A stretch of DNA of 64,000 bases from an uncultured Rikenellaceae bacterium (lineage in GTDB: Bacteria > Bacteroidota > Bacteroidia > Bacteroidales > VadinHA17), in the NCBI GenBank assembly GCA_964514725.1, contig CAZEUL010000018.1:1211-65210 (forward strand), given 5' to 3'. Both the position numbers and the translations under genes were made by a program. Positions 1 through 64,000 of the stretch are shown in pieces; position 1 is the first letter of the stretch; each line of letters opens with the position of its first letter. Under the pieces are notes generated by a model. It saw only the letters and a list, made by a program, of their open reading frames with translations. It did no database searches and had not been told where the DNA came from.

Positions 1-442
1 CGATGATAAGATCTATCTGAATATGGATAACGGACCTGATACCCTTCTCAAATACAGACCCAAAATTCTTGCGGAAATGGGTAAACGCTACAATATTGAG
101 TTTACTGAGAAAGAACTTAGGGAATTTGAAAAATATCCATCTTCCATTGGTGTTCCCATACAACAGATGAAAGCTTTTCTCAATGCTGACAATGCCGAAG
201 CCAGAAAAGCCTTTCAAACGGGAATTCCGATAGATTCAACTGATAATCAGCTTGCTAACTGGATTGTTTGTATACGTACGGTGAATCCTAACGTTCAGGC
301 CTGCATCAAAGGTGATTCTAAAACAGGTTTCCCGATTGTAAAGAAGACCCTTGATATTCTGCAGGAAAGAAATGTTAACAGGTTCAATCTGGTTACTAAT
401 CTTGAAGCTACAAAAATTAACCTGGAAGAAATACAGCAGTGA
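1..442 (+). CDS. exbD: ExbD/TolR family biopolymer transport protein, 5'-truncated by window edge
   Basis: Frame is open to the window start (DDKIYLN before Met at 23). C-terminus IKGDSKTGFPIVKKTLDILQERNVNRFNLVT is Bacteroidota ExbD-like. Followed by exbD and tonB. Confidence 0.8.
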   Translation, partial: DDKIYLNMDNGPDTLLKYRPKILAEMGKRYNIEFTEKELREFEKYPSSIGVPIQQMKAFLNADNAEARKAFQTGIPIDSTDNQLANWIVCIRTVNPNVQACIKGDSKTGFPIVKKTLDILQERNVNRFNLVTNLEATKINLEEIQQ

Positions 443-443
443 T

Positions 444-1115
444 ATGGCAGAAGTAGTAGTTGAGGAAAAAGGTAAAGGTGGTAAAAAGAAAGCAAAGAAG
501 CACCCACCTCGTATAGATATGACACCGATGGTTGACCTTATGTGTTTGCTCATCACGTTCTTTATGCTTACGACAGCTTTCAGTAAACCCAAGATTATGG
601 AAATTGTTCTTCCTGAGAAGATCAAGGACCCTACAAAGCAAGAAGCTCCGAAAATTTCAGCGAGCCGTACTCTGAATATTATTCTTGGTCCGGAAAATAA
701 GGTGTATACTTACCCCGGAACAGTTAAACCAGAGGATTACAATAATCTGCCTCCGCTTAATGAGACGGATTTCAGCCCTACCGGAATTCGCCAGATGCTG
801 CTTGAAAGAAACAGAGCTCTTTTCAAAAAGATAGATGATTTCAATCAGCAGGTTATCTCAGGAAAAATCAATATTTCCCAGGATTCTGTTCAGAGCTCTA
901 TCAGTAAGCTCAAACGAGATGATGATACCGGTCCGATTGTTCTGATTAAAGCCTATAAAGCGGCTAATTACGGCAATTTTGTGGATATTCTGGACGAAAT
1001 GAACATCTGTGGAATTGCCCGTTATACGTTTGTTGATATAGCATGGTACGAAGAGAAAATGGTGGAAACAGCTGCAGGAATAGCTTCTGCCACCACAAGC
1101 GCTTCAACCCGATAA
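444..1115 (+). CDS. exbD: ExbD/TolR family protein
   Basis: RIDMTPMVDLMCLLITFFML motif. ATG at 444 directly follows the upstream TGA (440-442), so it is preferred over the ORF-track start at 351. Confidence 0.9.
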   Translation: MAEVVVEEKGKGGKKKAKKHPPRIDMTPMVDLMCLLITFFMLTTAFSKPKIMEIVLPEKIKDPTKQEAPKISASRTLNIILGPENKVYTYPGTVKPEDYNNLPPLNETDFSPTGIRQMLLERNRALFKKIDDFNQQVISGKINISQDSVQSSISKLKRDDDTGPIVLIKAYKAANYGNFVDILDEMNICGIARYTFVDIAWYEEKMVETAAGIASATTSASTR

Positions 1116-1133
1116 CCCGTAAACCTTAATAAA

Positions 1134-1913
1134 ATGGCAAAAGAAAAGATCATTGCGCCTTCTTTCGATGATATAGTATTCGAAAAAAGAAATAAGGAGT
1201 ACGGTGCATACAGACTAAGGAAAAGATACAATCGTAATGTATTAATCTCATTGGTACTAGGCATAGTTATCATTAGTACTGCTGTTATTACACCGTACCT
1301 CAATGCGAAAGCCGCCGAGAACAGGGCTAAACGTGCTGAGAGACAGGTAGAAATAAAGATGGAGAATCTTGATCAGCCGGCGGAGCAAATTGCTCCTCCT
1401 CCTCCTCCTCCTCCTCCTCCACAGGATGTTGTTCAGCAAGCCAGATATGTACCTCCGGTAGTAGTCGATTCCGTAAAACCTGAGGAAACTGTTCAGCTAA
1501 TGACAGCAGATCAGGCCCAGGTTGAGGTTCGCGATGAAGAGGTTGTAGAAATTGTTCAGGAAGTTAAGGAAGAAGTACAGGAAGCAGAACCTGAAGCCGA
1601 ACCATTTGTTGTTGTCGAGGAAATGCCTATGTACCCTGGCGGTGATGCAGCTCTTCTCCAATATATTGCTGAACATACCCAGTATCCTGAAGTAGCTAAG
1701 GAAAATAACATCCAGGGAAAAGTTATTGTCAGATTTTGTGTGACATCAAAAGGCACGGTTGACAGAGTATCTGTTCTTAAGGGTGTTGATCCTGAGCTTG
1801 ATAAAGAAGCTATTAGAGTTGTACAGACACTTCCTGCGTTTAAACCAGGTAAACAGGGTGGAAAACCTGTTCCTGTTTGGTACATGGTACCAATAAACTT
1901 TACTCTGAAATAA
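1134..1913 (+). CDS. tonB: TonB energy transducer
   Basis: FDDIVFEKRNKEYGAY N-terminus, single TM helix, polyproline linker, TonB_C domain (YPEVAKENNIQGKVIVRFCV...GKPVPVWYMVPINF). Confidence 0.95.
   Translation: MAKEKIIAPSFDDIVFEKRNKEYGAYRLRKRYNRNVLISLVLGIVIISTAVITPYLNAKAAENRAKRAERQVEIKMENLDQPAEQIAPPPPPPPPPQDVVQQARYVPPVVVDSVKPEETVQLMTADQAQVEVRDEEVVEIVQEVKEEVQEAEPEAEPFVVVEEMPMYPGGDAALLQYIAEHTQYPEVAKENNIQGKVIVRFCVTSKGTVDRVSVLKGVDPELDKEAIRVVQTLPAFKPGKQGGKPVPVWYMVPINFTLK
1395..1421 (+). repeat. (CCT)8-CCA trinucleotide tract encoding 9 prolines in TonB
   Basis: Eight identical CCT codons read directly. Confidence 0.95.
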
Positions 1914-1930
1914 ATATGTTCTTTATAATT

Positions 1931-1964
1931 AAAAAGGCTGGATTTTCTAATTCAGCCTTTTTTT
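1931..1964. terminator. Bidirectional intrinsic terminator between convergent tonB and ltaE
   Basis: AAAAAGGCTG(GA)...(TT)CAGCCTTTTT stem with A and T tracts on both sides. Confidence 0.85.
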
Positions 1965-3007
1965 ATTTGTCCAAGTTCTTCCTTCAGATAATATACAAAT
2001 CCCTCAATATCCTCCTCTGATGTATCCCAGCTTGTCATTAGCCTGTATTCTGAAATCGTCTCGTCCCATGGATAAAAGAAATACTTTTTGCTGACTCGTT
2101 CTGCTATCTCAGGCGGCAAAATTAAGAACACTCCATTTGCCTCTACAGGTTGCGTTATTCTGATCCCCTCAAGCATACATATTTTGTCAGCAAGGATTCT
2201 TGCCATTGAATTAGAATGAGATGCACATTTCTTCCATAGCTCGTCCCTGAAATAAGCAATATACTGTGCTGAAATAAACCGCATCTTGGAGGCGAGCTGC
2301 ATCCCCTGTTTTCTGACATATTTGAAATCTGTTGAAATACCTTTTCGTAGAAAGCACACAGCTTCACCATACATCATACCATTTTTAGTTCCTCCGAAAG
2401 ACAGGATATCCACTCCCAAATCAGTCGTAAATGCCTTGAAGGGCAATTTAAGTGAGACTGCTGCATTTGCAATCCGGGCACCGTCCATATGAAGATACAT
2501 CCCATTTGAGTGAGCAAATTCTGCCAGATTTCTGATTTCCTCAATTGTATAAACCGTTCCCATTTCCGAAGCCTGTGTAATGGATATAACCTTAGGCTGT
2601 GAATGGTGCTCAAAATCCAAACCATGCATGTGTTGTTGGATCATATCAGATGTTATCTTTCCATCTGGTGTTTCCACAGTCAACACCTTGCATCCTATGA
2701 ACTTCTCTGGTGCACCACATTCATCCTCTTCTATATGTGCGGATGAAGCAGTAATAATTGAATTCCATGATTTAGCTACACTGCTTAATCCAAGTACATT
2801 TGCTGCCGTACCATTGAAAACAAAATATGTTTCAGTCTCTTCTCCGAAATGATTTCTGAAAAGCTCCATTGCTTCTTCAGTGTAAATATCGGCACCATAT
2901 CCGATAGCATGACCCTCATTTATCCTTATAAGCTCATCTAATATAACCGGATGAACCCCTGCATTGTTGTCGCTCGCAAATCCTCTCCAAAACAGTTTTT
3001 TACCCAT
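1952..3007 (-). CDS. ltaE: Low-specificity L-threonine aldolase (PLP-dependent)
   Basis: FASDNNAG, LHMDGARIANA and SFGGTKNG (PLP lysine) motifs. Confidence 0.9.
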   Translation of the reverse strand: MGKKLFWRGFASDNNAGVHPVILDELIRINEGHAIGYGADIYTEEAMELFRNHFGEETETYFVFNGTAANVLGLSSVAKSWNSIITASSAHIEEDECGAPEKFIGCKVLTVETPDGKITSDMIQQHMHGLDFEHHSQPKVISITQASEMGTVYTIEEIRNLAEFAHSNGMYLHMDGARIANAAVSLKLPFKAFTTDLGVDILSFGGTKNGMMYGEAVCFLRKGISTDFKYVRKQGMQLASKMRFISAQYIAYFRDELWKKCASHSNSMARILADKICMLEGIRITQPVEANGVFLILPPEIAERVSKKYFFYPWDETISEYRLMTSWDTSEEDIEGFVYYLKEELGQIKKG

Positions 3008-3077
3008 AACTTATTAATAAACCTAACCACTTATATTTGTGATTATTAATGTAGCCTTGCCAGTAGATTTTGGCTTC

Positions 3078-4151
3078 TTATAATCTGTTTATAATTTTTG
3101 CCATATACTCTCGTGCCAGTGTAACCTGTTCATGAACGAATTCAATTCCTCCAACTGAATGATCTTCATTAAGGACCTGATGACAAAGTTCGAAAGTAAA
3201 GTAGCCTTCATATCCTATCTCATTCATAAGATTTATATAATGCTCATAATCTGGGATCTTACCGCCGGCATAATAATCAAGAACCCGTGGTTTAATGTTT
3301 CCCTGCGGGTCACGAAAGTACTCCCCTCCAAAATGTGAGTGTACCTGAAGTTTGCCTACATTTCTAACTGCATTAGCAACATATTCTTTATCAAGGTTTT
3401 CGAAGATTGGTAAATCAAGGCAGATCTTAAGCCATTGTGAATCAACCTCTTTAACAAGATCAAGAGTATCTTTCCAACCTCTGATCAAGGGAGCATGATT
3501 CTGCAAGACCATTACTATTCCGTATTCTTCTCCCATTTTTGCAGCTTCACGCAGGCAGTCCTTAACAAAATTATATCTGTCCAGACGGGTGGCAAAGGGG
3601 TACTGGCGTTGAAATGTGTAAAACTCATTGCCTCTTGTCAGCTCGTAAGTTCCGATTCCATTGTGGATAGGGACACCCGGCCAGGCTGCGAAAAGTCTTA
3701 CGAACTTTGCCCCAAGGTCTTTTGCAAGCTTTGCCGTTTCACGAACCATAAGAAGCTGGCATTCCCTGTGTTCAGGTATCGGACTTGAGAAATCGTTATT
3801 AGCAGCCACACACGGGATTTCAAGACCGTATTTAGCAAGAGAGTTCTTCATTTCTTCACGTCTTTTCTGACTCAGGTCCATAGGGTTACCCATAGGGCGC
3901 TTGTTATCAAGTTCGACCCCGTCAAATCCCGCTTCCTTTGCCCGTTTACATGTCTCTTCAAAACTGAGAGCTGGTCCATTGTACCATATACCTCCATATG
4001 TTATAGTGTACAAACCGATCTTTATTCTCCCGGTGTTACCGGATTTTTTTCCGATTTCTTTCTGGCCCGGATTGATGTTAGGAGTAACACTGCTCAGCAT
4101 AGCTGCCCCAGCAGCAGCTCCGGATGTTTCAATGAATTTTCTGCGGTCCAT
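3078..4151 (-). CDS. Tat-exported sugar phosphate isomerase/epimerase-like TIM barrel (AP_endonuc_2-like)
   Basis: MDRRKFIETSGAAAGAAML Tat leader. GFDGVEL, LQNH, ICLDLP, HSHF and YFTFELCH metal-site pattern. Confidence 0.85.
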   Translation of the reverse strand: MDRRKFIETSGAAAGAAMLSSVTPNINPGQKEIGKKSGNTGRIKIGLYTITYGGIWYNGPALSFEETCKRAKEAGFDGVELDNKRPMGNPMDLSQKRREEMKNSLAKYGLEIPCVAANNDFSSPIPEHRECQLLMVRETAKLAKDLGAKFVRLFAAWPGVPIHNGIGTYELTRGNEFYTFQRQYPFATRLDRYNFVKDCLREAAKMGEEYGIVMVLQNHAPLIRGWKDTLDLVKEVDSQWLKICLDLPIFENLDKEYVANAVRNVGKLQVHSHFGGEYFRDPQGNIKPRVLDYYAGGKIPDYEHYINLMNEIGYEGYFTFELCHQVLNEDHSVGGIEFVHEQVTLAREYMAKIINRL

Positions 4152-4315
4152 AATAATAAGTTTTTAATCCTTAATTGACTTAATTGGTGAAAGACTGTAG
4201 GTTTTTACCCGACTCAGGTCAAATTATCATTAAAAATGTCTCTAAAGTATCGTTCCGTGGAATTACTTTACAAAATACATGGTAACTATCCTTAAAAACA
4301 GGGGTGATTTTTCAT

Positions 4316-4513
4316 TCAGCTTTTCTTTTTCCTTGCAAAAAAGAGCATTGTCAGGCCAAAGAGAAGCATAAAAATGCCCATTATAATGTTCACATTAAAA
4401 CCAAGGGATCTTACATACATTTCACTGTCGGAATTTGTAATGAATCCGAAAAATGTTATCAATATCCCAAGTATTGAGAACATAAATCCTATTGGAATTC
4501 TAATATCTACCAT
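4316..4513 (-). CDS. Small two-TM membrane protein downstream of the SSS transporter
   Basis: MVDIRIPIGFMFSILGILIT...GIFMLLFGLTML with two hydrophobic helices. ATG at 4513 lies 10 nt after the SSS stop. Confidence 0.75.
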   Translation of the reverse strand: MVDIRIPIGFMFSILGILITFFGFITNSDSEMYVRSLGFNVNIIMGIFMLLFGLTMLFFARKKKS

Positions 4514-4523
4514 TTTTTTCCTC

Positions 4524-6254
4524 CTACCAGAATAAAACACTTAATATAATACAAACTACAATTACAATTACAGCCAGTCCTGCGGGACGCCGGTACCAAA
4601 CGACATTCTCCTCAACGAGACGTGGAGTAAGGGAATAGACAAGTCCTTTAAGATCAGTTTCTGTTTTAATTTGCCGGGTCATAAATGACAGACCGACAGT
4701 AATGAAGGTTGCTGTACTGAATGCGATTATTGCTGTCCAGAAATTCTGAGCCATTTCAACAGGATAGGTATGAACAACTGCAATCCAGCCTCCCTTAACG
4801 AGTGTTGCTGCTCCAGCGGGTATCGTCAGTCCATGGTGCAACAGCGCCATCAGAAATCCGGATAAAAGACCAGTGAATGCAGCATGACCGGTTGTCCTTT
4901 TCCAGAACATGCCAAGAAAAATAACAGCAAAAAGAGGAGCATTTATCATTGAGAATATTGTCTGCAGGAAATCCATTATATTTCCGAATTTGGTGGCAAT
5001 ATAAGCTGATGCAATACTTAGCAACACACCACATATAGTAGCAATTCGTCCTACATTAAGGTAATGTCGGCCGTCAGCATCCTCATTACCAGTAGGTTTT
5101 CGTATATAGCTCTGGTATATATCATATGTCCAGACAGTATTGAAAGCTGATACATTTCCGGCCATACCCGACATGAAAGAGGCCAAAAGGGCTGTTATGC
5201 CCAGCCCTAGTACCCCTGAAGGCAGGTACTGTTTTAATAACATTATAATTGTATAATCATATATTGGTTTTCCATTAGGATCAAGAGGCATGATAAAATT
5301 CTTTGAAGGATCTTTCCAGAGTGCGAGAGCAATAATTCCCGGGACAATGATCAAAAAAGGAATAAACATTTTAGGAAGTGCTCCGATTAAAGGTACTTTC
5401 CTAGCAGCAGTTATTGATTCAGCGGCGAATGCCCTCTGGACAATAAGAAAATTCGTACACCAGTAACCGAAAGAAAGAACGAACCCCAGCCCAAACAGTA
5501 TACCAAACCATTCAACGCCAAGAGGATTGGATGATGCATGTCCTGAATATTTCCATGTTGTTGTCCAGGCATCAGCTGCATATCCCATATCAGTTGAAAT
5601 CGGGGCAAGGCTGCCTTTAAGACCTGCCCATCCTCCAATATCTTTAAGGCTGAGAAAAACCAGAGGAAGCAATCCAATAACAATTATGAAGAACTGTAAG
5701 ACCTCGTTATATATTGCTGATGAGAGACCTCCCAGGTAGGTATATCCCAGAACGATAAGAGCAGAGATCCAAAGGCTTAGATTAAAATCCCAACCGAGTA
5801 CTTTCTCCATAAGAATGGCCAGGGCATACATTGAAATACCTGATGCCAGAATTGTCATAACTGCAAAAAGGATTGCATTCAGAGCCCTGGTTTTTTCATC
5901 ATACCTTAATTTTAGAAACTCCGGTACTGATCTTGCTTTTGAACCGTAATAAAACGGCATCATAAACAATGCAAGAAAAATCATTGCTGGAATTGCCCCT
6001 ATCCAATAAAAATGAGTAGTAAGCATACCATATTTCATTCCTGAACCTGTCATGCCCATAACTTCAAGAGCCCCCAGATTTGTTGAAATAAAAGCAAGAC
6101 CAGCAACCCAGGCAGGTATAGAACGTCCTGCCTCAAGAAATGCATTGGCATTTTTCATATATTTCTTTAGAAACCATCCTATGCCAAGCACAAAAACAAA
6201 ATAGATTATCATGATTAAATAATCTATCCAGCTCAACTCTAGTTTTTCAAGCAT
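4524..6254 (-). CDS. Sodium:solute symporter (SSS), probably sugar/polyol
   Basis: IDYLIMIIYF, EAGRSIPAW, EFLKLRYD, QRAFAA and LASFMSGMAGNVSAFNTVWTYDIY motifs, many TM helices. Confidence 0.92.
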   Translation of the reverse strand: MLEKLELSWIDYLIMIIYFVFVLGIGWFLKKYMKNANAFLEAGRSIPAWVAGLAFISTNLGALEVMGMTGSGMKYGMLTTHFYWIGAIPAMIFLALFMMPFYYGSKARSVPEFLKLRYDEKTRALNAILFAVMTILASGISMYALAILMEKVLGWDFNLSLWISALIVLGYTYLGGLSSAIYNEVLQFFIIVIGLLPLVFLSLKDIGGWAGLKGSLAPISTDMGYAADAWTTTWKYSGHASSNPLGVEWFGILFGLGFVLSFGYWCTNFLIVQRAFAAESITAARKVPLIGALPKMFIPFLIIVPGIIALALWKDPSKNFIMPLDPNGKPIYDYTIIMLLKQYLPSGVLGLGITALLASFMSGMAGNVSAFNTVWTYDIYQSYIRKPTGNEDADGRHYLNVGRIATICGVLLSIASAYIATKFGNIMDFLQTIFSMINAPLFAVIFLGMFWKRTTGHAAFTGLLSGFLMALLHHGLTIPAGAATLVKGGWIAVVHTYPVEMAQNFWTAIIAFSTATFITVGLSFMTRQIKTETDLKGLVYSLTPRLVEENVVWYRRPAGLAVIVIVVCIILSVLFW

Positions 6255-6491
6255 AATAAAAGTTATTAATTGGTTTTATCAAAAACTAATATTGTTCTCA
6301 GGTTAAATTTCCGTTAACTCATTCAGAGTAAAAATACTTATTAAGATCGATTTTTATGCACCCTGTAACCAATTTTTAAAAAAACTTAATAAAAACTATT
6401 GTCCTCCTGACAGAAATAAATCCTCAGGAATGTGGAAACATAACTCATTACTTAAACCTTAAATAAATGTTTTCTGATACCATTTGATCGA

Positions 6492-6499
6492 TATCTTTG
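6492..6499 (+). promoter_or_regulatory. Bacteroidota -7 promoter box (TATCTTTG) for truA
   Basis: Exact TAnnTTTG 13 nt before the TTG start. Confidence 0.65.
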
Positions 6500-6512
6500 C
6501 AGAAAACAAATT

Positions 6513-7274
6513 TTGAAAAACCGGTATTTCATATTTATTTCTTTCAGGGGGACATCCTATCATGGGTGGCAGATACAACCCAATGCTTCATCGGTTCAGA
6601 AGATTCTTAATGAAAGTCTATCTCTCATTCTGGAAGAAAAGATATGTACTACGGGAGCAGGAAGGACAGATTCAGGAGTTCATGCAACAGTTTTTTGCGC
6701 TCATTTTGACAGCGGTTCAGATATCCTGAAATCAAAAGAAACACTCATTTACAGATTAAACAGGTTACTTCCAGAGGACATAGCCGTAATGTCAATCAGG
6801 AAAGTTGAAAAAGATGCACATGCTCGTTTCAGTGCATTGTCCAGAACCTATAAATATTTCATAGCAAGAACAAAAGACCCTTTTATTAAAAGCACCAGTT
6901 GGTATATCTATGGCAATCTGGATATTAAAGAAATGAATAACGCAGCAGGGATTCTTCTAAAACACTCTGACTTTACAAGTTTCAGCAGACTTCATTCCGA
7001 CAACAAGACAAATTTGTGCAAGATTTTTTCAGCTTCATGGGATATTGAAGAGAATAAGCTTATTTTCACAATAAGAGCTGACAGGTTCCTCAGGAATATG
7101 GTAAGAGCCATAGTTGGGACGATGATTGATATCGGTAAGGGAAAAATCACGCTGGAAAAGTTTGAAGAAATAATCACCGCAAAGGACCGTTCAATGGCTG
7201 GAATGTCTGCTCCAGCCAAAGGATTGTTTTTAACGGACATTGAATATCCTGAAACTTTGTTTATAGGTACATGA
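6513..7274 (+). CDS. truA: tRNA pseudouridine(38-40) synthase
   Basis: YHGWQIQPN, GAGRTDSGVHA, HARFSA and FLRNMVRAIVGT motifs. TTG start. Confidence 0.96.
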   Translation: MKNRYFIFISFRGTSYHGWQIQPNASSVQKILNESLSLILEEKICTTGAGRTDSGVHATVFCAHFDSGSDILKSKETLIYRLNRLLPEDIAVMSIRKVEKDAHARFSALSRTYKYFIARTKDPFIKSTSWYIYGNLDIKEMNNAAGILLKHSDFTSFSRLHSDNKTNLCKIFSASWDIEENKLIFTIRADRFLRNMVRAIVGTMIDIGKGKITLEKFEEIITAKDRSMAGMSAPAKGLFLTDIEYPETLFIGT

Positions 7275-7324
7275 TGTAATTTTATAAACTATTTAACTAA
7301 TTCCAATACAAGCAAATACAGAGA

Positions 7325-7344
7325 ATTGTTAAATAATTAACAAT
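7325..7344. promoter_or_regulatory. Perfect inverted repeat ATTGTTAA-N4-TTAACAAT, candidate operator upstream of exbB
   Basis: 8-bp arms with a 4-nt spacer, upstream of a -7-like TACTTTCG at 7367-7374. Confidence 0.5.
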
Positions 7345-7414
7345 ATAATATCAGGAAATAATTAAATACTTTCGTCGTTTGATATTAAAATAACTTTTAA
7401 AAAAGCAGGAACTT

Positions 7415-8071
7415 ATGATTTTAATACAAGTATTTTCTGAAGCTATTAATGGTATTGATTCAGGGAAGGTCACTACAGTCCTTGATCTGATGATGAAAGG
7501 CGGAATCATAATGATCCCTATAGTGCTTCTTTCTCTTATCAGTGTTTATATTTTCATTGAAAGATATGTATATATAAGAAGATTATCAATTATTGATAAT
7601 GGACTCATACCATCAATACTCAATGAATTGAAGGATGGTCAGAAAGACAAAGCAGTTATGAGGGCAAGGAATGATCAGGCTTCAGTTGGCAGAATTCTTG
7701 AAAGCGGGCTGGATAAGTTAGGTAAACCAATTAGTGAGGTTGAAAGGAATCTTGAAACTATTACTAACCTTGAAATCACAAAAATGGAAAATTATACGGG
7801 TTACCTGGGAATTATAGCAGGGATAGCACCAATGCTCGGTTTTATAGGAACAATATCGGGTGTTATTAAAATTTTCTATAATATTTCACTTGCTGATAAT
7901 ATAAGTATTGGAATCATTGCCGGCGGCTTATATCAAAAAATGATATGTAGCGGAGCAGGCCTTATTGTTGGAGTACTTGCTTACGCCGCTTACCACTATC
8001 TTCAGATGAAGATCGACAGGTACACTATCAGACTTCAGGAATCTCTTGTTCAGTTCTTAAAAGCCTTTTAA
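7415..8071 (+). CDS. exbB: MotA/TolQ/ExbB proton channel
   Basis: KGGIIMIPI...IFIER and IAPMLGFIGTISG...GLIVG motifs. Confidence 0.92.
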   Translation: MILIQVFSEAINGIDSGKVTTVLDLMMKGGIIMIPIVLLSLISVYIFIERYVYIRRLSIIDNGLIPSILNELKDGQKDKAVMRARNDQASVGRILESGLDKLGKPISEVERNLETITNLEITKMENYTGYLGIIAGIAPMLGFIGTISGVIKIFYNISLADNISIGIIAGGLYQKMICSGAGLIVGVLAYAAYHYLQMKIDRYTIRLQESLVQFLKAF

Positions 8072-8072
8072 A

Positions 8073-8480
8073 ATGAATATCAGAAGAAATAAACACTTTA
8101 AGCCGGAAGTATCAACATCCTCTCTGAATGATATAATGTTCTTCCTACTTTTATTTTTTCTTATCGTGTCGACATTGGCCAATCCAAATGTTATCAAGGT
8201 TCTTCTGCCAACATCAAAATCAGCACAGAACATCAATAAACAACAAATAAATCTTACAGTTACAGAAGATAAAAGGTATTACATCAATCAAAAGGAGATT
8301 CTTTTCCAACAATTGGAACAGGAACTCCTTGTTCAGACAAAAGGCTTGGAAGGACCAACCATTATCTTACGTTTCGCCAGAAATCTTAATATTCAGGATT
8401 TGATAGATGTTATGGAGATCGGTGTAAGACTAAATATTAAAATGGTACTGGCAACTGACAAAGCACCCCAGCAGTCATAA
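8073..8480 (+). CDS. exbD: ExbD/TolR family protein
   Basis: SSLNDIMFFLLLFFLI motif, follows exbB. Confidence 0.92.
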   Translation: MNIRRNKHFKPEVSTSSLNDIMFFLLLFFLIVSTLANPNVIKVLLPTSKSAQNINKQQINLTVTEDKRYYINQKEILFQQLEQELLVQTKGLEGPTIILRFARNLNIQDLIDVMEIGVRLNIKMVLATDKAPQQS

Positions 8481-8572
8481 AGTCCGTTTTGATTTTCAGA
8501 CAGATTCCAAGGCTTCCTTTGCAATTTGTGATAAAAGTGTTTCCGGATTAAAGACGGAATCTTTAGCAACCC

Positions 8573-8616
8573 TGGTGATATTTATCACAATTATTTTACT
8601 GTTATATATTTCACAA
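8573..8616. promoter_or_regulatory. Tandem Rex/Crp-like boxes upstream of nuoA
   Basis: TGGTGAT-ATTT-ATCACAA (8573-8590) and CTGTTAT-ATAT-TTCACAA (8599-8616), compared with the Rex consensus TTGTGAA-N4-TTCACAA. Confidence 0.55.
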
Positions 8617-8632
8617 TGCAGTAAAGAAGTTA

Positions 8633-8640
8633 TATTTTTG
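8633..8640 (+). promoter_or_regulatory. -7 promoter box (TATTTTTG) of the nuo operon
   Basis: Exact TAnnTTTG 31 nt before the nuoA ATG. Confidence 0.6.
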
Positions 8641-8671
8641 GGCAAGTTTTTTCTTAGCTACACCTGTTTTT

Positions 8672-9022
8672 ATGAGTAATGAATGGCTGGTTTTGTTCTT
8701 TCTCACAGGGGCAATATTTGTTGGTCTGGTATTGGTCCTGTCAGGAATAATCGCCCCTAAATCAATTAATCCTCAAAAATTTGAACCATATGAATGCGGC
8801 ATTCCAACGCAGGGAGTGACATGGCTTCAGTTTAATGTAGGATATTACCTTTTCGCAATACTTTTTCTGGTTTTCGATGTCGAGACAGTGCTGGTATTTC
8901 CCTGGGCTGTTGTTATGAAAGAGGTCGGACTTATTGCTTTTATTGAAATAATAATATTTTTTCTCATCCTTGGCCTGGGATTACTCTATGCCTGGAAAAA
9001 ACATGCTCTTGTATGGGAATAA
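8672..9022 (+). CDS. nuoA: NADH-quinone oxidoreductase subunit A
   Basis: PYECG and [22 protein letters not shown] motifs. Confidence 0.97.
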
Positions 9023-9573
9023 AAGGCATGAAGAAAGAGGAGTTCAAGGATAATGAATCGCTGGAACTTTTAAGGGAATCAGGTTCAAATATAATAATCA
9101 CATCAATTAACGATATCATAAACTGGGGAAGGAAGAATTCACTCTGGCCTCTGACGTTTGCAACCAGCTGTTGTGGAATTGAAATGATGGCAACCGGGGC
9201 TCCGCGGCATGATTTTGCAAGGTTTGGAATGGAGGTGTACCGGGCCAGTCCCCGTCAGGCTGACGTAATTGTAGTGGCAGGTACCATCGTAAACAAAATG
9301 GCCCCTGTGCTAAAACGTCTTTATGATCAGATGTCGGAGCCAAAATATGTGGTTGCCATGGGTGCATGTGCTATTTCGGGAGGTCCTTTTTTTCTGCATT
9401 CATATTCAGTTGTTAAAGGTGTTGAGCATGTTATCCCTGTTGATGTATATATACCCGGATGTCCTCCCAGACCTGAAGCTCTTCTCTACGGGATGCTGCA
9501 GCTGCAAAGGAAAATAGAAACAGAAACAATAAAATCGAGAAAAAAACGCAGTTCCTCACATAATGTTAAATAA
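9013..9573 (+). CDS. nuoB: NADH-quinone oxidoreductase subunit B
   Basis: [27 protein letters not shown] and [10 protein letters not shown] motifs. Confidence 0.97.
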
Positions 9574-9599
9574 TCATCCGGAAATGAACAAAGCATGCC

Positions 9600-10055
9600 A
9601 TGGAAAATGCAAAACTAGCTGATTTTATAATATCCCTTGATAAAGAAGCTGTAATCAAGGAAGGGAAGCAGTTTATTGAAGTAACCGTCCCTCTTTCAAA
9701 TTTAATTACTCTGGCAAAACAGCTCAAAGAAAACAGAGAAACACAGTTCGATTTCCTTGCCTGCCTTACTGGTATTGATTATGGCGTTGATCTTGGTGTT
9801 GTTTATCATTTAAGATCCACCTCGTTAAACCATACAATGGTTTTGAAAACAAGGATCCCGGACAGAGAAAGACCTGTTGTGGATTCTGTCGCAGAAATCT
9901 GGAAAACCGCTGAATACCATGAACGTGAGGTCTATGACTTGCTGGGTATCCGATTCTCAAATCACCCAGATCTGAGACGATTTTTCCTTGAAAATTCAGC
10001 AGGTTACCCGTTAAGGAAGGATTACGTTGACGATGTAAATATTGTCATTAAATGA
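9600..10055 (+). CDS. nuoC: NADH-quinone oxidoreductase subunit C
   Basis: HEREVYDLLGIRFSNHPDLRR...YPLRKD motif. Confidence 0.96.
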   Translation: MENAKLADFIISLDKEAVIKEGKQFIEVTVPLSNLITLAKQLKENRETQFDFLACLTGIDYGVDLGVVYHLRSTSLNHTMVLKTRIPDRERPVVDSVAEIWKTAEYHEREVYDLLGIRFSNHPDLRRFFLENSAGYPLRKDYVDDVNIVIK

Positions 10056-11182
10056 TCATGGAAGAACAGGTAAAAAACAATGCCATCGGGGAACAGGAGG
10101 AATATGTAATAAACATGGGCCCTCAGCATCCATCAACTCACGGAGTGCTGAGGCTCGTAGTTTCCTTAAAAGGAGAAATTGTAACAAAAATAGAACCTCA
10201 TATCGGCTATATTCACAGAGGTATTGAAAAAATGTGCGAAAGCATGACCTACCCCCAGATAATTCATCTTACCGACAGAATGGATTATCTGTCTGCGCAT
10301 ATTAATAATGAAGCTGTCTGTCTGAATATTGAAAAAGCCCTTGAAATTGAAATTCCTGAAAGGGTAAAAGTCATCAGGACAATAATGGCAGAACTTACCA
10401 GAATTCAGTCTCATCAGCTATTCTGGGCCACATTTGGAATGGATCTCGGGGGTCTGACATGTTTCTTTTATGGTCTTCGCGACAGGGAAAAAGTGCTTGA
10501 TATTTTCGAGGAGACATGCGGGGGACGTATGATAGTAAGTTATAACTGTCCGGGCGGGCTGATGTATGATATTCATCCAGGATTCCAGAAACGAGTAAAG
10601 GAATTCATAAAGTATTTCAGGAAGACTCTGCCTGAATACGATCAGTTGCTGACAGGTAATGTGATTTTCAGAGAGAGAACCCGTAATATTGGAAGACTCA
10701 CCCGTGAAGATGCCATTGCATATGGGGTTTCAGGACCTGTCGGCAGAGCATCAGGATTTTCCTGTGATGTCAGGAAAAAAGAACCGTACAGCGCTTATGA
10801 TCGGGTTAATTTCAATGAGGTACTTTTTAACGATGGTGATACCTACCACAGATATCTTGTCAGGATGGAAGAGATGAGAGAATCAATGAATATCATTGAC
10901 CAACTGATAGATAATATTCCCGAGGGACAATTTGCTGTGAAAATGAAACCCATAATTAAATTACCTGAGGGGGAATATTATCAGAGGGTAGAGACAGCTC
11001 GTGGCGAGCTGGGAGTATATATTATCAGCGATGGTAACAAGTACCCTTACAGGATAAAGTTCCGATCACCTAATTTTGTTAATCTTTCTGTTCTCAATCT
11101 TATAGCAAAAGAATTCAAAATAGCAGACCTTGTTGCAATAAGCGGATCCCTTGACCTTATAATACCTGATATTGACAGATGA
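10052..11182 (+). CDS. nuoD: NADH-quinone oxidoreductase subunit D
   Basis: [32 protein letters not shown] and DLIIPDIDR motifs. Confidence 0.97.
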
Positions 11183-11226
11183 GGAGTATTGCGATAACAC
11201 ATTTTAATATTGTAGAAAATAAATAT

Positions 11227-12315
11227 ATGCCATTTGATATTTACGATTTTACATCCCTTACCAGGTGGATCGATACAAGTCTTCATAATGTGATGTCTCC
11301 ATTCTGGGCAGTGGTTATTGAATTGTTCATAGTCGGGGTGCTTTTTCTTCTCTTTTATGCCTTAATAGGTCTTTTTCTTGTATATGCAGAGCGTAAAGTT
11401 TGTGCTTTCATGCAAAACCGGCTTGGGCCCAACAGGGTTGGACCATTTGGAATCTTCCAGACGATTGCGGATCTTATTAAGCTGCTCTTTGTAGAACTTG
11501 TTCCAATAAAAAATGCCGATAAGTTTCTGTTCAATCTTGCTCCTTTCATAGTTATTATCACTTCATTTATGGCGATTGCAGCAATACCCTTTGCAAAAGG
11601 ACTTCATGCAATTGACCTGAATATCGGAGTCCTTTATCTTATTGCTGTGTCCGGATTGGGAGTCATCGGGATCCTTCTGGCCGGATGGTCGAGCAACAAT
11701 AAATACTCACTTATTGGGGCAATGAGGAGCGGAGCTCAGATAGTAAGCTATGAGCTGTCCGTAGGTCTTTCGCTTATTACAGTAGTTATTCTTGCCGGCA
11801 CTATGCAGCTTTCGGAGATTGTTGAAGCCCAGGCTACAGGATGGTTCATTTTCAAAGGACATATTCCGGCTTTCATAGCATTTGTAATTTTCCTTATTGC
11901 CAGCACTGCGGAAACAAACCGGGGTCCGTTTGACCTTGCCGAGGCAGAATCAGAGCTTACTGCAGGATACCATACTGAATATTCGGGAATCAAATTTGCT
12001 TTTTTCTTTCTTGCAGAATATATGAATATGTTTATTGTTGCTTCAATTGCAGCAACAGTGTTCCTTGGAGGCTGGATGCCCTTACACATAGGATACTGGG
12101 GTGGATTTAATCATTTGATGGATTTTATTCCTCCTTTTTTATGGTACCTTTTAAAAACTTTCTTTGTAATATTTCTGATGATGTGGTTCAAGTGGACTTT
12201 CCCCAGGTTAAGGATAGACCAACTTTTAACCCTTGAATGGAAATATCTTCTGCCAATAAATCTATTTAATGTTGTCTTAATGTCGTTTGTTGTGCTTATG
12301 GGATGGCATTTCTGA
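11227..12315 (+). CDS. nuoH: NADH-quinone oxidoreductase subunit H
   Basis: [35 protein letters not shown] and PRLRIDQL motifs. Start at 11227 assumed; 11179 is also possible. Confidence 0.95.
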
Positions 12316-12343
12316 TCAAAAGTTTTATGAAAGAGAACTCTTA

Positions 12344-12823
12344 ATGAGAAGTATAGCAAATTATATAAAAAAAATTATAAGCGGTATCTGGTCTCTGCTC
12401 AAAGGGATGAAGGTAACCGGTTCATATTTTTTCAGACCCTCGACAATAGTAACCCAAAAATATCCAGGCAACCGTAGGGAACTTGTTATGTTTGAAAGGT
12501 TCAAGGGCGAGGTAATAATGCCTCATAATGAAAAAAATGAACATAGATGCACAGGATGCGGTATTTGCGAAATCAATTGTCCTAACGGGACCATAGAGGT
12601 CATCGCAAAAACTATTCTTACTGATGATGGCAAAAAGAAGAGAGCTATTGACAAACATATTTATCGTCTTGGAATGTGTACATTCTGTGCCCTCTGTGTT
12701 AAAACATGCCCTTCAAATGCACTTGCATTTTCCCAGGAATTTGAACATGCTGTGTTTGACAGGGCCAAACTTATTAAAATTTTGAACAAACCAGGATCCC
12801 AATTGATGAAAGGAGTTGAATGA
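12344..12823 (+). CDS. nuoI: NADH-quinone oxidoreductase subunit I (2x[4Fe-4S])
   Basis: CTGCGICEINCP and CTFCALCVKTCP. Start at 12344 avoids overlap with nuoH. Confidence 0.95.
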   Translation: MRSIANYIKKIISGIWSLLKGMKVTGSYFFRPSTIVTQKYPGNRRELVMFERFKGEVIMPHNEKNEHRCTGCGICEINCPNGTIEVIAKTILTDDGKKKRAIDKHIYRLGMCTFCALCVKTCPSNALAFSQEFEHAVFDRAKLIKILNKPGSQLMKGVE

Positions 12824-13371
12824 TGACTTTGAACCAGCTGATGTTTATACTGTTTTCAACTATCATAATTGTATTTTCCATACTGACCGTTACTAGCAGA
12901 AGAATTTTAAGGGCAGCAGTTTATCTTCTTTTTGTCCTTGTCGCAACAGCAGGTCTTTATTTCATGCTTAATTATGAGTTTCTGGCTGCGGTGCAGTTGA
13001 CATTATATGCGGGAGGTATTGTTGTTCTGATAATCTTTTCAATACTTCTTACCAGTCATATCGATCTGAAGTTTGAACCTGTTGGCTTGAAAAAGTCACT
13101 TTTTTCTGCTATGGCTTCAATAGCAGGTGCAATTCTGACCATTATTACAATACTTGATTTCAGGTTTTCAGCTACTTCAGAGGCTGCCAGAGAAGTGAAC
13201 ATGAGGCTTGTGGGAAAATCCCTCCTCTCAGTAGGAAAAGATGGTTATGTGTTGCCTTTTGAGGTGATTTCAGTACTCCTGCTGGCATCAATGATAGCAG
13301 CAATCGTAATTGCCAGGAAGGGCGGACCTGAAAATCCCCGATCTCAAAAAATAAATCAAAAAATAATATGA
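12820..13371 (+). CDS. nuoJ: NADH-quinone oxidoreductase subunit J
   Basis: AAVQLTLYAGGIVVLIIF and LPFEVISVLLLASMIAAI motifs. Confidence 0.95.
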   Translation: MMTLNQLMFILFSTIIIVFSILTVTSRRILRAAVYLLFVLVATAGLYFMLNYEFLAAVQLTLYAGGIVVLIIFSILLTSHIDLKFEPVGLKKSLFSAMASIAGAILTIITILDFRFSATSEAAREVNMRLVGKSLLSVGKDGYVLPFEVISVLLLASMIAAIVIARKGGPENPRSQKINQKII

Positions 13372-13685
13372 ACGCAGGAGTTCCATTAAGCTATTTTCTG
13401 ATCCTGGCTGCAATCATGTTCTTTGCCGGAGTTTACGGGTTCCTTACAAGAAGAAACCTTATAACAATACTAATGTCTGTAGAGTTGATTCTTAACTCCG
13501 TTAATATTAATTTTCTGGCATTCAACAGGTTTCTGTTTCCACACAAACTTGAGGGATTTTTCTTCAGCCTGTTCATAATAACTGTAGCCGCATCCGAGGC
13601 AGCAGTAGCTATAGCAATTATAATCAATATTTATCGCAGGTTCACAACAATTAATGTTGAAGATGTTGATGTTATGAAATTCTAA
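13368..13685 (+). CDS. nuoK: NADH-quinone oxidoreductase subunit K
   Basis: RRNLITILMSVELILNSVN and VAASEAAVAIAI motifs. Confidence 0.96.
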   Translation: MNAGVPLSYFLILAAIMFFAGVYGFLTRRNLITILMSVELILNSVNINFLAFNRFLFPHKLEGFFFSLFIITVAASEAAVAIAIIINIYRRFTTINVEDVDVMKF

Positions 13686-13706
13686 TATTTACAATTTACG
13701 GCAGAA

Positions 13707-15632
13707 ATGCTTATGACAAATTATACATATACAGTCCTGATACTGCTAATTCCTTTCCTGGTTTTCATATTGCTAGGTCTTACAGGCCACCACCTTAAAT
13801 CAAAACTATCAGGAATTCTTGGCACAGTAGGAATGGGGACAGTCACCTTTCTCTCCTACCAGACAGCCTTTTATTATTATTTTGCCAGTGATAAAATAAA
13901 TGATGCTTTTCAGAAAGTCATAGCGTATAATGGGACATGGTTGAAGTTTAATGATAATCTACATATTGACATGGGTATTTTGCTTGATCCCATTTCAGTA
14001 ATGATGTTGATAGTTGTATCAACAGTGTCATTTATGGTTCATATTTACAGTCTTGGATATATGAAAGGGGAAAAAGGATTTGAGCGTTATTATGCATTTC
14101 TTTCCCTTTTTTCTTTCTCAATGCTTGGACTGGTGGTAGCTACAAACATTTTCCAGATGTACATCTTCTGGGAACTTGTTGGGGTATCTTCATATTTGCT
14201 TATAGGTTTCTATTATATGAAACCTGAAGCCGTTAGGGCTGCCAAAAAAGCTTTTATAGTAACCAGGTTTGCCGATCTTGGATTTCTGATAGGGATCCTT
14301 ATCCTTTCATTCAATACGCGAACATTTGATTTTATTACCCTTACTGATCCATCAGGACCGGCAATAAATATGGGGCCGGGTATTAACTTTCTTGGACTCT
14401 CTGTCATGACATGGTCAATGATTTTTATTTATATGGGAGGTGTTGGTAAATCGGCAATGTTCCCGTTTCATATATGGCTTCCTGATGCAATGGAAGGTCC
14501 GACTCCGGTATCTGCCCTCATACATGCGGCGACAATGGTAGTAGCTGGAGTATACCTTGTTGCAAGAATGTTTCCCATTTACGTTTTATCTGCACAGCCG
14601 GCATTGGAAGTGGTGGCATATATTGGTGCATTTTCGTCGTTATTTGCAGCAATAATAGCATGTACACAGATTGATATAAAAAGGGTTCTGGCATACTCTA
14701 CAATATCCCAGATTGGATATATGATGCTTGCATTGGGTGTTTCAGGTTATGGAGGTCGTGAGGGGCTAGGTTATATGGCATCTATGTTCCATCTTTTTAC
14801 ACACGCCATGTTTAAAGCATTGCTTTTTCTTGGAGCCGGTGCAATAATCCATGCTGTGCACAGTAATTTTATGACTGATATGGGAGGTCTGAGAAAATTC
14901 CTGCCTGTCACTCATATCACTTTCCTGATAGCATGCCTTACTATTGCAGGTATCCCTCCTTTTTCCGGGTTCTTCAGCAAGGATGAAATACTGGCTGCGG
15001 CATTTCATAATAATAAGCTGCTTTTTTCTGTGGAGTATTTTGTTGCTGGAATTACTGCCTTCTATATGTTCAGACTTTATTTCAATATTTTCTGGGGAGA
15101 AGATAAAAGTTATCACCATACTCCGCATGAAGCACCTCTAAGCATGACAATTCCACTGATAATATTAGCAGCAGGAGCTGTATTTTCGGGATTTATCCCT
15201 TTCAATGAATTGGTTACCTCAGATGGGAGAGCCTTTGAGACAGAAATTGAAAGGAATATCGCAGTACCATCAGTTTTAATTGCTCTTGTCGGAATAACAG
15301 CCGCATTTGTTATCTATGCCAGAAAAACAACCATACCTGACAGGCTTTCAGGGATATTTAAATACTTATATAAGTGGGCATATAATAAATTCTATATTGA
15401 TGAGATTTATTTGTATATAACAAAAAAGATAATCTTCAGATATATCTCAGAACCTGTTGCCTGGTTTGACAGGCATATAGTGGATGGGACGATGAATGCA
15501 CTTGCAGTGATGACTCAGGTTATTTCTTTCAGAATAAGGTATTTCCAGTCGGGCCAACTCCAAAAATATGCATTTGTATATGTCTCCGGAGTGGTTGCAC
15601 TGGCAGTTGTCTTAATCTATCTGTGGATTTGA
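13707..15632 (+). CDS. nuoL: NADH-quinone oxidoreductase subunit L
   Basis: FWELVGVSSYLLIGF, WLPDAMEGPTPVSALIHAATMV and HLFTHAMFKALLFL motifs. Confidence 0.97.
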   Translation: MLMTNYTYTVLILLIPFLVFILLGLTGHHLKSKLSGILGTVGMGTVTFLSYQTAFYYYFASDKINDAFQKVIAYNGTWLKFNDNLHIDMGILLDPISVMMLIVVSTVSFMVHIYSLGYMKGEKGFERYYAFLSLFSFSMLGLVVATNIFQMYIFWELVGVSSYLLIGFYYMKPEAVRAAKKAFIVTRFADLGFLIGILILSFNTRTFDFITLTDPSGPAINMGPGINFLGLSVMTWSMIFIYMGGVGKSAMFPFHIWLPDAMEGPTPVSALIHAATMVVAGVYLVARMFPIYVLSAQPALEVVAYIGAFSSLFAAIIACTQIDIKRVLAYSTISQIGYMMLALGVSGYGGREGLGYMASMFHLFTHAMFKALLFLGAGAIIHAVHSNFMTDMGGLRKFLPVTHITFLIACLTIAGIPPFSGFFSKDEILAAAFHNNKLLFSVEYFVAGITAFYMFRLYFNIFWGEDKSYHHTPHEAPLSMTIPLIILAAGAVFSGFIPFNELVTSDGRAFETEIERNIAVPSVLIALVGITAAFVIYARKTTIPDRLSGIFKYLYKWAYNKFYIDEIYLYITKKIIFRYISEPVAWFDRHIVDGTMNALAVMTQVISFRIRYFQSGQLQKYAFVYVSGVVALAVVLIYLWI

Positions 15633-15653
15633 CAAATTCATTAAAAAGAAATT

Positions 15654-17159
15654 ATGAATATTTTATCACTATTCGTACTGGTACCTGTTTTGACAATTAC
15701 AGCGATCGTTCTTTCGAGAGATAGGCGGCAGGCAAAGATGATTTCGGCAATTGGAATGAGTATTCAGATGGTTTTGTCAGGAATACTTGTTTTCCTATAT
15801 GTTTCGGCACGCAATTCAGGAGAAGCAGCGGAAATGCTCTTCGTGAATGATCTTATCTGGTTCAAAAGCCTTAACATACATTATGTTGTCGGTGTCGATG
15901 GAATTTCAGTGGCAATGATTGCTTTGACTTCCATAGTTGTATTTGCAGGTGTTTTTGCTTCGTGGGAGATGGATTATCTTACAAAGGAGTTTTTTATTTC
16001 ACTGATACTGCTGGCAACAGGTGTTTTTGGATTTTTCATCTCACTCGATCTTTTCACAATGTTCCTTTTCTATGAGCTTGCGGTTATACCAATGTATCTT
16101 CTTATCGGTATCTGGGGAAGCGGACCAAAAGAGTATTCAGCCATGAAGCTGACTCTTATGCTTATGGGTGCTTCCGCACTCCTTCTTGTAGGTATATTGG
16201 GAATTTATTTTAATTCTGCACCTTACGGTGGAAAACTGACTTTTAACATTCTTGAAATTTCAAAAGTAACAATACCGATAAAAGCTCAGTACATCTTCTT
16301 CCCTCTTACCTTTGTGGGTTTTGGGGTTCTGGGTGCCTTGTTCCCATTCCATACCTGGTCTCCTGACGGACATTCATCAGCCCCCACTGCAGTATCTATG
16401 CTGCATGCCGGTGTGTTAATGAAACTAGGCGGTTACGGGGCCTTCAGGGTAGCAATATTTCTGATGCCCGAAGCAGCTAAAGAGCTTGCGTGGATCTTTA
16501 TAATTCTTACTACAATAAGTGTTGTTTACGGGGCTTTTGGTGCAATTGTACAAAAAGATCTTAAATACATCAATGCCTATTCTTCCGTGAGTCATTGCGG
16601 CCTTGTCCTTTTTGCAATTCTTATGATGAACCAGACAGCAATGAATGGAGCAATAATTCAGATGATTTCGCATGGGCTAATGACCGCCCTGTTCTTTGCA
16701 CTCATCGGTATGATTTATAGCAGAACACACACAAGAATGATAAATGAGATGGGTGGACTTATGAAGTTCATTCCTTTTCTTTCAGTATGCTATGTGATAG
16801 CTGGTCTGGCATCACTTGGTCTTCCTGGGTTGAGCGGATTTGTAGCCGAAATGACGATTTTTGTTGGAGCTTTTCAGCATCCCGATCACTTCCACAGAAT
16901 TACTACTATAATTGCAGTTACTTCCATTGTAATAACTGCAGTTTATATCCTACGGGTTATAGCGATACTGTTGCTCGGAACATCAGAAAATGAGCATTAC
17001 TTTCATCTTACTGATGCAGAATGGTATGAAAGGATCTCAACAATCTCACTTATTGCGTTTGTAGCCCTAATCGGACTTGCACCTTTCTGGTTAACATCAT
17101 TAACTGGTACGAGTCTTCAGCCAATAATAAATAAAATATTTGCAATAAATGTTTTTTAA
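15654..17159 (+). CDS. nuoM: NADH-quinone oxidoreductase subunit M
   Basis: GVDGIS, FPFHTWSPDGHSSAPT and LMKLGGYG motifs. Confidence 0.97.
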   Translation: MNILSLFVLVPVLTITAIVLSRDRRQAKMISAIGMSIQMVLSGILVFLYVSARNSGEAAEMLFVNDLIWFKSLNIHYVVGVDGISVAMIALTSIVVFAGVFASWEMDYLTKEFFISLILLATGVFGFFISLDLFTMFLFYELAVIPMYLLIGIWGSGPKEYSAMKLTLMLMGASALLLVGILGIYFNSAPYGGKLTFNILEISKVTIPIKAQYIFFPLTFVGFGVLGALFPFHTWSPDGHSSAPTAVSMLHAGVLMKLGGYGAFRVAIFLMPEAAKELAWIFIILTTISVVYGAFGAIVQKDLKYINAYSSVSHCGLVLFAILMMNQTAMNGAIIQMISHGLMTALFFALIGMIYSRTHTRMINEMGGLMKFIPFLSVCYVIAGLASLGLPGLSGFVAEMTIFVGAFQHPDHFHRITTIIAVTSIVITAVYILRVIAILLLGTSENEHYFHLTDAEWYERISTISLIAFVALIGLAPFWLTSLTGTSLQPIINKIFAINVF

Positions 17160-17219
17160 AAAAGCCAGCTTTGTTGAACTTTATTAATCTTAATTGAATA
17201 TACTTTACATACAATTAAT

Positions 17220-18641
17220 ATGAATCCTGGGGATTTTGCATTGATGAGACATGAACTTCTTCTTACTGCTGCAGCACTTACAGTGCTGGCAGCTGAAATA
17301 TTCCATGGCTCAAAAAGCAGGAAATCAATAAGTTATTTTGCAGTTATTACTTTCTTTGTAATTACACTGGCAGGATTTCTTCCTTCACCTTCAGGAAGTC
17401 TGTTCGGCAATATGTACATTGCCGACAAGACAAGGCTGATCATGAAAAACATTCTTAATATAGGAGCTTTGCTTGTATTGTTTCAGTCTTTAACATGGAT
17501 TAATAAAGAAGAAAACCATGACAGGGTCAGTGAATATTTCATTCTGCTGATTTCAACGCTTGCCGGGATGAACTTTATGATCTCAACTGGCCATTTCCTT
17601 ATGTTTTATATTGGACTTGAACTGGCAACAATTCCTATGGCCGCTTTGGCTGCCTATAACAAATATAATAACAAATCGGCTGAGGCTGGTATTAAACTTA
17701 TTCTTATATCAGCACTTTCCTCGGGCGTTTTGCTGTATGGACTGGCGATGATATACGGCACCACCGGATCGCTTTATTTCAGTGAGGTGGCCCAGACTTT
17801 TCAAAATAATAATCTTCAGCTCCTTGGATTTATTTTCTTCTTTTCTGGGATGTCATTTAAAATATCTATTGTGCCTTTTCATCTATGGACAGCAGATGTT
17901 TATGAAGGTTCACCTGTGAATATAACATCATACCTGTCTGTAATCTCAAAAGGATCTGCAGTATTCATTTTTATTATTGTTCTGTTCACGGTATTCCCGG
18001 CTGTAATAGAAACCTGGCAGAAAGCCATATATGTCACTTCTGTTTTGACAATGACTATTGGAAACCTTTTTGCGATCCGTCAGCAAAATCTTAAAAGGTT
18101 TCTAGCATTTTCATCAATATCTCAGGCTGGCTATATTTTTCTTGGTGTGATTGGTGGCAACCAGATGGGGATGGCCTCTGTGATTTATTATGTTCTCGTG
18201 TATATTTTCTCAAATCTGGGTGCGTTCGGTGTGGTGGCTGCAATCTCAAATGCCACAGGTAAGGAGAATCTTAATGATTATAACGGACTATACCATACAA
18301 ATCCTCGGCTTAGCCTTGTAATGACCTTGGCTGTGTTTTCACTGGCCGGTATACCTCCTGTTGCAGGATTTTTCGGGAAGTTCTTCCTTTTTACTGCCGC
18401 AGCTGAAAAGGGTTATTATCTGCTTGTAACAATTGCAGTACTTAATACAATTATTTCTCTTTATTATTATCTTCTTGTTGTTAAGGCTATGTTCATAAAT
18501 GCAGATGAAACACATGTTGAAAATTTCATAAGTGATCTCCCCACACGTATCGGACTCGGAATATGTGTTGCAGGTATAATTGTGACAGGTTTTGCCAGTA
18601 TTGTTTTTGAAATAATAAGGGAAGTTAGTTTTGGAGTTTGA
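17220..18641 (+). CDS. nuoN: NADH-quinone oxidoreductase subunit N
   Basis: EAGIKL, FKISIVPFHLWTADVYEGSP and SLAGIPPVAGFFGKF motifs. Confidence 0.97.
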   Translation: MNPGDFALMRHELLLTAAALTVLAAEIFHGSKSRKSISYFAVITFFVITLAGFLPSPSGSLFGNMYIADKTRLIMKNILNIGALLVLFQSLTWINKEENHDRVSEYFILLISTLAGMNFMISTGHFLMFYIGLELATIPMAALAAYNKYNNKSAEAGIKLILISALSSGVLLYGLAMIYGTTGSLYFSEVAQTFQNNNLQLLGFIFFFSGMSFKISIVPFHLWTADVYEGSPVNITSYLSVISKGSAVFIFIIVLFTVFPAVIETWQKAIYVTSVLTMTIGNLFAIRQQNLKRFLAFSSISQAGYIFLGVIGGNQMGMASVIYYVLVYIFSNLGAFGVVAAISNATGKENLNDYNGLYHTNPRLSLVMTLAVFSLAGIPPVAGFFGKFFLFTAAAEKGYYLLVTIAVLNTIISLYYYLLVVKAMFINADETHVENFISDLPTRIGLGICVAGIIVTGFASIVFEIIREVSFGV

Positions 18642-18656
18642 CAAGTTGTCCAGATT

Positions 18657-19001
18657 ATGGCGATAAATAATTTAAAACATATTATTGGCGAAATTGATGG
18701 AATAAGGTGTACAATCATTGAAACCGGGGTTTCAGGTGAACGTGCTGCATTTCTTCGCCAGCTTCTGGAATTCAATAATCTTGAAGTCAGGGAATTAATT
18801 ATTCCTTCTGAAGTCCCGGGAGAAGAGCCAAAATATACTATCGGAGTAACTGATATAGTTTTCAATCCTGTTTTTGCAATTTATGAACGCCAGCTTAAGA
18901 CGCCGGAAGGCAGTTTTGTAACCCCGGGATACTGGCTGCAGGAATGTATAGATTGTGATCCCCGATACTGGCTCAGAAGAAAGAAAAAAAATAACCCTTA
19001 G
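18657..19001 (+). CDS. Hypothetical soluble protein at the end of the nuo operon
   Basis: 114-aa ORF starting 15 nt after the nuoN stop on the same strand. Contains CIDC. No family recognised. Confidence 0.75.
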   Translation: MAINNLKHIIGEIDGIRCTIIETGVSGERAAFLRQLLEFNNLEVRELIIPSEVPGEEPKYTIGVTDIVFNPVFAIYERQLKTPEGSFVTPGYWLQECIDCDPRYWLRRKKKNNP

Positions 19002-19022
19002 GAGAAAACGAGGAAATTCCGG

Positions 19023-19775
19023 TTATAGATTGTCATCATTCCAGATATCCCACGAACGCTCAGCCTGGGCATAAAGCATTTTTAAACCATTAATGACAGT
19101 ACAGCCCCTCTCCTTCCCTTCTTTTAGGAAAGATGTCATTTCAGGATTATAAACAAGATCAAAAAGAATCATTCCTTCCTTCAGGTCATCATATCTGAGA
19201 TCTGGCCGGGTCAGGATATCTGGATACATTCCAAGAGGCGTTGTATTGATTATCAACTGATTGTTCATGAGGATGTCTTTACTAAGTTCTGAATAGGTAA
19301 GACACCCAGGCTTTTTAGTCCTGGAAATAAGTGTATATTTTACACTTATTTTATTTAATACATGACATACGGCTTTGGAACTGCCGCCTGTTCCCAGAAC
19401 CAGTGCATTTTTCAAACTTTCAGATAGAAATGGCATTAAAGTGATCTGTATTCCGTAAATATCGCTGTTAAATCCGGATATTTTAATCTTGCCTTCGGTT
19501 CTCTTTATTTTTAATACATTAACAGCTCCAACTTTTTCTGATTCATAGTCAATAGAATCAATTATTTTAATTACGGAAGTTTTGTAAGGTATTGTAACAT
19601 TCAGACCAATTATTTCAGGATCAGATTTTAGAAGATCATGCAACTGCCCGATACTGGATAGAGGATAATTATCATAAGAGCAATCAGTTATCTCTTCTTT
19701 TTCAAATTTTTCAGAGAAGTATTTTTTTGAGAATGAGTGTCCCAAAGGATATCCAATGAGGCCGAATTTTCTCAT
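19023..19775 (-). CDS. aroE: Shikimate dehydrogenase
   Basis: GYPLGHSFS, GLNVTIPYK, GAVN, NSD, LGTGGSS, INTTPLGM and DLVYNP motifs. Confidence 0.96.
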   Translation of the reverse strand: MRKFGLIGYPLGHSFSKKYFSEKFEKEEITDCSYDNYPLSSIGQLHDLLKSDPEIIGLNVTIPYKTSVIKIIDSIDYESEKVGAVNVLKIKRTEGKIKISGFNSDIYGIQITLMPFLSESLKNALVLGTGGSSKAVCHVLNKISVKYTLISRTKKPGCLTYSELSKDILMNNQLIINTTPLGMYPDILTRPDLRYDDLKEGMILFDLVYNPEMTSFLKEGKERGCTVINGLKMLYAQAERSWDIWNDDNL

Positions 19776-19811
19776 TATTAGTAATTTAGAGATAGCAGAC
19801 CCTCAAAATGA

Positions 19812-20585
19812 CTATTTTTTAAGGTCATTGGGCAGAAATTGGAAGAAAGTATCACCTCTCAGCCCGCATCTGAGCGATTCAAGAGGGATGATCTCATCAG
19901 GGGGAATGTTTCCAAGGTTAACATTTGCTCCGAAATGTTTAATAAACCAAGCCTGTTGAACTTTAAGCGGGGCTTCCCATATGACATTCTCAAGTTTAAC
20001 ATGTTCTGAGATTGCATCTACTACCGGATGATTTATTGATCCATCGTCATTGTAAATTCCAACTGTACCTGATTCCCGTGCCTCTGCAATTACTTTGGAA
20101 GATCCTGCATCAAGTTCTGACACCATCATTTGAACCCATTGTTCCGGTGTATAAATAATGTCTTTCTTTTTTGATCCCACTTCAGAAATCACACTTCCTC
20201 TTTTTGCAAGTACTTTAATATATTCAAGTTTCTTTTTATGGTCAATCTCATACGATCCATCAGAAATCTCAACAAGTTCAACCTTATGTTTATCAAGAAA
20301 ATTGACATAATCTTTAAACATGTCTCTGATAATAAATGCTTCAAACAAAGTACCTCCGAAATATGGAATACATCCTGCTTTTTTATAAATCTCGATTTTT
20401 TTCTCAAATCCAGGTGTAAGAAGCGATGTGCCGAATCCCAGCTTTATAAGGTCGGCATATTCACTGCCCACAGACATGAAGTCCTCGGCCTCCCTTATGC
20501 TTAGTCCTTTATCCATAACCATTGTGATGCCATAATTTCTGGGCTTTGCAGGTCGTTCTGGTAAATACGGTAATATATTCTTCAT
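19812..20585 (-). CDS. comA: Phosphosulfolactate synthase (ComA family)
   Basis: GITMVMDKG, IKLGFGTS, YFGGTLFE, EISDG, SEVGSK, IAEARESG, WEAP and NVNLGNI motifs. Confidence 0.92.
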   Translation of the reverse strand: MKNILPYLPERPAKPRNYGITMVMDKGLSIREAEDFMSVGSEYADLIKLGFGTSLLTPGFEKKIEIYKKAGCIPYFGGTLFEAFIIRDMFKDYVNFLDKHKVELVEISDGSYEIDHKKKLEYIKVLAKRGSVISEVGSKKKDIIYTPEQWVQMMVSELDAGSSKVIAEARESGTVGIYNDDGSINHPVVDAISEHVKLENVIWEAPLKVQQAWFIKHFGANVNLGNIPPDEIIPLESLRCGLRGDTFFQFLPNDLKK

Positions 20586-20675
20586 AAACTGGCAGTATTA
20601 CTTTAGATTAAAATCGGATACTAAAACAAGTACAATGAGCAGGTTAAAATAAGGATTTTTTATAAAACTCTGATC

Positions 20676-22088
20676 TCAGAAGATATTGTAATCATTTAGA
20701 ATTCTTTTTATTTTCCGGTTATGAAGGTCAATGGGATAAATATCCCTGAAATCATAAAAAAGCTCTTTTTCAGCAGAGAGAGCAAGTTCAAGATGTCTGC
20801 AGGACTTTTCAATATTTCCTGCATCCATATAAAATGCTCCCAGCAGATAGTTTATTCCAGGCACATCGCCAATTATTTTATATGCTTTCTCGAGATATGG
20901 TAAAGCTTTACAATTATATCCTTCTTTTAGAATTATTCTTCCAAGATCTGACCATACTTCATTGTAATAAGCATCTATCTTTAGGGCTTCTCTGAAGCAC
21001 CGGAGAGCTGCTTTATTTTCGCCTGCTAAATAGTGTGCTTTACCCAGAAGATACCATATTTCAGGATTTTCATCATCAAGCCTTACAGCTTTTCTCAGGA
21101 AAATAAGGCTGTCTTCAGGATTACCTGAATCGAGAGCCAAAATGCCAAGGCCAAACCAGGGATCTGCAAATTCAGGAGCAAGATCAATTGCTTCATGGTA
21201 ATATTTCTTGGCCAGCACCAGATCTCCTGTCTTTTCATAACATTCTGCAAGGTAGGTCATTGCTTCAAAGCTATCAGGCTCATTCTCAAGATATTCATGA
21301 TAAACTGGAATAGCTTCTTCAAATCTTTCCAGATTACAAAGAATATTACCTTTATTAAACAGGGCAAAAGCATTGGTTGAGTTTACCGCAAGGGCATAAT
21401 CATAAGCAGCCAGTGCTTTGTCAGGTTCATCGAGCTTATTATAAATGATCCCAAGATTATACCAGGCGCTATCGGAAAATGGTTCTTCCTCAAGATATTT
21501 CAAATAGTATTTAATACTTTCATTATAATTCTCAGTCTTGTCGTAGGCATAAGCAAGATCATAAAGATGGGCAAAAAAATCTGGTTCCAGTTCAATAAGT
21601 TTTTTCAGATAAGGAATAAGATGTTCGTAATAATTCAGATTTTGGAGCACTGAAGTTATTGAGAACAGAATATTTGCTGTATCATCTGAATCCAGAGTCA
21701 GGGCAAAGTCAAACATCTTTTTAGCACCATGAATATCACCAAGTATACCCATTGCGGTGCCTTTAGCAACATAGATCTCGTGGTTGCCGGGCTCTATATT
21801 CTCAAGTTTTTTAAGGATTCTGAGAGCCTCCACTGCACGGCCTTTATCAAGAAGGACCCTGGCCTTCCTTAATTGTATCGATACCGAATTAGGGTGTTGT
21901 TGGGATGCAAGGGTTGCTGCTTCAAAAGCTTTCAGAGAATTATTGCTCTCGATGTAATAATCGATAATTGATTCAAATTCAATAACATCAAAGAAATAAC
22001 TCTCATTATTCTTTCGCATCCTCTCGAACTTCTGGACAGCCTTTTTAATTTCCTCCTCATAGGAAAACCCATATTTATCGTCTTCCAT
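20676..22088 (-). CDS. Tetratricopeptide repeat protein
   Basis: Repeated TPR patterns (AWYNLGIIY, ALFNKGNIL, PWFGLG, IWYLLGKAH). Confidence 0.9.
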   Translation of the reverse strand: MEDDKYGFSYEEEIKKAVQKFERMRKNNESYFFDVIEFESIIDYYIESNNSLKAFEAATLASQQHPNSVSIQLRKARVLLDKGRAVEALRILKKLENIEPGNHEIYVAKGTAMGILGDIHGAKKMFDFALTLDSDDTANILFSITSVLQNLNYYEHLIPYLKKLIELEPDFFAHLYDLAYAYDKTENYNESIKYYLKYLEEEPFSDSAWYNLGIIYNKLDEPDKALAAYDYALAVNSTNAFALFNKGNILCNLERFEEAIPVYHEYLENEPDSFEAMTYLAECYEKTGDLVLAKKYYHEAIDLAPEFADPWFGLGILALDSGNPEDSLIFLRKAVRLDDENPEIWYLLGKAHYLAGENKAALRCFREALKIDAYYNEVWSDLGRIILKEGYNCKALPYLEKAYKIIGDVPGINYLLGAFYMDAGNIEKSCRHLELALSAEKELFYDFRDIYPIDLHNRKIKRILNDYNIF

Positions 22089-22107
22089 CCCCTGAAATTA
22101 TAGAGTA

Positions 22108-22115
22108 CAAAAATA
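22108..22115 (-). promoter_or_regulatory. -7 promoter box (TATTTTTG) for TPR-comA-aroE
   Basis: CAAAAATA on the + strand, 19 nt upstream of the TPR start. Confidence 0.6.
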
Positions 22116-22339
22116 TAAACATTTAAATTATTCTTGTGTCACTGATTGCATAATTATTAACATTCAGCATTTTTTTTCATCTGGTTTCCAGTCAAATAGG
22201 ATAATATGTTAAAATATTTTCACTTTTTTTCAAAATAAACGCAACCATTTATTTGATTTATTCATCTATGCTCTTGAAACCAACATTCACAATATATAAC
22301 CTAATTTACCCTAGAATTAACCTAAATTCTACTTTTGAG

Positions 22340-22362
22340 AAACCGGGATTTTCCCGGTTTTT
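22340..22362. terminator. Intrinsic terminator-like hairpin downstream of folD
   Basis: AAACCGGGA-TTT-TCCCGGTTT perfect stem with flanking T tract. Confidence 0.7.
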
Positions 22363-22448
22363 CATTTTCCATTAGTATATTCGTATTTGTTTATAAGACT
22401 AATTTTACGACTCGTGCCATACAAGGAGAGCTGTTTTTGAGTGACATT

Positions 22449-23336
22449 TTAAGTGTTTCTCCGGGATTGTCTTATTTGAGCAGCTCGCAGTGTGTTTTTT
22501 AGAAGGGCTACCCTTGTCATTGGTCCGACACCACCTGGGACTGGGGTAATAAATGAACATTTAGGTGCAACATTTTCAAAATCAACATCTCCTGTGAGTT
22601 TCCACCCACTTCTTGTTTCGGCACATGGCACTCTTGTTGTTCCTACATCAATAACTATTGCTCCTTCACTCACCATTTCAGCTTTAACAAAACCTGGAGA
22701 ACCCAAAGCTGCAACAATAATGTCTGCCTGAAGTACAAAGTCATTGATATTTCTTGTTCTGCTATGTACCAGAGTGACAGTTGCATCCCTTCCTTTCTGA
22801 GACAGCATTATGCTTAGGGGTCTTCCGACTATATTACTTCTGCCAATAATCACGCAATGTTTACCTTGGATCTCAATATTGTATCTGTCGATAAGTTCAA
22901 TTATACCATAAGGAGTGGCTGGCAGGTATCCAGGAATTCCCGTTACCATTCGTCCAATATTTACCGGGTGGAATCCATCGGCATCTTTTTCAGGATCAAT
23001 TGCTTCAATAACCCTATTCTCTGAAATATGATCAGGAAGCGGCAATTGAACAATGAAGGCATCGACATCTTCGTTTTTATTAAGCTCAATTATCTTATTA
23101 ATGAGCTCATTCTCAGATATTTCAGCAGCAAATCTAATAAGTGTGGATTTAAATCCGACTTCGGCACAATCTCTAACCTTATTATTAACATAAGTTTCAC
23201 TTGATCCTTCATTACCTACAAGGATTGCAGACAGGTGAGGAATTTTTTTGCCTTCAATCACCATTTCTGCAACTTTTTCACCTATCTCCTTCTTGATTTC
23301 AGAAGCTATCTTTTTGCCGTCTAGAACAGTATACAT
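22449..23336 (-). CDS. folD: Methylenetetrahydrofolate dehydrogenase/cyclohydrolase
   Basis: [32 protein letters not shown] and [11 protein letters not shown] motifs. Confidence 0.97.
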
Positions 23337-23342
23337 AGTTTT

Positions 23343-24662
23343 TTATTTTCTTCCCGGGAATCCTGCCATATTTCTGCCACGGGTCATCATTTTCATCATT
23401 CTTCTTGTTTCATCGAACTGTTTTAAAAGCTTGTTTACATCCTGAACGGTTGTCCCGCTTCCCAAAGCGATTCTTTTACGCCGGCTCCCATTCAGAACAA
23501 CAGGATTTTTTCTTTCCTCCGGTGTCATACTTCTTATTATTGCTTCTATTCCTTTAAAAGCATTATCGTCGATATCAAGATCTTTAACTGCTTTGCCCAC
23601 TCCAGGTATCATCGACATCAGATCTTTGACATTACCCATTTTTTTAATCTGCTGAATTTGGGCGATGAAATCGTTAAAGTCAAATTGATCTTTTGCAATT
23701 TTCTTCTGCAGTTTTCGTGCTTCTTCTAAATTGTATTGCTCCTGGGCTTTTTCAACAAGTGAAACGATATCTCCCATTCCCAGGATTCTATCAGCCATTC
23801 TTGAGGGATAAAATATATCAATCGCATCCATCTTTTCACCCGAGCTGACAAACTTTATTGGTTTATTGACCACAGATTTAATTGAGAGTGCAGCTCCTCC
23901 CCTTGTATCACCGTCAAGCTTAGTCAACACAACACCGTCGAAATCGAGGCGGTCGTTGAATTCCTTTGCTGTATTAACGGCATCCTGGCCTGTCATAGAG
24001 TCAACCACAAACAAAATTTCATGAGGATTTATTGAATTTTTAATTAAAGAAATCTCATTCATCATTTCCTCATCAACAGCCAGGCGGCCTGCTGTATCAA
24101 TGATTACCACATCATTGTTCTTAAGTTTTGCCTCCTTAACAGCATTCTTAATAATCTGAACAGGATTCCTGTTGTCTTCTTCTGTGTAAACAGGCACCTC
24201 AATCTGACCCGCGATTATTTTAAGTTGCTCAATAGCAGCAGGTCTGTAAACATCACCTGCGACCAGTAAAGGATTCTTGCCCCGTTTTGACTTCACCCAT
24301 TTTGCCAGCTTCCCGCTGAAAGTGGTTTTGCCGGAACCCTGAAGTCCTGCTATTAATATTATAGCCGGATTGATTTTAATATTAATATCAGATTTATCAC
24401 CTCCCATAAGATCAACAAGTTCATCATGAACTATTTTAATCATCATCTGAGAAGGGTTTACTGATTTAAGAACCTCCTGACCAAGAGCTTTGGACTTAAC
24501 CGAATCAGTAAATTGTTTGGCAATCTTAAAGTTAACATCAGCATCGAGAAGTGCTCTTCTAACTTCCTTTAGGGTTTCTGCAATATTGATTTCTGAAATT
24601 CTTCCTTGTCCCTTAAGAATTTTGAAGGACTTTTCAAGCCTTTCGCTTAAATTTTCAAACAT
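23343..24662 (-). CDS. ffh: Signal recognition particle protein Ffh
   Basis: GLQGSGKTT, DVYRPAA, DTAGR, TKLDGDTRGGAALS and RILGMGD motifs. Confidence 0.98.
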   Translation of the reverse strand: MFENLSERLEKSFKILKGQGRISEINIAETLKEVRRALLDADVNFKIAKQFTDSVKSKALGQEVLKSVNPSQMMIKIVHDELVDLMGGDKSDINIKINPAIILIAGLQGSGKTTFSGKLAKWVKSKRGKNPLLVAGDVYRPAAIEQLKIIAGQIEVPVYTEEDNRNPVQIIKNAVKEAKLKNNDVVIIDTAGRLAVDEEMMNEISLIKNSINPHEILFVVDSMTGQDAVNTAKEFNDRLDFDGVVLTKLDGDTRGGAALSIKSVVNKPIKFVSSGEKMDAIDIFYPSRMADRILGMGDIVSLVEKAQEQYNLEEARKLQKKIAKDQFDFNDFIAQIQQIKKMGNVKDLMSMIPGVGKAVKDLDIDDNAFKGIEAIIRSMTPEERKNPVVLNGSRRKRIALGSGTTVQDVNKLLKQFDETRRMMKMMTRGRNMAGFPGRK

Positions 24663-24683
24663 ATTATTATAATTATAAAAATA

Positions 24684-26471
24684 CTACATACGTTCAGGCA
24701 TCTCAATGCCCAACAGCCACATGCCTTTTGATAACAGATCGCTTGTGATCCTGGAAAGATAGAGTCTGAAGTCTCTGAGAGCCATATCCGGTTCTCCAAG
24801 AATAGAGAAATCATGGTAAAACTGATTATATTCCTTCGACAGATCATAGCAATAGTTTGCTATCAGAGCAGGGCATAGATTTAAAGCAGCTTCAGAAACA
24901 GTATCTGTGAACTTCCTTAACAGTTTTATCAGTTCTATTTCTTTTGGTCCGGGATTTGCAGTCCGAATAGAACGTTTTTGGGGATATATTCCTAATTGTT
25001 CTGCCTTACGGAAAACAGATCTTATCCTTGCATATGTATACTGGATAAATGGTCCGGTATTACCATTGAAATCAATTGATTCCGCAGGATTGAAAGTCAT
25101 ATTTTTATGGGGATCAACTTTCAGAATAAAATATTTAAGTGCACCCAGGCCTATTTTTCTAAAAATTTCTTCTCGTTCTTCGTCAGAATAATCTGATAAT
25201 TTTCCCAGCTCAAGAGAAACTCCCTTTGCAGTCTCTTTCATTTCTCTTATTAGATCATCAGCATCGACAACTGTACCTTCTCTTGATTTCATTTTACCTT
25301 CAGGCAGTTCTACCATTCCATAAGAAAAATGGATAAGACCATCGGCCCATTTGTAGCCCATTTTCTTCATAAGTGCCCTCAGTACCTGGAAATGGTAGTT
25401 CTGTTCATTCCCAACCACATATATTGTTTTATTAAAAGCAAAGTCACGATACCTTTCGACAGCAGTTCCAAGATCCTGTGTCATATAAACTGCAGTACCA
25501 TCTGAACGAAGTAAGAGTTTATGGTCAAGACCTTGCGATGTAAGGTCAGCCCAGATTGAATTATCATCTTGTTTATACAAAATATTATCATTCAGTGCTT
25601 TAAGAACAATTTCCTTCCCAACAATGTAAGTTTCGGATTCATAATAGATTTTATCGAAATCCACTCCGAGTAATCTGTATGTTTCATCAAAACCATCATA
25701 AACCCAGGAATTCATCATTTTCCAGAGTTTCACGGTTTGAATATCGCCAGATTCCCATTTAAGAAGCATCTCACGCGCTTCACGTATCAGCGGAGCTGAA
25801 TTTCTTGCTTCATTTTCACTGATCCCCTGTTTGACAAGTTCTTCGATCTGATGTTTATATTCCTGTTCAAATTTCACATAGTATTTTCCAACAAGATGGT
25901 CACCTTTTATCCCTGAAGATTCAGGGGTCTCATTATTCCCATATTTCTGCCATGCCAACATAGATTTGCAGATATGAATTCCACGATCATTAACTATGTT
26001 GGTCTTAATAACTTTATGTCCACAGGACGAAAGGATACGATACAGGGAAAATCCAAGAAGATTGTTTCTGATATGGCCAAGATGAAGAGGCTTATTTGTA
26101 TTTGGTGAAGAGTACTCAACAAGGATTACTTCGGGATCAGAAACTTTGCAGTTTTTAAAGTAGTCATTTTCAGAAACAATGCCATCAAAGTATTCAATCC
26201 ACCATCTGGTTGAAACCTCGAGATTAAGAAAACCTTTTATTACGTTATAGTTTGATATCTCGGGGAAATTAGACACCAGGTATTTTCCTATACTCTCCCC
26301 TGTTTGTTCAGGAGTATTTTTTGAGAATCTCAGCAGTGGGAAGACCACAAGAGTAAAATCTCCTTTAAAATCCTTCCTGGTTTCCTGCAGCTGAATAAGA
26401 TTATCAGGTACTTTAATATTATATATGGCATTTACAGCCTCTTTTATTTTTTCCTTGAGAACGATCTCCAT
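24684..26471 (-). CDS. argS: Arginine--tRNA ligase
   Basis: VEYSSPNTNKPLHLGHIRN (HIGH), KMKSREG, GPFIQYTYARI and C-terminal MPERM. Confidence 0.98.
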   Translation of the reverse strand: MEIVLKEKIKEAVNAIYNIKVPDNLIQLQETRKDFKGDFTLVVFPLLRFSKNTPEQTGESIGKYLVSNFPEISNYNVIKGFLNLEVSTRWWIEYFDGIVSENDYFKNCKVSDPEVILVEYSSPNTNKPLHLGHIRNNLLGFSLYRILSSCGHKVIKTNIVNDRGIHICKSMLAWQKYGNNETPESSGIKGDHLVGKYYVKFEQEYKHQIEELVKQGISENEARNSAPLIREAREMLLKWESGDIQTVKLWKMMNSWVYDGFDETYRLLGVDFDKIYYESETYIVGKEIVLKALNDNILYKQDDNSIWADLTSQGLDHKLLLRSDGTAVYMTQDLGTAVERYRDFAFNKTIYVVGNEQNYHFQVLRALMKKMGYKWADGLIHFSYGMVELPEGKMKSREGTVVDADDLIREMKETAKGVSLELGKLSDYSDEEREEIFRKIGLGALKYFILKVDPHKNMTFNPAESIDFNGNTGPFIQYTYARIRSVFRKAEQLGIYPQKRSIRTANPGPKEIELIKLLRKFTDTVSEAALNLCPALIANYCYDLSKEYNQFYHDFSILGEPDMALRDFRLYLSRITSDLLSKGMWLLGIEMPERM

Positions 26472-26494
26472 TACAGTTGAAAAATTTCAGCCAG

Positions 26495-26502
26495 CAAATA
26501 TA
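26495..26502 (-). promoter_or_regulatory. -7 promoter box (TATATTTG) for argS-ffh-folD
   Basis: CAAATATA on the + strand upstream of argS. Confidence 0.6.
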
Positions 26503-26660
26503 ACATTTTAAAATCATCGACGTATAAGCTGGCATATTCGGGAGCCGGGCTGATATGTTTTTAAGAGAGGATGTTTTATTTTTATACCAATAAACAGTTT
26601 TATTTGACAATCGATCATTTCTTTTTGATAAAAAATATCAAAACAAATAAAAAGAAATTT

Positions 26661-26668
26661 TACTTTTG
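26661..26668 (+). promoter_or_regulatory. -7 promoter box (TACTTTTG) for the SiaC-like gene
   Basis: Exact TAnnTTTG. Confidence 0.5.
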
Positions 26669-26711
26669 AATATGATATTTAGTTTTAAGAAGAAATAAAA
26701 GAAAGCCTGCC

Positions 26712-27164
26712 ATGAAGGAGCTTAAAAATATGTATATCGAACAATCTGAAAAAACTCCGCTGGTTGATTTTAATAATATCACCGGTGAACTTATCCTTTC
26801 AGGAAGATCAATTCCTATTAATGCTCCAAGGATATTTGAACCAATTCTCGAATGGGTGAATGAATATATCAAAGATCCTAAACAAACAACAAATTTAAGA
26901 CTTAATCTTGAATATTTCAATACGGCATCTTCCATCTGGCTGGCAAAAATAGTAAAAGCTCTTACCAACATTGATAAGCAGGATTGTGTACTTGTTCTGC
27001 ATGTATATTTTTCAATTGAGGATTTTGATGATATAGATGATATAAAAGATGATCTGAGCCCTGTGATTGATGTTATCAGCAATTCAAAAGTAAGTGTAGG
27101 ATTAAAGATTTACGGGACAGATGAAAAGGGGAAAATATTAAAAGAATCTATGATTTTTATTTAG
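26712..27164 (+). CDS. SiaC/DUF1987-like regulatory phosphoprotein
   Basis: KTPLVDFN, GELILSGRSIP and LEYFNTASS motifs. Confidence 0.8.
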   Translation: MKELKNMYIEQSEKTPLVDFNNITGELILSGRSIPINAPRIFEPILEWVNEYIKDPKQTTNLRLNLEYFNTASSIWLAKIVKALTNIDKQDCVLVLHVYFSIEDFDDIDDIKDDLSPVIDVISNSKVSVGLKIYGTDEKGKILKESMIFI

Positions 27165-27250
27165 TCGCTCTCACACAATACTTCCTTAAAAACAGTCACT
27201 TTTAATTTTTTTGAGCTACCTTTATTACGGTAATTTTATTGGATTGCATT

Positions 27251-28759
27251 ATGCGCACATCGTGTTTTGTTCTGCTTTCAATATTTATCGTTATGAAGAC
27301 ATATTCACAGTCAGGTTCTGTTGATAGGAACCCCGCTGTTGCGGGAAGATTCTACTCGGCAGACAAAGAAACTCTTAAAAATGATCTGTCAAAATTATTC
27401 GAGAATTGTGTCAAGACACCCCATTTAAATAGAGTAAGATCTTTAATCTGTCCTCATGCGGGTTACATTTTTTCAGGTTCTGTTGCAGCCTCTGCATATT
27501 CGGCAGCCGGGAGTAAGGCTGGCTATAAAAACATTTTCATTATTGGATCAAGCCATATTATGACATTTGAAGGTGCTTCAGTCTATAATATAGGCGATTT
27601 TATTACACCCTTAGGGAAAATAAAAGTCAACCGGGAAATTGCCAACAACCTTAAGAATAACAACAAACTCTTCGATTTCCCGGTTGATGCACATATCAGA
27701 GAGCACAGTATTGAGGTGCAGGTTCCTTTTATTCAATATTATTTTGAAGGAAATCCTATGATAGTCCCGATAATAATTGGAACCAGCAATACAGCAACAA
27801 TAAAAAAGATTGCCGAGATACTAAGGCCATGGTTTAATCGTGATAACCTCTTTGTTATCAGCAGCGATTTTTCACATTACCCGTCATACAAGACAGCCAA
27901 TGAGGTTGATAAAGCAACAGCTGATGCAATCCTTACAGGGAACCCACAAACATTTCTCAACACTCTAAAAAAGAACTCATTGAGAGGAGATCCAGGACTT
28001 GCAACCAGCATGTGCGGATGGACCTCCGGATTACTTCTCCTCTATCTTTCAAGTGAAGAGAAGAACCTTGAATTCAAAAAGGTAGATTACTGTAATTCAG
28101 GAGACTCCAGATATGGAAACAAAGATGAAGTGGTAGGTTATAATGCTATTATTTTAACTCAAAAGGTTGCTTCAGGAGACAATTCAGAAAGTCTCTCTGA
28201 AAGGATCTCTTTTACCCCTGAAGAAAGTAAAGAACTTATTTCACTTGCACGCGAAAACATAAGATCGCTTCTATATGAAAATAAAAAAATTGCTGTTAAT
28301 AAAGAAAACCTTCCAGCCATATTCAATGAGCCTCTTGGTGCATTTGTAACATTAAAGATAAATCATGTGCTCAGGGGTTGCATAGGAAGGTTTATTTCAT
28401 CTGACCCATTATATCAGGTGGTAATTGAATCATCAAAGTCATCAGCCTTTGAAGATCCAAGGTTCCCTCCCCTCACTAAAGAAGAATTTAAAAAAACAGA
28501 TATTGAAATTACTGTACTGGGACCTTTAAAAAAAATAAACAATATCAGCGAGATTGTGCTTGGACGTCATGGAATATATATTAAAAAGGACTTCAGATCA
28601 GGGACTATGCTGCCTCAGGTTGCCACTGAAAATGGTTGGAGTGTTGAAGAATTCCTTGGATATACCTCAAGGGATAAGGCAGGCATCGGATGGGATGGAT
28701 GGAAAAATGCTGATATTTATATCTACGAAGGTATTGTACTGGAAGAATTGAAAAAGTAA
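27251..28759 (+). CDS. amrB: AmmeMemoRadiSam protein B (Memo)-protein A (AMMECR1) fusion with predicted signal peptide
   Basis: Memo motifs PAVAGRFY, PHAGY, GSSH, EHSIEVQVPF, SSDFSHY, MCG. AMMECR1 motifs GAFVTL, LRGCIG, DPRFPP, GTMLPQVA, DKAG. Starts at 27239 (TTG), 27251 or 27293 are possible. Confidence 0.93.
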   Translation: MRTSCFVLLSIFIVMKTYSQSGSVDRNPAVAGRFYSADKETLKNDLSKLFENCVKTPHLNRVRSLICPHAGYIFSGSVAASAYSAAGSKAGYKNIFIIGSSHIMTFEGASVYNIGDFITPLGKIKVNREIANNLKNNNKLFDFPVDAHIREHSIEVQVPFIQYYFEGNPMIVPIIIGTSNTATIKKIAEILRPWFNRDNLFVISSDFSHYPSYKTANEVDKATADAILTGNPQTFLNTLKKNSLRGDPGLATSMCGWTSGLLLLYLSSEEKNLEFKKVDYCNSGDSRYGNKDEVVGYNAIILTQKVASGDNSESLSERISFTPEESKELISLARENIRSLLYENKKIAVNKENLPAIFNEPLGAFVTLKINHVLRGCIGRFISSDPLYQVVIESSKSSAFEDPRFPPLTKEEFKKTDIEITVLGPLKKINNISEIVLGRHGIYIKKDFRSGTMLPQVATENGWSVEEFLGYTSRDKAGIGWDGWKNADIYIYEGIVLEELKK

Positions 28760-28761
28760 CT

Positions 28762-31188
28762 ATGTATCATATTGTTGGCATTTTACTGACAATAACCCTG
28801 CTATATTCCCTAAGTTACTTTTTTTTCAGGAATAAAATATTCTCTCTTCAGTTCCACCGAAAACTATGGAACCTACTTCTGGCTGTGGCGTTTCTGATTA
28901 CTGCTACCGGCGGCCTGATTCTTGCACTTCAGATTACCTATAAGTTGAATATCCCGTTTATAAAATCTGTTCTTAAATGGCATGTCGAATTTGGTATTGG
29001 TCTTGCTGCTACCGGAATAATACATTTCCTGTGGCATCTTTCGTATTTCAGGGGCATTTTCAAGTCTCATGAATCTTTAATAAGTTTCCCGGACAAATTT
29101 CCTACAAGGAACAGAGAAGAGATTAGAATCAATCTTTTCATCGTGGGTTTTGTAAGTACTGGGGTGCAGCTTCTGTTGCTCAGGGAAATGATTAATATTG
29201 CAGGGGGCTACGAATTGGTATCAGGCACATTTCTGGGTTCATGGCTTATCGGATCTGCAGCAGGAGCATTTATGGCATCAAAGTCAAATCTTGATGACCC
29301 TGGAAAAATAAACCTGATGTTCTTCACAGGGCCAGCTATTACGATTTTTCTCATGCTTCTCTTATCCCGGCTTTTTCTAAAATCGGGTGAAACACCATCT
29401 TTTCTGGCCAGTGTCATTTTCACATTGATAGTTCTTTTACCTTTTTGTTTCATTTCAGGTTTTACCTTCATAAAACTTTTAATTGAAACCGGATCTGATA
29501 ATGGCCCGGGTGCAGGTATATCATTTTCGGTTGAGACTACCGGAGGCATAATTGCAGGTATTGTAATTTCTAGTCTGAGTACTATAAGGTTAAATACTTA
29601 CCAGGCTCTGATTCTTATAATTATTCTGGGCATTTCATATCTTGTTTTGTCTTTTTACAGTTTAAAAAGACCTATTACCATTATATTTAAGATCATTATC
29701 CTGGCAGTTTCATTTTCTGTAATTGTAAGTTCTCCCGACAGACTATTCAGACAATTCTTGCTCAGGGGAATTAAAATCATCCAATCAAAAGACACACCAT
29801 ACGGGAACATTACTGAGGGAGAGTACAACGGAGAAAAAAGTACATTCTATGATCACAGGTTAATTTTTTATCATGAAGATGTCATCGAACGCGAAGAAGA
29901 TATTCATTATGCAATGCTTCAGACTTCAAATGTTGAAAGAGTTCTGCTGATATCAGGATCGCTTGGTGCTCACTTCCGTGAATTACTTAAATATCCGGTA
30001 AAAGAAGTGCAATTTGTTGAACGGGATCCTTCTCTTATAAGAGCCGAGGGGGTATCTGATACTACAGGAAAGATAAATCTGGTAATTGAAAATACTGATG
30101 CTTATAACTACATAAAAAGAACTGATGAAAAATTCGATGCAGTAATTCTATTGTTACCTCCACCTTCATCGCTTCTTTTAAACAGATATTACACCTTGGA
30201 ATTTTTTCGTCAAGTTAAAAAGGTGCTGAAGCCAGGGGCTGTCTTTTCATGTTCACCAGGCATTAACCCAGACTATCTTAATGATGAGGCCGCGACCTTT
30301 TTCTCATCTGTTTACAACAGTCTTAGTACAGTGTTCAACAATGTGATTCCGATAAGCGGGAACAAATTGTATCTGATTGCATCTGATAAGAGAATCTCAA
30401 CTTCTATATGCGACCTTGTCGAGAAGAAACAAATCCGTAATACCTACGTAGGTCCAGGTTATCTATCTGATGATCTGATAACTGTTAAATCAAAAGAGAT
30501 TTTATCTGTGATTGACAAAAATATAAGGCCCAACAGGATTCTTACACCTGTTGCGGCATTTTACTATCAGATTTACAGCCTCAGCAAAAGCCAGAATCAA
30601 CGAATACCAACAATCTTCTTCCTGGTGCTTTTTTTCATTTTTCCAATTCTATATGTAAATAGAAAAAACCTTCTGATGTATTTTAGTTCTTCAGCTCTTG
30701 CGGGCTATGAGATCATTCTACTGCTTGTTCTACAATCGGCTGTAGGGAATATGTATCAGCTTACAGGTATGATAATTGCTGGATTAATGGCAGGATTGGC
30801 AGTCGGGTCAGGCATGAATATAAGATTCTTTGAAAATCACTCTTTCAGGCTTAAAGCCTTGTTACTTATTATTTATTACTGTTTAATGTATTTATTTGCA
30901 GGCAGTATAATATCTTCAGGTGATAAATTCATGGTAACAGCATCTTTGATTATTTCCGGTTTTATACCGGCAATGATAACAGGAAATATTTTCAGGGAAT
31001 TTACTGCCGTTAATAGCTTGTCGAAGGAATCTTCGGCTGTTTACGGTGCAGATCTGTTGGGATCGGCACTCGGATGCTTAGCTTTTTCAGGTCTGATTGT
31101 GCCTTTCTTGGGTATAAAACCATCGCTAATTGTTTTCCCATTGCTGGTTCTAGCAGGATACCTTTTTGCAATAATGGCAAGAAAATGA
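28762..31188 (+). CDS. Polytopic membrane protein: His-containing N-terminal TM module + membrane spermidine-synthase-like unit
   Basis: N-terminal WHVEFG...IHFLWH helix, TM block, soluble DTPYGNI...VLLISG...VERDP...DAYNY...FDAVILLLP...YYTLEFF domain, C-terminal TM block with YGADLLGSALG. Confidence 0.82.
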   Translation: MYHIVGILLTITLLYSLSYFFFRNKIFSLQFHRKLWNLLLAVAFLITATGGLILALQITYKLNIPFIKSVLKWHVEFGIGLAATGIIHFLWHLSYFRGIFKSHESLISFPDKFPTRNREEIRINLFIVGFVSTGVQLLLLREMINIAGGYELVSGTFLGSWLIGSAAGAFMASKSNLDDPGKINLMFFTGPAITIFLMLLLSRLFLKSGETPSFLASVIFTLIVLLPFCFISGFTFIKLLIETGSDNGPGAGISFSVETTGGIIAGIVISSLSTIRLNTYQALILIIILGISYLVLSFYSLKRPITIIFKIIILAVSFSVIVSSPDRLFRQFLLRGIKIIQSKDTPYGNITEGEYNGEKSTFYDHRLIFYHEDVIEREEDIHYAMLQTSNVERVLLISGSLGAHFRELLKYPVKEVQFVERDPSLIRAEGVSDTTGKINLVIENTDAYNYIKRTDEKFDAVILLLPPPSSLLLNRYYTLEFFRQVKKVLKPGAVFSCSPGINPDYLNDEAATFFSSVYNSLSTVFNNVIPISGNKLYLIASDKRISTSICDLVEKKQIRNTYVGPGYLSDDLITVKSKEILSVIDKNIRPNRILTPVAAFYYQIYSLSKSQNQRIPTIFFLVLFFIFPILYVNRKNLLMYFSSSALAGYEIILLLVLQSAVGNMYQLTGMIIAGLMAGLAVGSGMNIRFFENHSFRLKALLLIIYYCLMYLFAGSIISSGDKFMVTASLIISGFIPAMITGNIFREFTAVNSLSKESSAVYGADLLGSALGCLAFSGLIVPFLGIKPSLIVFPLLVLAGYLFAIMARK

Positions 31189-31199
31189 TAGCATTTTGG

Positions 31200-31207
31200 T
31201 AAATTTG
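31200..31207 (+). promoter_or_regulatory. Internal -7 box (TAAATTTG) upstream of amrS
   Basis: Exact TAnnTTTG in the 42-nt gap before amrS. Confidence 0.5.
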
Positions 31208-31230
31208 CTGATTGCGATAAAAACAAAAAA

Positions 31231-32367
31231 ATGAAGTATAAGGATAATCAAATGACTAAAAGGGAATTTATCAGAAAGTGTGCAGTCTTTTCGACTGGAT
31301 TGTTCTGTATTCCTTGCAGCAGGGGGTTTTCAGAGACTTCCGGCAGTGCGGAAGGAATTTACATGAGGGAGGCAATGTTCCAGGAAGTTACGGCAAGAGG
31401 AATCATGTGCAGGATCTGCCCAAATGAGTGTGTTCTTAAAGAAGGAGAGGTTAGCAAATGTAATAACAGAAAAGTCAGAAAATCAAAGTTATATACAATG
31501 GCTTACGGAAATCCCTGTTCGGTAAACGTTGACCCGATGGAAAAAAAGCCACTATATCACTTTTTGCCTGGCACAAAAGCATTTTCAATAGCAACGGCGG
31601 GATGCAATCTTGTCTGCCTCAACTGTCAGAATTGGACGATTTCCCAAACTTCGCCTGATAAGACAAGGAATTATGACCTTATGCCTGAAAAAGTTGTCGA
31701 AGAATGTATCAACAAAGGCTGCAGTACGATAGCTTATACATATTCAGAACCTATGACATTTTATGAATATGTTTATGAAACGGCTGCAATTGCAAGAAAA
31801 GCAGGAATTAAGAATATCGTAAAGTCCAATGGATATATTTACCCGGATCCGCTCAAAAAGCTTTGCAGTGTGATAGATGCAGCAAATATTGATTTAAAAG
31901 CTTTCGATGAAAGTACATATCTTAAATTATCAGGAGGAAAGCTTCAACCGGTACTTGATTCATTAAAAGTATATAAAGAGATGGGTATATGGCTGGAAAT
32001 CACGAATTTGATTGTTCCAACCTGGACTGACGATCTTGCTGAGATAAGGAAAATGTGCAAGTGGCTTAATGATAACGGATTCAATAAAGTTCCAATTCAT
32101 TTCAGCAGGTTTTTTCCAGTTTATAAGCTTGAACAACTGCCTCCGACTCCTATTGATACTCTCAAAAAAGCTGCGCAGATTGCTTTGGAAGAAGGCATCC
32201 AATATGTTTACACAGGTAATGCACCTGGTAATGAAATCTCGGATACGCGATGTCCTACATGTAAGACCGACCTTATAACCAGGGTAGGTTTTAAAGTCAC
32301 ATCTAATACACTTAAGAACGGAAGGTGCAGCAAATGCGGCCGTATTATTGAAGGTGTGTGGGCATAA
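31231..32367 (+). CDS. amrS: AmmeMemoRadiSam radical SAM enzyme with Tat-like leader
   Basis: CNLVCLNCQNW (CxxxCxxC), DPMEKKPLYHFLPG, AYTYSEP, NIDLKAF and HFSRFFP motifs. Leader MTKREFIRKCAVFSTGLFC starts at the Met at 31252. Confidence 0.94.
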   Translation: MKYKDNQMTKREFIRKCAVFSTGLFCIPCSRGFSETSGSAEGIYMREAMFQEVTARGIMCRICPNECVLKEGEVSKCNNRKVRKSKLYTMAYGNPCSVNVDPMEKKPLYHFLPGTKAFSIATAGCNLVCLNCQNWTISQTSPDKTRNYDLMPEKVVEECINKGCSTIAYTYSEPMTFYEYVYETAAIARKAGIKNIVKSNGYIYPDPLKKLCSVIDAANIDLKAFDESTYLKLSGGKLQPVLDSLKVYKEMGIWLEITNLIVPTWTDDLAEIRKMCKWLNDNGFNKVPIHFSRFFPVYKLEQLPPTPIDTLKKAAQIALEEGIQYVYTGNAPGNEISDTRCPTCKTDLITRVGFKVTSNTLKNGRCSKCGRIIEGVWA

Positions 32368-32388
32368 AATCAATTGCGCACGATATAA

Positions 32389-34419
<2,031 letters not shown>

Positions 34420-34453
34420 TAGCCGTGATTTAATTATATTAATAAAAAACTGT

Positions 34454-34461
34454 TAGGTTTG
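34454..34461 (+). promoter_or_regulatory. -7 box (TAGGTTTG) only 4 nt before the start codon at 34466
   Basis: Exact TAnnTTTG followed by CACC-ATG. Confidence 0.55.
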
Positions 34462-34465
34462 CACC

Positions 34466-35035
34466 ATGGAATTGTTCAGGAATTTACGGTTAAAGACCGG
34501 CAAATCTATTCTTGCGGGCAAATCGTCAAGGAAAAGAAGAAAACCATCATATACCAATTTTAAGAGCATAAAGAACATGGGATTGGTATGGGATGCTTCA
34601 AAACCTGAGGAGTTTTTGCTTTTGTCCCGGTTTCATCAGAAAATGGCCGACATGAATATAGATCTGACTATATTCGGATACTTTCCTGGTAAGGTTCTAC
34701 CCGATCAGTTCACTGCAATAAGATATCTTACATGCCTGAAAAAAAATGAGCTTGATTTTTTCTATAGACCCAAATCCCATGAGGCTTCAAAATTTATGGA
34801 AAAACATTTTGACGTGTTAATAGATGCTAATTTTCAGAAAGTTCTTCCACTTGTCTATATAACAACACTTTCTCATGCAGGATTAAAAGTCGGATTAGGT
34901 GATAATGAACCGGAAAAATCACCATTTGATCTGTTAATATCTCCAAATAAGCCCATTAGTCTTGAGAGTTATCTCGAACAGGTTATTATTTACCTTGACA
35001 TGATAAATTCAGATTCAACGAAAAAAGCTGTTTAG
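34466..35035 (+). CDS. Conserved Bacteroidota hypothetical protein (DUF6913-like)
   Basis: 189-aa ORF between ligA and dapA. The FDVLID...KVG segment resembles this family from memory. Confidence 0.7.
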   Translation: MELFRNLRLKTGKSILAGKSSRKRRKPSYTNFKSIKNMGLVWDASKPEEFLLLSRFHQKMADMNIDLTIFGYFPGKVLPDQFTAIRYLTCLKKNELDFFYRPKSHEASKFMEKHFDVLIDANFQKVLPLVYITTLSHAGLKVGLGDNEPEKSPFDLLISPNKPISLESYLEQVIIYLDMINSDSTKKAV

Positions 35036-35044
35036 CAGAAAAAA

Positions 35045-35929
35045 ATGAAAAAATTCAAAGGAACCGGCGTAGCAATAATTACGCCATTTAAGAATGACTT
35101 CAGCATAGATTTTGCAGCATTGAAAAGGATTACAGAGCATGTGATCAATGGTGGAATCAATTATATTGTGGTAATGGGTACCACTGGAGAAGCCTCGACA
35201 CTTACAAAAGATGAAAAGAAGGCAGTACTTTCGTATATAATTGAAGTGACAGATAAAAGAGTTCCCATCGTAGCAGGATTTGGCGGCAATAACACTCAGG
35301 AAGTTGTGAACAATATCAGATACGCTGACCTGAAAGATGTCGATGCTATCCTTTCAGTTGTCCCTTACTATAATAAACCAACCCAGAGAGGGATTTTCCA
35401 GCATTTCAAAACTATATCTACCTGTAGTCCAATACCTGTAATTTTATACAATATCCCCGGAAGGACCAGCTGCAATATGACTGCAGAAACTTGTCTTGAA
35501 CTTGCACATGAATGTGAAAACATTATAGGTATCAAGGAATCTTCAGGTGACATTAGCCAGGTTATTAAAATAATAAAAGGGAAGCCAGATAATTTTGTTC
35601 TTATATCTGGCGATGATATGCTTTCATTGCCTGTTATTTCTCTTGGTGGAGCAGGTGTAATATCAGTGCTTGCAAATGCATTTCCTGTTCAATGCAGTGA
35701 AATGATCGGGAATGCTCTTAAGAACAACTTTAAGGCAGCCAGGGAGATCCAGTTTAAATTCAATGAGTTAACCGAACTTTTATTTACTGACGGGAACCCC
35801 TCGGGTATAAAAGCAATCATGAATAGTTTAAATCTTTGTCAGAATACTCTAAGACTGCCTCTTGTTCCTGTAACCAAGATCACCATGTCAAAAATTCAGA
35901 AAGCAATAGAAGAAATAAACAAGAAGTGA
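35045..35929 (+). CDS. dapA: 4-hydroxy-tetrahydrodipicolinate synthase
   Basis: AIITPF, GTTGEA, VVPYYNKP, LYNIPGRT, IGIKESSG and GVISV motifs. Confidence 0.97.
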   Translation: MKKFKGTGVAIITPFKNDFSIDFAALKRITEHVINGGINYIVVMGTTGEASTLTKDEKKAVLSYIIEVTDKRVPIVAGFGGNNTQEVVNNIRYADLKDVDAILSVVPYYNKPTQRGIFQHFKTISTCSPIPVILYNIPGRTSCNMTAETCLELAHECENIIGIKESSGDISQVIKIIKGKPDNFVLISGDDMLSLPVISLGGAGVISVLANAFPVQCSEMIGNALKNNFKAAREIQFKFNELTELLFTDGNPSGIKAIMNSLNLCQNTLRLPLVPVTKITMSKIQKAIEEINKK

Positions 35930-38900
35930 TCATCTGCCTGCTCTAATATCCGGACTAGCAGATTGCGGCATTCCATGACATTGTTTATATTTTTTACCAC
36001 TCCCGCAGGGGCAGGGGTCATTTCTTCCAACCTTTTTTTCAACTCTTACCGGTTCTGCTTTCTGGTTTTTATCCGGCCCACCTCCTCCCGTGCTGCTGTA
36101 TTGAGAGAAGTCGCTCTTGGATGCGCGGTACTTGCTCATGTCGACCTGACGGCGACGCTGAGCCTCTTTTACCTGCTCAGGATCCTGAATCGGAATATGT
36201 CCTTTCATAAGCGTACTCACTACATCCTTATTTACCTTTGTGATCATTGTCTTGAACAGCTCAAATGATTCAAACTTATAAATAAGAAGAGGATCTTTTT
36301 GTTCATATGTTGCATTCTGAACAGACTGCTTAAGTTCATCCATTTCTCGAAGGTGTTCCTTCCACGCCTCATCAATTGTTGCAAGAACAACTGTTTTTTC
36401 GTAAGCTTTAGCCAGTTCTTTACCTTCAGATTCTGCAGTCGCCTTTAGGTTGGTTATCACCTGAAATACTCTGACTCCGTCGGAGATTGGGACAACTACA
36501 TTCTCATAGGCATGAGACATTCTTTCATATACATCTTTTAGTACCGGATAAGCCTGCTGTGAAATCATATCAACCTTTCGTTTGTAAGTATCGAGCACTT
36601 TTAAATACACTTTTTCAGTAATTTGCTCGGGGCTACTTTTCATAAACTCCTCTTCACTAACAGGGGAATCCATTGAGAATGATCGAATCAGGTCAAAATC
36701 AAAATTTTCAAAATCCCCATTTTTATGGTATGTATCAACGAGGTTCTCAGTTACGTCATACATCATATTTGCCACATCGACAGATAACCTTTCTCCTAGC
36801 AGAGCATGACGTCTCTTTTTATAGATTACTTCTCGCTGTGAATTCATCACATCATCATATTCAAGAAGTCTCTTCCTTATTCCAAAGTTGTTTTCTTCGA
36901 CTTTTTTCTGCGCTCTCTCTATTGATTTTGTGATCATGGGGTGCTGGATCATTTCTCCGTCTTTTAATCCCAGTTTATCCATGATACCTGCTATTCGTTC
37001 TGATCCGAACAATCTCATCAGTTCATCCTCGAGTGATACGAAGAATTGAGATGAGCCAGGGTCTCCCTGTCTTCCGGATCGACCTCGTAACTGCCTGTCA
37101 ACCCGTCTTGATTCATGGCGTTCAGTTCCAATTATTGCCAGTCCACCAGCCTCACGCACTTCAGGGGTAAGTTTAATATCTGTTCCCCTTCCAGCCATAT
37201 TGGTTGCAATTGTAATCGTACCGGATCTGCCTGCTTCGGCAACTATTTCAGCTTCTCTCTGATGAAGTTTGGCATTTAAAACATTATGCCTGAGACCCTT
37301 CATTTTGAGCATCCTGCTTAAAAGTTCAGATATTTCAACCGAGGTGGTCCCCACAAGAACAGGACGACCTTGTTTGTTCAGCCTTACAATCTCATCTATT
37401 ACAGCATTGTACTTCTCCCTTTTGGTTTTGTAGACAAGATCTTCCCGGTCAATTCTGATTACAGGACGATTAGTCGGAATGACAACCACGTCAAGTTTGT
37501 AAATATTCCAGAATTCACCTGCTTCAGTTTCAGCAGTTCCGGTCATTCCAGCAAGTTTGTGATACATTCTGAAGTAGTTCTGAAGTGTAATAGTTGCATA
37601 GGTCTGTGTGGCCTCTTCTACTTTTACATTTTCCTTGGCTTCAATTGCTTGATGGAGTCCGTCAGAGTACCGACGGCCTTCAAGGATACGACCAGTCTGC
37701 TCGTCAACAATCTTGACTTTGTTATCGATTACAACATACTCCACATCCCGGTCGAACAATGTCCATGCTTTAAGCAATTGTGTCATTGTATGAACTCTTT
37801 CAGATTTAACTGCATAGTCCTGAAGTAATTCATCTTTCTTCTTAAGTTTTTCCCTATCACTCAATCCTGTCTTTTCAAGATCTGCAATTTTGGAACCCAC
37901 ATCCGGCAGAACAAAAAAGCTCGCATCTTCAACAGAGGTTGATATCAGATCAAGGCCTTTCTCAGTAAGTTCAATAGAATTAGCTTTTTCATCAATGATG
38001 AAATAAAGCTCTTCCGTGACCTTAGGCATATCCTTGCTGTTATTCTGCATATAGAAATTCTCTGTTTTCTGCAAAAGTGTTTTATTTCCTTCTTCACTAA
38101 GAAATTTTATAAGGGCATTATTCTTTGGCAAGCCTTTAAAAGCTCTAAGCAGCAATTTACCTCCCTCTTCATATTTTTCTTCAGAAATCAGTCTTTTAGC
38201 ATCAGCCAGAATTTGGGTAACGAGTTTCTTTTGGGCATTAACAAGTTTTTCAACTTTTGGTTTAAGCTCATCGAACTGTTGGGTGTCGCTTTTTGCTGTT
38301 GGTCCTGAAATAATAAGTGGTGTCCGTGCGTCATCAATAAGGACTGAATCGACTTCATCAACAATTGCATAATGGTGTTTCCTCTGAACAAGGTCTTCAG
38401 GATTGATTGCCATGTTGTCTCTTAAATAATCAAAGCCGAATTCGTTGTTTGTACCAAATGTTATATCGGCATGATATGCTCTTCGTCTGTCGGCAGAATT
38501 AGGCTGGTGTTTATCGATACAATCAACTGTGAGACCATGAAACTCATAGATGGGCCCCATCCATTCTGAGTCGCGTTTTGAGAGATAATCATTCACAGTT
38601 ACAATATGTACTCCTCGACCTGCAAGGGCATTGAGAAATACCGGAAGAGTTGCAACAACAGTCTTCCCTTCACCAGTGGCCATTTCGGCTATTTTTCCCT
38701 GATGAAGTGCAACTCCACCAATTAGCTGGACATCATAATGAACCATGTCCCAGACTATTTCATTACCTCCAGCCATCCACCTGTTTTTCCAGAAAGCTTT
38801 ATCTCCTTTAATTGTAATACTTTCCCTTACTGCTGCCAGATCTCTGTCATATTGCCTTGCTGTTACTTCAAGGATTTCATTTTCCTTAAATCGCCTGGCT

Positions 38901-39256
38901 GTTTCTTTAACAATTGCAAATGCAGGAGGAATAAGCTGGTCGAGTTTTTTCTCCAATTTTTCATTTATTGTTTTTTCAATTTTGTCAATCTCACTATAAA
39001 ATTCTTCCTTACGGTAAACATCATCTTCAGCTTCAGCCTTTTCCTTCAGTGATCTGATTTCGTTCTCATCAGCCTCAATTTCTTTTTCTATTTCCTTCTT
39101 AAGCATTGTTGTCTTATCTCTGAGCTGATCATTGGTCAATGCTGACAAAGCTTCAAATTCTTTGTTTATCTTTTCTATGTAGGGGCTGATCTCTTTCATA
39201 TCCCGCTCATACTTATTTCCCAGAAAAAGACCGAGAACCTTGGTTATTACGCTCAT
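35930..39256 (-). CDS. secA: Preprotein translocase ATPase SecA (Bacteroidota long form)
   Basis: [37 protein letters not shown] and [12 protein letters not shown] motifs, SEC-C motif [14 protein letters not shown]. Confidence 0.98.
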
Positions 39257-39290
39257 TTTTAATTGTTTTACACGTTTAAGAAGTTTTTCG

Positions 39291-39298
39291 CAAAATTA
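39291..39298 (-). promoter_or_regulatory. -7 box (TAATTTTG) for secA
   Basis: CAAAATTA on the + strand. Confidence 0.6.
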
Positions 39299-39420
39299 GC
39301 TAATTTAAAAATAGGAGTAGTTAAAATTCTTTATTTAATATTTAAGCCAACGGCAAAGTGAAAATAGATCAGATGTTCTGGGAATCACAGACAGAAATTC
39401 TTATTTCATAAATTTATGAA

Positions 39421-41877
39421 TCACTTTATCAAAGAATATTTAAAAGTTCTGGAAACAGAATTGTTTCTTACAACTATGAAATATATACCGGGCTTATGAC
39501 CTGAAATATCAATAAGTAATTTGGGATCTGAATATGATTCTTCTCTGAGAATGCATTGCCCTGTTACATTGAAGATACTAATATGGCAAGGAATATTTCC
39601 GTTTGTTTCATTAAAAGAGATATTAATCAATCCATGCCCAGGATTTGGATAGACCACTACATCTGATATCTTTTGGTCCACTACATTATCCACAAGGGGA
39701 TTTATCTTCAGATCATCGATTGCCCATCCCCAACCACGGGCATAGGGATCGGCATATAACCTGAATCGTATAAGCATCGAATCGCCATTGGATATTTTGT
39801 CACTGATTTTGGGATAGAAGGTATGTTTCACCATCATTGACTCATCTCCCACATAAGTTGAATTCTGCCCCTCGATTGAACTGTTATAAGCTTCTTCCCA
39901 AGTTGAAAGAAATCTGCTGTCGTAGCCATCAGCAAGACTGAACCAGTTTTTACCGAAATCTTTTGAACCTTCTATTATAACATAATCATAGAAATCAGAA
40001 AATCCGTAAATAGATCCTTCAGCTCCTGGTTCGACCAGAACTACTTCATCGTATGAAATCACCATACCTGATGCATCAAAAATGACAGGATGTCTAAGCA
40101 CCGAACTGAACTCAAGGCTCGCATAATCCTTATCAGGGCTTTCATAAGGATGTTGTGAGTGCAGGCCATTTGAACTGAAATTAACAGGTCTTGTAATTTC
40201 AAATCCTGAATTGAAAAAGTCAGAAGCAGCATTTGAAAAATCGGTAGAAAAGCTTCTGACCGTAGTGCCAAGAGCTTCTATCCTTATTGAGTAAAATCCG
40301 TCTGAGGGTAGTTTTCTGGTATTATGCCCTGCTGCTTTATCAACTGCAACAAATCTGTAATTTAAAATATCACCTCCTTTCAAGTGCTCTGGCTTTACAT
40401 CAAGATTAAGAAGGTAATTATTGTCCGGACGCTGTTTCAGACCCAGAAACCGGCTTTCCCCTTCGTTTATTTTATATTCTATGTAGACAGTATCTATTCC
40501 CAGATTATCAGTTACTTTGGCTGTCAAATTTATCGAATCTATCTTTTCGAAAAAATAATCGGTTTTTGAATGAGTGATTACAGGTTTGACTGTATCGGTA
40601 CCAATAAAAACTGAATAAGGCTTTTTTTGTGCAACAGATGGAGACCTGTATATTCGCTGGAAATCGTCAATTGCGTAGAAGTAATAATCCAGCTTCGTAT
40701 TGTAAGATAAAATGTTAATCTTTCGAGTAAACAGATTTTCTGAAGTTAAAGCCGACATTATAAGGGTATCGGATGTTTTAAATCCATCAAATGAATAAAC
40801 AAGTCCGACATTGTCTCTGTTAAACAAAGTATCTGATTTTATAATTGCACCTATTTCTATTTCTGAAATATGTTCTTCGGTATCCTTCAATTCCCTTGGG
40901 AGTATTCTTGTATTAATCCATCCGAGATCTCCAAGAATTGACATGGTCAGTTTGCCAGGATTATGTATTGCCTCACCTCTGTCTATATAGGGAGTCATGA
41001 GTGCATTTTCCTTTTCTGTCCTTGTTTCATCAAGGTGAGAAACACTCGAGCCCGAATCCCATATTGAAGGGCTGTAGAGCCTTGCCCTTCCACCTGCAAG
41101 ATATTTCTTTGTCAGAGGTCCGTCGAAATATAGTTGTCCGCCTACAAGTTCCCTGTATAGAGCTTCAGTATTCTGACTAAATAACAATGTATCTGTAAGT
41201 CTTTTTCCATCAAGATTTTCAACAAAAAGGTCGTAAATGACAGGAATATTGCCAAGTCCGTATGATCCTGTATTATTTTCAACATCCATACTGTCGAAAA
41301 AACCCAGCCCATGGCATAGTTCATGAATAATTACAGTTACAAGGTCATATTTGGTTGCGGGTGTTTTTCCGTCTGTAGGATAATACCAACTGATATTACT
41401 ATTTAATACAAGCTCCACGTCTGCCTCATAATCTTCATTAAGGCTTTTCCCTGATATTTTTTCAGCGACTGAGACAGGATAATAGGCCCTGGGCAAAAAA
41501 GCATCAATACCCCATCCTCCTGCAAAGGCTGTAATAGAGGAATTGCCAAGAACTCCGCTGGAAGAGATTTTAGTCCATGATGCTTTGATTGTCATTTTCA
41601 GGTCAGGAGGCAGAACAGACTCCAGAATAGCGACTGCGTATTCCATAGCTTTTTTCGCATCAGGAGTAAAACCTGAATAAGTCACATTAATAATTCCTCC
41701 ACCTTTGGAAACAGATCTGTTAAAGAATTCCTTGGGCGGAGGAATATAAATTGATGTAACTTTATTACCAGCATAGCAAACACCCGTAACAGATTTATTT
41801 CTTATCAGTTCCTGGGCATTTATGCTGCAAAGTATAAATGTGATTAGAAAAGCTGATAAAATGAAATTTCTTTTCAT
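39421..41877 (-). CDS. T9SS-secreted putative zinc metallopeptidase
   Basis: Signal peptide ending NA-Q, IIHELCHGLGF (HExxHxxG) motif, C-terminal T9SS domain (VYPNPGHG...GIYFI...TFK). Confidence 0.85.
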   Translation of the reverse strand: MKRNFILSAFLITFILCSINAQELIRNKSVTGVCYAGNKVTSIYIPPPKEFFNRSVSKGGGIINVTYSGFTPDAKKAMEYAVAILESVLPPDLKMTIKASWTKISSSGVLGNSSITAFAGGWGIDAFLPRAYYPVSVAEKISGKSLNEDYEADVELVLNSNISWYYPTDGKTPATKYDLVTVIIHELCHGLGFFDSMDVENNTGSYGLGNIPVIYDLFVENLDGKRLTDTLLFSQNTEALYRELVGGQLYFDGPLTKKYLAGGRARLYSPSIWDSGSSVSHLDETRTEKENALMTPYIDRGEAIHNPGKLTMSILGDLGWINTRILPRELKDTEEHISEIEIGAIIKSDTLFNRDNVGLVYSFDGFKTSDTLIMSALTSENLFTRKINILSYNTKLDYYFYAIDDFQRIYRSPSVAQKKPYSVFIGTDTVKPVITHSKTDYFFEKIDSINLTAKVTDNLGIDTVYIEYKINEGESRFLGLKQRPDNNYLLNLDVKPEHLKGGDILNYRFVAVDKAAGHNTRKLPSDGFYSIRIEALGTTVRSFSTDFSNAASDFFNSGFEITRPVNFSSNGLHSQHPYESPDKDYASLEFSSVLRHPVIFDASGMVISYDEVVLVEPGAEGSIYGFSDFYDYVIIEGSKDFGKNWFSLADGYDSRFLSTWEEAYNSSIEGQNSTYVGDESMMVKHTFYPKISDKISNGDSMLIRFRLYADPYARGWGWAIDDLKINPLVDNVVDQKISDVVVYPNPGHGLINISFNETNGNIPCHISIFNVTGQCILREESYSDPKLLIDISGHKPGIYFIVVRNNSVSRTFKYSLIK

Positions 41878-42386
41878 GTAGTAGCTGCTCCATCCGCTGC
41901 AGGTGCTCTTAAGCTCATTATATCCCTGTCAAACTGATACATGTTATTTTTACCTATCAATCTCAGTTTGTCAAGAATGGTCCGAACTGATGCCTCTTCT
42001 TCAACCTGCTCTGTTACGAACCATTGCAGGAAATTATGTGTGTTGAAATCCTTTTCTTCAAGTGTCATACCCACTATTTCATTTATACTGGCTGTGATAA
42101 ATTCCTCATGTTTAAGAACTTCCTTAAACATTTCTTCAACTCCCTTATAATCAGCTTCTGGTTGCTTAAAAGCAGGTATAATTGCCTTGCCTCCCCTCTC
42201 ATTAACATATTTAATGAATTTCAACAGATGAATTCTTTCTTCATCTGCCTGAGCATATAGCCAGGAAGCAATACCACTAAATCCGCTTGTTTCAGCCCAT
42301 GAGGCCATTGCCAGATAAAGATTTGATGAGAATCCTTCTCTTTCTATCTGACGGTTACAGATGTCTTCTATTTTCTTTTTCAACAT
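41874..42386 (-). CDS. ftnA: Non-heme ferritin
   Basis: Ferroxidase ligands in EREGFSSNLY, DEERIH, HEEF and QWFVTEQVEEE. Confidence 0.93.
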   Translation of the reverse strand: MLKKKIEDICNRQIEREGFSSNLYLAMASWAETSGFSGIASWLYAQADEERIHLLKFIKYVNERGGKAIIPAFKQPEADYKGVEEMFKEVLKHEEFITASINEIVGMTLEEKDFNTHNFLQWFVTEQVEEEASVRTILDKLRLIGKNNMYQFDRDIMSLRAPAADGAATT

Positions 42387-42420
42387 GACTTTTAATTTAA
42401 GTTATTAATAAACGAATTTA

Positions 42421-42798
42421 CTATTGTTCAACATTTAACAGCAGATTCTCTATACTTGAAATAAGATCTCCAAGAGAAAATGGCTTTGAAAAAACAGCAT
42501 TAGCACCAAGTGCTTTCGCAAGGTTTAGATAACTGCCAGGACCGGCTTTTCCTCCGCCTGAAATAGCTATAACTTTTATACCTGGTTTTTTTTCTCTCAT
42601 CTTCATTATTACCTTAAGTCCGTCTTCTTCAGGCATTATAAGATCAGTAATAACCATATCTGTCAATCGAGGTTTGAACTGGATCAGCGCATCTTTGCCA
42701 TTATCTGCTTCAAGAACAGTATAGTCTTTTTTAACAAGTGCTGTCTTAAGCATTGTCCTTAGTTCCTTGTCATCTTCTATTAAAAGTATAACCGGCAT
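42421..42798 (-). CDS. Stand-alone response regulator receiver (CheY-like)
   Basis: LLIEDD, ITDLIMP (phospho-Asp), AISG and FSKPF motifs. No output domain. Confidence 0.93.
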   Translation of the reverse strand: MPVILLIEDDKELRTMLKTALVKKDYTVLEADNGKDALIQFKPRLTDMVITDLIMPEEDGLKVIMKMREKKPGIKVIAISGGGKAGPGSYLNLAKALGANAVFSKPFSLGDLISSIENLLLNVEQ

Positions 42799-42850
42799 CA
42801 GTCATTCCGCAAAAAGCACATCATCAATTCTTTTAAGGAAATTCTAATAA

Positions 42851-42858
42851 CAAAATTA
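42851..42858 (-). promoter_or_regulatory. -7 box (TAATTTTG) upstream of the receiver gene
   Basis: CAAAATTA on the + strand. Confidence 0.5.
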
Positions 42859-42951
42859 TCAAGTGTTATGTTCAAACCGCTCAAAAGGTAATTAACTGGA
42901 CTATCAGGCTCCTAATTTATAAAATCTTATTATTTTATTCAGGAATTATCA

Positions 42952-43716
42952 TTATTTAGTGCAAAAAGGAAGGTAAATACTGCAGGCTGTTCCCAGGTTC
43001 TTTCTTGTTGAGATCTTGATAATTCCATCCAGATCATTAATTATCTCTTTGACTGTAAAAAGTCCGATACCTCTTACGTTACCAGAACTTCCATAGATCG
43101 GCTTGAATAAATTCCTTTTCACTTCTTTGTCAATACCTGGTCCGCTGTCTTTTATGATTACACATACATATTTCCCATTTTTAACATTGGTTTTTTTAAC
43201 TGGTTTAAGGTTTGTTACCTGTACCAGCGATGATCTTACTGAGAGAACACCACCCTTATCTTTCATTGCTTGAATTGCGTTAATCATAATATTGAGAATC
43301 GCTCTAAACAGCTGCAACGGATCGGCCAAAACACACAGACCATCATTTTTTAAATGAGACTTAATCCTGACATTATCAGGTGTTATAGATCTAACAATAT
43401 CAATAGCTTCATTTATTATTGAAGTTACACTAACTTTTTCTATTTCGACGGGATGACTGCTCCCAAGTCTAAGTATACGATCTGACAGAAGTGCTGCCTT
43501 TAAAGCCGATTTCCGGATTCTTGACACTTTTTCGTATAATGATGAATCCTTGGGAACTTCATTTTCAAGCAATTCAGCGTAACCTGATATTGTTGAAATA
43601 AGATTATTAAAATCGTGCACTATCCCTTCGGTTAATAACCCAACTGTTTCAAGCCCAAGCTTCCGATAATCATTTACTTTGTCAGAAGATATATTTTCTT
43701 TATTTATTTTCGTCAT
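42952..43716 (-). CDS. Histidine kinase core (HisKA + HATPase) without a sensor domain
   Basis: GIVHDFNNL H-box, NIMINAIQAM N-box, DSGPGI G1, RGIGL G2. Start at 43716 avoids overlap with dnaX. Confidence 0.85.
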   Translation of the reverse strand: MTKINKENISSDKVNDYRKLGLETVGLLTEGIVHDFNNLISTISGYAELLENEVPKDSSLYEKVSRIRKSALKAALLSDRILRLGSSHPVEIEKVSVTSIINEAIDIVRSITPDNVRIKSHLKNDGLCVLADPLQLFRAILNIMINAIQAMKDKGGVLSVRSSLVQVTNLKPVKKTNVKNGKYVCVIIKDSGPGIDKEVKRNLFKPIYGSSGNVRGIGLFTVKEIINDLDGIIKISTRKNLGTACSIYLPFCTK

Positions 43717-43780
43717 TACCAGTGCGTTACTATGAATGTTTAATTCATTTAATTTTACATCAGGCAAATAAAATTCTAAT

Positions 43781-45535
43781 TCAGGTGATATCGAGATTAA
43801 ATGCTTTCCTGAATTCCTTAAGTTGTGGATACTTTGATACAAGGTAGCTGTACTTTTGTTCGTCGGAATAAATTATTTCATTTGATTCAGAAACATCAAC
43901 GACAGTTTCAATATCAAAATCCTTAATGTCAAATTTAACTGAAAGAAAGTTCAAGAGTCTTTGCTTGTAATTTAGAATAAATATATCTTTTTGTGCAGCA
44001 TTGTTAAGATGCAATCTTATTATGTGATCATTTTCTATTTCGGTCCGGATAGATTTGAACATACTTGTAATTCTTGTTCCCTCCCCTTTCAGCTGGTTGG
44101 TAAATTCATTCCAGACCTTTTCGAATGAAGGCAGGTTGAAATCAGGAAATTCAGGAGGATTGGACAATTGATTGGTAACATTTTCTTCCCTGATCGACTT
44201 ATTTGCTACCGTTTGATTGTTTTCATCAGAGATAATATCCTTTATTGAGAAAGATTTTGATGGTTTCGCGGGTCCCTGAGAATTTTTTCCTGATTGTTTC
44301 AGTTCCGGTTTTTCAGTTTTCAGACCACTCGTTTTAGCAGCATCTCTGATGATCTCTGATTTAGAAGGAAGTGGAAAATCGTCAACTTTTACATTTGGAA
44401 TTTTAAGTTCAGGCTTTTTTTTTTCAGATTCTTCAGTCAAATCTTCAACGATACGGCACAGACGCAAAAGAAACAATTCTGTGTGGAGCCGTTGGTTTTT
44501 ACTTGTTTTATAAGATATGTCTGTATTACTTCCCGCTTCAAGTGCTTTAAATAAAAACTCCTCTGAGCATGCTTTAGATTGTTGAAGATATCTTTGCTTT
44601 ATTGACGGTGTAGCTTCAAGAAGCTTCAAAGTAACTTCATCTCTGCTGATAAGCAGATCGCGAAGATGGCTGTTAAGTCCTGTAATAAAATTATGTCCAT
44701 CAAAGCCCTTTTCAAGTATCTCGTTGAAAGTCATCAGAACTGAAGAAACATTTTTTTGGAGGGCGCCCTCAACAATTCTGAAGTAATATTCATAATCAAG
44801 GACATTAAGGTTTTCAATTACATCCTTATAGGTTATTTTCTTTCCGCTTAGGCTTACGATTTGGTCAAAGATTGAAAGTGCATCACGTAGTGCTCCATCA
44901 GCTTTTTGTGCAATAATATGAAGTGCTTCTTCTTCAGCTGTAATCCCCTCATTTTTTGCTACATAAACTAAACGGCCAACTATATCCTCCACTTTGATGC
45001 GATTAAAATCAAAAATCTGGCATCGCGATAAAATTGTAGGAATGATTTTATGCTTTTCTGTTGTAGCCAGTATGAAAATAGCGTGTGAAGGCGGTTCTTC
45101 AAGAGTTTTAAGGAAAGCATTGAAAGCAGAGGAGGAGAGCATATGAACCTCATCAATTATATAAATGCTGTATTTACCGATCTGAGGTGGGATTCTTACC
45201 TGTTCGGTCAGTGTTCTGATATCGTCAACTTTATTGTTGGATGCGGCATCGAGTTCATGGATGTTAAATGATCTTAGTGAATTAAATGACAGGCAGGATT
45301 CACATTTATCACAAGCTTCTGCATTATCACCAAGATTGATGCAATTGATTGTTTTTGCAAAAATCCGTGCACAGGTTGTTTTTCCAACTCCGCGTGGTCC
45401 GCAAAAAAGATATGCCTGTGAAAGATACTTTTTTTTGATTGCACTTTTAAGCGTGTTAGTTATTGAATCCTGTCCGACAACCATGTCAAAAGTTGAGGGC
45501 CTGTATTTTCTTGCCGATACGATGAAGTTTTCCAT
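43781..45535 (-). CDS. dnaX: DNA polymerase III subunit gamma/tau
   Basis: SARKYRP, GPRGVGKTT, zinc Cys cluster, ELDAASN, IIDEVHML, LKTLEEPP and SRCQ motifs. Confidence 0.98.
   Translation of the reverse strand: MENFIVSARKYRPSTFDMVVGQDSITNTLKSAIKKKYLSQAYLFCGPRGVGKTTCARIFAKTINCINLGDNAEACDKCESCLSFNSLRSFNIHELDAASNNKVDDIRTLTEQVRIPPQIGKYSIYIIDEVHMLSSSAFNAFLKTLEEPPSHAIFILATTEKHKIIPTILSRCQIFDFNRIKVEDIVGRLVYVAKNEGITAEEEALHIIAQKADGALRDALSIFDQIVSLSGKKITYKDVIENLNVLDYEYYFRIVEGALQKNVSSVLMTFNEILEKGFDGHNFITGLNSHLRDLLISRDEVTLKLLEATPSIKQRYLQQSKACSEEFLFKALEAGSNTDISYKTSKNQRLHTELFLLRLCRIVEDLTEESEKKKPELKIPNVKVDDFPLPSKSEIIRDAAKTSGLKTEKPELKQSGKNSQGPAKPSKSFSIKDIISDENNQTVANKSIREENVTNQLSNPPEFPDFNLPSFEKVWNEFTNQLKGEGTRITSMFKSIRTEIENDHIIRLHLNNAAQKDIFILNYKQRLLNFLSVKFDIKDFDIETVVDVSESNEIIYSDEQKYSYLVSKYPQLKEFRKAFNLDIT
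44414..44424 (-). other. A10-G slippery run (GAA AAA AAA AAG, codons 371-374 of dnaX)
   Basis: Ten T on the + strand at 44415-44424. Both shifted frames reach a stop quickly. Confidence 0.6.
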
Positions 45536-45573
45536 AAAGTGTTGACTTCCTTTTCCCTATTTGTTCTGATTTA

Positions 45574-45581
45574 CAAATATA
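45574..45581 (-). promoter_or_regulatory. -7 box (TATATTTG) for dnaX
   Basis: CAAATATA on the + strand. Confidence 0.55.
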
Positions 45582-45706
45582 GTTAAAAAGAGTTAGTCGG
45601 ATATTCCTTGGAAGAATTTAGGCTGTTATTGTTAACTCAGAGTAAATCTGTATGTTATCTGTTTTAATTTTTAGTCTGATTTATTTTTATTTAAAAAATA
45701 TTATAG

Positions 45707-45714
45707 TACCTTTG
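45707..45714 (+). promoter_or_regulatory. -7 box (TACCTTTG) for rpsF-rpsR-rplI
   Basis: Exact TAnnTTTG followed by CG, 40 nt before rpsF. Confidence 0.7.
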
Positions 45715-45754
45715 CGAGCCAATTTCATTAAAATTTTAATTATTAAACACGACT

Positions 45755-46108
45755 ATGTTGAATCAGTACGAAACCGTTTTCATTGCAACTCCCGTTTTGT
45801 CTGAAAATCAGATGAAGGAAGCGGTACAGAAATTCAAGAAGGTCATTACCGAGAATAATGGTGAGATCGTTCATGAAGAGAACTGGGGCCTGAAAAAACT
45901 GGCCTATCCTATTCAAAAAAAGTCTACAGGCTTTTATTACTTGATTGAATTCAAAGGAACTGGGGATCTTGTTGAAAAACTCGAAGTTCAATATCGAAGA
46001 GATGAAAGGATCATTAGGTTCCTTACATTCAGAATGGAAAAATTTGCTGTCGAGTATGCTGAGAAGAAAAGAAAACAAAAAGAATCAGAAAAAGTGAAGG
46101 AGGAATAA
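45755..46108 (+). CDS. rpsF: 30S ribosomal protein S6
   Basis: [19 protein letters not shown] and [10 protein letters not shown] motifs. Confidence 0.98.
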
Positions 46109-46111
46109 GAT

Positions 46112-46381
46112 ATGGCACAGAATGAATCAGAGATAAGATATTTGACACCGCCTACAGTTGAGGTAAAAAAGAAGAAATACTGTCGTTTTAAAAAGAACAG
46201 GATTCGCTATATAGACTACAAGGATCCTGAATTTTTAAAAAAGTTCCTTAATGATCAGGGCAAAATACTGCCACGCAGAATAACAGGCACGTCATTAAAA
46301 TTCCAGAGGAAAGTGGCTAAAGCTGTAAAAAGGGCCCGCCATTTAGCCTTACTTCCTTATGTTACAGATCTTTTAAAATAA
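46112..46381 (+). CDS. rpsR: 30S ribosomal protein S18 (non-zinc form)
   Basis: [15 protein letters not shown] and [11 protein letters not shown] motifs. Confidence 0.98.
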
Positions 46382-46390
46382 GGAGGAGTT

Positions 46391-46837
46391 ATGGAAATTA
46401 TTTTATTACAGGATGTAAATAAGCTCGGACAAAAGGATGACATAGTCCATGTGAAAGATGGTTACGGAAGTAATTATCTGATCCCTAAAGGACTGGCTAT
46501 TGCAGCAACTCCTTCTGCAAAAAAAATGCATGCCGAGAATCTGAAGCAAAGGGCACACAAGGAAGAGAAAATAAAAGCAACCGCACAGGAGACAGCGGCT
46601 AAATTATCAGGTATTAAACTTGTTGTCGGTGCCAAAACAAGTTCTTCAGGTAAAATATTCGGATCTGTTAATACTATTCAGATAGCAGAAGCTTTAAAAG
46701 ACAAGGGATTTGATATTGACAGAAAAAGTATCACACTTCCAGAGGAGCAAATAAAAGAAGTCGGCACCTATAGTGCGGTAGTAAAATTGCACAGAGATGT
46801 AAAAGTGGAGGTTCAGTTCGAAATAGTTGCTGAATGA
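46391..46837 (+). CDS. rplI: 50S ribosomal protein L9
   Basis: LGQKDDIVHVKDGYGSNYLIPKG, GKIFGSV and LHRDV motifs. Confidence 0.98.
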   Translation: MEIILLQDVNKLGQKDDIVHVKDGYGSNYLIPKGLAIAATPSAKKMHAENLKQRAHKEEKIKATAQETAAKLSGIKLVVGAKTSSSGKIFGSVNTIQIAEALKDKGFDIDRKSITLPEEQIKEVGTYSAVVKLHRDVKVEVQFEIVAE

Positions 46838-47008
46838 ATCTTTACATTTACCCTTTCGACCAGTAGGAGGCCTGAGGAAATGTCTGGTTTTACCTATTTG
46901 GTGAGAGGATATCAAAGGAAATTTTAGTGTTGCAAATGAAAACAGGTCGCATTCCACTTAATCAGGGGTGAAAGAAGTTTGATAACTCTTTTGATAATAC
47001 CTGTTCTT

Positions 47009-49654
47009 TTAATAAAGGTCATGAAAGTCTTTCCTTCTTTCGTATTTCAGGTCAGCAAGAACCGATGACTTGACCCGGATTGTAAAATTCCACATTTTCA
47101 AAGTGCCGTTTGGGACCCAGTTGAAACTCATTGTCCAGCAATGAAGATCACGGGTTATCCCTATCTGGGTCATAGTTATCTCCTTTCCTCTAAAATCATA
47201 CCCGCTTGTATATGTTACAGCCATCTTTTTGGTAAGGTTCACATTACCTGCGACTGACAAAGTCTGGGTTACCATTGATTTAAATCCGGGCTTCTGGTAA
47301 CTTAAGTTATAACTGACACGAGCAGACCAGGGAACATTAAAAATGGCATAGCCATACTCATCAAACCGGTTATCTGCGGAATTCTGTCCTCCTGGCGGTC
47401 CGGTCTGTGTTAAACCTGTCCTCTGCCCTGCCATTGTCGCCTGCTGCGAACTTTGCCCACTACTCTTCTTGTCTCCTCTGAGAAGTTCTCCGAGGTCAAA
47501 ATCGAGGCTTAAATTAAAACTTGTCAGTCTCATCAGCTTTTTGTTCTGGGAAAAAGCAAAAGTGCCTATTGTCTGCCCTTTATCATTTAAGCCATAAAGT
47601 GAGAAACTACTGTTTGCTGAAACACCAAAATTATTGAAAAGGGTGGTTCTCAAGGCCATAACTACAGGGGACCATTTCATTGAATCAGCGAATATATTAT
47701 ATGAGGTATTAATGCTGAAATTATCAATGATTTTAATCTTTTGAGGTTTACCTGTCGTGTCGTTTTTTGCAAAAACTTTGGCTTCTAATAAGTTTGTGAG
47801 GCCTAATGATATTGAACTGCTGCGTCTTCCCAGAGCCGGAGTTCCAAAAATGTTATCGCCGAATATCGAGTACTCGTTCATATTGCCTATTGTATCCCTT
47901 TGTACCTGCCTGTACATATCACTGCTCAAACCTTTGAAGACAGGAATAAAGTTATAGCTTATAGAAGGCTTCATTACATGTCTTATCGCCTGTATCCTTG
48001 ATTCAGGTCTGAAAGTAAAAGTACCGAAGATCTGCGGATTAAAACTTGCACTTATTGATGGACTTATTGCGTGTCCGTAAAAAAATCCTCTTATTGTATC
48101 GGTTACAATAGTAGGAACTCTCCGGTTAAGTGCAGTGTCAAGATAGTTTGGTACCCAGCGTTTATCATACTTCTGGGTATATAAGACACCCTTATATGAG
48201 ACCTGAGGAGAGATTGAAAAATTCTTGAAAGGACGGATTTGAAGGCTGAGAGGTGCTTCGTGCTTGAATCCGTTCCTCATATTTTTCCATACTCTGTTTG
48301 TAAAGAGCAGGCTGTCATAAGTACTGATCTGATTATCAAGTGAGGCAGAGTACTGGAACTGTAATTCCTGATACCACTTTTTAGCACCGACACTTTTTCC
48401 TTTGAGTGGATAAAGCCGGCTTATATTGAAATTTATTTTCGGCAGATTAAGGCTCACAGTTTTGTTTTTTACATTTTGACTGTGATTCATACTTGCCGAC
48501 AGGTTGAAAGGGGAACCTTCCCATGTCTTTGAATAGCTTATACTTGACTGACGTTGTGTTGTAACGTGTTCTGAGACTGTATAGCTATTGGTTTTATCAA
48601 AACCGCTCGAACTCATATTAACACTTGCAGAAAATCTTGAACCCGGTCTGGCCTTTGCATTCTGGTTATAAGACCAGCTTATCTTATAATTTGTGGCTTT
48701 GCTGTAATCTGATAATCCCCTATGACCTGATACATTATTAGCGTAACTGAAAGAAAACTGACCACTGTATTTATAAAGTTTGTTATAATTAGACTCAGCA
48801 GTAAGCATCCAGGTACCATTTGTATATATATTGCCCTTGATTGCCAGGTCAAAGTAATCACTTACAGCAAAATAATATCCTCCTTCAGTAAGATTATACC
48901 CCCTTTGCTGCTCTTGTCCGATTCTGGGAATCAGGATTCCTGAAGCTGCCCTTTTTTTCTGAACCGGAAAGAAACCGAATGGAATTGCAACCGGCAAAGG
49001 AATACCCTCAAGCACAAGGTTGCCGGGGCCGGAGATGATTTTTTTACCGGGATAAACTTTTGCTTTTGGAAGGTTAATATAAAAATGCGGATGCTCAGCA
49101 TCGCATGTCGAATAAGTACTTCTGGATATGTTGGAAGTACCGTCATCCAGCAGTTTTGTAACAGAACTTCTCAGCAATCCGTCCTGTTGTTTTGTAACTA
49201 TATTGTAAGCAATTGCTTTACGTGTAACAAAATTATAAATAAGTGAATCAGATGCATATTCCTCTGACCCTTCCTTAAAAACAGGACTCCCGTGTACCTT
49301 GCCTGTGGAATCCCTTATTCCTGATGCAAAAACAGTGTTTTTAACCATATCGAAAACAATGGAGTCAGCCTTTATCTCAATATTACCGTATGTAACTACA
49401 GCCTGATTGATAAGTATTGCAGTCTTTTTTATCAGGTCATTTTTTTTTTGTCCTGCTGCAGTGTAATTTACCTGTTTATCTATTGCTGCCGGGGATATTT
49501 TCTTCAGTTTTAAATAAAGCGTATCATTTTTTAGTGTATCCGGCTTTATTATTGCTGAATCATGTACCGGGATAGGCTCCTGAGAATAAAGCAGTGGAAA
49601 ATGGACCATCACGAGGAACACTATAAGTAACCTATTTTCCTTAAAAAAATACAA
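47009..49654 (-). CDS. Putative LPS assembly outer-membrane protein (LptD-like)
   Basis: OstA-like N-terminal region, YSTCDAEHPHF motif, long beta-strand-rich C-terminus ending RDLHCW...FTIRVKSSVLADLKY. TTG at 49654 gives a signal peptide ending YS-Q. Confidence 0.8.
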   Translation of the reverse strand: MYFFKENRLLIVFLVMVHFPLLYSQEPIPVHDSAIIKPDTLKNDTLYLKLKKISPAAIDKQVNYTAAGQKKNDLIKKTAILINQAVVTYGNIEIKADSIVFDMVKNTVFASGIRDSTGKVHGSPVFKEGSEEYASDSLIYNFVTRKAIAYNIVTKQQDGLLRSSVTKLLDDGTSNISRSTYSTCDAEHPHFYINLPKAKVYPGKKIISGPGNLVLEGIPLPVAIPFGFFPVQKKRAASGILIPRIGQEQQRGYNLTEGGYYFAVSDYFDLAIKGNIYTNGTWMLTAESNYNKLYKYSGQFSFSYANNVSGHRGLSDYSKATNYKISWSYNQNAKARPGSRFSASVNMSSSGFDKTNSYTVSEHVTTQRQSSISYSKTWEGSPFNLSASMNHSQNVKNKTVSLNLPKINFNISRLYPLKGKSVGAKKWYQELQFQYSASLDNQISTYDSLLFTNRVWKNMRNGFKHEAPLSLQIRPFKNFSISPQVSYKGVLYTQKYDKRWVPNYLDTALNRRVPTIVTDTIRGFFYGHAISPSISASFNPQIFGTFTFRPESRIQAIRHVMKPSISYNFIPVFKGLSSDMYRQVQRDTIGNMNEYSIFGDNIFGTPALGRRSSSISLGLTNLLEAKVFAKNDTTGKPQKIKIIDNFSINTSYNIFADSMKWSPVVMALRTTLFNNFGVSANSSFSLYGLNDKGQTIGTFAFSQNKKLMRLTSFNLSLDFDLGELLRGDKKSSGQSSQQATMAGQRTGLTQTGPPGGQNSADNRFDEYGYAIFNVPWSARVSYNLSYQKPGFKSMVTQTLSVAGNVNLTKKMAVTYTSGYDFRGKEITMTQIGITRDLHCWTMSFNWVPNGTLKMWNFTIRVKSSVLADLKYERRKDFHDLY

Positions 49655-49663
49655 CTTAAATAC

Positions 49664-49671
49664 TATTTTTG
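49664..49671 (+). promoter_or_regulatory. -7 box (TATTTTTG) for amidase-mlaD
   Basis: Exact TAnnTTTG. Confidence 0.5.
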
Positions 49672-49704
49672 TATAGTTTTTGTGTGACGTCGGGATGTCA
49701 GGCG

Positions 49705-49712
49705 CAAAACTA
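49705..49712 (-). promoter_or_regulatory. -7 box (TAGTTTTG) for the lptD-like gene
   Basis: CAAAACTA on the + strand. Confidence 0.5.
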
Positions 49713-49733
49713 ATTAAAAAACATGAACACAAT

Positions 49734-50891
49734 ATGGATACCGATATTAAAAACGGCAAACACCATACCATTTATTTTGACACACTAAAACTGATAATAC
49801 CATTTCTATTTGTAATTATATCTGGACTGACTTATATTGAGGGTCAGGAAAAAACATGGTTAATAGTCATAGACCCTGGTCATGGAGGAAAAGATCCCGG
49901 AGCACTTGGGTCGTTTGCCAAAGAAAAGGACATTAATCTTGCAATAGCTCTCAAAGCAGGTGAATATCTTGAAAAAAATCTCGGTAATGTAAAAATACTT
50001 TTCACAAGGAAAAGTGATGTTTTTGTTGGATTGAATGACAGGGCGGATTTTGCAAATAAAAACAAGGCTGATATTTTTATTTCAGTCCATACCAATTCGA
50101 TACCAAAAAAGACAATTAAAGGGACTGAAACCTGGATCATGGGACCTGCGAAAGATGAAGCGAATCTTATGGTGGCGATGAAAGAAAATGAGGTAATCAG
50201 ATGGGAGGATGATTTCACTACCAAATATGAGGGATTTGATCCTAAATCCCCTGAGTCATATATAATGTTCACGGTAATGCAGAATATATTTCAGGAACAA
50301 AGCACATTGCTTGCTTCAAATATCCAGAATCAGTTCAAAAATCAAGCCGGAAGAAATGATCTGGGAGTCAAACAGGCTGGTTTTCTTGTTTTATATATGA
50401 CGACAATGCCCAGTGTGCTTATCGAGACCGGATTCCTCACAAATCCGGAAGAAGAAAAATATCTTACATCAGAAACCGGCCAGGATTATCTGGCATCAGC
50501 AATAAACAGAGCAGTGCTTACATATATTCATGAGATAGAAAAAAAGAGTCTTATATCCCAGGCATCAAAGAATCTGAATTCCCAGAAAACTGACTCAACA
50601 AGCAAAAAAGATGTTGATACATCAGCTGTTGTTCTGTTTCAGGTTCAGATTGCCTCTTCTACCAAAAGACTTGAAATGAAGCCTGAAAACTTCAGAGGGT
50701 TAACTGATCTTAGGGAAATACAAGCAGATAACAGGTTTAAATATACGACGGGCAGTTTTTTAGATTATTCAGAAGCGGTTACACATTGGAAAAAGATCAG
50801 GAAAACCGTACCCGATGCATTTATTATTGCAGTCCATAACAATATAATTCTACCTTTGGAAGAAGCAAAGGCTCTTACAAAGAACAAATAA
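49734..50891 (+). CDS. N-acetylmuramoyl-L-alanine amidase (Amidase_3) with SPOR-like C-terminus
   Basis: IDPGHGGKDPG, EKDINL, ISVHTN and VLIETGFLTN motifs. Start position uncertain. Confidence 0.93.
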   Translation: MDTDIKNGKHHTIYFDTLKLIIPFLFVIISGLTYIEGQEKTWLIVIDPGHGGKDPGALGSFAKEKDINLAIALKAGEYLEKNLGNVKILFTRKSDVFVGLNDRADFANKNKADIFISVHTNSIPKKTIKGTETWIMGPAKDEANLMVAMKENEVIRWEDDFTTKYEGFDPKSPESYIMFTVMQNIFQEQSTLLASNIQNQFKNQAGRNDLGVKQAGFLVLYMTTMPSVLIETGFLTNPEEEKYLTSETGQDYLASAINRAVLTYIHEIEKKSLISQASKNLNSQKTDSTSKKDVDTSAVVLFQVQIASSTKRLEMKPENFRGLTDLREIQADNRFKYTTGSFLDYSEAVTHWKKIRKTVPDAFIIAVHNNIILPLEEAKALTKNK

Positions 50892-50897
50892 ATACAA

Positions 50898-51824
50898 ATG
50901 ATGAAAAAAATCTCAAATGAAGTAAAAGTTGGTGCAACAGCATTGCTAACTATTCTTGTTTTTATATGGCTATACAGTTTTTTAAAAGGGAGAGAGGTTT
51001 TCAGTAGCAAAGCCCACTATTATGTCATATATGATAAAGTTGGCGGGTTAGCAGAATCCAGTCCTGTTGAGATCAATGGCTATAAAGTTGGTGTTGTCCA
51101 GTCCATCAGGTTTGTTGATCCCGAAAGTGGTAAACTTCTTGTGGTACTATCGGTGGATAAAGGATTCAGGTTGCCAAAAAACACTGTTGCAGAAATTACC
51201 ACAGCCACACTTATTGCAGGTATGAAAGTACAGTTCGTTTTTGGTAATGGCCCCGGAACTTACTCAAACGGTGATACAATTCCAGGAAGACTTGCAACAT
51301 CTCTTATAACAAAACTTGAAGAAGAACTAATACCTCTTAAAAACAAGGTGGAAAGCGTTATTGTCAAATTGGATTCCACTATCGGGTCGGTCAATGAAAT
51401 ACTGAATCCTGAGTTCCGATCCAATATCAATTCAGGAATGGAAAGCCTTAGTAAGACTGTAAAAGGAATTGAGAAAGCTGATATAGGAGCTTCGCTTAAT
51501 AATATTAAAAGACTCACCGGAGTTTTGGCCGAGAATACGGAAAATATTAAAAACACTTTCCAAAACCTGGAAGCTTTTACAGACACTCTGGCTGCAGCAG
51601 ATCTTTACACATCTGTCGGCAGTCTTAAAAGCAGCCTCGAGAGGCTGACATTGCTTCTGGATAATATAAATAATGGTAAAGGTACGGCCGGGCAGTTGTT
51701 TACAAATGATTCAATTTATAAAAATCTCAATAATAGTCTGGCAAATCTGGATAACCTCCTGCAGGATCTTAAGGCAAATCCAAAAAGATATGTACATTTT
51801 TCAATGTTCGGCAGAAAGAACTGA
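50898..51824 (+). CDS. MlaD/MCE family protein
   Basis: EVKVG-TM, GGLAESSPVEINGYKVGVV, coiled coil, NPKRYVHFSMFG terminus. Confidence 0.92.
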   Translation: MMKKISNEVKVGATALLTILVFIWLYSFLKGREVFSSKAHYYVIYDKVGGLAESSPVEINGYKVGVVQSIRFVDPESGKLLVVLSVDKGFRLPKNTVAEITTATLIAGMKVQFVFGNGPGTYSNGDTIPGRLATSLITKLEEELIPLKNKVESVIVKLDSTIGSVNEILNPEFRSNINSGMESLSKTVKGIEKADIGASLNNIKRLTGVLAENTENIKNTFQNLEAFTDTLAAADLYTSVGSLKSSLERLTLLLDNINNGKGTAGQLFTNDSIYKNLNNSLANLDNLLQDLKANPKRYVHFSMFGRKN

Positions 51825-52167
51825 CAAGAATAAAAGTATTTTTGTAAAATTCAGACTAACTTGATCTTATTATCAGATATCTGATCGATGGCAAAATAAT
51901 ACTAGTTTCTTCTTATTTATGCTGGTTTTTGCCCATCAGAAGCTAATAAATTGTAAAACACACACAAAGGGAGAATATATATATTATCTTATTGATATTC
52001 AATAATTTAAAAGGTGAAAAAAATTTTTTTCCATAAGTAACTGATGATTAAATCCATATACTTTTTTTGAAAAAATCAAGCAAAAAAAATTTTTTTTTTA
52101 ACCTTTTTTTTTACAAATATTGCTTTCTGATTTTCCTGTTTTGGAACCATAAAACGAACTAACTTTT

Positions 52168-53598
52168 ATGAATAAATCGCATATTGATGTTTGGAATAAT
52201 TGTCTGCAAATAATAAAGGATATTATTCCTTCTGTCAGTTTTAAAACGTGGTTTGAACCTATAATTCCGTTAAAACTTGAAAACAATATTCTGACTATTC
52301 AGGTTCCAAGTCCTTTTTTCTATGAATATCTTGAAGAACAATATATTGACATTCTAAGGAAGACTCTCAGACGTGAAATTGGTGCAGATGCCAAACTGGA
52401 ATACAACGTAGTTCTTGAAAATGCAAATTATTCTGATGGAAAGCCTTATACAGTAAGATATCCTTCCCGTAACAAAACCGATCTTAATAACAAGCCAGTA
52501 CAGGTACCTTTCGATGTAACGCAGCCCTCAATAAGGAATCCCTTTGTGATCCCTGGGATTAAGAAAGTTCATTTTGATCCCAGGTTGAATCCCGATTATA
52601 ATTTCAATAATTTTGTAGAGGGTGAATGCAACAGGCTTGCCAGATCTGCTGGAATTGCTGTGGGTAATAACCCTGGGGGGACTGCATTTAATCCGCTGAT
52701 GATTTATGGTGATTCCGGACTGGGAAAGACTCATCTTGCTCAGGCCATAGGAATCCTTGTCAAAGAAAAACATCCGGATAAGGTTGTTCTTTATGTAAAT
52801 GCCAATAAGTTCCAGACGCAGTTTGTCGAATCCGTAAGGAACAACAATAAGAACGACTTTCTTCATTTCTATCAGATGATAGATGTGCTTATTCTCGATG
52901 ATGTCCACGAGTTTGCGGGTAAAGAAAAAACCCAGGACACATTTTTCCATATTTTCAATCATATTCACCAATCAGGCAAGCAACTGATCCTTACTTGTGA
53001 CCGTCCTCCTGTGGAGCTCCAGGGTATGGAACAGAGGCTGCTTTCAAGGTTTAAATGGGGTCTTCAGGCTGATCTCCAGAGACCAGATTATGAAACAAGG
53101 CTGGCTATCCTTAAAAAGAAAGCCTATAATGACGGTATCGAACTGCCAGAGGAGATCTTTGAATACCTTGCTGCTAATATCTCTAATAATATAAGGGAAC
53201 TTGAGGCTGTACTAATATCCCTTTATGCCCAATCCACCCTTAACAGGAAAGAGATAACCCTTGACCTTGCAAGACAGATGGTTGAAAAACTTGTAAGTAC
53301 CTCTCGTCGTGAAATAACAATTGAATACATACAGAAAATAGTTTGTGATTATTATAAGATACCGATAGAGCTTATTCAGGGAAAGACAAGAAAAAGGGAA
53401 ATTGTACAGGCAAGACAGGTATCAATGTATTTCTCAAAGAGTCTTACAAAGGCCTCACTGGCAAGTATAGGATCTCGCATAGGCGGGAAGGATCATGCAA
53501 CAGTGTTACACGCTTGTAAAACAGTTAATAATCTGATCGACACCGACAAACATTTCAGAAACCAGATAAACGAAATAGAAAAGAAATTAAAAGTGTAA
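52168..53598 (+). CDS. dnaA: Chromosomal replication initiator DnaA
   Basis: NPLMIYGDSGLGKTHL, LILDDVH, RLLSRFKWGL, NIRELE and GGKDHATVLHA motifs. Confidence 0.98.
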   Translation: MNKSHIDVWNNCLQIIKDIIPSVSFKTWFEPIIPLKLENNILTIQVPSPFFYEYLEEQYIDILRKTLRREIGADAKLEYNVVLENANYSDGKPYTVRYPSRNKTDLNNKPVQVPFDVTQPSIRNPFVIPGIKKVHFDPRLNPDYNFNNFVEGECNRLARSAGIAVGNNPGGTAFNPLMIYGDSGLGKTHLAQAIGILVKEKHPDKVVLYVNANKFQTQFVESVRNNNKNDFLHFYQMIDVLILDDVHEFAGKEKTQDTFFHIFNHIHQSGKQLILTCDRPPVELQGMEQRLLSRFKWGLQADLQRPDYETRLAILKKKAYNDGIELPEEIFEYLAANISNNIRELEAVLISLYAQSTLNRKEITLDLARQMVEKLVSTSRREITIEYIQKIVCDYYKIPIELIQGKTRKREIVQARQVSMYFSKSLTKASLASIGSRIGGKDHATVLHACKTVNNLIDTDKHFRNQINEIEKKLKV

Positions 53599-53600
53599 AA

Positions 53601-54770
53601 ATGGACATAAAGACTTTTACTGAAAAGTTCTTTGAAAAGTATGGGAACAGGAATGAAAGTCCTGTTCTTTTTTTCTCCCCGGGCAGAGTTAACCTTATTG
53701 GTGAACACACTGATTATAATGGTGGTTATGTTTTTCCATGTGCGCTAAACTTCGGCACTTATCTTGCCATACGAAAATCGGAAAGTAAAGTAATAAAGTT
53801 CAGTACCCTGAATTTCAGCGATGATGACGAAGTACCAATAAATGAACGGTTTGTTAAAAGAGGGGAAAAATGGAGCAATTACCCACTTGGGGTTCTCAAT
53901 GAATTTATAAAAAATCATGTCAGCATCCGGGGGCTTGAGATGCTTTTTTATGGAGATGTTCCGAATGGTGCCGGATTGTCATCATCAGCATCGATTGAAA
54001 TGGTAACTGCTGTCGCATTAAATGATTTATTCAATGCCGGATTTGAAACAATCGACCTTGTCCGGATGAGTCAGAGAGCTGAAAATCAATTTGTCGGAAT
54101 GAACTGCGGAATAATGGACCAATTTGCAGTAGGATTTGGGAAAAAAGAGCATGCGATTTTTCTAAACTGTGATTCACTTGATTATGAAAATGTTCCTATA
54201 AAACTTGGTGATTTATCGCTTGTAATAACGAATACCAATAAAAGAAGAGGCCTTACCGACTCAAAATATAATGAAAGAAGATCTGAATGTGAGAAAGCTG
54301 TGGAATTGCTTAAGCCTTACAGGTCAATAAAAAATCTTAGTGAGCTGAGGGTTGAAGAGATATCTCTACTAGGCAATTACATTAAGGATTCAGTAATACT
54401 GAAACGTGCCAGACATGTAATAAGTGAAAACGGCAGGGTACGTGAGGCTGTTTCGGTTCTTAAGGAAAATAACCTTGTCCGATTCGGGGAATTAATGAAT
54501 CAATCACACGATTCACTTAAAAATGACTATGAAGTAACAGGAAATGAACTCGATACTCTTGTTTATGAGGGGAGAAAGCTTCCAGGTGTTGTAGGTACCA
54601 GAATGACAGGTGCTGGTTTTGGGGGATGTACAATAAGTATTGTAAAAAAGGAACATTTGCAAGCCTTCATAGAAGATTTAGGGTCAGTGTACTATAAAAA
54701 AACCGGCTTAATTGCAGAGTTTTACCTTCCTGAAATTGGTGAAGGAGCAGGACGAATTGAACAGATTTAA
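53601..54770 (+). CDS. galK: Galactokinase
   Basis: PGRVNLIGEHTDYNGG, GAGLSSSAS, CGIMDQF and RMTGAGFGGC motifs. Confidence 0.97.
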   Translation: MDIKTFTEKFFEKYGNRNESPVLFFSPGRVNLIGEHTDYNGGYVFPCALNFGTYLAIRKSESKVIKFSTLNFSDDDEVPINERFVKRGEKWSNYPLGVLNEFIKNHVSIRGLEMLFYGDVPNGAGLSSSASIEMVTAVALNDLFNAGFETIDLVRMSQRAENQFVGMNCGIMDQFAVGFGKKEHAIFLNCDSLDYENVPIKLGDLSLVITNTNKRRGLTDSKYNERRSECEKAVELLKPYRSIKNLSELRVEEISLLGNYIKDSVILKRARHVISENGRVREAVSVLKENNLVRFGELMNQSHDSLKNDYEVTGNELDTLVYEGRKLPGVVGTRMTGAGFGGCTISIVKKEHLQAFIEDLGSVYYKKTGLIAEFYLPEIGEGAGRIEQI

Positions 54771-54772
54771 TA

Positions 54773-57583
54773 TTACCTCCGGCCCCGGAACTGGTTCTTA
54801 TCAATATCTTTGACACATCTGAATCCCACAGTGGCATTTCTGTCAAATCCGGGGGAAACCAGCAACATGATCTGAGTCTTATTGAGGGGCTGCGGTCCGC
54901 CTTCAATATACCACCAGCTTGAATCAGGTTTGTAAAAACTTCCGCCTCTTATTATTAAGAAATAATATGAGCCATTAAAATACATGTCATTAGTAACCTG
55001 CCAAATGTTTCCCACAAGATCCATTACACCATAAGGACTGGCTCCTTTTGAAAAAGCATCCACCGGAGTTGATTTACCGAAAGCATTGTTGCATAATGTT
55101 GCATGAAAATCATTTCCCCATGGCCATTGTCTGTTATCTAGTCCCTGAGCTGCCAGTTGCCATTCCGGCTCTGTAGGTAGCCTTTTCCCCGCCCATTTTG
55201 CATAGGCATTCATATCATCATAACTAACATATACTACGGGGTAATTCTCCGTTCCTGGTTTATAAATACCATATTCCCAATGCCTTAAATAACGGGTGGT
55301 ATCAACTGGCTTGTACCCGGAATTTGAGATAAACTCATAATACTGTGCATTTGTTACAGGGTATTTATCAATAAGAAAGCTGTCGATCTTATGGACCATA
55401 TTACTTATGTCAGGATATGGAATGAATTCCTCCCTTGAATTGACAGAAAACCTGAATTCAGCACCGGGTATCAATACCATATTGTTTTCAGTTTTAACCG
55501 CCCTTTCAGTCCTTACAAGTTTGCTTATCAGCCACGGTTTTCCACCTTTAATTCTTAAGATATTTTCATCCCTGAGATGTTTATTTTCCAGAAGTTGAAT
55601 GACAATTTTCCCTTCATAAAATCCAAAAAGATCCATTACGGAAACAACTGTATCCGATTTAATATTTATTTCCTTTGATTCAGAACTGTAAGCTGGATTA
55701 CCTTTCCAGATCAGAATTTCACCTTGTTCTAAGCTTGAAATTGCAATCGAATCACCTTTTACAGATGATTTCAGCAAAACGGGCAATGCCGCGATGCAAT
55801 CAACCGAACCTTCTTTTCTTGTACCTGATTGATTTTGCGGCCAACCGCTGGTTACAACTGAGATTTTTAGTTTTTCATTATTAATTTCCGTTACTAGATC
55901 TTCGTGCCGCCATAATGAGACATAATGTTTTCCGCTTTCAGCTTTTGTTTTAAAAAGTTCTCCTGAAAAACCTTCATGTTTCATATTAAGTACTGTAAAT
56001 ATTTCCTTATCAGCCGATTTCCATCTATTTACAAAAATATTATCTGATGATGTCTCAATTAAAGGCGTCCAGTTTGGATCAAGAAAGGCATCATTATTCT
56101 GACGAAGGATAAATGTTGTCTCTGCCAGGAAATCAAGATCGGCTTTGTAATTTTCATTTCTGCCACCTGGTCTGAACAAATTCAGTTCCGTTCCATAACC
56201 GTTAAAAAAGGCAATTGCTATTTCCCTGTGCAGTTCATCTTCTCCCACATCACAAACCCTGAAAATAGAGAAATCTGGTTTAATGAGTTTATTAAGATTA
56301 AGTTCCGGGCTAAAATAAATTGCATTATGCACCCTGCCGGAAATTATTCCGGGCATATCCTTGGCGACTGCCATTCCCTCTGAGTACATAATAACACCTT
56401 TTCTGACACTGTCGGCCGTGTTCTGAAGCTCAATACTTGAATTTCCCCGTGTATCAAGTACCACTCCGTCGGCTTCAGTTTCGCTAATAAGCCTGGCAAG
56501 TCCTTTCATATGGTTCTCTTTTCTGGTTCTCTTATCCCATGGATTATATGAAATGAAGAATCTGGTCCCGTTTTGATGTGACAAACGCGAAAAGTTTTTC
56601 AATTGAGCTGTTCCGCCCGGAAGGTCCCTGTACAAATCCCACTGGTTTCTCTGGTCAAGCCCAAGCCGGGGCCACGTTGGCCAGATTCCATAAACATCAA
56701 TATATCCGAATTGAGTTTTACTATTTCTTAGGATATCAGGGAATGTATACTTACCTGTAAGTCTGTTATAAAATTCTCTGTCCCAAGCCATTTGTAAAAC
56801 AATGAGATAAGATTCCTTTATCCAGGCAAGATCCTGCCGTTCATAAAGGTTATTATTGAATTTTTCGAGGTCAAATAAATACTTATCCCTGAATATCTTT
56901 TTCAGTCCGTTTTGCCATTCACCAGTAAAAACTTCAAAATACATTCTGTAAATTACTTTAGCCCGAGGAGGCAACCTGGTTTTATATCTCATTCTTTCAC
57001 CTTCAACCACCTGGATACGTCTTGAAACTGCACAAATGGAAGTATCCCTATTTATATTGAACGATGCATAGCCCATTTCCCATGCATTATCAGGCAAAAT
57101 AATCCTTAACGGCCGATAGCCTGGGCGAAAGAGACAGGCACGCGCAAGGTCGGGAGGACCGTATCCGGTTATAATAACAGTCTCATTATCTTGCTCAAAT
57201 GGAATTACATTACTAATAAAAATTGTATCATCTGATACATTTTCGAATGTACAATTCCAGATTGCTGATAAAGATGTATTTTGATTAAGGATCAACCTGA
57301 CCCGGTTTTCAATTGTCAAATAATATGAAGAATCATCTTTAGAATAACTATATGAACCTGTATTAAAGTTTTTTTCATCTATAAGAAAACTTAAAATTGG
57401 TTTTTTCCGTTTAAATAACAGATTAGTGCCATCGGAAAGGACAATACTGTCGGTTTTAAGCCCAGGTCCTGGCGAAATTTTGACTTTACCAATTGTTTGC
57501 GATTTAAGAAAACATGGAACAGAAAAAATCTGGAGAATTAGTAAATATTTTAAAATCAATCTATTAATGATCATGGGAAACAT
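54773..57583 (-). CDS. Exported protein with large unknown N-terminal region and C-terminal FGE-sulfatase (SUMF1-like) domain
   Basis: Signal peptide ending KS-Q. IDKYPVTNAQY, YPVVYVSYDD, RLPTEPEWQ, DLVGNIWQ, RGGS and GFRC motifs. Confidence 0.82.
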   Translation of the reverse strand: MFPMIINRLILKYLLILQIFSVPCFLKSQTIGKVKISPGPGLKTDSIVLSDGTNLLFKRKKPILSFLIDEKNFNTGSYSYSKDDSSYYLTIENRVRLILNQNTSLSAIWNCTFENVSDDTIFISNVIPFEQDNETVIITGYGPPDLARACLFRPGYRPLRIILPDNAWEMGYASFNINRDTSICAVSRRIQVVEGERMRYKTRLPPRAKVIYRMYFEVFTGEWQNGLKKIFRDKYLFDLEKFNNNLYERQDLAWIKESYLIVLQMAWDREFYNRLTGKYTFPDILRNSKTQFGYIDVYGIWPTWPRLGLDQRNQWDLYRDLPGGTAQLKNFSRLSHQNGTRFFISYNPWDKRTRKENHMKGLARLISETEADGVVLDTRGNSSIELQNTADSVRKGVIMYSEGMAVAKDMPGIISGRVHNAIYFSPELNLNKLIKPDFSIFRVCDVGEDELHREIAIAFFNGYGTELNLFRPGGRNENYKADLDFLAETTFILRQNNDAFLDPNWTPLIETSSDNIFVNRWKSADKEIFTVLNMKHEGFSGELFKTKAESGKHYVSLWRHEDLVTEINNEKLKISVVTSGWPQNQSGTRKEGSVDCIAALPVLLKSSVKGDSIAISSLEQGEILIWKGNPAYSSESKEINIKSDTVVSVMDLFGFYEGKIVIQLLENKHLRDENILRIKGGKPWLISKLVRTERAVKTENNMVLIPGAEFRFSVNSREEFIPYPDISNMVHKIDSFLIDKYPVTNAQYYEFISNSGYKPVDTTRYLRHWEYGIYKPGTENYPVVYVSYDDMNAYAKWAGKRLPTEPEWQLAAQGLDNRQWPWGNDFHATLCNNAFGKSTPVDAFSKGASPYGVMDLVGNIWQVTNDMYFNGSYYFLIIRGGSFYKPDSSWWYIEGGPQPLNKTQIMLLVSPGFDRNATVGFRCVKDIDKNQFRGRR

Positions 57584-57702
57584 TTTAATTAAGCTTTTGA
57601 TTTTGTTGCAATTTAAAACATTGATAGAACTTAAAAAACTGTTTCCCCGTAACTGGAAATTCCATAGTTCTTAAATGGACAATAGCCATCTATTCGGAGT
57701 CA

Positions 57703-57960
57703 ATGAATGATTGCTTAATAGTTAGTATAAAAACATTGAAGAATTTGAAACTGCGGACAATTTACATATTAAATTTCCTTTTGATTCTGACTGTCTGTAT
57801 TTTGTTAACAGGAACAGGATGTACTTCGACAAAAAAAAGTCATTCTTATAATAAGAGAACGAAAGTATCACGTTCAAGCACCTCACAGCTGGGGAGAAAC
57901 CGGTACTATTTTTCACCATCTTATCAAAAAAAACTTTATAAAAGCTATAAAAGAAAATAG
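57703..57960 (+). CDS. Small, highly basic putative lipoprotein
   Basis: Hydrophobic stretch then TGTG-C, Lys/Arg-rich tail. Real start may be TTG at 57736 or 57745. Confidence 0.55.
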   Translation: MNDCLIVSIKTLKNLKLRTIYILNFLLILTVCILLTGTGCTSTKKSHSYNKRTKVSRSSTSQLGRNRYYFSPSYQKKLYKSYKRK

Positions 57961-57973
57961 TCACATTCCTGTT

Positions 57974-58747
57974 TCATTCATCGCAAAAGAAAGAAAGCCC
58001 ATCATAAGCAAGTACAATGCCGGCTGGCAGTTCTTGGGAAACATCATTATGTCTTCCCATTTGATGCCCTATGTGGGTTATAAATGCTTTCCTCGGGGAG
58101 ATCTGCCTTACAAAATCTATTGCTTCGCGAAGACTGAAATGGGAAATATGTTTCTCTTTTCTTAATGCATTAATAACAAGATATTTAACACCAATTATTT
58201 TTTCTTTCGTCTCCTCAGGAATATAATTGGCATCCGTAATGTAGGCGAAATTACCTATCCGGAAACCATAGACAGGAAGTTTGTAATGATATACTCGTAA
58301 GGGGATTATTGTAAACTGTGAAAGCTGGAAGCCATATTCCGTTATAGGATTAAGCCGCATTTTTGGTATTCCCGGATATTGATATTCAGCAAAAACATAA
58401 GAATACTCCTTTCTGACCGCTTTTTGTACGCGATCCTCAGCAAAAATATCAATTGCATCCCGGCTTTTATAATTATAAGCCCTGACATCATCCATCCCCG
58501 CAATATGGTCTTTGTGTTCATGGGTCAGGAGTATCGCATCGAGTTTGCGAACATTTTCTCTCAGCATTTGCTGCCGAAAATCCGGACCCGCATCAATTAC
58601 AAAGGATGTATTATCCTTTTCAATCAGGATTGAAGTCCTAAGTCTCTTGTCATGACTGTCTTTCGAAATACAAGTTTCGCAATCACAGGCAATTACAGGA
58701 ACTCCCTGAGATGTGCCGGTTCCAAGAAATGTGATTTTCACTCTCAA
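57974..58747 (-). CDS. MBL-fold metallo-hydrolase (PhnP/YycJ-like)
   Basis: FLGTGTSQGVP, CDC..C, IDAGPD and THEHKDHIAGMDD motifs. TTG start. Confidence 0.92.
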   Translation of the reverse strand: MRVKITFLGTGTSQGVPVIACDCETCISKDSHDKRLRTSILIEKDNTSFVIDAGPDFRQQMLRENVRKLDAILLTHEHKDHIAGMDDVRAYNYKSRDAIDIFAEDRVQKAVRKEYSYVFAEYQYPGIPKMRLNPITEYGFQLSQFTIIPLRVYHYKLPVYGFRIGNFAYITDANYIPEETKEKIIGVKYLVINALRKEKHISHFSLREAIDFVRQISPRKAFITHIGHQMGRHNDVSQELPAGIVLAYDGLSFFCDE

Positions 58748-58759
58748 ATAATTTCATAA

Positions 58760-58767
58760 CAAACCTA
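58760..58767 (-). promoter_or_regulatory. -7 box (TAGGTTTG) for the MBL hydrolase
   Basis: CAAACCTA on the + strand, 12 nt upstream of the start. Confidence 0.5.
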
Positions 58768-58862
58768 CTTTAAAAATCCCTAACTCACAACATGTACATA
58801 GATTTTGGATCAGCTTTAAAATTCTGGCATAATTAGTATTTTTACAGATCAAAGCATCTGTT

Positions 58863-59561
58863 GTGGCTGGAAAGATTTATATGATACCTGTTACGCTGGG
58901 ATCTGATGATTTCAGAAGTGTAATACCAGAAAAGGTACTTGAAATTACAAGGGGGCTAAGATACTTTGTTGTTGAAAATATCAGAAGTTCAAGGAGATAT
59001 TTAAGACTGATAGATAAAGAATTCCCAATAGCTGAAACTGTTTTCTTTGAACTTAACGAACATACTGATTCTTCAGTCCTATTCAGTTATATTGAACCTG
59101 TTTTGAAAGGGAAAAATCTTGGTATAATGAGTGAGGCAGGATTACCTGGCTTAGCTGATCCCGGAGCAAAAATCGTAGCAATGGCTCACAAGAAATATAT
59201 TAAGGTGATACCATTGGCAGGCCCGTCATCTATCATTTTGTCGTTAATAGCATCAGGATTGAATGGCCAGAAATTTACATTCAACGGCTATCTTCCTGTA
59301 AAACCAATAGCAAGAGATGCTAAAATAAGGGAGATTGAATCAAGATCAAGGGAAGGAACAGCGCAGATTTTTATGGAAACTCCTTACAGGTGCCAGAAAC
59401 TCCTGGAAGCGATTCTTAAAATATGCAACAATAATACCAGGCTTTGTATTGCAACCGATATTACAAAAGAGTCGGAAACAATTATCACTAAGACGATTTC
59501 GGAATGGAAGAAAAGTGTTCCGGATATTAACAACAGGTTATCAGTATTCATAATCCAATAG
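58863..59561 (+). CDS. SAM-dependent methyltransferase, tetrapyrrole methylase/RsmI-like
   Basis: MSEAGLPGLADPG, GPSSIILSLIASGL, FNGYLP and FMETPYR motifs. GTG start. Confidence 0.88.
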   Translation: MAGKIYMIPVTLGSDDFRSVIPEKVLEITRGLRYFVVENIRSSRRYLRLIDKEFPIAETVFFELNEHTDSSVLFSYIEPVLKGKNLGIMSEAGLPGLADPGAKIVAMAHKKYIKVIPLAGPSSIILSLIASGLNGQKFTFNGYLPVKPIARDAKIREIESRSREGTAQIFMETPYRCQKLLEAILKICNNNTRLCIATDITKESETIITKTISEWKKSVPDINNRLSVFIIQ

Positions 59562-59607
59562 ACCAGCTGCCTTTAAACCGAGTCAGATTAAATTTATCGA
59601 ACAGATA

Positions 59608-60141
59608 CTAATTGACAGTTAGTATCTGGATATTATAAATAAGGATAGCTCTTGGAGGAATTTTTTCCCCGTCGCCAATCAGACCGTAACCAAGAAAAGG
59701 AGGCAGAATAAATACTGCTTCACCTCCCTGCTTTAGCATTCTTAGGCCTTCATTAAGACCTTGTGCAAGTTCGCTTTTGCCGATTATTATTTCTTTGGGA
59801 CCAGATAAATCCGATGAATATATTTTTGTACCATCAAGAAGGGCACAGGTATAATTCATCTTTATCCTGTCATTATCGTTTATGAATTCACCTTTGCCCT
59901 CATTTTGAATCAGATACCATAACCCGGTTGGCGATTCGTTCATCTTCAGGTTTTTTCTTTCAATATAATTCTCGATAATCTCCTTGTCCTTCTGAACGAG
60001 AAAGCGATTAAGCTCAGTCATCTGTTCCACACCAGGTTTTGCAGCTTTGCCTTCACCGACGGATTGCCTTTTACAGGAGAGGCTGAACATTAGAAGCAGT
60101 ATAAAGAATACAGGCATATAAGGATGGAAATCAGGTTTCAT
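59608..60141 (-). CDS. FKBP-type peptidyl-prolyl isomerase lipoprotein (GldI-like)
   Basis: LSC lipobox, TGLWY, GLNEGL, PFLGYGLIGDGEKIPP motifs. Confidence 0.88.
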   Translation of the reverse strand: MKPDFHPYMPVFFILLLMFSLSCKRQSVGEGKAAKPGVEQMTELNRFLVQKDKEIIENYIERKNLKMNESPTGLWYLIQNEGKGEFINDNDRIKMNYTCALLDGTKIYSSDLSGPKEIIIGKSELAQGLNEGLRMLKQGGEAVFILPPFLGYGLIGDGEKIPPRAILIYNIQILTVN

Positions 60142-61156
60142 TTTTCAGCAATTCAGCATTTGCCTCAAGGGTTTGAAGAAAATAAGTTATTGTATTTTCA
60201 AGATTATCATAAAATTCACCGCCCGATGCATTCATATGTCCTCCTCCAGAGAAATACTTTGAAGCAAATGAATTGACGGGGAAGCTTCCTTTTGATCGGA
60301 AGGAAAGCTTCACAAAGCTGTCTTTTTCAACGAATAATACTGACAGAACAATACCTTTTATTGAAAGGGGAAGATTAACAAATCCCTCTGTGTCTCCCTT
60401 TACGTGATTATACTCTTCAAGATCTTTCTTAGTGAGATATATGTATGCGGTATTGTATTCAGGAAGAATTACCATGCGCTTATTCAGAGCAAGGCCCATA
60501 AGTTTCATCCTGTCTGCGGAGAAATTATTATAAACAACATTCATGATTTTCTCCCTGTCAATCCCTGAATCGAGAAGATCGGCAACAATTCTGAATGTAT
60601 TTCCTGAGAAAGCACCATGATCAAAATTACCAGTATCAGTTATTATCCCGACATAAATATTTTCAGAGAAAATTTTGTTATCGAAAGGCTTGTCATTTAT
60701 CTCACTGATTATATTATAAATAAGTTCAGCAGTAGAACATTTGGAAGGATCAGTTATTATCAGATCAGCAAAATTATCAGGATCAAGATGATGGTCAATT
60801 ATAACCTTTTTTGCCTTTGAACTGATCACCGATCTTTCAGCTTCCCCAAGTCTGCCAGGCTGATTAAAATCAAGCATTATAATCAAATCAGCTCTTTCAA
60901 TAATGCTTATACATTGTGATCTTTTTCTTATGTAAATATTAATCAGATCCGAATCAGTCATCCATTTAAGGAATTCCTGAAGGTAATTCGGAGAAATCAT
61001 TTCGACATTCTTTCCCTTGAACTTAAGGTATTGATAAAGAGCTAGTTGAGAACCAATGGCATCACCATCAGGATTTATATGACAGATAAGCACTATGTTA
61101 TCCGATGAACTAAGAAGTTTAGAAAATTGTTTTGTATATTTGCCAACTTCAATCAC
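60131..61156 (-). CDS. DHH/DHHA1 phosphoesterase (NrnA-like)
   Basis: HINPDGDAIGS, IDHH, TDTG, SFRS and GGGHMNASG motifs. GTG start. Confidence 0.93.
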   Translation of the reverse strand: MIEVGKYTKQFSKLLSSSDNIVLICHINPDGDAIGSQLALYQYLKFKGKNVEMISPNYLQEFLKWMTDSDLINIYIRKRSQCISIIERADLIIMLDFNQPGRLGEAERSVISSKAKKVIIDHHLDPDNFADLIITDPSKCSTAELIYNIISEINDKPFDNKIFSENIYVGIITDTGNFDHGAFSGNTFRIVADLLDSGIDREKIMNVVYNNFSADRMKLMGLALNKRMVILPEYNTAYIYLTKKDLEEYNHVKGDTEGFVNLPLSIKGIVLSVLFVEKDSFVKLSFRSKGSFPVNSFASKYFSGGGHMNASGGEFYDNLENTITYFLQTLEANAELLKNET

Positions 61157-61181
61157 TTTTTCTGCAGGTTTTACAAGTTGT

Positions 61182-61189
61182 CAAATATA
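61182..61189 (-). promoter_or_regulatory. -7 box (TATATTTG) for DHH-FKBP
   Basis: CAAATATA on the + strand. Confidence 0.55.
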
Positions 61190-61239
61190 GGAAAATTCCT
61201 TAAGACAGGTAGTTCCGCAGATGCCAATTATGCAATAAC

Positions 61240-61662
61240 ATGAACGGAGATTACACATTTTCTATTATTAAGCCTGATGCGATGAGGACAGGCAAAGCAG
61301 GTCCAATTCTTGCCATTATAAATGAAAACGGTTTTAAGATTGTTGCAATGAAACTTGTGAAATTGACTATTGAGCAGGCAGAAGAATTCTATGCGGTACA
61401 CAAAGGGAAACCTTTTTTTAACGATCTCGTCGAGTTTATGATAAGTGGGCCCGTAATTGTTATGATTTTAAGACATCAGAATGCAGTTGAAGAATTCAGG
61501 AAACTTATAGGTTCAACAGATCCTTCAAAAGCTGATCCAGGGACGATCAGAAAAATTTTTGCCGTCTCAGTTACAATGAATGCTGTACATGGCTCTGACA
61601 GTGATGAAAATGCCAAACGCGAATCATATTTCTTTTTTTCAGAAACTGAAAGGTTCTTTTAG
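61240..61662 (+). CDS. ndk: Nucleoside diphosphate kinase
   Basis: IIKPDA, HKGKPFF, SGPV, PGTIR and NAVHGSDS motifs. Confidence 0.97.
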   Translation: MNGDYTFSIIKPDAMRTGKAGPILAIINENGFKIVAMKLVKLTIEQAEEFYAVHKGKPFFNDLVEFMISGPVIVMILRHQNAVEEFRKLIGSTDPSKADPGTIRKIFAVSVTMNAVHGSDSDENAKRESYFFFSETERFF

Positions 61663-61738
61663 CCTCACTCATATTCAGAGTCTCCACAAATGTGCAATGC
61701 AAAAATCTGCACGAACTTAATTGAAGAATTAATGTTAT

Positions 61739-61746
61739 TAGATTTG
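61739..61746 (+). promoter_or_regulatory. -7 box (TAGATTTG) for the 588-aa gene
   Basis: Exact TAnnTTTG 10 nt before the ATG. Confidence 0.55.
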
Positions 61747-61756
61747 CTAAACTTTT

Positions 61757-63523
61757 ATGTCTGTTATGGTACCTGATTCAACACTAACCATTTCCGAAAG
61801 AAAAAAAATTGAAAGATATTCTTCTGCCTTTACCTTGTCGGATATGGAAATCTTTATTTTTCCGGAATTGTTCTATCCACTGGTTCTGGCAAACATTATG
61901 TCTCCTATTATCTGGAAATGGAGGGAGGATCCTTGGTTCAAAGGGATAGAAAGCAAGAGCTTTAATTATAAAGTCAACAGGATAAAACAATTTATCATTC
62001 AGAATTATGTTTTCAACCTCGATCTTTCAACCTGGGGATTAACAACTAAAACCAGAGAAATTTCAAGGTTCAGTGATTTTTTTGATATGGAGATGTTGAA
62101 GCAGTCAAATGCATTATTTGGATATGAAGGTGACAAGTATTACTTCGATATAGACATCAGAAAACACTTTGGCCTCGACAAATATGATTCCGACATTATA
62201 CCATACTGGAAGACTGAAACAGTAGAAGCAATGACCGCATTTGTTTACAAAGAGAACTTCAGCACCGGAGCAGGAGAATGTGTCAGTCTGTCAGCACTTT
62301 ATGCTGCCGCAATGTTTATTATCGGTAGAATTCCGCTCGACAAAATATTTCTTATTGCCACTCCATTGCATTCACAAAACTTTATTGTTGAGAAAGATGG
62401 ATTAATAACAAACAACAGGCGTATTGTTACAAAAAACATGTGGTACAATGGCACCTCACTTTCTGAAAAAGCACGACGTGCCCTAGAAAATGAAAAAGTT
62501 ACAATTGTTTCACATATATCCGGATACATACATACACTATACAAAGAAGCAACAATAAGCAGGAAAGCATATGAACTTTTTATCGTAAGGTTAAAAGATT
62601 TTCTAACTACTGAACTTAATGATCTAATTTTTATAAACTTCCTTCGGTTTAAATCAAAGTATAAATCATTGTTCCAGTATATTTGCAATTGTTCCGGGAA
62701 CCGGCGATATATAAGTCTTGAAAAAATGTTCGAATATGAACATACAAGTAAGTATAATGTAACTCGAGAGACAAGGGAATTACTTGTAAATGAAATGGAA
62801 GGAGATGAATTTCATCTGAGCCCTCTCCCAGGTAAAATTTTCCTGAATGATATTGAAAACATTTTAAGCGGATCCGGAATTAGAAATCTCCAGGACTTCA
62901 GGAAAGAATTTGAAAAATACGCTTATCATCTTCCGAAAAATAAAGTTGATGAATTGTTCTCAGATCTGAGCAGCTTCATAAGTACAGATCCAAAAATCCC
63001 CAGCGTTTCAAAATCATTTGTAACAACCATTATACCAGACATTAACGTCAACGACACACGTCAAAGTATTATTCAAAAAATAATTGATTTATCAGGCAGG
63101 TCTGAGGTAGCGCATCTTACGTTATATGTATACAGAGACATGGATAAAATTGATTGGGAACCATTTATTAAAGCTGCATTTGAAAGAAATCCTGTATGTT
63201 TTAATGATCTTAATGATAAATCAATTAAAGAAGTTTATGAATTGTTGAAAGTTATGCCTAACGATTCAATTTATGAAGGTCAAAGGCTTGCTCTTCCTGA
63301 TGAGGTCTGGAATTTCCAAAGAGGAGATGGCATTGAAAAAGCCTTATTACTCTGTGATTTCATTTTACAAAAAAACAAAAATTCTAAAATCTCCGTTGAA
63401 ATAAATATTGAAAATGTCATTGTTGATTACGATACCAGCTTGTATCAGTTCAATTCATTAAAATCGTTTAAAAGGTCTATTAAAATATCGGGGAATAAAT
63501 ATTCCGTTGAGATTTTATCTTAG
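61757..63523 (+). CDS. Hypothetical cytoplasmic protein with transglutaminase/papain-like motifs
   Basis: 588-aa ORF. GAGECVSLSALYAAA (C175), LHSQNF (H205) and a late RGDGIEKALLL motif. Confidence 0.8.
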   Translation: MSVMVPDSTLTISERKKIERYSSAFTLSDMEIFIFPELFYPLVLANIMSPIIWKWREDPWFKGIESKSFNYKVNRIKQFIIQNYVFNLDLSTWGLTTKTREISRFSDFFDMEMLKQSNALFGYEGDKYYFDIDIRKHFGLDKYDSDIIPYWKTETVEAMTAFVYKENFSTGAGECVSLSALYAAAMFIIGRIPLDKIFLIATPLHSQNFIVEKDGLITNNRRIVTKNMWYNGTSLSEKARRALENEKVTIVSHISGYIHTLYKEATISRKAYELFIVRLKDFLTTELNDLIFINFLRFKSKYKSLFQYICNCSGNRRYISLEKMFEYEHTSKYNVTRETRELLVNEMEGDEFHLSPLPGKIFLNDIENILSGSGIRNLQDFRKEFEKYAYHLPKNKVDELFSDLSSFISTDPKIPSVSKSFVTTIIPDINVNDTRQSIIQKIIDLSGRSEVAHLTLYVYRDMDKIDWEPFIKAAFERNPVCFNDLNDKSIKEVYELLKVMPNDSIYEGQRLALPDEVWNFQRGDGIEKALLLCDFILQKNKNSKISVEINIENVIVDYDTSLYQFNSLKSFKRSIKISGNKYSVEILS

Positions 63524-63805
63524 AACAATATCTTTTATCACCTCTGATCCTGCCTTTTCATTAAGTTTTTCTTTAAGGGCTTCTCTAAGCATCATCAGTT
63601 CACTCCTTACAACAGATGAATTCAGATGTACGTAAAGGATCTGATCTTTTATATAAACTTTTAATGTTCTTGAAGATATTGCCTTGCCAACTGTTTCTTC
63701 CCAAGAATTAATAAGATTAATCTCCAAAAGTTTGCCTTCCAGGTTCATTTCTTTGATATAATCTTTTAGTGCTTCAGCCAGAGAAATTGTTTTGCTGCGT
63801 CTCAT
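63515..63805 (-). CDS. DUF721 (DciA-like) protein
   Basis: SWEETVG, LYVHLNSSVVRSEL and IKDIVLR motifs. Follows recF. Confidence 0.85.
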   Translation of the reverse strand: MRRSKTISLAEALKDYIKEMNLEGKLLEINLINSWEETVGKAISSRTLKVYIKDQILYVHLNSSVVRSELMMLREALKEKLNEKAGSEVIKDIVLR

Positions 63806-63815
63806 TTTAAATCAA

Positions 63816-64000
63816 TTAGTTCCCATTTTTGATTATTTCTTCAATTCCGGAATCTCCGATTCTGAATAATCTGAAATCAATACTGACCGACTTAAGGATA
63901 TCCTCCAGCCGGTCCTGATGAGTGTCAGTGATAAATATCTGTCCAAACCGGTGATTTCCCACAAGCCTGATAATCTGGGCAACTCTTTTTGCATCAAACT
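63816..64000 (-). CDS. recF: DNA replication/repair protein RecF, 3' end (partial)
   Basis: Manual translation FDAKRVAQIIRLVGNHRFGQIFITDTHQDRL...KNGN*. QIFITDT is the RecF C-terminal motif. Not in the ORF track. Confidence 0.88.
   Translation of the reverse strand, partial: FDAKRVAQIIRLVGNHRFGQIFITDTHQDRLEDILKSVSIDFRLFRIGDSGIEEIIKNGN

Follow-up and report, generated by a model that had tools for sequence, protein, structure and literature searches.

A candidate extracytoplasmic AmmeMemoRadiSam system with a conserved, transporter-like membrane partner

The window, i.e., the whole 64-kb stretch of DNA analyzed here, contains an amrBA-mem-amrS operon whose products we propose to form an AmmeMemoRadiSam (Amr) system that works outside the cytoplasm, with the membrane protein Mem most likely furnishing the exported radical SAM enzyme with SAM and perhaps with electrons, neither of which it would have there otherwise. 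We put the probability of this reading at roughly 0.55. Because their chemistry depends on SAM and on a low-potential reductant, radical SAM enzymes are regarded as cytoplasmic. That the present variant is located outside the cytoplasm, as the initial annotation suggested, and that its genes are functionally linked is well supported computationally, since the conserved leaders, their co-occurrence with Mem and the predicted topology are all favorable. Export itself, binding or transport of SAM by Mem, and heme binding are steps that we infer. In the searchable literature we found no description of an exported Amr variant; Burroughs et al. 2019 may already list the SpeE-like neighbor. The features of the locus are as follows.

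27251 to 32367, + strand: amrBA-mem-amrS cluster, three co-oriented, tightly spaced genes
27251 to 28759, + strand: amrBA, 502-aa fusion joining Memo (AmmeMemoRadiSam protein B) to AMMECR1 (protein A), Pfam and NCBIfam matches above cutoffs
27251 to 27310, + strand: Sec-type signal-like peptide of amrBA, MRTSCFVLLSIFIVMKTYSQ, n-h-c layout, conserved in close relatives
27332 to 28150, + strand: Memo (AmrB) domain (PF01875, 2.5e-56; TIGR04336, 1.4e-70)
28241 to 28732, + strand: AMMECR1 (AmrA) domain (PF01871, 5.5e-48; TIGR04335, 5.1e-45)
28762 to 31188, + strand: mem, 808-aa polytopic membrane protein, dedicated fourth component of the Amr variant, adjoining amrS or amrBA across phyla
28762 to 29052, + strand: N-terminal three-helix module with histidines H32, H74, H88 and H92, identified by conservation, in Bacteroidales-type Mem only
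29113 to 29736, + strand: first six-helix repeat and helix 7, aa 118 to 325 (AlphaFold2 helices, hhalign)
29770 to 30561, + strand: spermidine-synthase-like (class I SAM-fold) domain, predicted periplasmic, catalytically degenerate (Foldseek, motif alignment, charge bias)
30592 to 31182, + strand: helix 8 and second six-helix repeat, aa 611 to 807 (AlphaFold2, hhalign, topology analysis)
31231 to 32367, + strand: amrS, AmmeMemoRadiSam radical SAM enzyme, 378 aa (TIGR04337, 342.9 bits, cutoff 220)
31231 to 31362, + strand: Tat-like leader of amrS, MKYKDNQMTKREFIRKCAVFSTGLFCIPCSRGFSETSGSAEGIY, with S9, K10, R11, F13, [LI]14 and K15 conserved at 86 to 100%
31603 to 31626, + strand: radical SAM cluster motif CNLVCLNC (CX3CX2C), aa 125 to 132, read from the sequence and invariant in alignment A1

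The coordinates agree with the earlier description of three tightly spaced, co-oriented genes: amrBA stops at 28759 and mem starts at 28762, and the mem stop at 31188 is followed by the amrS start at 31231. The clustering of the three Amr components is preserved in relatives, and the order amrBA-mem-amrS is found again in Bacteroidota and in Desulfobacterales. Scanning for promoters and terminators gave the same counts as shuffled sequence, Bacteroidota promoters being outside the coverage of the scan. An upstream SiaC-like gene was rejected as a part of the system, as its conservation stops at close relatives, in which the surrounding housekeeping genes are shared as well.

An exported location of AmrS is suggested by its N-terminus. 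The TIGR04337 match begins at aa 52, after a conserved extension of 44 aa (the PF04055 match scores 4.3e-17), and the length of 378 aa is common to 104 of the 120 closest homologs. Across 104 relatives the leader has the consensus S-K-R-x-F-[LI]-K, with K10, R11 and F13 at 100, 99 and 100%, respectively. The window's own version reads T-K-R-E-F-I-R-K and lacks the two consecutive arginines of a twin-arginine motif; position 10 is Lys in 100% of its clade, and natural Tat signals with KR exist. At the same position, RRxF[LI] occurs in Desulfobacterales, Poribacteria, some Bacteroidales and others, e.g., MNRREFLK in L036, LSRREFIE in L041 and MKLTRRDFIKRTLIWGGSLVFSPYPVFA in L063. The motif of the window's leader is followed by a weakly hydrophobic h-region (CAVFSTGLFCIPC) and a polar c-region (SRGFSETSGSAEG), and the 15-aa hydropathy maximum is 1.2 to 1.8 in Tat-class leaders versus more than 2.7 in helix-anchor types. 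The Tat-like leader first noticed in this one sequence thus has conserved counterparts among homologs, where, in other phyla, it is a canonical RR Tat signal. The alternative start at Met45 (31363), which the initial annotation had named as a possible refutation, appears unlikely, as just 2% of homologs have a Met at this position; Met49 is conserved in the near clade. Neither tatA nor tatC was found within the 64-kb window, a regular-expression search returning no TatA-like motif. Tat is probably in use in this organism, as a classic RR leader (MDRRKFIETSGAAAGAAML) is carried by another protein encoded in the window.

The assignment of AmrBA as a Memo-AMMECR1 fusion is firm (TIGR04336, 237.6 bits, cutoff 26; TIGR04335, 153 bits, cutoff 99). 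Its start is placed at the ATG at 27251, and homologs open at the equivalent ATG. The first 20 residues resemble a Sec-type signal laid out as MR, TSCFVLLSIFIVM and KTYS-Q, and this n-h-c peptide is open, in frame and hydrophobic in close relatives (L001 to L012, L015 and L034). In other lineages, AmrBA begins with a signal peptide or with a lipoprotein-like one that has a lipobox-like Cys, and overall 34 of 41 loci have an N-terminus of one of these two kinds. The leader claimed for AmrBA is signal-like, but a cytoplasmic protein initiated at the internal Met15 (27293), the other start proposed as a refutation, is possible on the sequence, since this residue is Met throughout the near clade. 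A gene caller picked a shorter AmrBA in L001. Predicted export of Memo-AMMECR1 is widespread and extends to loci with a leaderless amrS and no Mem, e.g., in Prevotella. This runs counter to the premise that Amr proteins are normally cytoplasmic and suggests that the system is not simply cytoplasmic elsewhere either. In Prevotella-type loci AmrBA looks exported and AmrS is leaderless, so that the parts of the system may reside in different compartments.

The presence of Mem follows the leader of AmrS. In 80 species genomes, Mem was found near 39 of 43 leader-bearing amrS genes versus 3 of 18 leaderless ones (Fisher p = 3e-8), and the association held when the 24 Bacteroidota KR loci were left out (p = 2e-4), both p-values overstating independence because the loci are phylogenetically related. 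The co-occurrence that the initial annotation had put forward as a check was thereby observed. In metagenomes scanned with a four-sequence alignment as the query, amrS or amrBA was present within 6 kb in 57 of 63 assessable Mem loci, and approximately 41 of 46 amrS genes beside a metagenomic Mem bear a Tat-like leader. Only the amrBA, mem and amrS families are conserved across phyla at these loci, and Mem accompanies the amrS leader (27/27) more than an amrBA signal alone (2/5). The exceptions are four to five leaderless amrS genes linked to Mem (L054, L067, L119, L131 and L156) and three to four leader-bearing ones without a nearby Mem (L036, L041, L052 and L066). In a neighbor-joining tree of AmrS cores, whose resolution is too low for counting independent gains, the combined Tat and Mem state appears in at least two deep groups.

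Mem itself was modeled with 17 membrane helices (AlphaFold2, pLDDT 83.6, pTM 0.86). The model, the conserved histidines and a Spermine_synth match together bear out the previous description of an 808-aa membrane protein with a His-paired N-terminal module and a SAM-fold domain. Its two six-helix repeats are homologous to each other (hhalign of the N- versus the C-terminal repeat, probability 97.8%, E = 8e-13). The Pfam MFS model did not match Mem; in Foldseek searches with the membrane half, approximately 45 of the top 50 hits were MFS transporters, headed by the 14-helix EfpA, none of them significant (E of at least 0.32, TMq of at most 0.55). Acidic residues embedded in the membrane are conserved (E142, E151, E258, E650 and D764). 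Counted over the loops, Lys and Arg residues average 16.8 on the face away from the SpeE-like domain versus 1.4 on the face that carries it; all 37 homologs analyzed, drawn from several phyla, show this bias, which predicts a non-cytoplasmic location for the domain. The family comprises 1,530 representatives at 50% identity with E ≤ 1e-30 and occurs in Bacteroidota, Desulfobacterales, Planctomycetota, Lentisphaerota and Omnitrophota, among others. Source annotations label Mem homologs spermidine synthase.

The soluble domain of Mem has the fold of SpeE, in which a Rossmann domain follows an N-terminal beta domain (PF01564 match over aa 381 to 498, 1.1e-14; Foldseek to Thermus SpeE 1uir, E = 6e-12, TM-score 0.65 over 287 columns). 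The active-site motifs have diverged: GGGEG is replaced by SGSLG and D-x-x-D-P by L-L-P-P-P in the window's protein, and distant members have GGGLxG and N-L-P-[DEP]-P at these positions. The acidic residue specific for dcSAM and the first catalytic Asp are thus lost family-wide, the second Asp of the catalytic loop (NLPDP) being kept in many distant Mem proteins, and all SpeE equivalog models score Mem far below their cutoffs. A working spermidine synthase was rejected because the catalytic motifs are lost. The residues expected of a class I SAM fold are present, with an acidic residue after strand 2 (ribose) and an Asp after strand 3 (adenine). Alignments A2 to A4 show no variation at E420, which the phylum-wide alignment retains in 35 of its 37 sequences; D446 does not vary in A2 or A4, and most of the phylum-wide sequences have it as well.

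The histidine-rich N-terminal module of Mem has helices at residues 2 to 23, 29 to 60 and 65 to 97 in the AlphaFold2 model. Among 69 diverse Mem representatives, H74 and H88, spaced 14 residues apart on one helix, are conserved at 100%, H92 at 97% and H32 at 81%. DUF4405 aligned over its full model length in two of five sequences (E = 0.009 to 0.026, below cutoff), and the cytochrome b561 families gave E values of 0.008 to 0.18, all below cutoffs. As these Pfam matches are sub-threshold, we propose heme binding by this module only tentatively.

A mechanism that would fit these features begins with Sec export of the AmrB-AmrA fusion by means of its N-terminal signal peptide. AmrS would have its Fe-S clusters assembled in the cytoplasm and be exported folded by Tat, using its S-[KR]-R-x-F-[LI]-K leader. 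Mem would be a 14-helix MFS-like protein of two parallel six-helix repeats and a central hairpin, with the spermidine-synthase-fold domain seated in the periplasmic loop of this hairpin. The latter domain has retained the residues for binding adenosine and lost those for catalysis of aminopropyl transfer, and Mem would move S-adenosylmethionine, or a related adenosyl compound, out of the cytoplasm and dock this molecule beside AmrS. In Bacteroidales, the extra three-helix, His-rich module may carry electrons across the membrane, by analogy with a b-type cytochrome; a quinol-level donor is not easily able to reduce a radical SAM cluster. The substrate of AmrS is expected to be a molecule of the cell envelope. 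We know of no SAM exporter. Taken as a whole, a first periplasmic radical SAM pathway, in which a dedicated MFS-SpeE fusion exports SAM and presents it to the enzyme, heme b supplies electrons in Bacteroidales, and an envelope component is modified in many anaerobic phyla, is possible, yet we consider it doubtful in all its parts at once.

The system might also be extracytoplasmic with Mem handling the substrate or product rather than SAM, i.e., flipping or exporting a lipid, an isoprenoid or a polyamine-like cation that the SpeE-like domain binds or modifies and passes on to AmrS and AmrBA. The resemblance, albeit weak, of the MFS-like fold to the lipid transporter EfpA is in keeping with this, and the conserved acidic residues in the membrane (E142, E151, E258, E650 and D764) would suit a cationic substrate. 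Burroughs and colleagues are said to have tied Memo contexts to isoprenoid modification, and the second Asp of the catalytic loop (NLPDP) persists in many distant Mem proteins. However, Mem tracks the location of AmrS and not that of AmrBA, loci with an exported AmrBA and a leaderless AmrS being mostly devoid of it; the invariant residues of the soluble domain are those that bind adenosine; and it would be left without an explanation how a radical SAM enzyme in the periplasm obtains its SAM. We regard substrate handling by Mem as rather unlikely.

Two further explanations concern the leaders. They could be uncleaved membrane anchors that tether AmrS and AmrBA to a complex with Mem, which would make the catalytic side uncertain. 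S21, G23, C26 and P28 in the h-region of AmrS are nearly invariant, which is odd for a cleaved signal, the leader shows no clearly conserved AxA cleavage site, and strongly hydrophobic, helix-like N-termini replace the Tat motif in L037, L046, L051, L065 and L066. Positive charges nevertheless precede the hydrophobic segment, and the positive-inside rule still places the catalytic domain outside, making anchoring, which we think improbable, a sub-variant of the extracytoplasmic reading unless the segment fails to insert. That everything is cytoplasmic, with internal-Met starts or vestigial leaders as in NarG and with Mem an ordinary membrane-bound polyamine aminopropyltransferase that only happens to adjoin the amr genes, appears very improbable. 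Conservation of Met15 in AmrBA and Met49 in AmrS in the near clade, the shorter AmrBA call in L001, the KR rather than RR in the AmrS leader and the spermidine synthase annotation of Mem homologs speak for it. They are countered by the clear constraint on leader residues at the amino-acid level, the full RR signals and h-regions of relatives, and the rarity of Met at position 45 of AmrS (2% of homologs). For Mem, the loss of the catalytic Asp of SpeE and of the acidic residue that binds dcSAM, the predicted outside location of the domain, the recurrence of the amrBA-mem-amrS order in Bacteroidota and Desulfobacterales and the two-way linkage likewise argue against a chance neighbor.

If an extracytoplasmic Amr system assisted by Mem is the correct reading, a widespread family of Tat-targeted radical SAM enzymes with a membrane partner of its own would show how cells export this chemistry. 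Mem as a SAM exporter, the more doubtful proposition, would represent a kind of transporter not known to us. The work also provides a concrete handle on the Memo/AMMECR1/AmrS triad, whose function has long been unknown and whose eukaryotic homologs are disease-linked. The question becomes testable now that a compartment and a candidate protein for supplying the cofactor can be named and the operon's cultured carrier Mangrovibacterium marinum DSM 28823 (L020) is at hand.

Several known systems share parts of this arrangement. The PRK03612 aminopropyltransferases with an N-terminal membrane domain likewise have helices followed by a full SpeE fold (match over aa 271 to 540, 2.4e-24), but Mem scores 85.6 bits against a cutoff of 472, has a second six-helix repeat after a domain that is predicted to be periplasmic, and carries SGSLG or GGGLxG in place of GGG[DE]G, with the first catalytic Asp lost. 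Aminopropyltransferases with such an N-terminal membrane domain also go under the names COG4262 and, at NCBI, 'fused MFS/spermidine synthase'. With 14-helix MFS proteins of the DHA2 type, such as EfpA of M. tuberculosis, Mem shares two parallel six-helix repeats and a central hairpin; its score is not significant (E > 0.3), and its hairpin loop holds an inserted enzyme-fold domain of 270 aa.

MsrPQ (YedYZ), which pairs a Tat-exported periplasmic enzyme with a heme-b electron partner, is similar by analogy only, H74 and H88 of Mem being 14 residues apart. There is no membership by sequence, as the DUF4405 and cytochrome b561 matches are sub-threshold; the three-helix module is fused to a transporter-like protein; and the exported enzyme is here a radical SAM enzyme, which needs a far lower redox potential. 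Like the Tat-exported Fe-S proteins HybA, DmsB, NrfC and Rieske, which acquire their clusters before export, AmrS has a twin-arginine-type leader, which reads K-R in the window. To our knowledge, none of these proteins is a radical SAM enzyme. The closest characterized radical SAM relatives, the glycyl-radical-enzyme activases of the PflA family, have the core in common with AmrS (TIGR02493, 1.1e-17). AmrS scores far below their cutoffs, and its N- and C-terminal regions hold additional cysteine motifs; the surroundings of amrS contain no gene for a glycyl radical enzyme. With the AmmeMemoRadiSam system itself the locus shares the three families (TIGR04335 for AmrA, TIGR04336 for AmrB and TIGR04337 for AmrS), above cutoffs and adjoining, and an intact radical SAM motif. 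It differs in that A and B are fused behind a putative signal peptide, AmrS has a Tat-like leader, and the two genes are separated by a fourth component, mem, whose conservation alongside them spans phyla.

Three co-oriented genes, separated by gaps of 2 and 42 nt, make up the amr locus, listed here with other features of the window; the GC content (~37%) and all close relatives indicate an uncultured Bacteroidales bacterium as the source.

27251-32367, plus strand: amrBA-mem-amrS locus, three co-oriented genes
26712-27164, plus strand: SiaC-family gene (PF09345, DUF1987), 150 aa, directly upstream of amrBA
3078-4151, minus strand: xylose-isomerase-like TIM-barrel protein (PF01261), 357 aa, with a canonical Arg-Arg (RR) leader, MDRRKFIETSGAAAGAAML / MDRRKFIETSGAAAGAAMLSS
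8672-18641, plus strand: nuo-like run for an 11-subunit NADH:quinone oxidoreductase without NuoEFG genes, a tentative assignment based solely on ORF size, number of helices and N-terminal sequence
39421-41877, minus strand: 818-aa protein with a type IX secretion C-terminal sorting domain
54773-57583, minus strand: 936-aa protein with a C-terminal FGE-sulfatase (formylglycine-generating-enzyme-like) domain

The product of the first gene, AmrBA, matched AmmeMemoRadiSam protein B in its Memo half (PF01875, 2.5e-56; TIGR04336, 237.6 bits) and protein A in its AMMECR1 half (PF01871, 5.5e-48; TIGR04335, 153 bits). AmrS, encoded by the third gene, scored 342.9 bits against TIGR04337 (cutoff, 220), with an alignment starting no earlier than residue 52. 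The sole significant family match of the intervening 808-aa membrane protein, Mem, was to the spermine/spermidine synthase domain PF01564 (1.1e-14, aa 381 to 498), and its scores against all SpeE equivalog models were far under each cutoff. By every defining feature tested, the locus belongs to the AmmeMemoRadiSam system. Gene content and family scores thus bear out in all parts the initial annotation, which had described tightly spaced genes for a Memo-AMMECR1 fusion, a membrane protein with a histidine-containing N-terminal module and a SAM-fold domain, and a radical SAM enzyme with an N-terminal leader.

The AmrS extension is conserved. Among the 120 closest homologs (71 to 100% identity to the window protein), 104 have exactly its length of 378 aa, and these share S9 (86%), K10 (100%), R11 (99%), F13 (100%), L or I at position 14 and K15 (91%), position 12 being variable; a mildly hydrophobic stretch and then a variable polar one follow this motif. 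An internal start at Met45 (31363), the alternative raised at the outset, is not supported, as this residue is Met in just 2% of homologs. Scanning the AmrS alignment against one genome per species yielded 80 loci (homologous loci from this and the metagenome scan carry L numbers). The textbook RR twin-arginine motif occupies the homologous position in the more distant leader-bearing loci (MNRREFLK in L036, LSRREFIE in L041, VNRREFLQ in L035, LTRREFLK in L055, MKLTRRDFIKRTLIWGGSLVFSPYPVFA in L063), and RR also occurs in Bacteroidales loci L011, L012, L015 and L027. The window leader, with Lys-Arg (KR) at this position, is thus predicted to belong, as a KR variant, to a true family of Tat signals. 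The canonical RR leader of the TIM-barrel protein is indirect evidence for a Tat pathway in this organism; no tatA-like motif was found within the 64-kb window. Inside the hydrophobic region of the AmrS leader, aa 21 to 29 (31291 to 31317) contain S21 (99%), G23 (99%), C26 (92%) and P28 (96%), a near-invariance unusual for a cleaved signal peptide that may mark a site for chaperone binding or an anchor that is not cleaved. In L063, a Desulfobacterales MAG, two tandem AmrS paralogs (3512 to 4561 and 4823 to 5998 of that locus), both with RR Tat leaders, adjoin a single Mem gene.

AmrBA begins with a hydrophobic, in-frame peptide, MRTSCFVLLSIFIVMKTYSQ, which has conserved counterparts in close relatives, and lipoprotein-like N termini (...LRTC/NSQ, ...LVFLCSC/SNS) are found in other lineages. 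As judged by sequence, the leaders of amrS and amrBA are real coding sequence and look like homologs of Tat and Sec signals. The Sec-type leader first proposed for AmrBA stands as a conserved signal-like peptide; in the near clade, Met15 (27293) is conserved, and a shorter, cytoplasmic product may be made there. Signal-like or lipoprotein-like AmrBA also accompanies leaderless AmrS in L062, L068, L078, L079 (Prevotella), L030 and L069, as well as in L054 and L067, and in such loci AmrBA and AmrS would occupy different compartments. AmrBA seems to be exported in many lineages; we know of no AmmeMemoRadiSam family description that includes it.

Every locus was searched with the window's proteins. 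Beyond Bacteroidota, Mem-type genes adjoin amrS in many groups, among them Desulfobacterales, Thermodesulfovibrionales, Planctomycetales, Lentisphaerae, Omnitrophota, TA06 and unclassified bacteria, and the order amrBA-mem-amrS is frequently the same in other groups. Among assessable genome loci, Mem lay near 39 (24 KR, 13 RR and 2 helix-type) of the 43 leader-bearing amrS genes (4 had no Mem) versus 3 of the 18 leaderless ones (15 had no Mem), in line with the anticipated co-occurrence; the Fisher's test values (p = 3e-8, or p = 2e-4 minus the 24 Bacteroidota KR loci) overstate independence, since the loci are phylogenetically related. Conversely, when the Mem alignment was run against metagenome contigs, amrS or amrBA was found within 6 kb of Mem in 57 of 63 assessable loci. 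The 46 amrS genes beside Mem comprised about 41 with a Tat-like leader (including four RR motifs missed by regex and counted by eye), 1 with a helix-type N terminus and 4 leaderless. Six loci (L106, L114, L130, L139, L140 and L160) carry Mem with no amr gene nearby despite flanks of at least 3.8 kb on both sides, and no other conserved neighbour was found in them.

Mem was present in 27/27 loci pairing exported AmrBA with leader-bearing AmrS and in 2/5 pairing it with leaderless AmrS; it tracks the AmrS leader better than the AmrBA signal. All-against-all clustering of neighbours left AmrS, AmrBA and Mem as the only families conserved across phyla. In a rough neighbour-joining tree, the Tat+Mem state appeared in at least two deep groups, and within Bacteroidota a clade lacking both leader and Mem (Prevotella and others) lay near the Tat+Mem clade. 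On these comparative grounds, Mem is a predicted dedicated partner of this Amr variant. The SiaC-like gene was rejected as a component: it is kept only in close Bacteroidales (L001-L007, L009-L012, L015 and L034; L008 is cut off there), is common, with the flanking ligA, secA, argS and ffh, to close relatives only, and probably lies outside the system. Separate Memo and AMMECR1 genes occur beside Mem and Tat-RR AmrS in L120, L135 and L137, the last two also having a fused AmrBA copy. A 5-kb contig, L033, of a MAG labelled Woesearchaeota (as is L058) carries bacterial-style Tat-RR AmrS, signal-bearing AmrBA and a Mem fragment, and may reflect mis-binning or horizontal transfer.

The AlphaFold2 model of Mem, built with 45 homologs, is confident (pLDDT 83.6, pTM 0.86) and shows 17 membrane helices, with aa 337 to 600 forming a soluble domain. 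Because the helices of aa 116 to 330 are homologous to aa 606 to 808 (hhalign 97.8%, E 8e-13), helices 1 to 6 mapping onto 9 to 14, Mem is modelled as a pair of parallel six-helix repeats; helices 7 and 8 form the hairpin that connects them, and its loop contains the soluble domain. About 45 of the 50 best structural neighbours of the first-half model were MFS proteins, the top one being 14-helix EfpA, none significant (E ≥ 0.32, TMq ≤ 0.55); MFS likeness is a lead, not membership. Loop K+R averaged 16.8 opposite the soluble domain versus 1.4 on its side, alternating loop by loop, in 37/37 homologs from several phyla, and by the positive-inside rule this bias predicts a periplasmic soluble domain. 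The domain shows the complete SpeE fold (against Thermus SpeE 1uir, E 6e-12, TM-score 0.65). In a residue-level alignment it keeps the ribose-binding E420 and adenine-binding D446 and lacks the GGG[DE]G acid by which decarboxylated SAM is recognised. The first catalytic Asp of SpeE is lost across the family, and the second is lost in the window's clade (LLPPP) and retained in distant Mem (NLPDP). A working spermidine synthase was rejected on these failed catalytic features; with the adenosine-binding acids kept and the catalytic residues lost, the domain looks like a putative adenosyl-ligand binder, not an aminopropyltransferase. The N-terminal three-helix module of Bacteroidales-type Mem (69 diverse representatives) conserves H74 and H88 (100%), H92 (97%) and H32 (81%). 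On a single helix, 14 residues separate H74 from H88, a spacing seen in di-heme cytochromes b, and the module gave sub-threshold Pfam matches (E about 0.01) to DUF4405 and cytochrome b561 families. The Mem family counts 1,530 representatives at 50% identity (E ≤ 1e-30), with sizes of ~710 aa and ~810 to 840 aa both common.

Three independent lines point to the periplasm: the signal on AmrBA, the Tat leader on AmrS and the way the Mem domain is oriented. We assign a probability of roughly 0.55 to 0.7 to an extracytoplasmic Amr system that requires Mem as membrane partner; the original proposal is partly supported, in that location and linkage hold computationally. Outside the cytoplasm, a radical SAM enzyme is without SAM and reductant. 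The sole extra gene found with exported AmrS encodes a transporter-like protein with an outward-facing adenosyl-binding fold, and we therefore favour, tentatively and at less than even odds, the reading that Mem would export SAM or a closely related compound and dock it for AmrS. It is also possible that AmrS uses SAM catalytically and hence needs little resupply, or that Mem moves substrate, e.g., a lipid, isoprenoid or cation. Several loci with exported AmrBA, cytoplasmic AmrS and no Mem fit less neatly; they suggest that different Amr steps can take place on opposite sides of the membrane, with the substrate passing through it. Another poor fit is a Mem-linked clade of leaderless AmrS (MKKV[KR]CLLCP...; L067, L119, L131 and L156). 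Leaders acting as anchors are a further possibility. As for reductant, the histidine module of Bacteroidales Mem could carry electrons across the membrane; a further poor fit is that a quinol-level donor could not readily reduce the radical SAM cluster. Low-potential carriers in the periplasm of anaerobes might be able to.

The whole system is present in the cultured Mangrovibacterium marinum DSM 28823 (L020), which encodes AmrBA, a Mem of 827 aa that includes the histidine module, and AmrS with a KR leader, and which could serve as an experimental host. Memo contexts have reportedly been compared in a sole study, Burroughs et al. 2019. In the searchable literature, which did not cover that study (it may list the neighbour), we found no published description of exported AmrS, a Mem partner or a periplasmic radical SAM enzyme. 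There is a realistic prospect that the finding will uncover a new principle in cell biology.

What the first reader, a model, noticed from the sequence alone, without database searches (positions are those of the whole stretch)
44380..44430. dnaX A10 slippery site predicts gamma/tau recoding
Seen (minus strand): GAA AAA AAA AAG CCT GAA at codons 371-376, just after the clamp-loader core. The -1 frame reads AAA GCC TGA (one new residue, then stop). The +1 frame reads AGC CTG AAC TTA AAA TTC CAA ATG TAA. Established: E. coli makes gamma by -1 frameshift at A AAA AAG with one extra residue then UGA, and Thermus thermophilus does so by transcriptional slippage on a poly-A run. Inference: a gamma of about 375 aa plus the 584-aa tau from one gene. 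No strong stimulatory hairpin or SD was seen, which favours transcriptional slippage.
Basis: partly seen in the sequence, partly recalled or inferred. Interest (0 to 1): 0.65.

Follow-up and report, generated by a model that had tools for sequence, protein, structure and literature searches.

The report
Conserved poly-A slippage site in dnaX
A run of ten A's in the DNA-replication gene dnaX of this uncultured Bacteroidales bacterium is a deeply conserved slip site that most likely lets one gene make both the long (tau) and the short (gamma) clamp-loader protein, a trick already shown in Thermus and already predicted for Bacteroidetes.

Summary
dnaX (window 43781-45535, minus strand, 584 aa) carries an A10 run at 44415-44424 (codons 371-374), just after clamp-loader domain III. 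One extra A gives GCC TGA and a 375-aa product ending EKKKA. One A fewer gives a 381-aa product.

The run alone is not rare in this AT-rich DNA, but its conservation is decisive. All 22 same-genus genomes keep A9-A11 at this place, as an island of 100% identity in a variable linker. So do 63 of 73 evenly sampled Bacteroidia genomes, in all three codon phases and before any next base. A control A10 in the neighbouring lptD gene is conserved in no congener.

In 27 of those 63 genomes, and in three congeners, the genomic frame ends after the run and essential tau needs one extra A. Slipping must therefore be efficient.

There is no downstream hairpin and no SD-like element, and tRNA-Lys(CUU) is present. 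Together with the conserved length of at least 9, this favours Thermus-type transcriptional slippage over E. coli-type ribosomal frameshifting.

The kind is known (Larsen 2000; Antonov 2013), so this is a new member and of modest interest.

The parts
43781..45535 (-). dnaX ORF. The zero frame gives 584-aa tau.
   Evidence: ORF list. NCBIfam PRK14971 766 bits and TIGR02397 430 bits. Pfam DNA_pol3_delta2, DNAX_ATPase_lid and DNA_pol3_gamma3.
44425..45535 (-). Part shared by tau and predicted gamma: clamp-loader domains I-III, residues 1-370.
   Evidence: The Pfam domains end at residue 368. This part is 66-83% identical among congeners.
44415..44424 (-). A10 slippery run (T10 in the template strand), within codons 371-374 GAA AAA AAA AAG.
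   Evidence: Conserved as A9-A11 in 22 of 22 congeners. All 10 columns are 100% identical, against 0.56-0.60 in the flanks, across the 16 congeners in register. A9-A11 is present in 63 of 73 sampled Bacteroidia.
44409..44414 (-). GCC TGA: one sense codon and a stop, read after one extra A or a -1 shift. This ends the predicted 375-aa gamma (...EKKKA).
   Evidence: In 17 of the 19 congeners with tau in frame, the stop lies exactly one codon after the run.
44389..44391 (-). TAA stop of the other shifted frame (one A fewer or two extra). It gives 381- or 382-aa products ending SLNLKFQM.
43781..44414 (-). Tau-only C-terminal part (residues 375-584): a variable linker plus a conserved C-terminal module.
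   Evidence: No Pfam-A match in my scan. The precomputed Pfam list for this protein names DUF8439. Residues about 463-584 align across Bacteroidota dnaX by tblastn.

Best explanation
The A10 run is a programmed transcriptional slippage site of the Thermus thermophilus dnaX type.

Mechanism (inferred). While RNA polymerase copies the T10 template, the RNA-DNA hybrid of about 9 bp is entirely rA:dT, so the nascent RNA can realign by one base. The polymerase then adds, or more rarely omits, an A. The gene therefore yields a mixture of mRNAs:
- A10 or A13 gives tau (584 or 585 aa).
- A11 gives gamma (375 aa, domains I-III, ending EKKKA).
- A9 or A12 gives a 381- or 382-aa gamma-like form.
Each mRNA is translated normally. 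Gamma lacks the C-terminal part that ties the clamp loader to the polymerase and helicase.

Shown here: the run, the stops in both shifted frames, the deep nucleotide-level conservation, the mirror layouts in relatives, and the absence of ribosomal frameshift stimulators.

Inferred: the slippage itself, its efficiency (probably tens of per cent, because relatives depend on it for essential tau), and the existence and role of gamma.
For: 1. The run sits exactly at the end of domain III.

2. All 22 congeners keep A9-A11 at the same nucleotide. In the 16 congeners in register, the ten columns are invariant while flanking columns average 0.56-0.60 and the flanking residues vary.

3. In an even sample of 73 genomes of class Bacteroidia at least 90% complete, 63 have A9-A11 there (46 are A10). 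The phases are 32/17/14 and the next base is G/T/C 28/18/17. GC-rich genes of 58-63% G+C keep it too. This rules out protein-level conservation of a KKK motif, because AAG makes up 27% of Lys codons elsewhere in these genes.

4. Both short frames stop within 5 codons in 87% of cases. The background for one frame is 0.34, so about 0.12 would be expected for both.

5. Layouts flip. Of the 63, 35 have tau in frame, 27 need one extra A and 1 needs one A fewer. Within this genus, three non-sister genomes need one extra A. In one other genus (g26), A10 two-ORF genes and an A11 one-ORF gene coexist. Since tau is essential, slipping must be efficient.

6. The conserved length is 9-11, not the 7 that a ribosomal heptamer needs.

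7. There is no downstream structure and no SD-like element. The genome has tRNA-Lys(CUU) as well as UUU.

8. A second gene of the same genome, coaBC, is split at an A11 run. That run is kept as A10-A11 in 20 of 21 congeners, again with all three layouts.

9. The control A10 in lptD is not conserved.

10. Literature: T. thermophilus uses A9 followed by GCCTGA, and A10 runs were reported in Flavobacterium, Cytophaga, Capnocytophaga and Chlorobi dnaX (PMC3711429). The review PMC5009743 describes both.
Against: - There is no direct evidence. No RNA reads, cDNA heterogeneity or protein data could be examined.
- Exact look-up of the three predicted short products in a collection of about 15 billion proteins found none. 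That test is weak for a rarely sampled organism.
- In this genus the run is phased as A_AAA_AAG in most members, the E. coli shift heptamer, with the -1 stop one codon later. A ribosomal contribution therefore cannot be excluded.
- An A10 run contains an in-frame A_AAA_AAA-type heptamer in any phase, so phase independence alone does not exclude ribosomal slippage.
- The three frame-flipped congeners are metagenome-assembled genomes, and homopolymer assembly errors cannot be ruled out for them individually.
Confidence: 0.7

Rival explanations
1. E. coli-type -1 programmed ribosomal frameshifting. The mRNA is uniform, and ribosomes slip back one base on A_AAA_AAG (or A_AAA_AAA), read GCC and stop at UGA, which gives gamma.
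For: The zero-frame phasing GA-A AAA AAG puts the E. coli heptamer in register, with a -1 stop one codon later. This phasing and a following G are kept in 17 of 22 congeners. The strong bias towards layouts needing one extra A, which equals a -1 shift (27 against 1), fits a -1 shift as well as insertion-biased RNA polymerase slippage.
Against: - No downstream stem-loop: -5.1 kcal/mol, z = +1.8.
- No SD-like element upstream.
- A cognate tRNA-Lys(CUU) is present. From my own knowledge of Tsuchihashi and Brown 1992, its absence is what makes AAG shifty in E. coli.
- The conserved feature across the class is a run of 9-11 A in any phase and before any base, longer than a heptamer requires.
- Four relatives (L050, L065, L093, L183) need the opposite shift.
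Confidence: 0.15
2. No recoding. The run is a neutral or protein-level feature (a Lys-rich linker in AT-rich DNA), and only tau is made. Any gamma would come from proteolysis, as in Caulobacter.
For: Runs of nine or more A are not over-represented in the window. Another A10 lies in lptD. AAA is the preferred Lys codon at 73%. No shifted product was found in the protein collection.
Against: - The run is invariant while the flanking linker varies.
- It is kept in all three phases and in GC-rich genes.
- The lptD run is not conserved.
- Stops are strongly enriched in both shifted frames.
- Dozens of relatives cannot make tau without a shift at this run (PMC3711429).
Confidence: 0.05
3. DNA-level phase variation. 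Replication slippage changes the run length in the population and switches cells between tau-encoding and gamma-encoding alleles.
For: Run length and layout do differ between related species: A9, A10 and A11, with three flips in the genus.
Against: - From general knowledge, dnaX tau is essential, so an off state would be lethal without expression-level slippage.
- Independent assemblies from at least six runs all show A10.
- The flips are fixed differences between species, not within-sample variants seen here.
Confidence: 0.03

Closest known systems
Thermus thermophilus dnaX programmed transcriptional slippage (Larsen, Wills, Nelson, Atkins, Gesteland 2000; summarised in PMC5009743; sequence in PMC3711429 Fig. 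S3)
   Same: - Tau is encoded by a single ORF.
- A homopolymeric A run lies at the gamma/tau boundary.
- Stops lie close by in both shifted frames.
- No ribosomal stimulators are needed.
- Even the six bases after the run are the same, GCCTGA.
   Different: - The run is A10 here and A9 in Thermus.
- The phylum differs, and the gene is AT-rich rather than very GC-rich.
- Slippage was shown experimentally in Thermus and is only inferred here.
Two-ORF dnaX genes in which tau requires recoding at a poly-A run (GeneTack dnaX cluster: Flavobacterium johnsoniae, F. psychrophilum, Cytophaga hutchinsonii, Capnocytophaga ochracea, Chlorobi, Coraliomargarita; Antonov et al. 2013, PMC3711429)
   Same: - The same A10 run at the same place in the same phylum.
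- The same inferred mechanism.
- Three congeners of this genome, and 27 of 63 sampled Bacteroidia with the run, have this layout.
   Different: In this window the polarity is the other way round: tau is the zero-frame product and gamma is the slip product. A screen for frame breaks in DNA, such as GeneTack, cannot see such genes.
Escherichia coli dnaX -1 programmed ribosomal frameshift (A_AAA_AAG, SD-like element, 3' stem-loop)
   Same: - The same gene and the same boundary.
- The heptamer A_AAA_AAG is in register.
- One extra codon and then UGA.
- The outcome is gamma plus tau.
   Different: - No SD-like element and no stem-loop.
- tRNA-Lys(CUU) is present.
- The run extends to 10 A and is conserved as a run rather than as a heptamer.

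Membership tests
Thermus-type dnaX transcriptional slippage site | Homopolymeric A run of about 9 or more in the sense strand at the domain III / tau-specific boundary of dnaX | tested here: met
   A10 at nt 1112-1121. Pfam domain III ends at residue 368.
Thermus-type dnaX transcriptional slippage site | Tau in a single ORF, with nearby stops in both non-zero frames | tested here: met
   The zero frame gives 584 aa, one extra A gives 375 aa and one A fewer gives 381 aa.
Thermus-type dnaX transcriptional slippage site | The run is conserved at nucleotide level among relatives, independently of codon phase | tested here: met
   22 of 22 congeners and 63 of 73 Bacteroidia. Phases 32/17/14.
Thermus-type dnaX transcriptional slippage site | mRNA population heterogeneous in run length while the DNA is uniform | not testable with these tools
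On the DNA side only, A10 is identical in independent assemblies.
Thermus-type dnaX transcriptional slippage site | Two protein products, tau and gamma, in comparable amounts | not testable with these tools
   No proteomic data were available. Exact look-up of the predicted short forms found nothing.
E. coli-type dnaX -1 programmed ribosomal frameshift | X_XXY_YYZ heptamer (A_AAA_AAG) in the zero-frame register, with a -1 stop soon after | tested here: met
   GA-A AAA AAG then GCC TGA in the -1 frame.
E. coli-type dnaX -1 programmed ribosomal frameshift | SD-like stimulator about 10 nt upstream | tested here: not met
   The upstream 25 nt, gttgaagatttgactgaagaatctg, have no GGAG/AGGA/GAGG.
E. 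coli-type dnaX -1 programmed ribosomal frameshift | Stable stem-loop a few nt downstream | tested here: not met
   The 80 nt downstream fold to -5.1 kcal/mol, z = +1.81, and 198 of 200 shuffles fold at least as well.
E. coli-type dnaX -1 programmed ribosomal frameshift | AAG read only by tRNA-Lys(UUU), with no tRNA-Lys(CUU) | tested here: not met
   ARAGORN on the whole genome finds both tRNA-Lys(ttt) and tRNA-Lys(ctt). The genome is 97% complete.
Two-ORF dnaX (tau needs recoding; Antonov 2013) | The zero frame terminates just after the run, and the tau C-terminus lies in another frame | tested here: not met
   In this window tau is in the zero frame. The layout is met in congeners G001, G005 and G006 and in 27 of 63 sampled Bacteroidia.

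The most novel reading that the evidence does not exclude
In this Bacteroidales lineage, RNA-polymerase slippage on A10-A11 runs may be efficient enough (tens of per cent) to serve as a general, heritable tuning device rather than a dnaX curiosity.

One-base indels in the run would flip which product is the default without loss of viability. I saw three independent flips of dnaX within the genus. The essential gene coaBC is split in the same way in most of the genus, and all three layouts occur.

Run length would then set the tau:gamma ratio and the CoaC:CoaBC ratio, and it would evolve as a rheostat.
Probability: 0.3. Interest if true: 0.45.

Novelty: new member of a known kind. Interest (0 to 1): 0.2.

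Why it matters
For annotation: this dnaX should carry a note that it yields two products. In the many relatives where the gene looks broken at the run, it should not be called a pseudogene or two genes.

For biology: the survey shows that the poly-A device is the rule in class Bacteroidia (63 of 73 sampled genomes), in both polarities. It has been lost or replaced in some gut families. This extends the handful of Bacteroidetes cases listed in 2013, which were only the ones visible as frame breaks.

It adds no new mechanism. The value is as a well-supported example and as a pointer to lineages (this genus, Flavobacterium) where slippage efficiency could be measured.

Tried and rejected
- Exact look-up of the three predicted short products (375, 381 and 382 aa) in the 15-billion-protein collection: none present, only the 584-aa tau. 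This is uninformative for a rarely sampled organism.
- Downstream stimulatory structure: none found.
- Whether the three frame-flipped congeners form one clade, which would argue for a single inherited change: they do not. The tree needs three changes, so individual assembly errors cannot be excluded for them. The layout itself is well attested in complete genomes (PMC3711429).
- A shared GGGGCGTAGC string in Bacteroidaceae-like dnaX genes that lack the run (L049, L062, L073): it lies in a conserved G-R-S-P...PIF peptide and is most simply a protein motif. I dropped it.
- Consensus folding of the context after the in-frame UAG of the side lineage: RNAalifold on a MAFFT alignment found no pairs. 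The short GC hairpin I saw by eye is therefore unconfirmed.
- The genome search with 'of' set to a locus id failed. I redid it through a genome handle.

Full report
**What is there**

On the minus strand, window 43781-45535 is a 584-aa ORF. It is dnaX: NCBIfam PRK14971 at 766 bits against a cut-off of 685, and TIGR02397 at 430 bits. Pfam finds DNA_pol3_delta2, the ATPase lid and domain III (DNA_pol3_gamma3, residues 238-368).

Codons 371-376 read GAA AAA AAA AAG CCT GAA. The A10 run is at 44415-44424. One extra A, or a -1 shift, gives GCC TGA and a 375-aa product ending EKKKA. One A fewer gives AGC CTG AAC TTA AAA TTC CAA ATG TAA and 381 aa.

The same A10 appears in independent Logan assemblies from at least six sequencing runs, so it is not an assembly artefact.

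**Is it more than chance?**

Taken alone, no. Matches to A9 are no more frequent in the window than in shuffles (7 against 10.6).

In the whole 4.2-Mb genome (39.6% G+C) there are only 17 A/T runs of 10 or more. Run counts fall faster than composition predicts: A7 1069, A8 299, A9 46, A10 4, A11 1. Only five of the 17 lie well inside long open frames, and all five are poly-A in the sense strand.

The decisive evidence is conservation. All 22 same-genus genomes with a dnaX locus carry A9-A11 at the same nucleotide. In the 16 congeners in register, the ten columns are 100% identical, while the flanking 45 columns average 0.56-0.60 for the commonest base and the flanking residues vary freely.

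It is A10 in none of 22 congeners and A9 in one.

**How far does it reach?**

I took an even sample of genomes of the phylum that are at least 90% complete and fetched dnaX from all 73 genomes of the same class (Bacteroidia) that had a match.

- 63 have A9-A11 at the end of domain III: 46 A10, 9 A11 and 8 A9.
- The run occurs in codon phases 1/2/0 as 32/17/14.
- The next base is G/T/C in 28/18/17.
- It is present even in genes of 58-63% G+C.

Because the phase varies, the peptide varies, so this is conservation of DNA or RNA and not of a KKK motif. AAG makes up 27% of Lys codons elsewhere in these genes.

Both short frames stop within five codons of the run in 87% of genes. The background for one off-frame is 34%, so about 12% would be expected for both.

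An independent sample from named records agrees: 59 of 78 loci have the run, across Flavobacteriales, Sphingobacteriales, Cytophagales, Chitinophagales and Bacteroidales. Seven of 20 sampled genomes of other classes of the phylum also have A9 or A10 in the scanned stretch after domain III.

The run is absent from ten of the 73. Four of these belong to the window's own order, and named loci without it include Bacteroidaceae- and Muribaculaceae-like genomes.

**Mirror layouts**

Among the 63 genomes with the run:
- 35 have tau in the zero frame, as here.
- 27 have a zero frame that ends a few codons after the run and reach the tau C-terminus only with one extra A.
- 1 needs one A fewer.

Three more loci of the "one A fewer" type are in the named sample: L050, L065 and L093.

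Within one other genus (g26), A10 two-ORF genes and an A11 one-ORF gene coexist. Within the window's own genus, three genomes (G001, G005, G006) need one extra A, and they are not sister taxa.

From general knowledge, tau is essential. These genomes therefore depend on slipping at this run, so the slip must be frequent. By the same token, a genome with tau in frame must produce a good deal of gamma. [quoted passage not shown]

**Which mechanism?**

Against an E. coli-type ribosomal frameshift:
- The 80 nt after the run have no structure: -5.1 kcal/mol, z = +1.8.
- There is no SD-like element upstream.
- The genome has tRNA-Lys(CUU) besides tRNA-Lys(UUU).
- What is conserved is a run of 9-11 A, not a heptamer in register.
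- A few relatives need the opposite shift.

A length of at least 9 matches the RNA-DNA hybrid of RNA polymerase (established knowledge). It also matches T. thermophilus, whose site is A9 followed by the same GCCTGA.

The bias towards layouts that need one extra A fits the insertion bias reported for Thermus, where mRNAs carry extra bases.

A ribosomal contribution cannot be excluded. In this genus the run is phased as A_AAA_AAG, and any A10 contains an in-frame A_AAA_AAA-type heptamer.

I put transcriptional slippage as the main mechanism at 0.7, ribosomal frameshifting as the main mechanism at 0.15, and no recoding at 0.05.

**Independent support from the same genome**

Outside the window, the coaBC gene (contig C2:176397-176407) is split at an A11 run. 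The CoaB half is in the -1 frame and has no start codon of its own before the conserved LLINAGPT. One extra A gives a 404-aa fusion.

Twenty of 21 congeners keep A10-A11 there: 5 fused in frame, 10 needing one extra A and 3 needing one A fewer. An essential gene that depends on such a run in most of the genus argues that slippage on A10-A11 is efficient in these bacteria.

**What is known**

Transcriptional slippage in T. thermophilus dnaX is experimentally established (Larsen et al. 2000, as described in PMC5009743 and PMC3711429).

Antonov et al. 2013 (PMC3711429) described the two-ORF type and listed A10 runs in Flavobacterium johnsoniae, F. psychrophilum, Cytophaga hutchinsonii, Capnocytophaga ochracea, several Chlorobi and Coraliomargarita. 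Their screen detects frame breaks in DNA, so one-ORF genes like this one were not reported.

My literature searches found no later paper on Bacteroidota dnaX recoding. Earlier notes of this scan report the same thing in many genomes. They agree with this report but are not independent evidence.

**Verdict**

This is a new member (an uncultured Bacteroidales genus, one-ORF polarity) of a known kind.

That proof would be run-length heterogeneity in RNA against DNA, or detection of the ...EESEKKKA peptide.

Noticed in passing
own genome, contig C2:176397-176407 (outside the window); loci L258-L287: coaBC (dfp) is split at an A11 run between the CoaC and CoaB halves. The zero frame ends at 185 aa. 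The CoaB half is in the -1 frame and has no ATG, GTG or TTG before the conserved LLINAGPT. One extra A gives a 404-aa fusion.

Twenty of 21 congeners keep A10-A11 there: 5 in frame, 10 need one extra A, 3 need one A fewer, and 2 are unclear. This looks like a second programmed slippage site. Antonov 2013 does not mention it. An earlier scan note (e1-5126620) reports the same in uncultured Bacteroidales.
   Followed up: partly
L089 (CAMZFW010000113.1), L109 (CADAWR010000007.1), L228-L255 (relatives of genome handle G341): A lineage of uncultured gut or rumen Bacteroidales has no poly-A run in dnaX. Instead it has an in-frame TAG at codon 363-389 (end of domain III), followed in the same frame by about 190-230 codons (406 in L246) that, in the two genes read to the end (L089, L109), run to the conserved tau C-terminus.

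Of the 30 best-matching relatives, 28 have this layout. The other two (L256, L257) also have a TAG there, but a second stop follows 24-30 codons later. The context TAG AT(T/A) GCA AG(A/G) is conserved.

By eye a short GC hairpin follows, with what look like compensatory changes, but RNAalifold found no consensus pairs. This is a candidate for programmed UAG readthrough making tau. An earlier scan note (e1-4072861) reached the same reading.
   Followed up: partly
window 49440-49449 (-), in the LptD_2 gene 47009-49771 (-): A second in-gene A10 (CAA AAA AAA AAT GAC CTG ATA), also with stops close by in both shifted frames. It is not conserved: none of 22 congeners has A10 and one has A9. It serves as a negative control. 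If slippage is efficient, a fraction of LptD transcripts would be truncated at about residue 110.
   Followed up: yes
window 52090-52112 (-): An A10 and a neighbouring A9 lie between the ORF ending at 51824 and the ORF starting at 52168, within aaaaaaaaaggttaaaaaaaaaattttttttg. They were not examined further. The window holds 3 of the genome's 17 A/T runs of 10 or more.
   Followed up: no
L050 (Paludibacter-like), L065, L093, L183 (G230): Rare dnaX layout in which tau is reached only with one A fewer (or two extra), the opposite direction to the common two-ORF type.
   Followed up: partly
L019 (G003), L086: - In G003, dnaX has the run (A9, tau in frame) but a further frame break between residues 438 and 463, so the zero frame ends at 464 aa.
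- L086 has in-frame stops after residue 383 and no run.
Each is either an assembly error or decay. I did not resolve which.
   Followed up: no
own genome, C13:58052-58061 and C24:15858-15867: Two further A10 runs lie deep inside long open frames (993 and 1314 nt), poly-A in the sense strand. Their conservation was not checked.
   Followed up: no
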